Positions 1 through 64,000 of a stretch of DNA of 64,000 bases are shown piece after piece. The notes below the pieces were generated by a model. That model saw nothing but the letters and a program-made list of their open reading frames with translations. It searched no databases and was not told the origin of the DNA. A program made the translations under genes and the position numbers. Origin of the DNA: Macrostomum hystrix (lineage: Eukaryota; Animalia; Platyhelminthes); the NCBI GenBank assembly GCA_950097015.1, contig CATNEN010000037.1, forward strand, positions 2,914,001-2,978,000, given 5' to 3'. Numbering within the stretch: position 1 is the stretch's first letter; each line of letters begins with the position of its first letter.

Positions 1-1947
1 CTCCTTGAACAACGAGTAGTCGCAGCCAACTGGCAGCTTGCTGGCCGGCTGGATGTGATTAAACAGGGCCCAGAAGTCTTCCACAAAGCCGAAGCTGGTC
101 ACCTGCTTCTGGTTCTCGTTCCAGGTCTTGTGCCGGTCGTTCTTGAAGAACCAAAGAGTCCAGCTAAAATGCAACGGGAGATTTTAGTAGGCCATTAATA
201 GAAGATAAAGATAGAAATGACACTTGATCCATATAGGCTAGTTGTACAACCGGCAATGACCCAGCCGAAGAGCAAATTCGCGATCCGCGAAATCATTCAC
301 TGCGCCGCGTATCTAAAGCCTGAGTAAAGTAGTTAAAATTATTCTCCTAGCTGACACCATTTTAAAGCTGGACAATTCAAGCCATTGGAAATTTTTTCTC
401 TGGCTTAATAGGGTGGATAAATAGTTTCCCTAGTCCCCAGAACTAAAAAGTAACATTCGCTAGAAAGTCATTACAAGGAGGTGACGTCAATTGGACGGCG
501 CACTTTTAATAATTCTTAAGCCATTTTAGCTACATTATAGCAGAAGAGAAGAAGCCATTTGGTTGCATGGGTGAGCGAGCTAGTGGAATATTTTCCGCGT
601 AGGCGGGGCTGTCCTTTCTTGTACAGCGGTTTTCACGCGACAGTTGAAATGCATTTGGCCAGTAAATTTATTTTCCTTATACCGATAGCTGTTAGAGGCT
701 AGTTGGCAAGCCAAAGGCTTCCATGGAAAATCGATAAGATACACTGTACAAAACAGTTTTCTGAATTTGAGCCTGTTTGACAGCCAGAAGCACTAGTATG
801 CGCGCAAATTTGGTGTACAAAAAACCTTTACAATATAGAAAAGCATTTAGTATAGGTGGATTGCACTAGTTACATTTGTGATTGATATTCATAATGCCAT
901 CATGAAGTCATACAGTTTGTACGATAGCCAGAAAAAATTGTTTCTTTAAAAAGATAGAAATCAGACTGTTCTCCCAATATAACGGGAAGCTAGCATGGTA
1001 GAAGACAGGCTGAAAAGAGTCACGACCTTCGTTTAGATGAGGGGTCGGCAATCTCCGGCCCGCAGGCCAGATGCGGCCCTCGAAGCTTCCAAATCCGGCC
1101 CTTAGCTCCTCCTAACACCCTCTACAGTACACCCTATCTCATCTCTCCCCTTTTTCATCTCTCCCCTGTCTCATCTCTCTTGCGTCTTATCTCCCCCGTC
1201 TCATCTCTCATCTGTTTCATCTCTCACCTGTCTGATCTCTCCTGTGTCTCATCTCTCCCCTTTCTTCATGCGGCCCGCCGTCATCTTCAAGATTCTCTCT
1301 ATAGCCCGCGGGGTATATAAGGTTGCCGACCCCTGGTTTAGATCTGCCATATTTAAACGAAGAATTGTGTTGTTATTAAACTTTAAATTAAGCAGCACAT
1401 ACCACCCGATCAGTTACAGAGGTTAGAAAGTAGACTTCAGACTTGTTTGCGAAGTAGAACAATGGAATTTCAAGAAGGTAGCACGAACAAGCACACAGGC
1501 AGACTAGCAAAGACAGGTAGAGAGAGGGAGTAAGTAACAAATGACGTGCAATATGTGCAGACGGAATGCAAATCTCTAGTAGAGTCTAAAAAACAAAACA
1601 ATAAAAAACTGTCGTGAATAGTAATATACATTAAAGATGTACTTCTAACCTCCTAATATTTTCATAACACGTTTTGTTTGTCTGGAAATTATGCTAATTT
1701 CATGGGAAATAAGTACAACATTACGATACACGAACCCTAAGCCGACACAAATAAATTGGTCTTACCGGTTGTGTAGCGGATGCTTATCCGGCATCTGAGC
1801 TGTCTCACTTCCACCACCGCCGTTAATGTCGACAGCGGGCGAGGCCTCGTCCGAATCGCCCAGAGATTTGGCGTCTTTTAAAGCCTTGGTGGAATCTTCT
1901 CCTTGAGACGCTTGAGTTGAATAGTTCGCTTCATTCTCAGTGGCCAT
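1..1947 (-). CDS. EIF4E: Eukaryotic translation initiation factor 4E, 5' part (coding exon 1 1947-1766, exon 2 163-<1; continues off the window)
   Basis: Spliced translation ...KHPLHNR|WTLWFFKNDRHKTWNENQKQVTSFGFVEDFWALFNHIQPASKLPVGCDYSLFKE matches the eIF4E core (HPL..RW.LWF, VEDFWAL, DYSLFK). GT donor at 1765, AG acceptor at 165-164, and the phases fit (CG|C = Arg). Confidence 0.95.
1039..1335. mobile_element. Non-autonomous hAT-type MITE in eIF4E intron 1
   Basis: TIRs (g)AGGGGTCGGCAA / TTGCCGACCCCTG and a perfect 8-bp TSD GTTTAGAT (1031-1038, 1336-1343). Internal TCATCTCTC repeats. Confidence 0.85.
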
Positions 1948-4850
1948 GTTTGTCAGCTTTAATTTCTATATTTCTTGTATCTTTTTTCGAAATTATTGAA
2001 ATTGTTTGAATTTGAGTTCCAAAAAAGAATTGGCTGCAAATCGAAAAATAGGATTTTGCGGAGTGTGCTAAACTAGTAGCAGTTTTAGAACGAGGCTCTA
2101 AAATCTACAATAAAGTGTTATTCTGTCTACTACTTTCAGATTGCTTTCATAAAGCCGTTGCAAAGGCCGACAACACGAGGAGAGAGGGCACACGCTTGTA
2201 GATAGGGAGGAAAGAGCTAGGCATTGGCTGGTGAGTGAGAGATTAGACAGCGGAGCGGGTGGCTGGCTAGCTGTAGGGCAGGGAGAGACATGCAGTCTGA
2301 CCAGGCAGTGTACAGCAGGCGTGCCAAGTAGGTCTACTGTGGAAGAAGTCGCCGTCGCCAAGGAAAAGGGGCGGGGCTCGGCAGCCGGTTCTCGCTGGAG
2401 TCTAAAAATAGAAGTTCCAGTGAACGAAAAAACTACACGCGCACACAAGCCGAGAGTTACGGAGAGTAGACAGTTTTAGAAGAGAATGGATTTCCACGAC
2501 ATGCAATGTACAGTCGAAGCTTAGAAAAAAGCGCGTAGTACTTTTCTGCCATTGTACAGAACCGTCACGTCAGAGCAACGTGCTCCTGAGTTGAAATTCT
2601 AAATATGGCAACTTCTAGTGACGCACGTTACTATGTGTTCACTTAACCCTCTAGTGTGCTTGGCCTTAGTCACGACCAATTGAAGCCAGATTGGTTCCCA
2701 AATTTCTTTTGCTGGAAATTTCGTTCAGGTTTCGTCTAGCTAATCGCCTTCCCTTAGGCTTACAAACAGTTAAATGCTAAACACAAATGCATGGAAAAGT
2801 ATTTAGTTCAACTGCTTAGCTCCATTCATTTCGGAACCCTGTGATATTTGGCTATGGTTGTACACTCCATCTAAAATCAATCAGGCATTATATTGAAAAT
2901 TTTGACTCAGATATAGAATTCATAAGACAACTTAATAAAAGTAACTGAATCATGAGCCAAATGTACAAATATAAGCATGATTAAAATAGATGTAGTTTTG
3001 TTTCTTCTAAAATTTACCTTTCTTTAACAGAATATCAAGATTCAAATGACCTTAAAATACATTTAGTCACAGAAATGATGAAGATTTCAGGGTCATAACA
3101 ATGTCATTTGTTACCAAGCAAAGTAGAAAAAATAAAGCATGAAGTAATAAGGTAAATACTGTAAAAGTTAAGTGTTAACAATAGCTTTATCTCTAACTAG
3201 TAAAAAATGTTGGCAAAAAGACAAATACAAATGTTACTAATGAAAAATATCACACTGTAGAAAAAATGAATACTTGGGTACTAACATAGACAAAAAAGAT
3301 CCATGAATAAGAACAAAAAAATACAATATTACATGAGTTTAGATATAAAAAATAAGTTAGCAGACATTAAGTATCAAGCATTTGGATAAGGTACCATGTT
3401 TTTTGAAGAAGTATAGACAAGCACATTGTATAACCTAATTATTCTGAAGGTCATGGACTTCAGTATAGAGAATTAAAGAAAGAAACTAGTTTTATTAATA
3501 TTATAATAATACTTTTACTTTTTTAAATCTTAGATATTACATAGTCAAGACAAAAAATCTTGACAAGAAAGACAAGAGAGGACCAACTGCTGATGAAAAT
3601 TTTATACATAGCTACATATTTATACAATATATCATTTACATATGTAGCAGTTATGCTTTTAAACAAATTAATTTAGCTCCAATATTGCATTTATAAAAAC
3701 TTTCAGTAGGCCTACCGCCTATTACTACTAGATTTCATTATAAAAGTAACAAATTTTCTTAGTATTCCAGATCTCTTACAAGTGTAGAAAGAATGCAATA
3801 AAAAGTGAAGAACTTTTTTAAAATTATCAATCTTTTTAAAAGTTTAGTTTGTACCTATTTTACTTATTATAAGAAACCTTTTTGTATATATATAAACAAA
3901 ACAGCATGCCAGAGTGGAATGAAAACCAATAACATTATAGTTAAGCAATGAGTTTGAAATGTGTTACTATGAGTGGACTAAAGGCCCTTAAAAAAAACTG
4001 TGTGTTTTGAGTGATACTCTTTAACAGAGAGAGAAATATATAGTGATAGGCCTTGTAACACAAGTCATTTTTGTCAATAAAATATTTACATAAGGTTAGC
4101 CCTAGTAACAAACTATGTTCTGCTTCTAGAGTTTTGGTTTTCGGAGAAGTAGAGATAATATATTTTAACAGTATTTTTCACTTCCCTAGACTTCTTAGTA
4201 ATAGACATTAATTATATATTGTGATATAGTGAATTGATAAAACAAAAAATGATTAGACTACTGTTCTTAAAATTAGTTTATGCATTTGAATATTGGTTAC
4301 TACTTGTAAGCATATGTCTATGTCTGTCTAGTTACTACATGTCTATGTTGCTTATTAAAAAAATTATTTGACTTATTTTGCAAGCTTTTCATTGACAAGA
4401 TTTTCAAAACTGATAAAGGTACACATAAATATAATTTGAACTGAGACAAGCAAAAGAAAACTTGTTATTTATTGTTAGAGTTACCATAACAAATAGCATA
4501 TAATATGTACGAGGGGTATTACAGACAGTTCTATATTATGGTTGTACAAGAATAGAATGTCCAAGTTAGCTACAATTCTACTCTCTGTACATATCTATTC
4601 TATTAAATGTAAACTGTAAATGTAAATGTCAATTAAACATTCAACTTGTATGTGAGATAGATAGAATTTTATTATTACCGTTTTAAAACTTTGTGATGTA
4701 AATAAATTTTGTTAGCAAATTATATTACAAAATGTATTCTATTATTATATTAGGTGCTTTTATTTTTCATATAGTAAATAGTATTTTCCTTTAAAAAAGA
4801 AATTAATTATAACATTTGTTTTAGTTTTTCCCGCCACCTCAAAAATTTCA

Positions 4851-4858
4851 TATAAATA
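4851..4858 (+). promoter_or_regulatory. Candidate LTR TATA box (TATAAATA); candidate polyA signal AATAAA at 5347-5352
   Basis: Motif match only. The LTR is AT-rich, so a chance match is possible. Confidence 0.4.
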
Positions 4859-4992
4859 GAAGTAAAATTGTATGTCTCAAAAATATACCTCGCCTTACCT
4901 CGCGCTCTCCCCGCTTGTCTTTGGCGATCAAACAAGAAAGCCAATTCAGCTAGTGTTCTCTAAAATTACATGACTTCGTGTTGATTCTTTAA

Positions 4993-5320
4993 GATTAGAA
5001 CTGTATTAGTTCTGGTCAAAGTTACGCTGTATAATAGTATTGAGCTGTATTAGTTCTATATTATTAACAGGGAGTAAACGTAGTGATCTAAATAAGACGT
5101 ATTGTCTTATTATTTAGGTTAAAATCAACGTATTGTTGATAATAATAAGACGTATTGTCTTATTATTTAGGTTAAAATCAACGTATTGTTGATAATAATA
5201 AGACGTATTGTCTTATTATTTAGGCTAAAATCAACGTACTGTTGATCTAAATAAGACGTATTGTCTTAGTAATTAGGATATATCAACGTACTGTTGATAT
5301 AAATAAGACGTACTGTCTTA
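4993..5320 (+). repeat. Array of 11 GTAYT-loop hairpins including a 53-bp tandem repeat (about 4.5 units); copy in the 3' LTR at 13224-13551
   Basis: Units start at 5091, 5144, 5197, 5250 and 5302. Stems: AATAAGAC/GTCTTATT, ATCAAC/GTTGAT, AGAACT/AGTTCT, GAGCT/AGTTC. Confidence 0.9.
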
Positions 5321-5577
5321 CTGTTTAGGGTGGGTTACCCTGGACAAATAAATAGAGTGAGATCATACGTAGTGTAAGGTCAGTCCTGATCGTGATTACC
5401 GGGCAACTTCAGTCCACCGCGTAAAGCCCCGGAAGACTGGAAATAGGATTTTAGGGAGTGCCTTACCGCTCGGGCACAGTCAGCTACCATAGTAACGCGT
5501 CATTCACGTGATACTAAATAGACAAATATAGAAACTAGGATAAATAATACCGCACACCCGAAACGGCTGCTACAACT

Positions 5578-5596
5578 TGGTGGCAGCGGTGGGATT
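5578..5596 (+). promoter_or_regulatory. Primer-binding site complementary to tRNA-Leu
   Basis: TGGTGGCAGCGGTGGGATT lies 3 nt after the LTR and is the reverse complement of the metazoan tRNA-Leu(AAG/TAG) 3' end AATCCCACCGCTGCCA+CCA (recalled tRNA sequence). Confidence 0.85.
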
Positions 5597-5638
5597 GAAA
5601 TCCGGTAAAACGCACGATCAGACTGGTAACAAATCAAA

Positions 5639-6562
5639 ATGGCTGGAATCAACGACGCCATCGGTCTATTAGCCGAAGAACTGCGAAACAGATTGGAATT
5701 AGGACCATTAAGACATGTAAAAATACAGAAATTCACACCCAGCCAAGACATAAGAATCTGGCTGACAGCTTTCGACCAAAGGTGCGACACGGAAGGAATC
5801 GATGAGGACCACCGAAAGCAAGAGTTACTGGCCAATCTAGACCTATCAACTGCTTTCGCCGCCGTCCAAAGATTGAACCTACCGGAAGAACTCACTTATG
5901 TCGAGTTTAAGGAAAGTCTAATTGAAAGATTTGGAAGATTGGGAAACTCCAGCGAATTCAGGGAAGAGTTCAGAGGTCGGATGCAAGGTCGTAATGAACC
6001 TACCGACGCGTTTGCCGACGTCCTGATTGAACTTGCAACCCGAGCCTTTCCGAATATGAATGGTGAACAGAGAGAAGAGGAGGTAGTGGAGCAATTTATC
6101 AAGGGAGTCAGAATTCCAGCGGACACCCGTGAAAAGCTGATATTTGCCCAGCCCGCCAACCTCCAGGAAGCTCGTCGTATGTTGCGCAGGATCGAAGCAG
6201 CCTGGCATATGTCTCACAAGTCAAGCGGTGTCCGAGCTATTAAGAATGAGGAGGATCGCCAGCTTGATAAATTTGATCTCATCATGAGAGAACAACAAAT
6301 CGAGATTGAGAGACAAAAGCAGGTCATTCAAGAGCTGAAACAGCGGATTGAGGAACAGCAGTCACAGCCACAACCGCTGATGAGTCAGCAATTTCAGCCC
6401 AGATATCCTGGAAACTCACAGTACCGACCCATGCAGGGACCGCATAACTATGCCAACAGCAGGGGCAGAGGTTGTGGTCAGCCCGGACCAATGAGAGCTG
6501 GACATCAGTACAGTGTGAGCCGTCCACCCCAGTCCCACCGGAACCCGGCCTCGGGAAACTGA
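5639..6562 (+). CDS. gag: Gag (307 aa; capsid-like, coiled coil, Q/P-rich tail, no CCHC knuckle)
   Basis: First ORF after the PBS. Retrotransposon capsid-like motifs (LIERFG...FRGRMQGRNEPTDAFADVLIELATRAFP). Confidence 0.9.
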   Translation: MAGINDAIGLLAEELRNRLELGPLRHVKIQKFTPSQDIRIWLTAFDQRCDTEGIDEDHRKQELLANLDLSTAFAAVQRLNLPEELTYVEFKESLIERFGRLGNSSEFREEFRGRMQGRNEPTDAFADVLIELATRAFPNMNGEQREEEVVEQFIKGVRIPADTREKLIFAQPANLQEARRMLRRIEAAWHMSHKSSGVRAIKNEEDRQLDKFDLIMREQQIEIERQKQVIQELKQRIEEQQSQPQPLMSQQFQPRYPGNSQYRPMQGPHNYANSRGRGCGQPGPMRAGHQYSVSRPPQSHRNPASGN

Positions 6563-9500
6563 GTGCCGAGGTGCGGATGAGGCCACGCCCCTCCAGTCAA
6601 GTCCCAGCGAACGTTCAGGCCTCCCAGTTCCGAATTCCGTCCCAGTACAAGTTTTGCTATCCTCGCAAAACGGTACCTGTCTGGAAGGCGTGTAAAAACA
6701 ATGCGATCACACATCATGTGATTCCAACATCACCAAATGCGTTTGCGTTACTAGCACCCAATGCGTCAACACCCAATGCGTCAGCACCCAATGCGTCAGC
6801 ACCCAATGCGTCAACACCCAATGCGTCAGCACCCAATGCGTCAGCACCCAATGCGTCAGCACCCAATGCGTCAGCACCCAATGCGTCAGCACCCAATGCG
6901 TCAGCACCCAATGCGTCAGCACCCATTTCTTCAGCCCCCAATGAATGTGTTTTTCCCAAGAATAAGAAAGAGCCCCGCAAAGCAAAGATGGCGGCAACAA
7001 CCAAGAAGCCTGCCCTCACAGCCAAAGTGGAACTGACCAAGCTGAATGGCTATGAAGCAGTTATCACTGGAAGTGTCAAGAATCAGTCCGTAGACTTCCT
7101 ACTAGACACTGGAGCTAGGAATAATTTCCTCAGCAAATCGACATGGTCAATAATTTTCAAACCAGACCAAATTCAAGAGACAAACAAGAGAGTGTCCACA
7201 TTTGATGGTACTCAGGTACAACTAGAAGGAGAAGTAACAACTAAAATGAGATGTGGCGACATCGAGCTGGAAGTAGAGTTCTTGCTTTGTCAGCATGACT
7301 GTGACGACATTTTGGGAATGGAGTTCTTTCTTAGTCACTGTGAAAGTATCCACCTTGCTAAGGGCATGTTGGTACTAAAGAAAGGTACCTGTGTTCCTAT
7401 GAAGTACACTCGTCTGCCAGTTCGAGTTTGCCGGGTATATACCCAAGAGAGAGTTGTAATTCCGGCTAATAGTGCACTCAGAATTCCAGTGAAGCTCGCC
7501 AGAAACAGTGAAGCCAACTATGGCACTCCTATGACCATCGAGACTATTGGAGATGGAGTGAGAACTAAAGAAGTAACTCTGGAAATGGCACCGACTCTGG
7601 TCACGATGCAAGAAGGAGTTGGGATCGTTGAGATCGTAAATCAACATGCAGTTGATGTCACCCTGTCGAAGTCAGCACTAGTAGGATTGGCGAAACCCAT
7701 GAAAGTGCAAGAACTTACTTATTGGCAGCAGTCTATAGAACCAGAAAGTCAACCTACCGGACGTGTGAATCAGACTCTAACCACAGAGGACGAGTGGATC
7801 AATGAAATAAACATTGGCCCCGAATTGGATGAAGAACAGCGGAAAGCTGTGATCGAATTAATAAAAGAACACAGAGAAGCATTTTCACAGGATGAATTGG
7901 ACATGGGTTTGACTAATCTTGTTACCCATGAGATTTTACTTAATGATAAGACGCCAGTAAGAATCCCAACTCGCCGGATTCCGCCTCATCTGCAAAAGCA
8001 AGTAGACGCGCAACTGGATGACATGTTAGCTAAAAACTTAATTAGGCCGTGTTATTCGCCATATTCAACACCTTTAGTGATTGTACCAAAGAAAGATGGG
8101 ACAATTAGAATCGTGAGCGACTTCCGAGTGCTCAATTCTCGAGTCAACTATGTGCCATACCCATTGCCAAATATTCAGGAAACATTTTCACATCTGACAG
8201 GCAGCGAGTATTTCAGCAGCCTGGATCTAAACTCAGGATATTGGCAGGTACCAATCAAAGAAGAACATAAATACATGACGGCATTTTCAACGCTAAACAG
8301 AGGACAATTTGAGTATGAAGTAATGGCGCAAGGACTATCGAATGCCCCAGGGACATTTCAAAGACTAATGAATTTAGTACTATTAGGAATTCAACATAAG
8401 TTCGCCATGTCTTATATAGACGACATAGTAACCTATTCCAAACAGTTCGAAGAACACCTAGAACATCTGAAAGAAGTATTTAAAAGATTAATTACAGCAG
8501 GATTGAAACTGAGGGCAAAGAAGTGCAACTTATTTCACCACGAGTTAAAGTACTTAGGGCACGTTATCGGAAGAGATGGCCTTCGTACTGATGAGGCCAA
8601 GATAGAAGCAATTAGAACATGGCCGAAGCCCAAAGATGTGAAAGAACTGCGTAGCTTTCTTGGCCTATGCAACTACTATTGTCGCTTTGTAAAGAATTAC
8701 GCTGAAGCAGCTCATCCACTTTTCCAGCTGACCCGAAAAGGTGTCCAGCAATTCCAGTCTAAATGGAATGAAGTGCATGACCAAGCGTTTGAGTCTCTGA
8801 AACAACGAATGATGTCCACAGAAGTCCTAGCATACCCTGAATTTGTCGACAATGAAAAAGTGAGAATGGTCTTAGACACTGATGCCAGCGATGGACGCAT
8901 TGGAGCCTGCCTTGGCCAAATCCAATCAGACGGCATAGAAAGACCAATTGCTTATTTTAGTCGTGCGATGAAAGAGTCAGAGAAACGTTACCCCATTACC
9001 CGGAAAGAACTATTGGCCCTTGTCGATGCAATGAAGCACTTCAGGTTTTACCTGATTGGAAAACGATTTTTGGCCCGAACAGATCATAAAGCGATCCTTT
9101 GGCTATTGAAACAGACGGAAGCAACAGGGATTCTTGGTCGTTGGGTGGAGCGCCTAAGTGAATTCCAGTTCGATCTTGAACATAGAAGCGGCGCAAAGCA
9201 CTCTAACGCGGACAGTCTGTCCAGAAGACCAGCTGAAACTGTGGAAGTAGGTCAAGAGGAAAGTCAAGGAGAGACCCCAGCTACAACCCCACCGACAGTC
9301 GAGAAAGAGAACCCGGCCCTAGCTGTCAAGAGTGAAAGTGTGGAACAGCCTAACAAAGATGGAGAGACCCAGGCTCCGCATCCCATTGCAAGGATCGAGT
9401 CAATTGTCTCCGGTGATGAAGGTGAAATGAGCGATCAGGAGGCCTCGAACGACTCATGTGTACTACAGCCGAGTCTGCCAAACGATCAATCAAATCACAA

Positions 9501-11385
9501 ATCAGCCACACCTAACTCAGAGAATTTCAAATGTGAAGCCCTACTGACCGATTTTCTACCCGTCCCCTTAAAGCGAGAACAGATTCTAGAAGCCCAAGGA
9601 GCTGACCCAGTAATCTCAAAGCTGATTGAGTGGAAGACTGAAGGTCTGACACACCTCCCCATCACACGTAATGTGTCCCCCGAGTTAAAGAAAATGAGTA
9701 AGAAATTCGACGCCATGAAGATTGACCGTGATATATTGCTCATCGAGGAAGATGAAAAGTGGAAAGTAGTATTGCCATCATCGCTGGATAAGCAAGTACT
9801 AAGTGATCTACACAGCAGCCCGTTAGCCGGACATCTCGGAAGAGATAAGACAACCCAGAGAGTCCGTGAAAGATTCTGGAGACCAGGCTTAAGTACTGCT
9901 GTCGAAAAGTACATCGCCGAATGCATTCCGTGTCTGGAAAGCAAAACCAGCAACTACATCCAGGCACCGATTCAATCCTTTCCCATCAGCGAGCCCTTCT
10001 ATCGCTGCCATATAGACATTATCGGTCCTTTGTCAAAAGAAAGTAAAAGAGGACATAAGTATGTACTGACTGTGGTAGACAGTACAACACGTTACCCCTT
10101 TGCTTTTCCGATCAGGAATCAGAAATCGGACACCGTAATCAAAATATTGCAAGAACGAATATTCTCCGAGTATGGCCAATGCCATTGGATACATACTGAT
10201 AACGGAAAGACTTTTACCAGCAAACAATTCAAGGCATTCTGCAACCTTTACAACTTGAAACACACATGCACCACGCCGTATCATGCGCAGAGCAATGGTC
10301 TTGTGGAAAGGTTTAATAAGCAGATCAAGTCCATTATTACTTGTTTGATCGAGAAAGATCACAGTAACTGGGATTTGATGATTCCTGCCGCCCTAGTTGC
10401 TGTCCGCACTAGTGTCAACAAAACAACTGGTTTTACACCCCACTTCCTGTTGTTTGGCAGAGAAGCTGTAATGCCGTTAGACAGCCAAATCAAAGAAGCA
10501 GTCGAACATGCCGATTATCCATCATACATCGCCAAACATGCTGAAAGATTAGTCGAAGCTCAGGAGATTGTAAAGAGAAAACTAGAAGGAGTAGTCAGCA
10601 AAAGACAGATAGCAGCAGAAATTAATAAACCACCGAAAGAAGTTCCCATCGGATGCCTAGTATTAATTAATAACCCACAACTGAACAGTGAAGAATCACA
10701 CAAGTTTTATCGGAAGAAAAGATCCGCCTTTCGAGTGCTCAACAAGATTTCAGAGGTAGTTTTCCGAGTGCAGAAAGAAGAGAATGGAATTCGCAGTGGC
10801 AACGTAATGTTGGTCCACCGAGACAACTTAATGCCCATTCCTAACTCAACTGCAGAAGTAACAAATAAGGGAAGCCAGGAGGGCCCCTCAGCCAGCAAGA
10901 AAGGACAGAAAATTAAGGGAAGCCACCCCAGAGCACAGAAACAAATAATTTACATTGAATCGGAAGAATCATCATCGGAGGATGAAATTAATTGGCATTG
11001 CGATATCCGCAGCGAAGCCACAGAAGAAATAAATGAAGAAACAGAAGAATCCGCGATTGAAGAAGAATCTGAAGAGACGGACAATGAAGAAGAGCTTATT
11101 AACGAAGAAAACATCGAAGTTGGAGCTGAAATAGAAGTAGGAGAAGAATTATCTAATGAAATTGAGCCGGCAGTGATTGCAGAGGCTGAGTCAGACAATG
11201 CCGAGATTGAAAGAGAGGGTGGAATGATCGATAAGGAGCCAGCACACACAGAACAAGAAAGAGAGGCCGCCCACCCCACTCCACGATATAATTTACGACA
11301 ACAACCAAGGGGTACGGCACAGTGTGGGTGTCACCTAAAGAGGTTGTTGTCCACTCTCACCTTCCTAGGGAGCATTAAAATTTAA
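6472..11385 (+). CDS. pol: Pol polyprotein (PR, RT, RNase H, integrase), probably made as Gag-Pol by frameshift at about 6559
   Basis: LLDTGA protease; LDLNSGYWQ and YIDD RT; TDASD RNase H; HHCC zinc finger; HIDIIGP/TDNG/GLVERFN DDE integrase. The ORF is uninterrupted. Confidence 0.97.
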   Translation: MWSARTNESWTSVQCEPSTPVPPEPGLGKLSAEVRMRPRPSSQVPANVQASQFRIPSQYKFCYPRKTVPVWKACKNNAITHHVIPTSPNAFALLAPNASTPNASAPNASAPNASTPNASAPNASAPNASAPNASAPNASAPNASAPNASAPISSAPNECVFPKNKKEPRKAKMAATTKKPALTAKVELTKLNGYEAVITGSVKNQSVDFLLDTGARNNFLSKSTWSIIFKPDQIQETNKRVSTFDGTQVQLEGEVTTKMRCGDIELEVEFLLCQHDCDDILGMEFFLSHCESIHLAKGMLVLKKGTCVPMKYTRLPVRVCRVYTQERVVIPANSALRIPVKLARNSEANYGTPMTIETIGDGVRTKEVTLEMAPTLVTMQEGVGIVEIVNQHAVDVTLSKSALVGLAKPMKVQELTYWQQSIEPESQPTGRVNQTLTTEDEWINEINIGPELDEEQRKAVIELIKEHREAFSQDELDMGLTNLVTHEILLNDKTPVRIPTRRIPPHLQKQVDAQLDDMLAKNLIRPCYSPYSTPLVIVPKKDGTIRIVSDFRVLNSRVNYVPYPLPNIQETFSHLTGSEYFSSLDLNSGYWQVPIKEEHKYMTAFSTLNRGQFEYEVMAQGLSNAPGTFQRLMNLVLLGIQHKFAMSYIDDIVTYSKQFEEHLEHLKEVFKRLITAGLKLRAKKCNLFHHELKYLGHVIGRDGLRTDEAKIEAIRTWPKPKDVKELRSFLGLCNYYCRFVKNYAEAAHPLFQLTRKGVQQFQSKWNEVHDQAFESLKQRMMSTEVLAYPEFVDNEKVRMVLDTDASDGRIGACLGQIQSDGIERPIAYFSRAMKESEKRYPITRKELLALVDAMKHFRFYLIGKRFLARTDHKAILWLLKQTEATGILGRWVERLSEFQFDLEHRSGAKHSNADSLSRRPAETVEVGQEESQGETPATTPPTVEKENPALAVKSESVEQPNKDGETQAPHPIARIESIVSGDEGEMSDQEASNDSCVLQPSLPNDQSNHKSATPNSENFKCEALLTDFLPVPLKREQILEAQGADPVISKLIEWKTEGLTHLPITRNVSPELKKMSKKFDAMKIDRDILLIEEDEKWKVVLPSSLDKQVLSDLHSSPLAGHLGRDKTTQRVRERFWRPGLSTAVEKYIAECIPCLESKTSNYIQAPIQSFPISEPFYRCHIDIIGPLSKESKRGHKYVLTVVDSTTRYPFAFPIRNQKSDTVIKILQERIFSEYGQCHWIHTDNGKTFTSKQFKAFCNLYNLKHTCTTPYHAQSNGLVERFNKQIKSIITCLIEKDHSNWDLMIPAALVAVRTSVNKTTGFTPHFLLFGREAVMPLDSQIKEAVEHADYPSYIAKHAERLVEAQEIVKRKLEGVVSKRQIAAEINKPPKEVPIGCLVLINNPQLNSEESHKFYRKKRSAFRVLNKISEVVFRVQKEENGIRSGNVMLVHRDNLMPIPNSTAEVTNKGSQEGPSASKKGQKIKGSHPRAQKQIIYIESEESSSEDEINWHCDIRSEATEEINEETEESAIEEESEETDNEEELINEENIEVGAEIEVGEELSNEIEPAVIAEAESDNAEIEREGGMIDKEPAHTEQEREAAHPTPRYNLRQQPRGTAQCGCHLKRLLSTLTFLGSIKI
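6553..6623 (+). promoter_or_regulatory. -1 ribosomal frameshift signal: slippery G GGA AAC plus predicted H-type pseudoknot
   Basis: The heptamer (6553-6559) is in the gag frame directly before TGA, and pol is in the -1 frame. Stem 1 is 6568-6575/6586-6593; stem 2 is 6579-6584/6618-6623. Confidence 0.8.
6754..6948 (+). repeat. In-frame 15-bp minisatellite encoding (A/T)PNAS x11 plus 2 degenerate units
   Basis: GCACCCAATGCGTCA tandem array inside the pol ORF, upstream of the protease. Confidence 0.95.
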
Positions 11386-11511
11386 GCTAAACAAAGAAAG
11401 AAGGGGTCTATGTACACAAGGGAGAGAAAGAGAAGGGGTTGGTGCAACCAATGGAAGGCCCGGAGGCTATGAAAGGAAGGAAACTATTACGTAACCCCCT
11501 CTCCAGAACTC

Positions 11512-11519
11512 TATATAAA
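11512..11519 (+). promoter_or_regulatory. Candidate internal TATA box (TATATAAA) upstream of ORF3
   Basis: Lies in the non-coding gap between the pol stop (11385) and the ORF3 ATG (11637), after a GA-rich stretch. Confidence 0.55.
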
Positions 11520-11636
11520 CAGAGCCCCTGTGGCGTAAAGAAGTTAATTGTTTTCTCGTATTGAGAATTCTTAAAGCTCCTCAATTCGTACTGAATTTTG
11601 AAGCGACCAGCAAATCACATCAATCTCGTATTGAGA

Positions 11637-12698
11637 ATGATCAGGACTGTATCACAGGAGGACCTCGCGCAGCAATTAATGTTAAGCGATAGCGAGAATG
11701 AGGAAACAGACCTCGTGGACCAATTGTTTCTAAGTGACAGTGACAATGTCGCCCAAGTATGGGAACGAGAAGCAGAGAATGAAGCACCCATGAAACAGCC
11801 AACCCGGCCTAAGCCTGTAGGAGTTACAAAGAAGATAATCAAGCAAAAAGGGCCGGAGGTGCGTACTGCGCCTACCGTACCAACAGCTTTGGAAAAATCA
11901 CAACCGCTACCCACGGTTCTTCAGGCGGTAAAAGTAAATAATAAGCCGCCCACACAGAAGCCTGCAGCTATGCCACCACAAGGGCGAAAGAGATTGTCAT
12001 CAGTGGTAACCAGACCCACTATAGACAAGCATAAGTTACTACGCATACAGGCGGATACTCCTGTAGTAGTGCCTAAAGAATTGACAAATCGTTACCCTGA
12101 CGGTGCTAAGACCAGCACTCTATTAACTCAATCAACCTGGCGGGCCCCTCCAAAGACAACCCGCAAGTGGCAAAAGCCGCAACCATTAGAATTGCCGCCA
12201 CAAGCGCACTCAAAGAAACCAGGGCACTCTGTTTCGCTAGGCAAGTCCGCTTCACCACCTCGTGATCCAAGAAAGTTGCCACAGCCAGAAGACCTAAGAC
12301 AACTAATTAAGGCCGACACATCAAAATCATCATCAATTAGTATGGGTGAAGACTATGGGACATTATTGCACACGTTGGAAGAAACTCAGCAACAACAATT
12401 AAAACGTCAAGTCGCCCTATTGAAACAATATTACTTAAGAGTTGGCCGATATGAGGATAAACGATCACCACCGAAGCGAGAGGAGATTGCGCAAGTAATC
12501 AATAAACTCCAGCGCAATTTCTCGCCTGAACTTGCAGTGGCTGCATGGCGGCGAGCCACACAGTATGCTTTACATTCATTGGATTCAATCGTCAAAGGAT
12601 TTGACGTATCGAAGATGCGCACCGAAGCAAGCTGGATCGGCCAGGAGGTCGGCTGGCCCTTCAAGGACCAACTTCCAGAGGAATTTGCAATGGAGTGA
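11637..12698 (+). CDS. ORF3 of the retrotransposon, 353 aa, unknown function, not env-like
   Basis: Intact sense ORF between pol and the PPT. Acidic N-terminus, Pro/Lys-rich middle, helical-looking C-terminus; no signal peptide or TM segment. Confidence 0.8.
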   Translation: MIRTVSQEDLAQQLMLSDSENEETDLVDQLFLSDSDNVAQVWEREAENEAPMKQPTRPKPVGVTKKIIKQKGPEVRTAPTVPTALEKSQPLPTVLQAVKVNNKPPTQKPAAMPPQGRKRLSSVVTRPTIDKHKLLRIQADTPVVVPKELTNRYPDGAKTSTLLTQSTWRAPPKTTRKWQKPQPLELPPQAHSKKPGHSVSLGKSASPPRDPRKLPQPEDLRQLIKADTSKSSSISMGEDYGTLLHTLEETQQQQLKRQVALLKQYYLRVGRYEDKRSPPKREEIAQVINKLQRNFSPELAVAAWRRATQYALHSLDSIVKGFDVSKMRTEASWIGQEVGWPFKDQLPEEFAME

Positions 12699-12870
12699 AA
12701 ATTTTTTTGTAAATTGGACTTTCGTTTTAGTATACCTATCCCCGTGCCTATAATCTCTGTCTATGTTTTACCTTTTATGCCTACGCCTATGTTTTATTCT
12801 TTGTGCTTATTCTTTGTGTTTATTTTTAGTGTTTGATTATTTTTTCACTTTTTCCTTCAAAAATCATCTT

Positions 12871-12883
12871 AAGGGAAGCCAGT
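12871..12883 (+). other. Polypurine tract
   Basis: AAGGGAAGCCAGT immediately 5' of the 3' LTR. Confidence 0.6.
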
Positions 12884-13805
12884 TGAGATAGATAGAATTT
12901 TATTATTACCGTTTTAAAACTTTGTGATGTAAATAAATTTTGTTAGCAAATTATATTACAAAATGTATTCTATTATTATATTAGGTGCTTTTATTTTTCA
13001 TATAGTAAATAGTATTTTCCTTTAAAAAAGAAATTAATTATAACATTTGTTTTAGTTTTTCCCGCCACCTCAAAAATTTCATATAAATAGAAGTAAAATT
13101 GTATGTCTCAAAAATATACCTCGCCTTACCTCGCGCTCTCCCCGCTTGTCTTTGGCGATCAAACAAGAAAGCCAATTCAGCTAGTGTTCTCTAAAATTAC
13201 ATGACTTCGTGTTGATTCTTTAAGATTAGAACTGTATTAGTTCTGGTCAAAGTTACGCTGTATAATAGTATTGAGCTGTATTAGTTCTATATTATTAACA
13301 GGGAGTAAACGTAGTGATCTAAATAAGACGTATTGTCTTATTATTTAGGTTAAAATCAACGTATTGTTGATAATAATAAGACGTATTGTCTTATTATTTA
13401 GGTTAAAATCAACGTATTGTTGATAATAATAAGACGTATTGTCTTATTATTTAGGCTAAAATCAACGTACTGTTGATCTAAATAAGACGTATTGTCTTAG
13501 TAATTAGGATATATCAACGTACTGTTGATATAAATAAGACGTACTGTCTTACTGTTTAGGGTGGGTTACCCTGGACAAATAAATAGAGTGAGATCATACG
13601 TAGTGTAAGGTCAGTCCTGATCGTGATTACCGGGCAACTTCAGTCCACCGCGTAAAGCCCCGGAAGACTGGAAATAGGATTTTAGGGAGTGCCTTACCGC
13701 TCGGGCACAGTCAGCTACCATAGTAACGCGTCATTCACGTGATACTAAATAGACAAATATAGAAACTAGGATAAATAATACCGCACACCCGAAACGGCTG
13801 CTACA
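12884..13805 (+). repeat. 3' LTR
   Basis: Direct repeat of 4653-5574, followed by TSD TATG. Confidence 0.97.
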
Positions 13806-15500
13806 TATGAATAATTAAACATATAGCTCTTTAAAAAAAATAGCATGTCTAGTTCCTAAGTAAAAAAAATTTAATAAAACAGATGTTTAGAAAGAATGCA
13901 TATAAAAGTCAAATACTGAAATCATCAATAAAATCTGACTTTAACCATTCTCTTCCAAAAATGTAACACTAGATTTCTCCCTTCTGTCTAAATCATTTGA
14001 TTAGCCTTAATACAGACTATACTATTACTAGCTACCTATTGCAATCGGCAGTTAGTTTTTTAGTTAAATGTTTTTAGTCAAATGTTTCAGTTTAGCTATG
14101 AGAAGTTAAGAACTAAGGGGACTAGCCCCATGCATTTAGGCCATAAGAAATATTATGGTCAAAAATATACTCACACTTTGAAGTAGTCTTATGTCCTGGA
14201 AGTTGATTATCAGAAACAACAGTCAAAATGAAATATAAACTAATGACTTATAATATAGGCCTAAGAAGTAGCCCAAATGAGGCGACCAAATTTATTTGCA
14301 TAATTAAGTTCATTTAAAAATTGAGCACATCTGAACAGCAAAAATGTAGAAACACAAAAGAAATTGACATTCCATTATTGAATTTGTATTATGATTAAGG
14401 CATTTCATCTGATTCTTATTATTAGTTAGGCCCTACTAGCTCATATTAAATAATAATAATCAATTCTGGATTTGACATCAGATTTGCTTAGTTAGGCTAC
14501 GCAAAAATGAAAAATTATCAGCACATTATTACATGTTACTTTGCTATAGAATAGCTAGGCCTAACAAAATAGTTTTAAATATGATCTCGTACTAATCGTT
14601 AAGAACAAGATAATTTATTTTATAGTTACTGAAATCTGAAATGCTTAATGTATATGTAGGTAGGTCAAGCCAATATCCAACAGTTGTAGCTACACTGTAG
14701 CCGTGGCAGGAATTCTATGCCACGGGCCCATTTAGCTGTATTTTAAAAAGTACATAAGCTATTTATATAATCGTGTTATTGTTCTTGTTAACACACCGGG
14801 ACGAAGGGAACGGTAAAGCGTGAGGTTTAAATTCCTTTTCGTAAAACAAAGTTATCATAATAATAGTTTTTAGTAAAGTAAAGCAACAGTTTTCAAACTT
14901 AGTCTCGTTAAAATCTAAAAATAATATCAACTTTTTTATAAATAAGAACGTAAAAATATAACTGGACAACGACAAAGTTGGGGCAAACATTGCTTTTGTA
15001 AAAAAGAAACATTATGCATTAATAATAAACAGAGGAGCAGATATTTTACTGGTTCCATTTTTCCAAGCCTTCATATTTTCGGTTCCTTTTTTGTGGAATA
15101 TATCTAGGGTGAATATTTTCATGATATTATTATGATCGCACGTGCTTTTACAGTTCAGTTATTCCAGTTTAAACAAAAGCTACTTGAATTTTTTTTGCCT
15201 TTAGGTTTTTAGGCTTGCTTTTATTTATTTTATTTTATTTCTGAGTTTTTTTACTACTAAATGTGAGCTAATTGAGTTGTTCTAGGCTTGTGTTAAGAGT
15301 CTTAAATTTTCAACGTTCTTTTCTTGTTCTGTTTTTGCGACTTATTGTTATCCTCCGTAACCTTACAATGCAACATATAAGCTTCGTACTAACAAGGCAA
15401 AAATGTTAGAAATCATGTAATGGTATAATCTTATAGCTTCATGTCTGTCTCGACATTGCTGTTTTCTTCTGTATTACAGATCATTTAGCTAATTAAGAAG

Positions 15501-22496
<6,996 letters not shown>

Positions 22497-23039
22497 GCTT
22501 CGGGCTGCTGCGCCTTCAATGCGATGATTGATTGTCGGTGCATATACTGATCCCATGTGCCGAAACTTGTATCAAAGACTACCGTCTGACCCTAAATATG
22601 TTAATTCTGGCTTAACTTTTTAATCAGCCACACCTTAATACATGGTGTAGCTATAAGAGAGTACTGATACTTTATCTACGCTCTTTTGTATATTCTTCAA
22701 AAAACTAACTTCTTACTTGTCCTTAATAAAAACAATGGATTTTTAGCCTGTCAAAGCTATGCGCAGATCATTAGATTTTTTTGAAAAAAAATTGTCAAAC
22801 CTTCAAACCAAAATTCGACCTCAAAGTCTCACAGTCGAGAATCAAACTTTAAAAAGTAATTTTCTGTATTTAAACTCGCGATAAGCGCCAAGTATTCTAT
22901 GGCCGCAATTGCGGCCTGGCCTTGAATTCGAACTTACCGGTACCGGGGTAGGACCCATAGCGATCAGTGTCAGACGCGTTCACGCAAGTCTTAGGGGTGT
23001 TTAGTGACGGTGCCATATACTCAGTATATATGGCCTACA

Positions 23040-23330
23040 GAGGTTGTAGCCTAGTGGCTAGGGCGTCAGACTCACGACTTGAAGGTCGGGAGTTCGATTC
23101 CCGACTCCACTGGAACAATGTGTTCTTTTAGCAAGGCACTTAACTGGCATGGCTTCAGTTCACCCAGCTGTTAAATGGGTGCCAGCATTAGCTGGGGTAA
23201 TTAAGAGTGGTGGCGTCCCACCAGTCCATGGACTGAACAGCTGTACAGATGCGCCGCGCAATAGCTGCGGCTGTGCTGTCGGCTGCACATCTGGCCCAAT
23301 TGGGGCAGGTGTAATCAATTATTATTTTTA
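23040..23330 (+). mobile_element. tRNA-derived SINE, family A
   Basis: A box TAGCCTAGTGG, B box GTTCGATTCC, conserved body and an (ATT)n tail. Four copies in the window. Confidence 0.85.
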
Positions 23331-23958
23331 CTATCGTATACTCGTAATTAATTCAGAAAGCAAAGAATAAAGAAAATATAACACACTGACTCGCAAGTCC
23401 CGAAATATTTTGTCCACAGCTTTAGAAAAAAAAGGACGGAAAGGTATACATTTAGAGCTTGTGTGAGCAGTCTTTAGTATCTGAAGTTCGCCATATAATA
23501 AGCATTTTTAGAGATAATATTTTTCGGCAAAACAGGTCGGACTCAGTGTTGAATGGGGCTTGTTTTTAGCTGCAGTCTCTCAGCGTGAATTCCTGGCTGC
23601 AAGATCCTACTCTTGCAAGGCGTGCATCGTCTGTTCTTGCTCTCTCTGCTTATAATTCAGCTCTTTAAAGTAAACCTGAGAGCGGAATGCAATGCTGTTG
23701 GAGGCTCTAGATTGAAGGCGTGCGAGCAGAGCTTGCTATTGGAAAAGAAGACAATAGAAAGAATTAGATTTGCGAGCCGAATCTCTGGCACAGGCCGGCC
23801 CACCTCATCCACCCAACCCGGCCCAGAATGCAGTGCAAAAAGACAGAATAAAAATTGTTTGACACTGGAACAGAACAGACACGCCCAAAAATAATTTATT
23901 CGCCCAGACGACCAGAGAAGGAGATACTCTAAATTCGTAGACAGTCAGAACGAGGAGA

Positions 23959-25278
23959 ATGTCTTCGGGCACGGAGGACACCGCCACCCTGGCGCGTCAG
24001 TGGATTGAGACCCACGCGGCGCTGTTTGCGGTGCTGATAATCTGCGCCGTGTTACTTATCGTGGTGGCTGTCACAGTGCTTGTGTACTGCTGCTGCTGCT
24101 GCCGGAAGCGGTCCAGCTGGGGTGCCAAAGCCACTGCCGGAAGCAAGTCCACGGGCAGCAATCTGCACATTGAACTACATGGCGACAGCATCGATGCCTC
24201 GTCGGCGGTCACGGCTACGATACGCGGAACGCACGTTGTGGAAATTCAGGTTGAAAAAGAGAATCAGTACATTTCTCAAACGGAGCAGCCTCCGGTGGTT
24301 GTTAAGGAACAGGCGTGGGTTAGCGCGCTGGACGTTGCGGCTAGCCACGAGGCCAGCCTAGAGGCGGTGCAGCTTCAGCAGTCGTCGAATTCGGAGCTGC
24401 GAGCCGAGTTCCCGCCATTACCGAGCCTGCCCGGCAGCGTGGAGGTGACCTCAGATGCTGAACTGCGTCTGGCTGGTAGAACGATGCCGGAGATCGAGGC
24501 CGACCTCAACACTGCAGTGTCCGCGTCCATCGCCCGTTCAGCTCCCGGCCCTGTCGAAGCCGAGTTGGTGGTTGAAACAGCCGAGCCACGATTCTCGATG
24601 CGACTGCCCCGCACGGAGGTGGTGCTGCAGACGGAGATTGAACAGCCGCAGCGTAAGCTGCCGCTGCTCTCATCACCTCTGAAAGCCACTTCCGTCGTGG
24701 CGTCGGCGAAGGTGACATCTCCGGAAACGGTGACAGTCCGAAGCGTCGGCGATGTACGCCCGTCGCACGAGCACCGGCATGGCACGAGCATCTACCAGAG
24801 TGACGACAACGAGATAACAATAGTCGACAGCGACTTCTCTGACTACGAAGACACGCCCGAAGACCAGGCACGCAAGAGAGCGACAAAGCTTAATTCCCAG
24901 CTGAGCATAGAACTCAGCGCTGACGTCAGTGCAGATGTAAACGCCAACTTTGGCTGGGAGACACTGCCGAATCAGGCTGTTAGGGTAAAGGAGCCGCCAA
25001 TCCGGGCTGTGGACCGGCACGGCGAGGAGTACATCCCGGCACCATCGCCCTCGGTGGAGGAGCAACAGATGCGACGGGAACAGAACCTCGCTGAGCTGGA
25101 CAGAACACTGGACGTATTCGAAGTTGAGGCTGATTCGCAGTCTGGTGCAAGCGGCAGCGGCGTTGGTTTTGGCTTTGGACTCTCAGTTGGCGGCCGGGCT
25201 AATGTTGGCGCCGAATTCGATCTGCAGGTTGACGAGGAGGCGATTGAACCGCTCGATCGTAGCCAAGTTCCACATTAG
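23959..25278 (+). CDS. Uncharacterised single-pass membrane protein (439 aa) with a juxtamembrane Cys cluster
   Basis: Long GC-rich ORF. Hydrophobic stretch AALFAVLIICAVLLIVVAVTVLVY followed by CCCCCRKR, then an acidic low-complexity tail. Confidence 0.75.
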   Translation: MSSGTEDTATLARQWIETHAALFAVLIICAVLLIVVAVTVLVYCCCCCRKRSSWGAKATAGSKSTGSNLHIELHGDSIDASSAVTATIRGTHVVEIQVEKENQYISQTEQPPVVVKEQAWVSALDVAASHEASLEAVQLQQSSNSELRAEFPPLPSLPGSVEVTSDAELRLAGRTMPEIEADLNTAVSASIARSAPGPVEAELVVETAEPRFSMRLPRTEVVLQTEIEQPQRKLPLLSSPLKATSVVASAKVTSPETVTVRSVGDVRPSHEHRHGTSIYQSDDNEITIVDSDFSDYEDTPEDQARKRATKLNSQLSIELSADVSADVNANFGWETLPNQAVRVKEPPIRAVDRHGEEYIPAPSPSVEEQQMRREQNLAELDRTLDVFEVEADSQSGASGSGVGFGFGLSVGGRANVGAEFDLQVDEEAIEPLDRSQVPH

Positions 25279-26025
25279 CATGATTAAGCATGAGTTAGTA
25301 GACTCTAAAAAAAACTTAAGCCGCACATCAACCAACCAGTGAACAGATGTGGGTTAGAACTATTTGAGCTGCACATCAACCAATCAGTGAACAGATGTGG
25401 GTTAGAAATATTTGAGCTGCACATCAACCAATCAGTGAAGAGAACCAATCTGACAGTTAAACATCAATAATAAAGCGAGAAATCTGTTAATTAACGTGTA
25501 CTTGTAAGTCAAAAAATGGTCTGTAGTTAATATTCGAGTATAAGACCTAAAAATTAAATAAACTACGAGTATATAGCCAAGCTGTCACTTATCTTATATA
25601 TTTATCTCGTATGCATACCTTTGTTGCACTTGTGCCTTTTGTAAATCATATTAGCGTATTTTCCCGCACAAAACTCACACTTGTGTTTCATATAAATTTA
25701 AATTATTAACTCAATTAATTTCTAGTTTTCATAAATCATAAATGTATTAAGTAATTGCAGACTTTTGTTAACGCGCTGTGTTACCACCGTTTTAAAACAA
25801 AGAAACAAAAACTTCTTTACCGTACTTTAATTGATATTTTTTTGCAAAAATATGCAGACACTTTGACTTCAACGTCGCTGAGATAACTGATAACTTAAGA
25901 ACTTAAGCCAGTAATATTCATTATTCATTTTTTTCTTCCCAATTGATAGTTATGTTTGTGAGAGTGGTTTGTAGACTGCACTGATTCATCAAAAAGCGAC
26001 CTGTAATAATAATAACTAAACTACA

Positions 26026-26330
26026 GGAGGTTGTAACCTAGTGGTTGGAGCATCAGACTCACCACTTGAAGGTAGGGGGTTCGATTCCCGACTCCACTGG
26101 AACAATGTGTCCTATAGCAAGACACTTAACTCTGCATTGCTTCAGTTCACCCAGCTGTTGAATGGCTACCGGCATTAGCTGGGTAATTGAAGGTGGGTGT
26201 GGCGTCCCCCCAGTCCATGGACTGAACAGCTGTACGCAGCCTTCAGATGCGCTGCGCAATAGCTGCGGCTGTGCTGTCGGCTGCACATCTGGCCCAATTG
26301 GGGAAGGGGCAATCCATTATTATTATTAAT
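26026..26330 (+). mobile_element. SINE family A
   Basis: Collinear with 23040-23330. Possible TSD ACTACAG (26020-26026, 26339-26345). Confidence 0.85.
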
Positions 26331-26941
26331 AATATTATACTACAGATTAGAAAATTATTTTGTTCTCTACTAGAGAAAGAAAAAAAGTAGGCAGAGCTGC
26401 TGGAGTAATAAGTTGTTTTAAAATCAGTGGCTAGGATAAACTAGGATATCAGCGGAATTTCATAACAAAAATTTTAAACACGCAGACAGCAAGTCCAATT
26501 AATACGACCAGTAGCATGACTACATTCGTGCGTGTGGTAGTGAAAGATTTAAAAATACAAATTTCTTAAAAGTACAGTTTGCTTGTATTTCTTAGAATAA
26601 AAATTATTTGGGGCAGTAAATACTTAGGACTGAGAACAGTTTGCACTTTACAACACCTGCAAATTATGCTTACAAACTTGAGTAAAAACGTTTAATTTTC
26701 AACCTGAATTAGCAAACAAGAACACATCCTGCTAAAGCCTGGATGCCAATAAGAAGCAGCAGGACCAGCAAAAAATATAACTTTTAGAAGAGCTTAAAAG
26801 GTTTCATAAAATTATTCTATAGTAAAATTTATCTGGCACACATGAATACATACAAGGGACTTTTTGTAAATTTGAAGGGGCACAAGCTTCTCTATAATAT
26901 ATTGAGATTTCCTCTAGGATACCGGACGATTCCTAGGCAAA

Positions 26942-27030
26942 CTGGATTTCCCTTGGAAACGGGATTTCCCTTGAATTCGGGATTTCCCTTGGACACGTGA
27001 TTTCCCTTGGGACGGGATTTCCCTTGGACT
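26942..27030 (+). repeat. Five 17-18 bp units with core GATTTCCCTTG
   Basis: Direct inspection; three units contain GGGATTTCCC. Confidence 0.9.
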
Positions 27031-27417
27031 TACCATTTTCTTAAATCTTCTAAGCATTTTTTAATTTAACATTTATCATAAAAAATATATAAATATCTAT
27101 TTGCTGCTTGCTACAATAATAAAAGTATGAAAAACCAGCCAAAAGAAACTGAAAATGAGCTGTTGTAAGTAAACTATGAGTACATAACCCTACTCATAAA
27201 ACTACAAGATATTTCATAAAAGACAAACAACTGTGACGATTGCCAAAATTATCGAAAAATAATTGCAGAAGTCAAATATACATTTTGTAAGTAGAGATAA
27301 TACAGATTAACATCGAGGTAAGCAAAGATAAACAGCTAGCACAGAAAACGCCTCCATAGGCGTTGTACAAACGGAAAATAGAGCTTCCGTTCACTCACTA
27401 GAGGACTCAGGGGTCAG

Positions 27418-30400
27418 TCAGTCTGCTGGTTCCAGCTGACTGCGCTGACGCTGCCTGCGGGCCAGAGCAAAGTCCGGCGACTTGGCGACAGTCAGCGGCT
27501 TGTCGCTTCGCTGGATTCGCATCGGCTTGTAGTGCCGAATCGGGTGCGCTTTGGGCACAGAGGCCGCCCGCAGCTGCAGGAGCTGCTCGTGCTCCCGCCT
27601 GCAGAGGCTCTCCTTGCGCTGCTGGCGGAGCTGCTCGTGGTGCCGCTCCCGCTGTTGGCGCAGCTGCTCCCATTTGGAGCGCAGCTGGCAGCGGCCCTCA
27701 GTTGCTAGGCGGGGTGCCGCCGAGGCTGAAGCCGCTCCATCAATGCTGCTGGGGCCCAGCGAATCGGTTGGCGAAGAACTCTGCAACGGCTGACTGTCTG
27801 GACTGTCCTGGGTGTCTAAAGAAAAGTCGGGGCATGAACTATTATATGTTATTAGTAAAGACTACAAAAGTATTTTATGCATATCTACTTGGTAATTTTA
27901 ATGTACTGTTCTCATGTTTTCCTCAGAAGTTACAGTTAAAAATTTATAAAGCTAATGGCAAATGTAACAAAGAATGACTCTATGGCTCATAGGCAAAATG
28001 CAGAAACTTTTTAAATGAATTTCATAGCTGCTAAGAAACTACTATAGGGTAATGTATCATCAACCGAACAGTGTATTTTCAAAACCGAACAAGAATTTTG
28101 ACTTCTTCCTTGGTCTCGTGCAAGACAGAAACAAGCTATTGTGTTTCACAGAACAACTAATTTGAAAGTTGAAGAAATTATCTACAAGCTGAGGCATGAT
28201 GTGCAATGAAGCATTAAGAGGAAAGAGAGATATTGATGTTTCAGTAGAATTTTTTATTGCAAAAGCATACTTTTTAACAACATTTTTAGTATGTACTTTA
28301 GACGAAGATTGTATGTGGTTGCTTGCCAATTAAATGACCATAAATGCAGTTATTTATAGAGCATGAAAAATGCTTTCAAATTACATAATTCATGATAGTT
28401 CACTCCTTAAAATAAGATTAAACAAATCACTCAAATTTTACAACCAAACATCAAATTCTCTGTTTGGTTTGAAGATACATGAAAATCATTGTTCGGTTTT
28501 AGATAAAAAGCAGGAATAACTTTTTTCTATTTGATAAAATAGCAAAAGCAGATACTTTTTAGAAAGATGTAACTGTTTTCTATAACTTGGCTTTTCATTT
28601 ATCATCATATCTTAAATAGAAAATCTGTAGCTTAGGTTTGAAGTTAAAAAAAATACACATTCTTGTTTGGTTGATCATACATTACCCTAACCTACAATAT
28701 GGCATTGAGCAGATATGAACAAATAATAAAAATAACAATATTCAATAAGAGCTTATAGTATTATTTACATAGTAAAGTAGATTATAGCTATTATACATAT
28801 ATATAAAGCAAACCAAAAATGCTTTAGGCCTTTTCTAATCTATAAACCTCCTGTCGAATTTGATTAATGATAGTTTTTCAAATATACTTATTTATTTTTT
28901 AGAAAAAATTGTATAATATACTCTTCTATACAACCTACAATAAAAATCTTAACTACAGGTATACATACATGCGCAACCTCCCAAATCTTAGCTGGCCGTG
29001 CGACTTAGTTTTTGCTCTCATTTGCGACTTAGTTCATTTCATTGCTCTATTTACGACTTAGTTTGCTCTCATTTGCTCTCTTTTTCTCTCCCCTTTTTCC
29101 TTTTCTTCACGCCTTCCTTTTTTGTCCCTTGGTCCCCCCTTTGATTTTTTTGCGCTTGGTCAATTGGTTTTTGTGACTTACCTTGCTTGGCCCTCGTTTC
29201 ACCCGGCCAGTTCGGCCGGGTCGGCCGGGTGTTGCGCATGTATGCAGGTATAGCCATAGGATCTAGTTTAAAATTTGCTACTAGTGTAGCACTTTTGCTA
29301 GAAGTGAAAGCTAAAGAAATATTTAAGTGGCAATGCTTATTGGCACTGAATGGTGCTGAATTATATATGTATCCATATAAAAAATGTCCACCTTATCTGT
29401 ACTACAGCTTGCTAGAGTAGTCTACCACATTGTATATGTATATGCCTGCCATGCAAATGCCTACAATGCTTTATGCAAAAAAGCTAGGCTTGGCCTATTT
29501 GATAAATTATTATTTGACATTCTATCTATTAACTGTATCATGGACCCCAGAGCAAACTTGCCTATGCCCCATAGTCCGGATCATGTCGTTTACGCCGGAG
29601 ATCTCCGGCGTAAATCTGGTTTGGGATCGGAGGCTGGCGTAAGTGCTTGGCGTAAGTATAGGCCAAAATGTGCCTTGGCGTAAGTGCTTGGCCTAAGTAC
29701 ATGGCATAAATCAAGTGGCGTAAATGTCAGCACAAATGAGATCATTCACAATCAAATGTATCACAATAGAACATAACACATTTGCGTTAATTATGATGTT
29801 AAGGAGCAGCATTAAAACAAAGTTCATTAAAATATTGCAGTTCGTATAAATGAGATAGCAGAATATCTATTGTAGGATAGCAAAAGTTTTTTTAGCTTTA
29901 ATATGCTTACTTTGATACTTGATTCAGAATTTGCAACTTGTGAGATTTTTAAACAGTTGCAACTTCTGAATTTAATTAATCACCGATTAACAAGAATTGT
30001 GAAGGACCTTTTTTTGGGTGGCGTAAGTCAGAGGGACCTTTTTTGGTTGGCGTAAGTCTGGCGTAAGTGCCAAAAAATGTTGGATTTTTCCTCCGGCGTA
30101 AGTCCAGCATGATCCGGACTATGGCCTATGCCACTGTATACAGGCTTTAGACTATTCTTTAGTTTCCAGACAAGGAAATCTAAAAGTAGGCCTACAATAT
30201 AGGTTTTATTAGGCCCATATTGCTACACCATATTCATATATTCATATTGAAATACATAGCAATTAGGGTACTTACCCCTGCTCTTTGAAGACTTTAGTGA
30301 CCCTGATGCTGTTGCACCACAATAAGTACTCTCTTCTATTACAGAAAGCTTGTCTGAAAAAATTTCATTTGCTGGCTGGTGGCTTGAAAAGCCCATTTTT

Positions 30401-30540
30401 ATTGTAGACTCTGTTGAATCTGACTGACGAAAAAACCAAGAATCATCTACCTGAGCTTGTTCAATACTTTCTAGCCTTCGTGGACAGTCGAAATCATCAA
30501 AAATATTATTATCGGAGTGTGAGTCAGGTTTAAACTCCAT
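27418..30540 (-). CDS. TPX2: TPX2-like protein, two-exon model (30540-30276, 27815-27418), 220 aa
   Basis: N-terminal FDDFDCPR...VDDSWF resembles the Aurora-A-binding motif. C-terminal VPKAHPIRHYKPMRIQRSDKPLTVAKSPDF resembles the TPX2 C-terminal domain. The phase-1 GTAAGT donor matches the phase-1 TTTAG acceptor. Confidence 0.75.
29569..30124. mobile_element. MITE (556 bp) in the TPX2-like intron
   Basis: 17-bp perfect TIR CCATAGTCCGGATCATG, 8-bp TSD CCTATGCC (29561-29568, 30125-30132), and many subterminal GGCGTAAG motifs. Confidence 0.88.
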
Positions 30541-32674
30541 AGTTGGCAGTATTGAAGTTAGGAATTAAAAAAACTTATAATATGCCTAGCTACTACCTAG
30601 CTAATGAGAAAATATGTTCAGTGACGTCAAACGTTTAGCGAAAATCTACTTAAACCACACTAATCTATTAGTTGATGAAAGGATAAAGGAAATGTTGCAG
30701 TGGATACGCGTAACTAGAATTCAAGAAACGCCTTTTAAGACTCCACTTCAGTTAAGCTGTGACGCTAGTGATGCAGTTGAATGCCACGAGCACGTGAGTA
30801 AATAGCGGATATTTTAAATCAATGCGTGAAAACGCGTTCTGTCGAAGACCCGGAATGTTTAAATATGATTTTGCTTTGTGCTAAACTTTTAGTCTGCTTC
30901 CCTGTCATGGTGACAATTCCAGGACTCACTTTTACGAACTTCTGTAGTATATGCCCTTTACTCTGGCTTCTGGAAGTTTTATTCTCCTTTAGCGTCATGT
31001 AATATCCTGAGTGTTCTATCTTCGCGTGAAAATATATGTATGCGCCCCTCCCTATTAATTGCCACTCTGTATCGTTTTCTACCAGTGTGACAGCCAATTC
31101 AATCGATTTTGAAGCCTCCACTATGCTATCCGTTAGACAGACCACTCTGCCTGCCTGACTATTGAAATAAACAGTTGCCGACTTCGGTGTCCATTTTTGT
31201 AAACATTAAAATCCTGTCTATTTTAGCGTAGCGCTACTTCCAACGAATTTTGAACTCATATATCCTATGGATTTTCGCATGCTGTATCGTGAACATGTGT
31301 CTAAAGTCTTAACTAAAGTTCCAAGTCCCACTATACTTCCACTAAGTTCCCACTAAGTTTCAAGTCCTAGCATTGTCTATTTTCATAATCTATTATTCTT
31401 GCTGCTCATAGGCGGTACTTTTCGGTTATACTTCTACTCAACTCATCCAAGTGCTGGGATATAGTAAAAATATTAGTTAAATATATAGTGTATTCTTATG
31501 AGCTAAATAGACATTTTAAGGCCTCGAGCATTCTAGCCAATTCCAAGTCTGTCATACGTCACCGGACTACTGGCCGACGGGCAAAACATCGCACGAGTAG
31601 ATCCCATGACGTGAACACGAATTTTAAAAAATAGGAAAAAGAGGAAAAACAACAACAATTTACTTTAACAGAGACTATATAAGGATTTCTGACAGGCTAG
31701 TGTGTCTGTGTGTAGTAATTTTTTATTTAAACATTTGTAATATGTAAGCATACACAAATCGTAATGTAAGAGATGAGCTTTTAGGTACTCGCAAATTACG
31801 GAACTAAATGTATGCTGGACATTGCTCATCAAAACCAGCAGTGGCCTAGAGGGCAAGCGAAGCCTATCTGTAACGAAACATTCTTATATGCTCGCAGTAA
31901 ATAGGCAACTGGTACTGTTATAGGTGCGAGAGCAATATCTATCACAGCCTGCAACGGTTGGCCACGTTAACAATTAGAGCCATGCAGCATTTTTTTTATT
32001 AATCAGGTTAAAAACTGCAGCTATTACAGCAAATAGATATTTCATAAAACAATGGCTGTGATTCAGACTGATTGATAATCGACTGACAAAAATCAATAAC
32101 ACAAATCAAATACGAATAGTCGGCGCATTAACAGAGAATTTCAGATTAAGCTCAGCTATCAGAAGAAGCTAAAGAAGACAAAAGCAGGCCGATGTAATCC
32201 AATTGACAGTTCAGTTATGCGCGACGTCTACTGCCAATTATAAAGATTTGTTGCTGGCCTTGAGTTATACGCTCGTACAAGCATCTTAGATAGACAATCC
32301 TCGATGCTCCATATGGGCACAAACGGTTAGTTTGCACTATTTGGAGACAGAAGCATTGCAGAATAGATCGACTTTGGAGTCCACCAAATTGTTTAAACAC
32401 AGCACAGATTAATTTGCAATAGATGATGGGACTTGGCCCTAAAGGGCACACTAATTTATGAGTGTGACCAGACACTGCACACAGAGCAGACAGACAATGG
32501 AGCATCAGAACACGCAATACAAGATTGAATATGAAAATTTAACAAAGAAAAAAATAACACTGAAAGCAATGACAGCAAGGAAAGGAAGAATGGGTTGGGG
32601 CAAGCAATTGAATTGCCGAATTTGGTCACCGACGACCGTGCAGGCGAAACACGCGCGAGTCACGTACAGCCATC

Positions 32675-35366
32675 TCAAAAAAACTGATTTTCGGCTTCAA
32701 AAGCGTTGTTGACGACGCCGGCGCCACTGCCGCCGCCATTCTCGGGACCAGGATTTTCGTTACGAGGTGAGCTAGATGTCGGAGCAGCAGCTGGCCGCTT
32801 GACAAACCTGGGCACCACTTCCACTTCGCCACAGTCGCTAGGCCGATCAGCTGGCGACTGGCTTGACACCGAGACCCTAGCGGAGTTTCGCACATTGGGT
32901 CTCGGTGATAATTGAGGCATGTCTGCTGGAGGCTCTACACGGACATCGTCGGGCCCTACAGCTGCGGACGAGCCCAGGTATCGCTCCAAGTCCAGATTGG
33001 CAAAGTCCGTCATGCACGTCAGCACGAAGCTCGGAAAACTCTCTCCAGGCGGCGCCTCGACGCTGTATTCATCCGGGCCGCCGGCCGTGTCAACGTCGCG
33101 CACAGCGAAGGAGCCGGTGACGCGAACGTGAAGGAGGAAGCGGCGAGAGGAGTATTCCACCGGCGTGCTGCACTCGCGATTGCGCCTGATCGCGGCGCTG
33201 TCAATCTCGCAGGGCACGTGCAGACGCCGGGCGCCCGAAGATGACAGTGGTGCCATCTGAATGCCGCTTGTTGAGGCTGCAACTCCAGCGGCAGCTGAAG
33301 CAATCGCCGATGCCATGGCCGTCGCCGGTACCATGATTGGGTGCCGGTAGCCGTAGCGTGCGGGTCGGCATCTGATGAATTTGAGCAGAAAATCTTAAGC
33401 GCTTGATGCAGAATGTTGTTTTCTAATCTCATTGTGCTTATCATCTCCAAATTGGTAATCAACCACGCTTAAAGGGAAGTGGGCATAATGGCGAAAATGA
33501 ACAGTGAGGTCATGAAAGGCTGTAAATAAGCAAGCATGTTAACTGCAATTAAGAGACACGTTGAAACTTTGAACCATAATTTGAGAGACACTGAGACAAA
33601 AAGTATAAAACTTTAAGAAAATAAGCTATTGTTCCCATAGCTTAAAAATATTTCACTTACAGGAAAAGTAAAAAATTGATACTTTAATAAGCATCCCACT
33701 TTATCACATTCAATCTAGTGCTGTCCCGCAGCCATATGCCTAGCCCCATGTCCCTTGTTGCTCTACTCACCTGCCGGAGGCTCTGGCTCGCTTTCGTCGG
33801 ACCCTCTTGACTAATGAGCGGCCGCTGGCCTCGTCTCTGTGCAGGTAAAGCAGAGCTGGAGCGCGGAAAATCTCGCGCATGTCCCAGCTGACTGTGCGGC
33901 CAGCCACCCTGGCTAGAACCCGGCGCCGGCAGGGGCAGCAGCTGAGCACGCCCGCGCCGTGGTAGTCCGGCGTGAAAACGAGACCCTGCAGATCCAACTC
34001 CGAGATGTCGCTTTGACAGCGCACGAAAGCGCAGAGCAGTAGCCGGCAGAGATACCTGTTGAGAACAAAGGAAGAGAGATGAGAACAGATTGAGAGAGAT
34101 GAGAACAGATTGACAGAGATGAGAACAGAGTGAGAGAGATGAGAACAAAGAAAGAGAGATGAGAACAGATTGAGAGAGATGAGAACAGAGTGAGAGAGTT
34201 GAGAACAGAGGAAGAGAGATGAGAACAGATTGACAGAGATGAGAACATATTGAGAGAGATGAGAACAGATTGAGAGAGATGAGAACAGAGTGAGCGAGAT
34301 GAGAACAGAGTGAGAGAGATGAGAACAGAGGAAGAGAGATGAGAACAGAGTGAGAGAGATGAGAACAGAGGAAGAGAGATGAGAACAGAGGAAGAGATAT
34401 GAAAACAGAGGAAGAGAGATGAGAACAGAGGAAGAGAGATGAGAACAGAGTGAGAAAGATGAGAACAGAGGAAGAGAGATGAGAACAGAGTGAGAGAGAT
34501 GAGAACAGAGGAAGAGAGATGAGAACAGAGTGAGAGAGATGAGAACAGATTGAGAGAGATGAGAACAGAGTGAGCGAGATGAGAACAGAGTGAGAGAGAT
34601 GAGAACAGAGGAAGAGAGATGAGAACAGAGTGAGAGAGATGAGAACAGATTGAGAGAGATGAGAACAGAGTGAGCGAGATGAGAACAGAGTGAGAGAGAT
34701 GAGAACAGAGGAAGAGAGATGAGAACAGAGTGAGAGAGATGAGAACAGAGGAAGAGAGATGAGAACAGAGGAAGAGATATGAAAACAGAGGAAGAGAGAT
34801 GAGAACAGAGGAAGAGAGATGAGAACAGAGTGAGAGAGATGAGAACAGAGGAAGAGAGATGAGAACAGAGTGAGAGAGATGAGAACAGAGGAAGAGAGAT
34901 GAGAACAGAGGAAGAGAGATGAGAGATGAGAACAGAGTGAGAGAGATGAGAACAGAGGAAGAGAGATGAGAACAGAGGAAGAGAGATGAGAACAGAGGAA
35001 GAGAGATGAGAACAGAGGAAGAGAGATGAGAACAGAGGAAGAGAGATGAGAACAGAGGAAGAGAGATGAGAACAGGTTCGAGTACAGGGAATCAAATCAG
35101 GCCAAGCAAAGCAGCGATCCGCGTCCCACCTGGCCACCCGCCTGACGTCCTCCTGGCCGTGCAGGGAGCCCAACTGCCACTCGTAGACCAGGCAGAACTG
35201 GCGCAGCAGCCGCAGCGCTATGGCCTTCGTCTTCTCGGCTGAGTCCGCGTCGCCAAGGAGCCGGCCGAGCCGCGAGTTTGGCCGAGCTCCGCGGCCGCGC
35301 CGATTGGCCAGGCTCGACCAGGCCTGCTCACTGCTGCTCAGAAAGTCGCGCAGCTTCTGGTCATAG
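32675..35366 (-). CDS. Uncharacterised multi-exon gene, 3' part (35366-35130, 34055-33771, 33371-32675; possible upstream exon near 36590-36470)
   Basis: Three phase-2 junctions with GT/AG give one open frame (YDQKLRDFL...RYLCRLLLCAF...WDMREIFRAPAL...CRPARYGYR...). No family recognised. Confidence 0.65.
34058..35075 (+). repeat. 20-bp GA-rich minisatellite filling almost a whole intron
   Basis: GAGATGAGAACAGAGGAAGA and variants, roughly 50 units. Confidence 0.97.
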
Positions 35367-35649
35367 CTAGATGACTGCGGTCATTTTGCAATTAGAGGTT
35401 CGGTGCGGTGAACAAAAGTCATGGACAACAGGGGCAAATTTAATCACATTTTTAGGGAGAACGCAATGCAAAATTTGAGACATCGTGTTTCATCGAGCAC
35501 GTCTGGGATGTTATGAAAATGGCCATTCTTAAGGGGGAACCCTTTTCACAGCATGAGAATGAAGCATAAAGTCTTGTCTAGCTCACAATTCTCTGCTTGC
35601 CTTAAATCAGGTATGTACTGCATTCGTGCTGTAAAGTGTCTACTAAAAA

Positions 35650-35974
35650 CAGCGGTCAGCAAACATATAGCTAGCGGGCCAAAGAGAGAACCTTAAAGAC
35701 GACAGTGGGCCGCCTTGATTGTAGAAATACAAGAAATGAGAAAAGATGAGACAGGAGACGTGACGTGGAGATGAGACTCGGAAGTGATGAGACACGGGAG
35801 AGACGAGACAGGGGAGAGATGAGACATGGGAGAGACAAGACATGGGAGAGTTGAGACATATGTGAGATGAGACATGGAAGAGTCGAGACATGGGAGAGAC
35901 GAGACACGGGAGAGTTAGGACATAGGAGCTTCGAGGCCGCATGTGGCCCGCGGGCCGTATTTTGCCGATGCCTG
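35650..35974. mobile_element. hAT-type MITE related to 1039-1335, in the opposite orientation
   Basis: Ends CAGCGGTCAGCAA / TTGCCGATGCCTG, shared GGCCCGCGGGCCACATGCGGCC-like subterminal sequence and TCTCATCTC-like internal repeats. The TSD is degenerate. Confidence 0.65.
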
Positions 35975-37654
35975 TTCTAGAAGTTGCAATAATTTTAACT
36001 TTATGAACCCAGAGAACTGGAATAACCTGAAACCCGGCTAGGCAAACTCTAATAGCTTTTATGCAGCCAGACTAAGTCAGCTTTCCGTAGAATTAGAAAA
36101 ATAAGAAGACAAATTAGTAGATTTTTAATTTGGAAGTTGATACTGTTTCTTAGTTAAAATGTTGATTATATGTTAAAAATAAGGATCGTTATTTACGACT
36201 GTTTATATTCTCGTAATAAAACGAAGCAGACAAAATACTGGATAAATATTTGTCTTGTAGACACAGAAGCGTGTATTAAACATACTGCGGACTGCTAACT
36301 TGAAAAACTGACATTTTTATAAGCATTAAATATTCGACTTGATTCTGACTGGAGTAAAACTATTTATTATTTAAAATCGCAATAATGCAGATTAATCAAA
36401 TAGCATCGAAGTTTAACTCAAAGGTGCTGGTACAAAAAAGAGAACAAAAAACTGGCGTGCTTTAATCACCTGGTCCGTCTGCTCTTGAACAATTTCGGTG
36501 CCGTGAAAACTAGCCAACACTGGCTGCAAATTGGTGCCAATAGTTGCTGCTGCTGCTGCTGATGATGCCACAGACTGTCCAGCATTACACGCCACGGTAT
36601 AACTGACTCATTCATGCACCACTGTGCCTACCAACTACTAGCAACATTCACTGGCTCTGTCCAATGCTGGTCTTACTAATGCCGCTAAATATTCGACCGC
36701 TAAGAATGTAAACTAATGGAAAGGGATAGAGAGAAACAGACAATCAGACAGGGCTTCAACTGGCTTCGCTACATAACTAAAAAACCAGGTGAAGAAAGCC
36801 AAGCTAATGCCGTGTTATAGGCTGGGCTAATACAGACAGACTCTGGTTTAGTAAATAGGAAAAGTCCGAGAGAGAATGGACAGAGGGAGGGAGGGAAGGC
36901 GCGATAAGGTGAGTACGATTCCCGACAACGTAGCTGCAAGCGCTCAACCCCTCACTAGCTCTCTACCCCCATCTAGCCAGCGGTAGGACCAGAGGGCGGG
37001 GTGGCTGCGCAGAGCTCAGGCCGGCCTCCACACCCACCCTCCAAGCAATAGCAGCAGGCTTCAACATTTTTGTTACTAAAAATAGCAACTAGAAAATGCT
37101 CTAACCGCTTTCTAGAGTTCTTGCGTTCACTACCAGCACACACACAACAGACGCAGAACTATTTTGCAGAGGCCAAGTGGCAGAATTAAGCATACCAAAC
37201 ACTGAGCCCTACCTAATATACATATGATTCAACATTTTATATCTCACGTTCTCACTGTTCTAAGGTCTATAGTACGATGCTTTTAATCAATTTATAATAA
37301 GCAAGATGGAATAAAATACGGACAAAAAAGGCGCGAATTCGCTGATTATTTTCCGGCTTCAATTACGCAACGTAGGCTACAATGGGACAGAAAAAAGCGA
37401 ATGAAAGTTGTCAATTATTGATTCGATACGGTTAGATACCAAACTGAAAAATGACAGATAATTAACTGACTTTTATGATGATAGGAGGTTAAGATAGGCG
37501 GTAGGTACACACCCATAATAGCTATATTTTTAGTTTTCTTTAGTATATCTTTAGTATTGTAGATAGGAGATGTACTTTTACTACAGTTATATTCCCGGCA
37601 TTCAGTTAAAGAAAACAAACAAGCCGGTTCGTCTATTGTACATCAATTAATTCC

Positions 37655-40481
37655 TCAGAACTCGATCACATCCACAATGTGAACGCTGCGACCATCTTCG
37701 GCTGGCAGCACGCCTTCATCAATCTGCAGGCGACGCTGCTGATGTTGTTGCGGCTCCTGGAGCGGAGCGGCACGTCTGCGGCGATCAACAGGCCTCGGCT
37801 CCGCAGGTAGTGTAACTGCGAACGCAGACAAGGAAGTGCAGAACGGTGGACCGAAGGAAAGTTCACCAGGATACACATTTGACCCATCCCAACACTGGTT
37901 CTCAGATTCTGGCAGAATGGGGATCTGGGAGTGTAACTGCATGAGGATGTGGGAGTGTTAATAGATGAGGATCTGGGAGTGTTAATTGATGAGGATCTGG
38001 GAGTGTTAATGGATGAGGATCTAAAATTTTTAATAGATGAGGATCTGGGAGTGTATCTGGATGAGGATCTGGGAGTGTATCTGGATGAGGATCTGGGAGT
38101 GTTACTGGATGAGGATCTGGGAGTGTAACTGGATGAGGATCTGGGAGTGTATCTGGATGAGGATCTGGGAGTGTTAACGGATGAGGATCTGGGAGTGTAA
38201 CTGGATGAGGATCTGGGAATGTAACTGGATGAGGATCTGGGAATGTCACTGGATGAGGATCTGGGAGTGTTACTGGATGAGGATCTGGGAATGTAACTGG
38301 ATGAGGATCTGGGAATGTTACTGGATGAGGATCTGGGAGTGTAACTGGATGAGGATCTGGGAGTGTTAACGGATGAGGATCTGGGAGTGTAACTGGAAGA
38401 GGATCTGGGAGTGTAACTAGATGAGGATCTGGGAGTGTAACTGGATGAAGATCTGGGAGTGTAACTAAATTAGGATCTGGGAGTGTAACTGAATGAAGAT
38501 CTGGGAGTGACTGGATTGGATCTGGGAGTGACTGTGGCTGGGTCTCCAGGATTTCAAATTAATCTAAGCTCCAATCCATATAAGGCAGGCGCGCAGTCAG
38601 TTTTTAGTGGGAGATGCAATGATTCTATGCTTCAAGGTCAATGCAAACATACACTTTATCAACAGATAAGGGGAACTAGGCTAGCAATAAATTTGTTTCG
38701 CAAGGCCTGCACAACCAATGTCCAGGAAGACAGCCAACTGCTAGCAATACAAGAGTAAGTAAAATTTATGAAGTGGGGAATAAAACTTGTTTTGGATAAA
38801 ATTGGTCCTTGCAACAGCAATAAGGTACTGGTTGGCGTTTGTGCAACAATCAAGAGTCATAGAGCCATAGAAGTGAGAATAATTTAAATTACTAATTACT
38901 AGACATTTCACAGCTGATTGAATTGAATACTCTAACTGGGGCTACAAGCACCATAACAGATAAGCCAGAAAGCCTGACAAAAGAGCCTTACCAGAGCCGC
39001 AGCTGCAGGTACGGCAGCCATTGCTGTCGTGAAGGTAAACACCGCCGGGACACGGGCTGCATTTCAACAACGGACACTCGGCTGACGGCGTCTTCGTCTG
39101 ATTAGCATCGCCGGCGGTAGCATCGCCACCGGAGCGGGCTAGGGACAGGCGGAATATAACAGGCTCAACCTGGTAGGTCTGGTAGCCGCGGCACATGAAC
39201 CAGGCCTGGCTGCCGTAGGACATCAGCTCGTGCTCGCTGATGGCCGGATAGCGAACCATCAGGCGCACAAATTCAACGCTATCCGAGGCGACATCGTGCG
39301 ACTCCTTTGTGGGGCAGCGGAAAGTGTTTTAAATTTCCGAAAATTCTGCAGCTACCGCTTTTCGCACGACGCCAAACAAAACTATAACTAATTGGCTCAT
39401 TCCCCTTCATCGTGTTAAGCCTCAGTGTCTAAAAAGTCCTATGATCTGTTAGAATAATTACAGTAGCAAACTACAAGCAATTGTGCACTAGTCATATCTA
39501 AAAATAGTATTCAAGATAATTAACTTAGATTTTCTGTAGTAAACGAATCCACAATTAAAAAGCGCATTTCAGGTAGACTGGCACAGTGAAGAGAGGTAGA
39601 CTGGGAGAGTGAAGAGAGGTAGCCTGGGAGAGCGAAGAGAGGTAGACTGGGAGAGTGAAGAGAGGTAGACTGGGAGAGCGAAGAGAGGTAGACTGGGAGA
39701 GTAAAGAGAAGTAGACTGGGAGAGTGAAGAGAGGTAGACTGGGAGAGCGAAGAGAGGTAGACTGGGAGAGTAAAGAGAAGTAGACTGGGAGAGTGAAGAG
39801 AGGTAGACTGGGAGAGCGAAGAGAGGTAGACTGGGAGAGTGAAGAGAGGGACGAAGGGAGGCAGAGATACAGGGAGAGGGAAGGGCATATACCAGAACAA
39901 TGTAGCGCAGCAGAGGCAGCAATATGAGTTGAGCTGTGCGCAAAAGTAAGTAAATCAGCATAATTTGCAAATAATTAAGCGAGCATAATCAAGGGCATTA
40001 ATTATGTAAATAGTGAGCTTACCTCAGCCCAACTGGCAACCTTCTGGGCCCAGTTGTGCCTACGCCAGACCGAGTGCTTCACAAAGCACAGCCTAGTCGA
40101 TGGAGCCCGGAGCAGTGTGAAGCCGCGCAGAGGATTGTGCAGAATAGTCGGCCTGCCGTCCGAGTCCCAAGACGGCTGCATTAGGACCCGGCCGGCGCTG
40201 TCGGTGCTAACTAGCTCGGTGCGACTGTCCATTCGGCCGTCAGCGCCGCGAAAGCGCAGCCGGCAGACGAAAGAAGACGAGGCATCGGTTCGACGAGCGG
40301 ACGACGATTGGGCCGAATGGCGCTGGTGCTGGCGCATGCGCAGGCCGATGTAGAGAACGGCGCCAATGTCTAGCAGGAGGAAGACGGCTAGAAGCCAGGC
40401 GAAGATGCGGCAGAGGCGACGGCGCCTGGCAGCCCGGTAGCTGTACAGTTCCACGTACTCAACAGAGTAGGCCGGTGGGCG
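37655..40481 (-). CDS. Type II membrane BRICHOS protein with an antistasin-like module (exons 40481-40023, 39304-38992, 37908-37655; 5' exon not found)
   Basis: TM segment IFAWLLAVFLLLDIGAVLYIGL; BRICHOS-like ILHNPLRGFTLLR...RLCFVK and ELMSYGSQAWFMCRGYQTY; CPLLKCSPCPGGVYLHDSNGCRTCSC antistasin-like pattern. Splice phases 0 and 1 fit. Confidence 0.75.
37915..38532 (+). repeat. 24-bp intronic minisatellite
   Basis: CTGGATGAGGATCTGGGAGTGTAA units, roughly 25 copies. Confidence 0.96.
39571..39850 (+). repeat. 23-bp intronic minisatellite
   Basis: GAAGAGAGGTAGACTGGGAGAGT units, roughly 12 copies. Confidence 0.95.
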
Positions 40482-40828
40482 CTGACGAAGAGTTAATGTT
40501 GAATAAAATTTAACTAATCGTAGTTGAGCATTAATGATTATATAATACTGGGTTGACTTAAGGAAAATTATTAAAATTTATAAAAAATCTGGTAGCAGAT
40601 CTCAGCAAAACATTTGCTCATTGGCAATTTATCATGAGCACTAAAAGCTATTGGTAAAACAGAGGCTTTCTATTCGAATCTTTCTCTTTATTGGTTAGGT
40701 ACTAAACAATAATCGCAATTCAAATGTCTAAATTTAATTGGTTTATTTTCTGCTTTTAATTTGACTCATATGTTCTCAAATTCGTCTCATATTGGCACTT
40801 ATATCTCATAATCATATGGGTATATTAA

Positions 40829-41429
40829 CAGTAGGACTACCAAGCCATTTTGCCGCCCGTTTTTATACCAAGGGGGGATTTCCCCTCTGAAAATGTTTTT
40901 GCCAGCGGCTGAATGCTTTGGGGGTGACTGATTGGTTGACAGACTAGTCGAGGGTGTCCTGTGGTTGAGCTGCGCCTAATAGTAAGGCTTGAACAGTGAA
41001 ATTGGAGAAATTCGCGTCAGGGTGTCCACAGTGGCCTAGTTCCACCTGTTGTAGCTCTTGAAGGTCTAGATAGATAAGAGAGATAGATCTAGATAAAGGT
41101 CGGTGACCGCCGAAGTCGGAGATGATGCAAGCACATTCGGGTGACATGCTGATAAAGTTTGAAGGTCTGGAAAGGCCGCACTAAGGCGCAGTGCAAATTC
41201 GTGTATGGGGGTGTATGAAATACACTAGCTCTTATGGGAAAAATCGGACCTTCGGCGAGAAATATTGAATATCTCGACGGTCTGAAGAGCTAGCGACTTG
41301 TTTCTTGTTTCAGAAGATGCGCAACAAAAAGTTGGCCCGTGTTCTTGAGTTTCGTGTGCTTGCATTGTTCCGTTCGGGTGCAGCAAAAAATGGTCAGGGA
41401 GGGGGAATTCCCCCTTGGTAGTTCTACTG
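40829..41429. mobile_element. Complete non-autonomous TIR element (601 bp) flanked by TTAA
   Basis: TIRs CAGTAGGACTACCAAG / CTTGGTAGTTCTACTG (1 mismatch). TTAA at 40825-40828 and 41430-41433. Confidence 0.85.
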
Positions 41430-42102
41430 TTAATGAGTACTGTAGAAACTTAAAGATAACGAAAAACTTTATTTGAGATACGAAATTTACCGACCCGATT
41501 TCATACCTGTTAAATATTTGTTACCCGAAAACAAAGATAAGAATATGGAGCACCACTAAATTATCATACTAATTAGTCATCATTCAGATGTATATTCTAC
41601 GGATTACGGATAGAAGAGGATTAGTTTGCATACATATACTCCAAGCTAAGTAAACAGTCAATTCACATCCTAGTCATCAGAAAGAAAGACAATACTAGTG
41701 TACGTTTCAAACCCGTATTTTTGTGGCAGACTTCTAAGAGCCGCACTTTTTTGTTTAGCTAGTATGTGGCATAGTTTATAAGGACCATAGGTGCGTCAAA
41801 ATTCTGCCTAGAGGTTTAGCATGGAGACCTGAAATTGGGTGACGCCCTCGAGAACAGACGCTAGTTAATTAGGTGTGTGTGTGTGTGTTGAAGTTGGACA
41901 GGGCGGAGTGTGCAGTTTAGCATATATTGGCAGCCGACACGCCCGGCCGTAGATTTCCAGTATCCAGTGAGAGAAATTTGAGAGTAGCCTTGAGATTAAC
42001 CATACAATTTGTACAAAGTATATTACACAGTCGCGGGAAAACTTGATTTATCTATAGTTTAACTAGGATAAATTAATGACCTATGAATTACTTATATAAT
42101 AA

Positions 42103-42378
42103 GAATAATAAAAATAATTATAATTCGACAGCACAGCCGCAGCAATTGCGTGGCGCATCTAAAGGCTGCGTACGACTGTTCAGTCCATGGACTGGGGGGA
42201 CGCCCCACCCACCCTCAATTACCACAGCTAAAGCTGGTATCCATTTAACAGCTGTGTGAACTGAAGCAATGCAGAGTTAAGTGTCTTGCCAAAGGACAAA
42301 CATTGTTCCAATGGAGTCGGGAATCAAACCCCCGACCTTCAAGTCATGAGTCAGACGCTCTAACCACAAGGCTTCAAC
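42103..42378 (-). mobile_element. SINE family A
   Basis: Reverse-complement match to 23040-23330. Confidence 0.85.
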
Positions 42379-43223
42379 TTAGATTATAGAACATCATAAT
42401 TAATCAGCTAAAAAGTTAAGTCACTAAAATCGAAAAAACCGCTGTCGCATCCTATTTTGTCTGCCTCTTCAGACAGTAAAAGCTTAAATTTTTGTTGACT
42501 AGCTTCTAGCTTCCTACTTAAAGTAGCACACAGTTGTACACAGTGACAACTAAAATTAACTTTTTTCTCGCTTTTACACTACGAGTTCCACTTTTACACT
42601 CACTCGTAAGTTCACTTATCACAGATTAGCCACCTGGCTGCTACAACAAGATATCTTGTTTACTGCCACCGTGTCATGTCATCCCTGGATGACCATGTCA
42701 TCTCTGGCTTTCCGCAGCCTGCCAATTTGCAGTCAAGTTCTGCTGCCTTTGTACGGTCTAAAAATGCAGAATTTCGAAGGAAAACAAAGTGGAACAAGGA
42801 CAGTTTTCTTGTTGGACAGCGCTGACTCGGCAGAATACAGACAGATTCTGCGTGTTTGCCGAGGCGGTGGCATGCAGGTTGTCCCGAAACTAACAAGCAT
42901 TTTAGCTTAGACTGCCAGTATAGATGGCATCGATCCCCTGGACCCCGCTTTGCACCCTTACTTGACCAACCGAAAAAGCATTCGTTGGTTACACAAACTG
43001 GGTTTTCACCTAACGATTTTGGCTGCTTGAATTCCCTGGATTGTGTAGATAAACAGTCTGGCGGCAGCAAGACGTTTCTGAAGTTTTTTAGTTTTTGAGG
43101 ACGCGGGGCTTAGCAACGTGGAGCTACTCCTGGCAGTGTTCACGCAGGTGCTGCTGCTGCAGACCGAGCTCATTTCGGTGCAGAAAATCAGGGAGCAGAT
43201 TTTCAGCAAGTTGAGGGCCCCGA

Positions 43224-44230
43224 ATGTTCAGATCAATGCGGTGTCTGATGGAAGCCAACAACTTGAGGTTTATTGGTAACATTATTGCTGATGAAGGAAT
43301 TAAACCCGATCTAAGCATGGTGAAACCTGCGATGGATGTCGAGGTGCCGATGACCAAAAATGATCTGGACAGATTTCTAGGACTTGCTCAGCACTATGGA
43401 CGGTGGGTTTTTTAAGATTTCTGAGAAACGTTGGCCGCTTTAGGAGCTTTCCCGCGGTGACCGAGTCTTCGAGTGGAACGCTGCGGCTGAGATAGCATTT
43501 GCGGAGGCCTCACCTCGAACCCCAGCATTAAACCGTTCGATGCGCACCTGGTGCTATTGTTTGGCTGCTGAGCGAGCTGGGAAAATGTTACTAGGGAAGA
43601 AATTTATTCTGCAGACTGACCACGAGCCTTTCAAGTACATCATGAGTCCCAGCAAGAATCTTCCAAATGCAGTTTCTGCTAGGCTAACTCGCTGGGCTCT
43701 GCGGTTGTCGGCCTATGATTACGAGATCGAATATGTACCGGGAAAGAAAGTGCCGGATCCTAACGCATTATCAAGACGAAGCTTGTTACTGACGGAGGCT
43801 TATTTACCATACAGGAGCTGAGAGAGAGTACTACCCGATGCTCGCTGCTTCAAGGACTCCAGTAGAGAATCAGGACAGGCCGGTGGGGTCAGGTCTCTCA
43901 GGCGGAGCGGCCTTACAAAGCGTGTCGGGAAGCACTGTCAGTGGAGAACGAGCACGTCATTCATGGCATCAGGGTGATACCTACGACCATCCTGTGCTCG
44001 TGCAGGATTTTGGAGACCGCGCATTAAGAGGTGCACCCTCTTACTGATGCTGGTGTATCTAAAGAGTTCTGGTGACCTGGACTTGATCGCGATGTGCGTC
44101 AGTTCGTTGAACCATGTCAGCTGTGTGCAGAAAGACGGCCTGTAATTCAGCGGAAAATAGACATCTGCCCCACCGAGAGTGAGCCGTGGTCTCGAGTCCA
44201 CATAGACCCCCGTGGGGTGCCAGGAGTTTT
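43224..44230 (+). pseudogene. Degenerate Ty3/Gypsy pol fragment (end of RT, RNase H, start of integrase)
   Basis: Broken ORFs LRFIGNII...RFLGLAQHY, FILQTDHEP...RWALRLSAYDYEIEYVPGK, CQLC...EPWSRVHID, with stops and frameshifts. A different family from the intact element. Confidence 0.88.
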
Positions 44231-47180
44231 AGAAAGTGTGCGTGGCTTAAGTTTACTAAAGAAATTCGCAATGGGAGCCTTTGATTTAAAGTCTCATCAC
44301 CTGGACCATAGACATTTACACTTATTATCTGGAGCTGAAGTTGCCAAATGGCATGAAATTAAGCCATTGGTCATGTAATGTTAAAACTTTATACTCTTTC
44401 CTACTACATGACTTAGCTATCACAAGTATGGCATAACTAACATCTCCTTGACTATGGGGTGTAATGGCATCTTAGGATAATGTGTAACCTGTGCTACATA
44501 GTCAGGAAGGTGGCAATTTGGTTGGAAAATTCTGGCTTGTGTAAACTGACCTCTGGCATACACAGTGCACATTGGCTCACATTTATAACACACCAGCAAA
44601 AACTGGCACACATCAGCACAATCAAAGCATAACATGGCACAACTAGCAAGGCTGAAGCCTAAGCTGACTATTGTGCATTAGTGCTACTTGTTTTTCTTTG
44701 CATTTTTTACTTTCAAATATATGGTTAGTTACAGTTTAGCTAGTCAACAGCATAATTGTAGCATCATTTGTCAAGACTTTTGTTTGTTTCCTTTATTGTT
44801 GTATGGCATCACAAAGTGATTTAGTGTAGGCACACAATGCACAATGTGGTCTTTAGCAACAGCACACAGTGCACAATTTGGTCTTTACTCTTTAGTGTTA
44901 GCACACAGAGCACATTTTTATTGATCAAGATTTTTCTAATGGGCTAATTTCCAAAGCAAGGCCACATTTATTTTGGTACAACAGTGGCAAGCAAGCTTGA
45001 AGACTTGTGCAATTTTTTATTTATGCCTTTAAGGGTCAACCTCTAAGGCAAAGTGAAGTGTAGACTGACTGACAATAAGAAAGCCAGGGCAAATGTATAT
45101 ACTACACATGTGTGAGCATGTGCCTACATACAATAACAATATCTATGTACATGTGTGCTCAGGAGTCAGCAAAATGGCGGAATTCTTTATTGTTGGCTAT
45201 TAGTATAGTGAAACCAAACGATATCCCATATCCCATTGAAATTACAGTTCCTGAACAGGTCATCATCTGATTTTTCATCATTAGGATGACAGTGCCCCAG
45301 GGTCTAGGAGGGTGGATGAACATAGTGACCAAGACTTGTAGACACTTCCACTATCTTTATGATTTATAGCAAGGTGCATATCCAACTGATGCCAGCAAGC
45401 CTATTGTTATTTAATTTCTGTCTTTATGCATTGCACAATTTTTAAACAAAACAAACAAAACTTAAAAAATTGAATTTTGAAATTTGAGTTTCAAATTTAA
45501 CACCTCAATTAATCAGCAACCAAGTAATTTTCTTTGTTGTTAACTTAAACATTTATATTTTTAGATATCCAGTCTATCTAAAAATGTACCAGCTAACTAT
45601 GTAGGACTATAATGACAACTTTTCTTTTTATGGTATGAATTCAAATTTGATGAGTTTAAACACTTGTGATTGCCTGGAACACTCACAGTTTGCACTCAGT
45701 TTTTTGTATAGGGCCTACTAGGCCTATACACATTGGGATATATAAATAAAGTCAACACTGTAGGCCTAGTTTCTATTGATAGGTGACAAAAAGACCTAAA
45801 TTTAACTTTAGGATTTGCCAATTGGCTAGATGACAAAGTGTCCAATCTGAAAGTACATGACTAAAGTGTTATGATGACAAAGTGTCCAGGAACCAAAATT
45901 ACTAACTGGCAATATTGTTAAAAACGTATATTTATGAATCTATAAATAGTAAAATTGAGTGTTAAAAATTCAATGTTGAAGCATTCTGTAGAGTGGTAGA
46001 GTTTTCTGGCACTGGCAAAAAAAGAATTATTAACTAAATTTAGCCTCTGACACACAACTTGTATGAAGGGCATTATGCCATGGGAACAAAAGTATCTGTG
46101 AAACTGTAAGTGTATAGGCCTAGTTTCATTTACATATATTTTATAGGTATAAACTTTTGTCTAAATAGGCCCTACATATTTTTGTACCAAAAAAGCAGCA
46201 CATACTCTGTTTTTAACTTAATCATAATGGCAAGACTTTACACTATCGTTATTATAAATTTTAAATTATAAATTAAATTAAGCTAGTTATAAGTCAGGAA
46301 CAAACATGTCATAAACAAATACATAGGCTTAGATTTATGCATTAAGCTATTCTGCATTTCTAATACTGTTAGGTCTATGCATACTCACGCCTGCGGTCGG
46401 ATGTTCCTGCTGGCCAACTGCACTCGCAACAATAGCGCTATTAGTATTGGTAAGCAAATCAACTTTCGTTTCATCTGGCTTTGATGGCTCAGATTTTACG
46501 TCAAGGAAACTAGTCAACGTCATATTCGCTCCGATTTTGATATAGGATAGAAGTAAAAAAGGTTAAAAACACGTAGAGTCTAGCGAAGCGACAATTAGTT
46601 CAGTTAAATGACGGATTGGGTATTAAAATTAGATTGAAGAGTAATTGTATTTAATAATATTCAAGTTTACATTTACTTCTACTAAGATTAGTCGATTTAA
46701 AAGTCGAATAAATTTATAATTTTGTACTAAATATACTTTTGTAGAGTTAAGTATAACAATTTACTACAAAAATAGAACACTAGTTGATATAAGTATATTT
46801 GAAAACAAAAACTATTTGCTCTATTTTACTGAAGGATTTGTTAACATTACCTGCACTGTTTTTAGTTTTCTGTAAAAATTCTGTGTACAATAACGATACT
46901 TCAGCTTTGTCATACAAACTACAGAAAGTCTGCTGTAAAAAGGAAAATTTTCGAAGAATCGAGAATACTAAACAAAAAGAATATAGGAAAATATGTGGCC
47001 ACGAGCCGCTTGACTTTTTCTATCTGTATGTCGTGCACTGCACGAATGCATTTAATTTTACAAATTAACTATCCTTGGAGGAGGGAAACATCATTAAGAA
47101 ATTACAAATAACCATGTCGTCATAAAATTGACATAAGGTGATAATTGATAAAAATTGATTTACATAGCTTTACTGACTGC

Positions 47181-47801
47181 TTAATTAGATATCAATGACA
47201 ATTTAGTTGTCAGCAGACTGACGAAGTGACGACGAAACGCACGGATCTGATCTCCATGGATGGGTTTAGCTGCAGGACTGGCCGGGCTATCTTCTGCTAC
47301 AGTGTCGAGCTGTTTGTCCAGCGCGATCTCGTAGGCGCCGAATACCGAAGCCACTATTAGCGCAATGGTCAGAAAGATCAGCATTGAGTAGATCCAGATC
47401 GAGCTTTTCAGTACTAGAAGCATTGCGACGACGCCTCGCCAGACGATGTAGCGCCATTCAATCTGGTAGACGGGCGCCAGAGTCTCCTGAGGTTCTAGCA
47501 GTCTTAGACTGTACTCGAAGGGATTTCTTTGAGGCAACAGAAGGATAAGTATGATCGAGAAAACTGAGTTAGCCAGGACACCACAAAAGCTACCCCAGAA
47601 CAGAAATCGGTGGCGACGACAGCTCATGGACCAGAACCGGCTGATGCAGTCGCTGTACGGGCCCCACTGGCTTAGACTGGTCAAAGCGGCGTCAACCAAT
47701 CGAAAGAAGTCGACAAACTGACCAGCAGAGCTCAGGTAAATACAGATAGACTGGGAGAAACCACAGTACAGGTAGAATAGGATCAGAGTTGTTGACAGCA
47801 T
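47181..47801 (-). CDS. Putative multi-pass membrane protein or exon; start unresolved
   Basis: 206-aa open frame with several hydrophobic segments and a GC-richer composition. No family recognised. Confidence 0.35.
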   Translation of the reverse strand: MLSTTLILFYLYCGFSQSICIYLSSAGQFVDFFRLVDAALTSLSQWGPYSDCISRFWSMSCRRHRFLFWGSFCGVLANSVFSIILILLLPQRNPFEYSLRLLEPQETLAPVYQIEWRYIVWRGVVAMLLVLKSSIWIYSMLIFLTIALIVASVFGAYEIALDKQLDTVAEDSPASPAAKPIHGDQIRAFRRHFVSLLTTKLSLISN

Positions 47802-48049
47802 TGCTGCAAGCCCGGGAGCAAGCCCGGGAGCAGGCCAAGCCAGGCAAAGTAGGTAAAGTAGGGATGGAGGATGCTGCAGGTGCTGTCAGCGTTGCCAACC
47901 AGAGAGTCACTGGGTCGAACTGAGGAGCTGGGTGGCTCATCTTCGTCCTTGGCTGTACGTCAACCTCAGGAGATTTCGGTTCCGGGTGGATGCCATTTGC
48001 CACCAGGATTTTAGTCGCGAGACGAGGACTGGACATGTCTGTTTTTGAG

Positions 48050-48265
48050 GAGATGAGTGGCGGAGCGGTTAACGCATTTGCTTCTCGCACAAAGGTCCCC
48101 GAGTTCGATTCGGTGGCGAGGCCAGATTAATTGCGGGCTCAGGCTTAGGGGCTTGTCGTGCAATGTAAAGGCAAACCTCCAAGGCACAGTGAGGGTATAC
48201 GGGGCAGATTAATTATTATTGGTTTACGTACGATATCTGTGTGCGTGGACGTGTGCTAAGGAGTC
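48050..48265 (+). mobile_element. SINE family B
   Basis: TGGCGGAGCGG A box, GTTCGATTC B box, and a body shared with the other B copies. Confidence 0.7.
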
Positions 48266-49015
48266 AGTGGAATGGGTAGAACTGCCTCTCGCTGGCTGCG
48301 TGTCTACTGTCACAAAATGACTTGCTAGTGCCTAGAGCCCTCCTGCAAAATATAAAAATATAATGTCGGCCTACTAAACTGGATGTTATTCACTAGTTAG
48401 CCGGACATGAGGCGTTTTGTGTAAAATGGTCCAAGTCTTTTGTGCTCATCTAATCGATGCAGCCTTAACTATAAAGCTTTTTAAGGTTCACCCAACTTGA
48501 CTTGCTAACATGAGAGCCATTCAATGCTAAATAACTCGATCGACATTCTCCTGATACCAAAGTACGCTCAATCTTGTTAGGATTGTTGTTCGAATGAAAA
48601 ATGCACTAAAATTTCATTGTTGAGCGCCAGACACGCAAGTTACAAATGATCGTAACATTTGACAATGATGGGAGGGCCCGTATTTCTGAAGATCTGCTCC
48701 AGAAAATGCTCATGCTTTGTCGAAGCCTATATAATCAAGGAAATGGCTATAGCTTTCTGAACAATGCGACTTGGAGGGACAGTCCTCTTATGCAGTCGCA
48801 GGTAAAGCCCTATACGAGCGTATTGTATTGTCACAATGCAGCTATCTCATTACCTTGCAGAGATTCTCAATCTCTTTGCAAGTTAGTTTTGCAGCCAAAA
48901 TATCACTAGAATGAAACACTTCCTGCTGTCTAACTTTATGTATTGCATCAGCAGATTTCGAATCGCAAGAATGAGAGCGGTGAAAGACCTGCCATGGCAT
49001 ATAAAGATCGATGCC

Positions 49016-49355
49016 ATTCAACACACAAATGGTCCAACACATATGGTCCAACACATATGGTCCAACACATATGGTCCAACACATATGGTCCAACACATAT
49101 GGTCCAACACATATGGTCCAACACATATGGTCCAACACATATGGTCCAACACATATTTTCCAACATAATGGTCCAACACACAAATGGTCCAACACATATT
49201 TTCCAACATAATGGTCCAACATAATGGTCTAACACATATGGTCCAGCACATATATTCTCCATCACATTGGTCCAACACATATGGTCCAACACATAAGGTC
49301 CAACTCATATTTTTCGACACATATGGTCCAGCACATGTGGTCCAACACATATGGT
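49016..49355. repeat. 14-bp tandem repeat (GGTCCAACACATAT)n
   Basis: About 10 near-perfect units followed by degenerate ones. Confidence 0.95.
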
Positions 49356-50937
49356 CTAAAGTGCTAAATCTATGAGTCCTCAAGTTCGAGAGATGTTATA
49401 CTAGCTAGATACACATTAAGAAATCAATGCAGTACTTCTCAGGATCATATAGAACCTATGATAATGAGGCATGAATAGAGATATAGATAGAGATAAGAGA
49501 TTTCACCATTTAATTCCAAGTTTCAGCATGTTTATTATTGTACTCGTACGTTAACAACAGACAAACTGCCTGTGTAAAAATTTCGCAATCAAAAACATAT
49601 GCTTACCTCAGGAAGGTCGGAGCTGCTTGGAGTAAAATCTGTGCTGAAAAGCGGAGAAATCTTTCCTCAGATTTTATCCCAACCTCTGCAACCGCTATCG
49701 ATGGATGCAGGCAGATATTTACTTTTTGTCATAGCCGACCAATCAAAAAGCCAGAAGACCGTTTCAACAGCGAATCAGATTTCTTAGATCTCGAAACGGT
49801 CAGATAATCCTCTGTGGAGCCTGTGCCATACGACTGGCACTGAACTGAGTCTGTTTAAACAAGTTGATGCTAAATATCAATTGTTTACTTAATGCACTGC
49901 TGAGTCGCTTTGTTTAGATTGAACAGTAAGTTGAACTGGGATCTTCAGCAGCACAGGCTGCTCAAATATTTGGCCGTACTTTTGATCCTCATCTATAATA
50001 TAGTTACTCAAAAAGAAGAAGACAATAATAGAGAACAACCCACTGGCTGTTTGCTTGATGCACGAGCTCCGATATAAAATGACACTTGTTTGAGGTCAAT
50101 TTTCTAAGACGATGTCAATTTAGATTACGAGTGAGAGTAAATGTACTCATATAGATGTTGTCTCTTGAAATATTCTTACGCCAGACTTTGCAAAACAATG
50201 TAATTATAATTATATTTGCAGCAGGACTGCGCAAACTAGTACATCAATTCTACCCATTCCGCTGACTCATGAGCACACACGCACTGTAGATACTGTACCC
50301 ACTCACAATCACACAGGGCTGTAAATCTGCTGTGCCTTGGAGGTTGGCCGTCAAGGGCGTAAATCGAATGACAAGCCTCCAAGAGACATTGCGAGAACAT
50401 TCTCGTAATGTGACCTCGCTTCGGAATCGAGCTCAGGCGAACGCGTTAGATAGTTTTGCTACTCATACCCCAGCATTTTCAGACTTTGTAAGTAATCTTA
50501 AGTCTTGTTGTGCTTATTCAATAAAAATCTGAATCGTTATTTTCATCTACAGAATATAATTCAATATTCTTGTGGACAAGATTACGTACAGAAGTTTTTT
50601 TCAGTGAAGTTTGGGAAAATTTCAGCCTCGAGCGCGAATTATTTGGCCGTATTTAGCGGCAGCGACAACTCCATACTTTATGATAACAGTAACATATAGA
50701 TTTTACCTACAAGAAAGCAAATTCAAAAATTATTTTGCTCAAAGAATTGCGCAAAGACTGTCAGTCACTTGGCCCATATAAATACTTAGGCTTAGATCCT
50801 TGATGAAACAAAAAATCACAAAAAGAAACTATAAAATCACGAATTAGCTATTCATGAGCTATATTAGGAAATCTCTTTTTAATACGGTTGCTTCAACTGG
50901 TAGACAGCTCCGTAGCTCTCAAATCTCAGCTTCGACT

Positions 50938-52344
50938 TCACTGCGCCTTGCCCGACTGCTTCTTTGCCGCCTGCTGCTTTTGTCTGTCGCCTCTCAGCTG
51001 GCTTCTGCGTCTCAGGTAGAGCCACAGGCCGGAGGACGCCAGGTGCAGGCCCTGAGCCGCGCCAGACAGCAGTGTTGGAGGCTGCTTGTTGTGCAGGGCA
51101 ACGCAGATAGAGGACACGATAATGCAGCGCATTAGCTCAAAGGTCGCGGCAGAGCTGGGGAAGCCATCGATCAGGCGGCCGATTGAGTACAGAGTGAGCA
51201 AGATTATGGCGCAGCTGGTTGCCACGGACCATATTGACAGGCTCTGTCGGTTGCTTGCCAAATATATATAGACAACGTGGATGGCGACAAAGTGCACGGT
51301 GGCATAGGCGGTGACCCAGGCGGGCACGCGTGGGTTGTGGTACTGCACCGGGTTCTCGATGGCTGGGAAGTCGTCTGTACCGAGTCGGGGAGTCCCGGGC
51401 TGCCAGCCGGGGCCGTAGAAGAAAGCGCGGAACCGATCGGCCCAGGTCTTGTGCTGACCCCACAGGCCGAAGACGTACTTCAGGTGAAAAAACTGCAGCT
51501 CTATTGCGTCGAAAGTGTTCACCGGATGGATGAGCCCGTAAACCGGTGGCTCGTCATCCTTTTCAGCCTGGAATGTGCCGAAGATTCGGTCGAACAGGAT
51601 GAATGTTCCGCCGTAATTCTTGTCGATGCAGTAGGCGTTGCGTCCGTGATGAACCCGATGGTGCGACGGCGTATTCATGACATATTCGATTGGCGCCGGC
51701 AGCTTCTTGATGACCTCGGTGTGAATCCAGAACTGGTAGAGAAGGTTGAACTGAATGTGTACAGCGAATAGGGCAGGCGGCAGCACCAGGGCCAGTGGCA
51801 AGTAAATGTACCAGCCAAAGTAGCGCTGCAGCACCGACTGTCGCAGCGCCGTGGTGAGGTTGTACCGCTCGGAGCTGTGGTGCATCTGGTGCCCGGACCA
51901 GAACAGGTTGACCTCGTGCGCGGTCCTGTGCACCCAGTAGTAGCAGAAGTCCACACCAACTAGAGCCGCCAGCCAGGCCCATGCCGAGTCCCAGGGTACG
52001 TCAACGATGCGCCAGCGATCGTAGACCCAAATATAGCCGGAGACCTCAATGCTGCGAGCGAGCAGCAGCGGCAGCTGGGAGAACAGGCCGCCAGAGATGG
52101 AGCCAATGCTGTCATTAAGAGGCATAGCCTTCCTCTGGCCCTTGTACACTAGAATGACGTACTCAATGAAAATGAGCAGCAGAAAGTACGGAATGGCCTC
52201 ATCGACAAACCTCGGCACCATGTCTACCTGCGGAGCGGAAGTCTCCCATGGCGTCACCAGGTAAAGCAATCTCCGCAGACCAGTCAACGGGTCCACCAAT
52301 TGCGGCTTTACCAATCGACTGCCATTGTTGATGCTGCTGTCCAT
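50938..52344 (-). CDS. AGMO: Alkylglycerol monooxygenase (fatty acid hydroxylase family), intronless CDS, 468 aa
   Basis: His motifs HRTAH, HQMHH, WIH and HHRVHH; YNLTTALRQS, CIDKNYGGTFILFDRIFGTF; multiple TM segments. Confidence 0.93.
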   Translation of the reverse strand: MDSSINNGSRLVKPQLVDPLTGLRRLLYLVTPWETSAPQVDMVPRFVDEAIPYFLLLIFIEYVILVYKGQRKAMPLNDSIGSISGGLFSQLPLLLARSIEVSGYIWVYDRWRIVDVPWDSAWAWLAALVGVDFCYYWVHRTAHEVNLFWSGHQMHHSSERYNLTTALRQSVLQRYFGWYIYLPLALVLPPALFAVHIQFNLLYQFWIHTEVIKKLPAPIEYVMNTPSHHRVHHGRNAYCIDKNYGGTFILFDRIFGTFQAEKDDEPPVYGLIHPVNTFDAIELQFFHLKYVFGLWGQHKTWADRFRAFFYGPGWQPGTPRLGTDDFPAIENPVQYHNPRVPAWVTAYATVHFVAIHVVYIYLASNRQSLSIWSVATSCAIILLTLYSIGRLIDGFPSSAATFELMRCIIVSSICVALHNKQPPTLLSGAAQGLHLASSGLWLYLRRRSQLRGDRQKQQAAKKQSGKAQ

Positions 52345-53433
52345 GGCAAAAAAGAATAGGCGAAAACTTATTCAGTGCTGTTAGAGTCGCACTGCTAAAG
52401 TTTTTGAAAGGCAAAATAAGCTTTACCAGCTGGAGCGACGGAGTAAAGGAGCCAATGTGCGCTCCAAGTACACAAAACTATTCGTGCATACCCCGCTGCA
52501 CAGGCTGAGCAGAACAAAAATGCTCAAGCTGTTTTGTCTTTCGGGTTCTCAAACCCCACTGTACACTGACCTGACCAAAATCTAGGCTTTCCCTCCCTGA
52601 TAACAACCAATACAGGCCTGAAATGTTTGGCCTATCGAGTCAAACCACTTTCTTTTTCTTATGGCTTTATCTAAGTTTGTTAAAAGGCTAAAAATGTAGA
52701 CCTAGGAGGGCTTGGTCGATAGCTTAAAGCTGAGCTATGTTATAAGATTATCAGAAGAGAATTATCAGAACAGAGGAGGGTTCACAGCCATGACGTGCTT
52801 TTAACCACTTTTTATTATCGCTAAGCACAACAATCGCGAAGCTAAAGTTGTTTTAAATTGAAAATAAAGAAAACTGGTGTGATCTGCTAATCGGCTTTTT
52901 AGGGCTCTGACGCAGGAGCTTACAGATAAGTACCAACAAGAACTTCTAATATATTTATTTGGTCTCCGGCTGCAGTAGTAGCGAGAATAGCGTGTACCCT
53001 GAGATCATTCACTGAGAAATGAGTGATGAGTAGCGATTCTGTTGCTCAGGTTCCATACTAGCTTCGCATTGTATAAAAGTTGGGAGGGATATTTTTGGGT
53101 CTAAACATGAACGCCTTGAATTTCTATGGCCACGACTTGCTATTTGTCTCTGTCTTGTTAAACAGCCATTAGCTTTGGGCCATAGACATTCTTATTTGAG
53201 CCAGCGTGCGGGAATGAAGGCAGTCGTGCAGGAATGAAATAATCTATGGCCAAATCTCCACTGTTTTACACATGGACATCGTGCAGGAATGACACTCTCC
53301 GTTCCTGCACGCAAACAATTTATTTATATGCATTTGATTTATTTTTAACCCCCTCTCTCTTTCCTCCCTCCACACTTTATTCTTAATATGAATTTTGTCT
53401 ATGGTTAGAATGGCTCTAATAAGAATGAAATTC

Positions 53434-54621
53434 ATGAACGCTTACGAGTGCGTCTATGGGAAAAGCACGAGTGCGCGAAGCGAGAGCATGCCATTGCGCT
53501 ACTTAGACGGCTATCTTCGCCTATGGTATGTTAGTCTGCGAGCGAATCCTGCGCTTGGAACGAAGACCTATGCACCGGATACGATTCGTGGCTTTCGGGC
53601 AAGCATTCACCGATTTGTAAAGGAGACACGCGCCATTGATGTCATTGGCAACGAAGTATTCCGGCTGAGCAACGAAGCCTATTCGTGTGTTCTGCGCCTT
53701 AGTTGCCAGCTACGAGAGCGAACTTCGGGCGAACAGCCTGGATTCAGCGCGATCACGGATTCCGACATGGCCCTTCTGAAACAATATTTCACTCGACGGG
53801 ATCCAGTGCGGCTTCAGGATGAAGTGTTTTTTAATATCGTCTACCATTTCGGATTTCGAGGTCGTGAATGGATTAATGAAGTTGTCTTCACTGCAATTCT
53901 CTGTGGTCAATAATGTGAGGTGCATTGACATGATCCAAACTGGTCGGGAGAAGACTATCACTGCCGAAGAACGTGGCAAGTGCAGGACAAGCAAGCAGAT
54001 AAGAATGTTCAGTATCCAAGGCCAGAATTGTCCAGTAGAAGCGGTGGACCTGTACGTGTCTAAGCTGCCACCAGGAACGGATGTTTTGTTTCCGAAGCCA
54101 ATCAAGGTCAGGCCTGATTCGGCAGTATGGTATTCTCATAAGCAGGTTCTGGGAAAGAACACACTATTCGATATGATGAAGGGCATCTCAAAGCGCGCTG
54201 GTCTACAGTTCGAGTACACCAACCATTGGATTCGCGCAACAGTTGTTACTAACCTGACGGAAGCCGGACACAGTTTGCAGGAGATCAAATCTGTGACAGG
54301 TACGAGCGTACGTGCGTAGTATTTTGGTGTGTTTAATTGGCAGATTATTAAATAGATTTTTTATGCGGCGACCATTTCACAGGGCATCGGAGTGACGCGG
54401 CTGTTGTTCGCTATGTCAGCAGAATTTCTCAGAAGCGGAAGCAACAAATTTCCGAATCGCTTAGCGTCGCTCTGAATGCGGATTCTCTGTCGGATGGTGC
54501 CTCCTCATCAAAGCGAGCCACAATCGTTGTGCCGTCGACTGTAGCTACGCCATCGGTTAATGCAGACAAGCCTACCGCGGTTCTTGAAAAGGATGGAGTG
54601 CGACTCAGCTTCTACTTTTAA
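53434..54621 (+). mobile_element. Crypton-like tyrosine recombinase gene with one frameshift (about 53875) and an 83-nt intron (54300-54382)
   Basis: FFNIVYHFGFRGRE (first catalytic R), CPVEA..LYVSK, NHWIRAT (HxxR), and spliced TG|HRS...VRY (H and catalytic Y). Confidence 0.85.
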
Positions 54622-55176
54622 CATTGGATGGCTTAGTTGGTGACGCTTAGTTGGTGACGTATTACTCGCTAATTATTGAACTATAAATAACAACTTATGT
54701 TTCAACATGTACTTTTGTGTTGTTGATTAATATACTGTTAATTTGTTTCCATTACAATATTCTACTCTTATTGAAGAATAACAAAATAAGAAAAACCGAC
54801 AAATCACGCGCTGTTTCACGCTCCTTTCAAAATGAAAAAATGGATTCAAAATGCGATTAGATGTTTTAATCGAAGCCCGATAGAATTGGTAAATTTTACT
54901 GATAGCAGTACAACAATGCATTGTACTGTTTATGCTCTAAGTTAACATTTTCTTTTTATATATCGTACTATTCTAATAAGAATGAAAGTTTACACGACAG
55001 TTGAGAGGTACAAAGCTGTGTATTTTCTTTGAAACCGGCCAAAACGAAAAAATTTTTTTTCAAGAAGCAGGCTTTTTAATGCCTAACTATTCCAAATACT
55101 CCAAGAGATTCCAGTGTGAAATTTTCCCAGAGGCACAATAAGACCGGCCGTCTCAATTTAAGAACAATTTGAGTCC

Positions 55177-58100
55177 TTAATTAGGAACAAATGGCGATGC
55201 TGCATCCTCTTGCTCAAGCTCTTGCTGTTGGCGCTTCTCTGCACTGTGCCCTCGTCTCCGCCACTGCCGACGCGGCTGCAACGCCCAGGAAGCCAGCTTG
55301 GCCAATCCGGCCACACTGAATGCGCCCGAGGCCAGGTAGAATACGGCAGAATAGTCACCGTTGCGTCTGCGCAGCCATTGGCCAAGGAATGGCGCCGGAA
55401 ATGAGCCGAAGAAGAACGTTGTGAAATAAAAGCCAGTGCAGATCTCGTAGTGTTGCAGTCCGAAAGCCTCCTTTATCACGCTGCCCGTCAGTGCGTACCG
55501 ACCACCCTGAGTGAGCGCCAGTTTATGCAGATGAAAGATTCAAAAAGAAAATTTCTGATGCCATTGTTCGTTTGGTATTTAAAAAGTAATTCATGGAAAG
55601 CTTACAGGCAGTGCAGATGGAACTCAGACTTTCGTGAGCAGTCAGGGGGTGAGTGGCAGAGCGGTTAACGCGTTCGCCTCTCGCACCAATGTCCCTGTGC
55701 TCGATTCCGCGTTGAAGACCACATTAATTTGGGGCGCAGCCGCTGAGAGAAGGCTTTAGGGCCAAACTCCAAGGCACAGTGAGTGTACACTACCTGACGA
55801 TGAGAAAGTCAGGGAGGATGCATGCACACACCTGTGAGAGAGTGTGTGCATGCATCATTTTATCCAATAGCCTGGCTTCGCTGGCTTCAGGTCTAGTGTC
55901 ACCAAATAATGTGCCATTGCCCACAGCCCTCCTGCAATATTATTCATGAGCAGTTACGGAAGGATTGTTTCTATCTCTATCTCTATATTGTAAGAGTTTG
56001 AAAGATCGCTTATTTAGTGAACTTCAACAAGCAGAGAGGCGAACAGTACGTTTATAATGCCTAGTGTCCAAAAATAGTGACTTTCAGTGCAAAAGCATAG
56101 ACAATAGTCATTCAGAGTGACTCATAAGCATTCAGAGTGACCCATAGACATTCAGAGTGACCCATAGACATTCAGAGAGACTCATAGACGCCGCACCTGA
56201 CAGGCACCCATGCCGCAGTAGACAGCAAGCCCAAGTGCCTCGGAGTAACGCAAGGCACTGGGCAGAGCGCCAGTTAGGACCGATGAAATTATTAAATTAG
56301 CTGAGTCAACCAGGAACGGCTCCAGACGGGTGCCCATGTAGCCGAAGACCAGGTTTCCCAGCGTGAAGGCAACACCGAAACCAGCTGGGAGCACGGCGAT
56401 GCGGTCGACCGGCACGGATAGCTCACTGGCCATCACCGGAGCGAAGTTGATTGTTACAACGCCACAAAATGACTGCAAACACAGATGGCAAAGTTAGGAG
56501 TTCGATCAGGTGGAAGCTATTTAAGAAATCTGAGTCTAATAATCTGAATAAAGCGTATATCCTATGTGGTGACTGGGCTGAATGAAAGTGCCCAGTGCAC
56601 CTTGTTTGAGCGCGCTGCACCCCCCCGCACTTGGCTGTTTATTCTTTATCTCGGCCTGCGCCGCGCTGATTGGCTGGGCCATTTCGACCCTGCGCCTCTC
56701 CCCCTGTTGTTGTTCACTCGGCCGGATTACACCGGTTGATGTACCCTCCCTCCCCCCTAGTTATTTATGTCGTGCGCTGCGCTGATTGGCGGGCCGTGTT
56801 TTTTGGGGATCTAGGGTCTGCCCTGGCCCCTCGGGGTGGGGCTTTAGCCCCAGGCTCTCTCCCCCCGCCGCGGTGCTATTTATTGTGGAGCGCTGGACCC
56901 TGGCCTCTGCCACCGTCGGCCCCCCCCCTCAAGACAACTACGTGCGACACCTAAAATCACGACTGCCTGGCCCCCCCCTCTACGGGAACGCTGCCCTGTC
57001 TGAGTCTCACTACTCGACTGACTAACAATATACGAGATTGACTTCCGGTCATCCGGCCTTGCCTGCGCCGCGCGACTGTGCGAATTTCTGTTTGGTAAGC
57101 CTTCGACTCCGCGTTTGTCCTTTGCGGGCTAGCTTTAGGCACCTTAGAGGAAGTGGAGCGTCGTACGCCGATCCCCACCTCAACCAGTGTGCGTCGTACG
57201 CTCGCTGGAGGCCGTCGTGCGTCGTACGCTCGATCTGCCTAGCCCAACCGACTCTGTGTCGTACGCGGGTCGGTGGGGACGACCGTAGCCAGGGTCAGTA
57301 CGCGAGCCCGGGTCCGTGGGGCGCCCCTGGGGATTGAGCCCTCGAGCCCCATCATCACACCTATAATTAATCATTAATTAGGTCAGACGTGAAGCCGACA
57401 GCACAGCCGCAGCTATTGCGTGGCGCACCTGAAGGCTGCGTACGGCTGTATAGTCCATGGACTGAAAAGACGCCCACCCACCCTCAATTACCCCAGCTAA
57501 TTCTGGTACCCATTTAACAGCTGGGTGAACTGAAGCAATGCAGAGTTAAGTGTCTTGCTAAAGGACACAAATTGTTCAAGTGGAGTTGGGAATCGAACCC
57601 CCGACCTTGAAGTACTGTGTCCGACGCTCTAACCACAAGTCCAAGCTCGATTCCGCAGCCCGACCACATTAATTTAGGGCGCATCTTGGGGGCGTCGGCT
57701 TGGTGGCTTGTAGTGCAATTTACGCCATTGAGGGCCAACTATCAAGGCACAGTGAAAGTGTAAACTGCCTGACGACGATGAGAATGTCAAGGCAGATGTA
57801 CACACTTGTGTGAGCGTGTGCCTGCGTACGGTATCTGTGTGCGTTTGTGCTCAGGAGACAACGAAATGGGCAGACTTGCCTTTCCGCAGCATTCCAGAAA
57901 CTACTATTTTCATTTATTTTTATTATTCATCTCGATGCTTAACCTTAAGCAGCTTTGTAATAATCTTCCTGTGATGAAAATTATTAGCAATACTCTGTTA
58001 CAAGTACAAGTTACGAGTACCATACAATAGAATTGGTTAGTAAGGTAGCTATGTTCTCCCATTCTCCCACTCTACCTGCAGAAGTGCGGCGCAATACAGG

Positions 58101-58822
58101 AGTCCAATATCTGGCCCGCAGGACCGCAGCATGTCGGCTATCTTGGCAAGACGCCCTGCATCAGTAGAAGTTAATTGCTTTACGACTTTGTCATCGTCAG
58201 CCGCAGGTGCCGCCTCATCCAGTGGCAGTTCGAGGCTCAGCGCTGGCCTCGGGCGGATGAGCAGAGCCAGAGCACCTGCGTTCAGAGACACTGCTCCAAG
58301 GAGGAGAGCGGCCCCGCGCCAGGTGAAGGCGCTGATCAGCATCTGAGTGACTGGCGCCGACAGCAGCAAACCGATGCCGCAGCCGCTGGTGACGACTCCG
58401 CTCGCCAGGGCGAGTCGACGGTTGAAGTTGTAGGCCAGCAGCGTCATGGGGAAGAAGTACAGACCCTCGGCTGCGAGCGGCACCATCAGACCGAAGGTCG
58501 GCAGCAGGAGGCGCGCATCGGCAGCGAAGTAGCTCAGGCTGTAGCCAGCGAACATGCACAATGAGCTGCCTACGGCGACTCGCCGCTCGCCCTGAGAGCG
58601 CACCAGAAGCGCCATCAGGGGCGACATGAGCTGTCCGGCGCCGTAGGTCATGCCATAGACAACGGTGAGCAGGCCGGTCTGCTGTGGGAAGGCCTCCAGG
58701 TGAGCTATGTAAAAGAGGCCATTAATTTTGTACGAGCTGTCAGAGACCAGCGAAGCAATGAAGCCGATGAATAAAATTGTGGCCTTGTACGCTTTGGGTG
58801 CTGGCTTTTGGACAGTTTCCAT
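55177..58822 (-). CDS. MFS monocarboxylate-transporter-like (SLC16 family) paralog 1; exons 58822-58076, 56472-56197, 55506-55177 (450 aa)
   Basis: 12-TM-type hydrophobicity; FNRRLALASGVVTSGCGIG and FTWRGAALLLGA SLC16-like motifs; phase-0 GT/AG junctions. Confidence 0.88.
55645..55850 (+). mobile_element. SINE family B
   Basis: GTGAGTGGCAGAGCGGTTAACGCG head shared with the other B copies. Confidence 0.7.
56100..56187. repeat. 20-bp tandem repeat, about 4 units
   Basis: CATTCAGAGTGACCCATAGA. Confidence 0.85.
56565..57359. mobile_element. Solo LTR (795 bp) in an intron of MFS paralog 1
   Basis: TGTGGTGA...TCATCACA termini (7/8 inverted match), 4-bp TSD CCTA (56561-56564, 57360-57363), GC-rich with two ATTGG boxes. 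Confidence 0.8.
57365..57640 (-). mobile_element. SINE family A
   Basis: Reverse-complement match to family A. Confidence 0.82.
57641..57860 (+). mobile_element. 5'-truncated SINE family B
   Basis: Starts at the B box (GCTCGATTCC) and shares body and tail with the other B copies. Confidence 0.65.
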
Positions 58823-59532
58823 TCCCACCAACGCTAATAAAACTGGTTTAGGACAGGATTAGGATTCGAGTAAAGTTCTTTATGTTGGCCGACAGTGTCC
58901 TTCAATGTTTTGCAAATCAGAGCTACTTGTTATCTTCATCTCTTGAAGGCTCTCTGGTCCAATCCGTGTGTAACTGGCCGCCTCCTATGTGCCGCTATAG
59001 GCCGCTTAATACAGGGGTCTGGATCTGGCCAGCTGGTGACAGCAACATGCACACTGCCCTCAATTGCACATACCGCGTCCACAACTCTCATGCACCCTTT
59101 TCACTAGCCTCCTCCTGTCTCTCTGGCTCTAATACCAGTCGTTTTTTAGGCTGGCATTTCGTGAGGCATCATCAACTTGAAGTTTCTAGTCGCTCTGCAA
59201 TGTACTCGAAGTTCCTTATTTTATTATTGGTACAGATAGTCTCGACTGCGAGTTCAATTTTCAAAGCTATACTCGTATAACGTAACAAGGGCGTCGTGTT
59301 GATGCACTTTATCTGGCCCACTAAGCTCCAGCAAATTTAAATCGATACAAAGCTGTTCGTAGATCAAAGAATCGCCGTCACTGCACCTGAAGAGCTAAAT
59401 CTAAACTTTGAACTGACGTAAACAGGAAATGAAATGCCAAAAGCTAACTTTTCAAGCACACTTAGGAAATAGTTCTTTTAAGACTTTTCTTTACCATGAG
59501 ACCGACAAATATTACCACTAGTAGGTTCACTA

Positions 59533-61061
59533 TTGGTTTTGTCAGCCTAACTGAGAATAAAGCCACCCAAAATGAGAATCCTGCCTACGCTGACTGCGAA
59601 GGGCCTAGCTGCGTGCAGCCTTAGTCTATGGGCCATAGACAATAAAGGACAAGCAAAGTGATAAAAAGCCATCCAATGTGAGAATCCTGCCTACGCTGAA
59701 TACGAAGGGCCTAGCTGCGTCCAGCCTTAGTCTATGGGCCATAGACAATAAAGGACAAGCAAAGTGATAAAAAGGCATCCAATGTGAGAATCGATCGCTT
59801 TTTCTCTTTCCCCCAGCTCTCTCCACTCCTCCAAGCGCAACTCCTCCATCACTGCTTCTCCATCACCCACAGTCTCGTTGCTTTTTTGCCTATTTATCCA
59901 ACACTTAGAATTAACAGAGTTCAGTCTTCACCACTGCAATAAAAATACCCGCCTCATCTGTGGACCGCCAGCGACTCATCGCGGCCATTGAAAATGGAAG
60001 CTCACTAAGGGAAGCAGCAGCCGTCCTGCAACTGCCTGTCTCAACTGCCTATAGAATTGCCCGTCAGCATCGCCTAGAAGGAAGAACTGAGGCGCTTCCT
60101 CGAGGTGGTCAACGACTTCTTAAAGTTGATGATGAAATGCGGCAATTTCTGAACAAGAAGCTGCAAGAGAACCCCTTCCTAACGTTAAAAGAGATGGCCA
60201 ACTACATGGTTGTGGCATGATATCAAGGCCGTGCTATCAGGGGTCGCCCTGTTAAGCGGACTGTGACGACACAAAGAGGCCCAAACGTGACCGTCTGCAT
60301 GGCTATCTGCGCAGAGTTTGGCCTGGTGCACTCGACCGTGCAGCGGGGTGGTCAGACGCTGGTTCGCTTCCAGGAGTTCATCGACTTCTTGGCAGAGCGA
60401 TGCAATGAAGCTCGATGCCGATGGAAGCTGGCTGGTTGTGATGGACGGCCCGCACTTCCACAGGGGAGCCAGGGTGCCGGAGCAACTACAAGAGAAGATC
60501 TCGATTCGCATCCTGCCGCCATACTCACACTTCCTCAACCCATCGGAACTGGCCAGCAGTGCGCTGAAGGCACGGATCAAAAGCCGCCTGGCAGACGCTG
60601 GACTAGTCAATGAGGAGGCCGTTGCTCCAGATGGCGTTAACAAAGAGGAGTGGCGATTCATGCTGTTGGAGAGGGAGGCGCGCGAAGCGATTGACGACAC
60701 AGTCACTGCTGGGAAGGCTGCCGCGTGGGACCTGCATTGCAGACGACTCTTTGGGCAGTGTATTGAGGGACGGCTATTTTAACTCTTTACTTTACTTTAC
60801 TGTATCATCCAGTGTGTTCCTGTTTCCGTTATTCCGTTCAAGCTATTGGCTAGTCATATGGCTCAGAAGGTATAAAAATAAGAGAATACGACGCATAGAC
60901 CGATCGATTCTCACATTGGATGGCTTTTTATCACTTTGATTGTCCTTTATTGTCTATGGCCCATAGACTAAGGCTGCACGCAGCCAGGCCCTTCGCAGTC
61001 AGCGTATAGGCAGGATTCTCATTTTGGGTGGCTTTATTCTCAGTTAGGCTGACAAAACCAA
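59533..61061 (+). mobile_element. Defective Tc1/mariner-IS630 superfamily transposon (1529 bp)
   Basis: TA TSD (59531-59532, 61062-61063) and about 160-bp TIRs starting TTGGTTTTGTC. HTH N-terminus and VMDG...PPYSHFLNPSE catalytic end. Internal deletion, a stop and a frameshift. Confidence 0.92.
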
Positions 61062-61634
61062 TAATTCAAACCGATGAATTCAAAAGTTTTCTTCGCCAAA
61101 ACTTCATCGAAAAAAATAATTGTGAGTTTTTCGCTATTTTCGCTAATTGTAGTTAGCCTACGCGTGTTAAAACGAGGTTGAAACTAACGGAAGCCCGCCC
61201 TCTGTTGTTGTCTATGGTCGAATTCCATTGATAGGCACAGCGGGCAGGCCGTGAAACGTGTTTCACGCCCGCTAACTACAATATACCAATATTGATAGGC
61301 TGCAGAGGGCTGAAACGAGGTAAAACGTTGAGGCGCGTAGCGCAGATTGTAGTATGCAGTATCAGTATGACAAGCTAAAACTAAAGCAATATTATTAACG
61401 CTTTTTTATTGTACTATTATGATATGTAAACGTACAAAGTATAAAATCCAATGCAGAATCAAATGAAAGCAAGTAAAATTTAACCAGAAACGAAAAAATA
61501 TAAAAGTGCATCAACGAGTTTGAGCACCGAAAAGATCGTAAATGACCACAATAAAGACGCAGTTTGTTTCACAAAGTCTTTGAATTATTTTCCTATTCAA
61601 GATTTGTCTACGCACTGCGGGAATTTACGAGTGT

Positions 61635-63542
61635 TTAGTGAGTCTTGGTAGGGGAACTATTTTCAATAAATGGCGAAATAGCATCTGCATCAGTGTCGGC
61701 TTTAGCTGTCGCACCCGCATCGGCTGGACGTAGCGGTTCCCTCTGACGCCACCGACGTCGCGGCTGAAGCGCCCAGGCTGTTAGCGTGGCCAAGCCGGCT
61801 GCAGCGAACGCACCGGAGGCCAGGTGAAATGCAGCAGAATACTCGCCGTATCGTTGGCGCAGCCATTGGCCGAGAAACGGCGCTGGGAAGGAGCCAAAAA
61901 AGAACGTCGCCACGTAGAGGCCGGTGCAGATCTCGTAGTGCTGGAGCCCGACGGCTAGTTTCAGCAGAGTGACCATCAGCGCGTACCGACCGCCCTGAGA
62001 CACGGATTTGGGGTTTGGCGCTGAAGTGTGAGCGAATCTGGTTCGCAATAACACAAAGTTGACCCCTTGCGAAGGGTCATGCCGCAGCCAGCAATCACAC
62101 TCAGTCATACTTACGCAGGCACACAGTCACAATGGTGAGTACATCTGGCCTTGAGTTTTTCATCATCAGGCAGTGTAAAATTTCACCTTAATGGGCGTAA
62201 ATCGGAGTCAAACTCAGGGACTTTGGTAGGTCAGCTGCGTCACCAGTCCGCATATGGAGCCTCGGAATAGTAAGAGTTGCGCGGCGCATCCAAATACCAC
62301 TCGCAGGCAAAATTTCTACCCCATTTAATTGCGGGAAAAATTTAAGTATTAGCAAATTAACTGTCTTGGTAGCTCATTTAGGACAAGCTGTTACCCTCAG
62401 GTACAAGCTTCCCTTTTCCCAGAGCCAGTGTCGCACCTGACAGGCGCCCATGCCGCAGTAGACGCCTAGTCCGAGCAGTTCGGAGTAGCGAATGGCAGCC
62501 GGCAGGAAGCCAGTCAGCAGAGCCGAGGCCGCCAGGCTCGCCGAGTCCACCAGGAACGGCTCCAGGCGGGTGCCCATGTAGCCAAAGGCCAGGTTGCCAA
62601 GGGTGAAAGCGGCTCCATAGCCGGCGGGAAACAGGGCGATGCGATCCTCTGGCACGGACAGCTCACTGGCCATCACCGGCACAAAGTTGATGGCCGTCAC
62701 CATGCTGAATATCTGTTAATTTTATTTAGGGTTTTTATATTTGCACGCACACAAGTTGCTGTTTACAGCAAAATAGATAGCTGAAACACCTGAAGCAAAG
62801 CTGCAAAGTAGAACAGCCCCGTGTCCGGTCCGCAGATCTTCAAAAGTTCCGTAGCTCTCGCCAAGCGGTCTCCACTAGTCGTCGCGTCCGCCTTAACATC
62901 CACTTCCTCGCATTCTGCTCGAGTTGATGCATCCTCCAGAGGCAGATCGAGGCTCAACACTGGCCTCGGGCGGATGAGCAGAGCCAGAGCACCTGCGTTC
63001 AGAGACACTGCTCCAAGGAGGAGAGCGGCCCCGCGCCAGGTGAAGGCGCCGATCAGCATCTGAGTGATGGGCGCCGAAATGAGCAGTCCTGCACCGCAGC
63101 CGCTTGCGACGACTCCGCTCGCCAGGGCGAGTCGACGGTTGAAGTTGTAGGCCAGCAGCGTCATGGGGAAGAAGTACAGACCCTCGGCTGCGAGCGGCAC
63201 CATCAGACCGAAGGTCGGCAGCAGGAGGCGCGCATCGGCAGCGAAGTAGCTCAGGCTGTAGCCAGCGAACATGCACAATGAGCTGCCTACGGCGACTCGC
63301 CGCTCGCCCTGAGAGCGCACCAGAAGCGCCATCAGGGGCGACATGAGCTGTCCGGCGCCGTAGGTCATGCCATAGACAACGGTGAGCAGGCCGGTCTGCT
63401 GTGGGAAGGCCTCCAGGTGGGCGGCATAAAAGAGGCCGCTGATATTGTACGAGCTGTCAGCGACCAGAGAAGCAATAAAGCCGATGAGCAAAATTGTTGC
63501 CTTGTACGCTTTGGAGAATTTTTTATCCTCGACTTTCCCCAT
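61635..63542 (-). CDS. MFS monocarboxylate-transporter-like (SLC16 family) paralog 2; exons 63542-62790, 62712-62437, 61994-61635 (462 aa)
   Basis: Same exon structure and motifs as paralog 1. Confidence 0.88.
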
Positions 63543-63643
63543 TGCAGACAATGAGTAGAGAAAAACAAAATACTGAGTGGATTGGGATTTTGTAGGTACT
63601 TCTAAGATCGTGCCAGGTCATTGCTTGCCTAGCTTCTCTAGCC

Positions 63644-63650
63644 TTTTATA
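63644..63650 (-). promoter_or_regulatory. Candidate TATA box (TATAAAA) for MFS paralog 2
   Basis: About 100 bp upstream of the ATG; motif match only. Confidence 0.4.
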
Positions 63651-64000
63651 CCAGACTTCCCTTCTAGACCGGCCATGCTTGTTCATTCTGGCGTCGCACC
63701 CAATAAGCTGCCAGCTTCCCTCGGCCCCTGCTGTACTAATTTTACTGCGTGCGCACATAGAAGTCTCGGTGGGGACGAGGGGAGGCAGACCTGGAGGCTT
63801 TGGTCGTGCACAACGAGCACTCGCTCTCTCTTTCTTTTTCCACCCCTCCGTTTCTTTGTAAGCCTCCAGCTGAGAGAGTGCAGTTATGTTGTTTTTCAAT
63901 TTGACCTGAGGCTAGCTACAAGCTTAACAGCTTTGTACTGGACGAACAGAACAAAAAAGGTTCCCGATGTGCGCTGTTTGCCCATGGTTTGTGGCTTGTC

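What the first reader, a model, noticed from the sequence alone, without database searches (positions are those of the whole stretch)
11512..11873. Same GTAYT hairpins recur behind an internal TATA box ahead of ORF3: candidate Tat/TAR- or Tas-like circuit in a Gypsy element
Seen: TATATAAA (11512), then TTCTC-GTATT-GAGAA (11553-11567), AATTC-GTACT-GAATT (11583-11597) and TCTC-GTATT-GAGA (11624-11636, abutting the ORF3 ATG at 11637), plus AGGTGC-GTACT-GCGCCT inside ORF3 (11857-11873). These stems are unrelated to the LTR stems but have the identical loop. The other GTAYT pentamers I checked in pol lacked such stems (not exhaustive). The layout TATA-then-hairpins is thus repeated at the LTR and at a second, internal unit. 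Established analogies: HIV Tat binds the TAR hairpin in R, and foamy viruses express the Tas transactivator from an internal promoter. Inference: ORF3 (or Gag, or a host RNA-binding protein) binds these hairpins to autoregulate ORF3 and control LTR transcripts. I am not aware of such a system in Ty3/Gypsy elements but cannot search the literature.
Basis: partly seen in the sequence, partly recalled or inferred. Interest (0 to 1): 0.85.

Follow-up and report, generated by a model that had tools for sequence, protein, structure and literature searches.

The report
Loop-conserved hairpins in flatworm retrotransposon
A young Ty3/Gypsy retrotransposon of a Macrostomum-like flatworm carries a real, non-random family of small RNA-type hairpins with the same GTAYT loop, both in its LTRs and just ahead of an orphan third gene that sits behind the element's only internal TATA box. 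Nothing yet shows that this third gene binds the hairpins or acts like HIV Tat.

Summary
**Observation: confirmed.** Every quoted string is at its stated coordinate.
- In 64 kb, all 23 GTAYT pentaloop hairpins with a Watson-Crick stem of at least 4 bp lie on the sense strand of one element. There are ten per identical LTR and three at 11553-11636. A G.U-containing one lies at 11857-11873.
- None of the 193 GTAYT pentamers outside the element has such a stem.
- Expected number in the internal region is 0.02; three were observed.
- Seven different stems carry the same loop, and almost all have a C-G closing pair. This argues for a folded single strand rather than a duplex protein site.

**The element.** It is intact: 922-bp LTRs at 100% identity, TSD TATG, gag, pol ordered PR-RT-RH-IN, and ORF3. 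Its nearest relatives are Macrostomum lignano elements.

**ORF3.** It is a real but orphan gene, with a homologue in the 65-72% pol relative and no Pfam, PDB, Foldseek or Rfam match.

**Internal TATA.** The TATA at 11512 is the only one in the 7.3-kb interior. No ATG lies between it and ORF3, and it is conserved in that relative.

**Limits on the interpretation.**
- That relative keeps ORF3 without the LTR hairpins.
- The internal stems are thermodynamically weak.
- The LTR array lies about 240 nt past its TATA, which is not TAR-like.

**Verdict.** The cis motif is real and new. The Tat/Tas-like circuit remains speculative.

The parts
4649..4652 (.). Target-site duplication TATG (second copy at 13806-13809)
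   Evidence: Read directly
4653..5574 (+). 5' LTR, 922 bp, TG...CA, 100% identical to the 3' LTR
   Evidence: Position-by-position identity plot
4851..4858 (+). LTR TATA box (copy at 13082-13089). It aligns with the TATA of the L001 LTR.
4993..5017 (+). GTATT hairpin with T-A closing pair (6 WC + 2 G.U + 2 WC pairs). A weaker one lies at 5042-5056. Both can refold as triloops.
5091..5320 (+). Array of nine C-G-closed GTAYT pentaloop hairpins with stems of 6-11 bp. Two stem types alternate within 4.5 copies of a 53-nt tandem repeat. Copy in the 3' LTR at 13322-13551.
5347..5352 (+). AATAAA directly after the array, the only one downstream of the LTR TATA. Candidate poly(A) signal, which would put the array in R (inference).
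5578..5595 (+). Putative primer-binding site. The only leader stretch that still aligns with L003 and L001.
5639..6562 (+). gag ORF, open, 307 aa. No CCHC knuckle at the position where L001 gag and P0121 have one.
6472..11385 (+). pol ORF, open, 1637 aa, PR-RT-RNaseH-integrase. It overlaps gag in the -1 frame.
11512..11519 (+). Internal TATA box TATATAAA, the only TATAWAW in the 7.3-kb interior, 125 nt before the ORF3 ATG with no ATG in between. Candidate internal promoter.
11553..11567 (+). Internal hairpin 1, ttctc-GTATT-gagaa
11583..11597 (+). Internal hairpin 2, aattc-GTACT-gaatt. The same stem occurs in the degenerate L001 spacer hairpin.
11624..11636 (+). Internal hairpin 3, tctc-GTATT-gaga. 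Its 3' arm abuts the ORF3 start codon.
11637..12698 (+). ORF3, open, 353 aa. Acidic N-terminal repeats, a long disordered Pro/basic middle and a helical C-terminal domain. Orphan apart from the ORF3 of related flatworm elements.
11857..11873 (+). Hairpin 4 inside ORF3, aggtgc-GTACT-gcgcct, with one U.G pair that pairs only on the sense strand. Local fold z = -2.7.
12871..12883 (+). Polypurine tract next to the 3' LTR, conserved in L003
12884..13805 (+). 3' LTR with the same hairpin array

Best explanation
The GTAYT motifs are sense-strand RNA stem-loops: GUAYU pentaloops on a C-G closing pair, with free choice of the rest of the stem. They serve as repeated recognition sites for one trans-acting partner, most likely a protein that reads the loop.

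Layout:
- One array sits in the LTR between the conserved TATA (4851) and the only downstream AATAAA (5347). It is therefore probably in R, and would be present at both ends of the genomic RNA and in the 3' end of every transcript.
- A second cluster of three to four hairpins sits at the very start of the ORF3 unit. It lies behind the only internal TATA box and runs up to the ORF3 AUG.
- Sharing the site ties ORF3 expression to the handling of the LTR transcripts. The control is post-transcriptional or co-transcriptional: translation, export, stability or packaging.

Shown:
- The hairpins exist.
- They are confined to the element and to its sense strand.
- The loop and closing pair are conserved over seven different stems and in a second lineage.
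- The internal TATA is unique and conserved.
- ORF3 is a conserved gene.

Inferred:
- The hairpins act as RNA.
- The array lies in R.
- The internal TATA fires.
- One partner reads both clusters.

The identity of the partner (ORF3 protein, the knuckle-less Gag, or a host protein) is open.
For: - All 23 stems of 4 bp or more lie in the element on the + strand. None of the 193 pentamers elsewhere has one.
- 0.02 hairpins are expected in the interior and 3 are observed.
- Seven stem sequences share the same loop, and the closing pair is C-G in 21 of 23. 93% of cells are paired against 50% in shuffles, and all six stem pairs show changes on both sides. The sequences were picked for having stems, so this count is descriptive.
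- G.U pairs inside stems at 4993-5017 and 11857-11873 work only on the sense strand.
- The nearest relative, L003 (pol 80% identical), has an LTR that does not align with this one. It still carries tccc-GTATT-ggga on the sense strand, 239 nt after its TATA, against 240 nt here.
- The covariance model separates members (19.6 bits or more) from background (14 bits or less).
- The internal TATA is unique, with an ATG-free leader, and is conserved in L001.
- ORF3 is conserved at the protein level although the DNA is unalignable.
Against: - The internal stems are only 4-5 bp and AU-rich, and the region folds no better than shuffles. Function would need a stabilising partner.
- L001 keeps ORF3 and the TATA without an LTR array. 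Its single GTATT hairpin is degenerate and lies upstream of its TATA. The motif is therefore lineage-specific and not required for ORF3.
- There are no transcript data, so the TSS, the poly(A) site and any splicing are unknown.
- L001 and L002 each have a pyrimidine tract plus AG just before the ORF3 ATG. ORF3 may therefore be reached by cis- or trans-splicing instead of an internal promoter.
- Only three relatives could be examined, and only two of them cover the ORF3 region.
Confidence: 0.45

Rival explanations
1. ORF3 is a transactivator made from an internal promoter (as spumavirus Tas is). It binds the hairpins on nascent RNA (as lentiviral Tat binds TAR) and boosts both its own unit and LTR transcription.
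For: - A unique, conserved internal TATA with an ATG-free leader.
- Internal hairpin 1 would begin about 10 nt into such a transcript.
- ORF3 has acidic-hydrophobic N-terminal repeats, a basic disordered middle and a conserved helical domain. That make-up is compatible with an activator.
Against: - ORF3 has no similarity to any known regulator.
- No Rfam family matches.
- The C-G-closed LTR hairpins start about 240 nt after the LTR TATA, far from a promoter-proximal position.
- L001 has ORF3 without the LTR hairpins.
- L002 has an ORF3 with neither TATA nor hairpins.
Confidence: 0.12
2. RNA-RNA recognition. The first four loop bases, GUAY, are self-complementary (G-C or G.U at the ends). The hairpins could therefore kiss one another, giving multivalent dimerisation or compaction and selective packaging of the genomic RNA. 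The internal cluster would mark full-length RNA or fold back onto the terminal arrays.
For: - The only variable loop position is Y, which keeps pairing with G1 in every one of the 15 distinct sites.
- High copy number at what are probably both RNA ends.
- Gag in this lineage and in L003 lacks the CCHC knuckle that L001 Gag has, and L001 lacks the hairpins. That is only three lineages.
Against: - A five-base loop is tight for a four-pair kiss.
- Roughly a fifth of arbitrary pentaloops would contain a self-complementary tetramer once wobble is allowed (my estimate, not computed).
- Two GTAAT-loop variants in pol, which are not self-complementary, have the same closing pair.
- The array lies upstream of the primer-binding site, not in the usual leader position between that site and gag.
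- Nothing explains the placement against the ORF3 AUG.
Confidence: 0.2
3. Duplex-DNA sites. The 53-bp repeats form an enhancer-like array for a host transcription factor that reads CGTAYTG. The same sites were recruited in front of ORF3.
For: - Each related lineage has its own repeated motif in the LTR: a repeated 11-mer in L001 and a repeated 10-mer, four copies, in L002. This is typical of fast-turning regulatory arrays.
- M. lignano LTR elements are known to recruit host factor sites (heat-shock elements; PMC12801592).
Against: - A duplex-binding protein has no need for flanks that are complementary to each other yet different at every site. Here the flanks co-vary and only the centre is fixed.
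- The sites lie downstream of both TATA boxes.
- All 23 heptamers are in one orientation.
- G.U pairs are tolerated on the sense strand.
Confidence: 0.13
4. No function of their own. The palindromes are a by-product of repeat expansion in the LTR, and the internal ones arose by chance or by gene conversion.
For: - Nine of the LTR hairpins arise from only two stem types amplified by one tandem repeat.
- The internal stems are weak.
Against: - The internal cluster has three further, unrelated stems at 0.002-0.02 expected.
- There is no blastn similarity between the spacer and the LTR.
- A further stem occurs in the non-alignable L003 LTR.
Confidence: 0.07

Closest known systems
Lentiviral Tat/TAR and deltaretroviral Rex-responsive structures in R
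   Same: - A structured RNA lies in the terminal repeat downstream of the TATA.
- The element carries an accessory gene at its 3' end.
- As for the Rex-responsive structure, a long folded stretch sits just before the poly(A) signal.
   Different: - There is no homology of ORF3 or of the RNA to these systems.
- Here there are many small identical-loop hairpins rather than one bulged or branched structure.
- They start about 240 nt after the TATA.
- The comparison rests on established knowledge and on blank searches.
Spumavirus internal promoter driving Tas
   Same: A second TATA-type unit lies in the 3' part of the element, directly ahead of an accessory ORF. A motif is shared between that unit and the LTR.
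   Different: - Tas acts on duplex DNA sites upstream of the promoters (established knowledge).
- Here the shared motif lies downstream of both TATA boxes and co-varies like a folded single strand.
- No Tas-like protein match was found.
- The promoter has not been shown to fire.
CERV of the C. elegans Ty3/Gypsy element Cer1 (PMC10309623)
   Same: It is a lineage-restricted, fast-evolving accessory protein of a Ty3/Gypsy element with no homologues outside its clade. It controls the fate of the genomic RNA (nuclear export). This shows that such elements can carry retrovirus-style regulators.
   Different: - CERV comes from a five-exon spliced mRNA that shares its first exons with gag. It has H, M and G-like domains.
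- ORF3 lies after pol, is mostly disordered with one helical domain, and gave no related fold hit.
- No cis hairpins are described for CERV in the sections I read.
Retroviral encapsidation and dimerisation hairpins (conserved loops on variable stems)
   Same: Several hairpins share one short conserved loop, the loop is partly self-complementary, and the stems are free to vary.
   Different: - They lie in the repeat upstream of the primer-binding site and again before ORF3, not between the primer-binding site and gag.
- The copy number is far higher.
Translational operator hairpins that cover a start codon (phage coat-protein operators; cap-proximal iron-responsive elements)
   Same: Hairpin 3 ends on the base before the ORF3 AUG. 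Hairpin 1 would be cap-proximal if the TATA fires. Both positions are ones where a bound protein blocks initiation.
   Different: No sequence or family relation, and nothing matched in Rfam. This is a purely positional analogy.

Membership tests
Ty3/Gypsy (Metaviridae) LTR retrotransposon | Identical direct LTRs ending TG...CA, a short target-site duplication, a primer-binding site and a polypurine tract | tested here: met
   922-bp LTRs at 100% identity, TSD TATG, PBS-like stretch and PPT conserved in L003
Ty3/Gypsy (Metaviridae) LTR retrotransposon | pol domain order protease, RT, RNase H, integrase | tested here: met
   Pfam hits in that order. Best relatives are M. lignano Ty3/Gypsy pol proteins.
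Errantivirus-type (env-carrying) Gypsy element | ORF3 encodes an envelope glycoprotein | tested here: not met
   No Pfam hit and no fold match. The model is disordered plus helical.
Lentiviral Tat/TAR | An accessory protein related to Tat | tested here: not met
   No Pfam, PDB or Foldseek hit for ORF3 or for its alignment
Lentiviral Tat/TAR | A single bulged hairpin at the extreme 5' end of R | tested here: inconclusive
   No Rfam match. LTR hairpins begin 140-240 nt after the TATA. The internal cluster would start about +10. The TSS has not been measured.
Spumavirus Tas / internal promoter | A functional second promoter ahead of the accessory gene | tested here: inconclusive
   The TATA is unique and conserved, with an ATG-free leader. 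There are no transcript data. L002 lacks it.
Spumavirus Tas / internal promoter | A Tas-related DNA-binding transactivator with sites upstream of both promoters | tested here: not met
   No protein match. The shared motif lies downstream of both TATA boxes.
Cer1 CERV-type regulator | Sequence or fold relation to CERV; made from a spliced mRNA that starts in gag | tested here: inconclusive
   No nematode protein appeared among hits in the large protein searches. Splicing cannot be tested without RNA data. CERV itself was not fetched.
Any curated RNA family (Rfam 15) | A covariance-model match | tested here: not met
   No hit at E <= 1 over 4600-13850 on both strands
Kissing-loop dimerisation hairpins | A self-complementary loop core kept through variation | tested here: met
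   GUAC/GUAU in all 15 distinct sites, and only position 4 varies, C or U. Loop-loop pairing itself cannot be tested here.

The most novel reading that the evidence does not exclude
This clade of flatworm Ty3/Gypsy elements has evolved a complex-retrovirus-style regulatory layer of its own. An orphan accessory protein (ORF3) would be made from an internal promoter. It would read GUAYU pentaloop hairpins placed at its own 5' end and in the terminal repeat, so coupling its own synthesis to the transcription, export or packaging of genomic RNA. This may replace the lost Gag zinc knuckle.
Probability: 0.15. Interest if true: 0.8.

Novelty: new variant of a known kind. Interest (0 to 1): 0.55.

Why it matters
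- Accessory regulators with dedicated RNA targets are the hallmark of complex retroviruses. Among Ty3/Gypsy elements the only comparable case found in my literature searches is CERV of Cer1.
- A second, independent case with a clearly defined cis motif would show that such circuits arise repeatedly in retrotransposons.
- The motif is small, countable and loop-specific. Its partner could therefore be sought directly in a transgenic, regenerating model flatworm lineage.
- Even without ORF3 binding, the motif is a clean natural example of loop conservation with free stems. It is also a marker for tracing this young, probably active family.

Tried and rejected
**ORF3 homology.** All of these were blank:
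- Pfam and PHROGs.
- The 5.8-billion word-indexed search and the 1.84-billion representative phmmer search.
- PDB by sequence and by profile.
- Foldseek against PDB and BFVD on a single-sequence model with pLDDT 56.
- Exact look-up of the three ORF3 proteins.
- These E-values are scaled to the whole database, so a relative as distant as the L001 ORF3 could not have passed.

**Closer relatives.**
- The metagenome pattern scan for the LTR hairpin pair gave 0.
- The metagenome scan with the integrase part gave 0 relatives.
- There is no other copy or solo LTR in the window.

**Does each relative repeat its own LTR motif before ORF3?** No, in both L001 and L002.

**Is the internal cluster a copied piece of LTR?** No blastn similarity.

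**Heat-shock elements, as in M. lignano LTRs (PMC12801592).** By eye, the TTC/GAA-containing stems do not have the spacing of the canonical pattern quoted in that paper.

**Rfam.** Nothing.

**Not done, by rule.**
- No animal-virus comparator (lentivirus, spumavirus, deltaretrovirus) was fetched by any road. The proteins I had in mind were Tat, Tas/Bel1, Rev, Rex and CERV, and none came back as a named hit.
Full report
**1. What is there.**
- The window carries one complete LTR retrotransposon at 4653-13805.
- Its LTRs (4653-5574 and 12884-13805) are 922 bp, begin TG and end CA, and are identical at every position.
- They are flanked by a 4-bp duplication, TATG.
- A primer-binding-site-like stretch follows the 5' LTR, and a polypurine tract precedes the 3' LTR.
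- Between the LTRs lie three open reading frames:
  - gag, 5639-6562;
  - pol, 6472-11385, overlapping gag in the -1 frame, with Pfam domains in the order protease, RT, RNase H, integrase;
  - ORF3, ATG at 11637 to 12698.
- I found no stops or frame changes in any of the three genes.
- The identical LTRs show that the insertion is very young.
- The best pol relatives are two Macrostomum lignano proteins, at 72% and 56% identity over RT-integrase. All other hits are at 48% or less. The host is therefore a macrostomid flatworm or a close relative, and the element is a Ty3/Gypsy retrotransposon without an env-like gene.

**2.
- I scanned all 252 GTAYT pentamers in the window on both strands.
  - Every one flanked by a Watson-Crick stem of at least 4 bp lies on the sense strand of this element: ten per LTR and three at 11553-11636.
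  - A fourth internal one, at 11857-11873, has a U.G pair inside a 6-bp stem.
  - None of the 193 pentamers outside the element has a stem longer than 3 bp.
  - The other 13 pentamers in gag-pol have stems of 3 bp or less.
- Simulated sequences with the same dinucleotide make-up give 0.022 such hairpins in the 7.3-kb interior and 0.0024 in 11386-11900. Three are observed, and no simulation reached that.
- The heptamer CGTAYTG, which is the loop plus its closing pair, occurs 26 times against 9.5 expected. Of these, 23 are in the element and all are on the sense strand.
- The motif is defined by the LTR, so the internal cluster is an independent test.

**3. What kind of object it is.**
- The LTR array (5091-5320) is 4.5 copies of a 53-nt repeat. 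Each copy holds two hairpins with different stems. Two further GTATT hairpins with a T-A closing pair precede it (4993-5017 and 5042-5056).
- Counting the internal ones and one in a relative, seven unrelated stem sequences carry the same loop. The closing pair is C-G in 21 of 23 sites.
- On an alignment of the instances, 93% of cells pair, against 50% after shuffling and 33-44% for slid partners. All six stem positions show changes on both sides. The instances were chosen for having stems, so this describes the pattern rather than proving it. The proof is the census in section 2.
- A fixed centre with flanks that are free but mutually complementary is the opposite of what a duplex-binding dimer selects. 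It is what a loop-reading partner of a folded single strand selects.
- All sites have one orientation. G.U pairs inside two stems pair only on the sense strand. This points, weakly, to the transcript as the folded strand.
- A covariance model built from the instances separates them (19.6 bits or more) from everything else in 68 kb (14.8 bits or less).
- No Rfam family matches the element.
- As RNA the LTR array is very stable (z = -9.4), and the hairpin in ORF3 is moderately stable (z = -2.7).
- The three pre-ORF3 hairpins are weak. They appear in the MFE and centroid folds, but the 121-nt region is no more stable than shuffles (z = +0.73).

**4. Position relative to signals.**
- On the sense strand of the whole element, TATAWAW occurs only at 4851, at 5298 (inside a hairpin) and at 11512.
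- No ATG lies between 11512 and the ORF3 ATG.
- AATAAA occurs in the LTR only at 4701 (before the TATA) and at 5347, directly after the array.
- The LTR TATA aligns with that of the L001 LTR.
- I infer the following:
  - LTR transcripts start near 4880 and end shortly after 5352, so the array lies in R and would sit at both ends of the genomic RNA;
  - a transcript from the internal TATA would carry hairpin 1 about 10 nt from its 5' end and hairpin 3 against its AUG.
- None of this has been measured.

**5. Relatives.** I fetched three chromosomal or assembly loci of related flatworm elements by look-up of proteins returned by the searches. I compared them as they stand.
- **L003** (a Logan contig; pol 80% and gag 75% identical) is the closest.
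  - Its LTR aligns with this one only at the very ends and at the primer-binding site.
  - It nevertheless carries tccc-GTATT-ggga on the sense strand 239 nt after its TATA. The distance here is 240 nt.
  - It also has a degenerate second copy of this hairpin.
  - The contig stops before ORF3.
- **L001** (M. lignano; pol 65% overall and 72% in RT-integrase) is a tandem LTR-internal-LTR-internal-LTR array.
  - Its ORF3 is open (291 aa) in one copy and has one frame change in the other.
  - It matches this ORF3 at both the N-terminal (37% over 54 aa, E 3e-6) and C-terminal (24% over 115 aa, E 3e-7) ends.
  - It has a TATA island that aligns with 11512 and an ATG-free leader.
  - It has no GTAYT hairpin in its LTR. 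It has only one degenerate hairpin, aattc-CGTATTA-gaatt, with the same stem as hairpin 2 here. That hairpin lies in the pol-ORF3 spacer upstream of its TATA, scores at background level, and is the top hit in that locus.
- **L002** (pol 50%) has a 275-aa ORF3 starting 5 nt after the pol stop.
  - It has no TATA and no hairpins.
  - A pyrimidine tract plus AG lies just ahead of the ATG.
  - Its ORF3 shares only a short acidic motif with the others.
- In summary:
  - ORF3 is an old, fast-evolving gene of this clade.
  - The internal TATA is shared by the two closer lineages for which the region is known.
  - The loop motif is shared by the two closest lineages, with a trace in the third.
  - ORF3 can exist without the hairpin array.
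- Each lineage has its own repeated motif in the LTR. Only in this element does the LTR motif recur before ORF3.

**6. ORF3.**
- It has no Pfam or PHROGs family.
- It has no hit in two very large protein searches and no PDB relative by sequence or profile.
- The single-sequence model has low confidence overall (pLDDT 56). It shows short N-terminal helices, a disordered stretch at 50-215 and a helical domain at 217-337 with pLDDT 70-82.
- That model has no significant fold neighbour in PDB or among viral proteins.
- The proteins I had in mind (Tat, Tas/Bel1, Rev, Rex, CERV) did not come back. I fetched none of them and wrote out no letters.

**7. Mechanism.** My best reading, at 0.45, is as follows.
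- The hairpins are sense-strand RNA sites read through the loop and closing pair by one partner.
- They are present in the terminal repeat and at the head of the ORF3 unit.
- ORF3 expression is thereby coupled to the fate of LTR transcripts.
- Where the internal sites lie (cap-proximal and AUG-abutting, if the TATA fires) suits translational or stability control at least as well as transcriptional activation.

The rivals are:
- loop-loop kissing through the self-complementary GUAY core (0.20);
- duplex-DNA factor sites (0.13);
- no function (0.07).

Whether ORF3 is reached from an internal promoter or by cis- or trans-splicing is a separate open point. I put the promoter at about even odds.

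**8. Literature.**
- M. lignano LTR elements belong mainly to the Mag, CsRN1 and Gmr1/Osvaldo clades. Some have recruited heat-shock elements (PMC12801592). That paper mentions neither third ORFs nor hairpins.
- Cer1 of C. elegans encodes CERV, a clade-restricted accessory protein needed for export of genomic RNA (PMC10309623). This is the closest precedent for a regulator in a Ty3/Gypsy element.
- Four full-text searches found no TAR-like or internal-promoter system described for Ty3/Gypsy elements. That is a limited search, not proof of absence.

**9. Conduct.**
- The look-ups of relatives returned flatworm genome or assembly contigs that hold copies of the retrotransposon. I judged this to be the permitted comparison of copies.
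- I fetched no virus of animals.

Noticed in passing
window 5639-6562; L001 8571-9575; L003 1012-1974: Gag of this element and of L003 (the two hairpin-bearing lineages) lacks the CCHC zinc knuckle. L001 Gag and P0121 have it at the aligned C-terminal position, and L001 lacks the LTR hairpins. With only three lineages this is a hint, not a correlation.
   Followed up: partly
window 6753-6943: A 15-nt tandem repeat (12.7 copies, 94% matches) lies in frame in the N-terminal part of pol, upstream of the protease, and encodes a pentapeptide repeat.
   Followed up: no
window 4851 to 5091; L003 200 to 439: The distance from the LTR TATA to the first C-G-closed GTATT hairpin is 240 nt here and 239 nt in L003, although the two LTRs do not align.
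   Followed up: partly
window 9664-9676, 10800-10812 and about 8576-8598: Two 4-bp hairpins in pol have a C-G closing pair and the loop GTAAT (one mismatch). One of them has the same caac/gttg stem as an LTR hairpin. A CGTACTG heptamer lies in an imperfect hairpin in RT. These may be decayed or auxiliary sites, or chance.
   Followed up: partly
L001 7738-24077: The M. lignano relative is a head-to-tail array of two internal regions sharing three LTRs (period about 7898 bp). ORF3 is open in one copy and has one frame change in the other.
   Followed up: partly
L001 16283-16390; L003 790-930: Both relatives carry two or three repeats of the 'LTR end plus primer-binding-site-like' stretch after the LTR. 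This element has one.
   Followed up: no
window 5322-5345: A G+C-rich palindrome (10-bp stem in the fold) lies between the last hairpin of the array and the AATAAA.
   Followed up: no
window 11655-11735: ORF3 starts with two copies of an acidic-hydrophobic 13-residue repeat followed by an acidic motif. That motif is the only piece shared with the ORF3 of all three relatives.
   Followed up: partly
window 18258-18980, 20541-21097, 34060-35075, 37917-38530, 39571-39849, 49023-49356: The window is rich in micro- and minisatellite arrays ((TGTC)n x180, and units of 41, 20, 24, 23 and 14 nt). These account for the strong strand skews in the composition profile.
   Followed up: no
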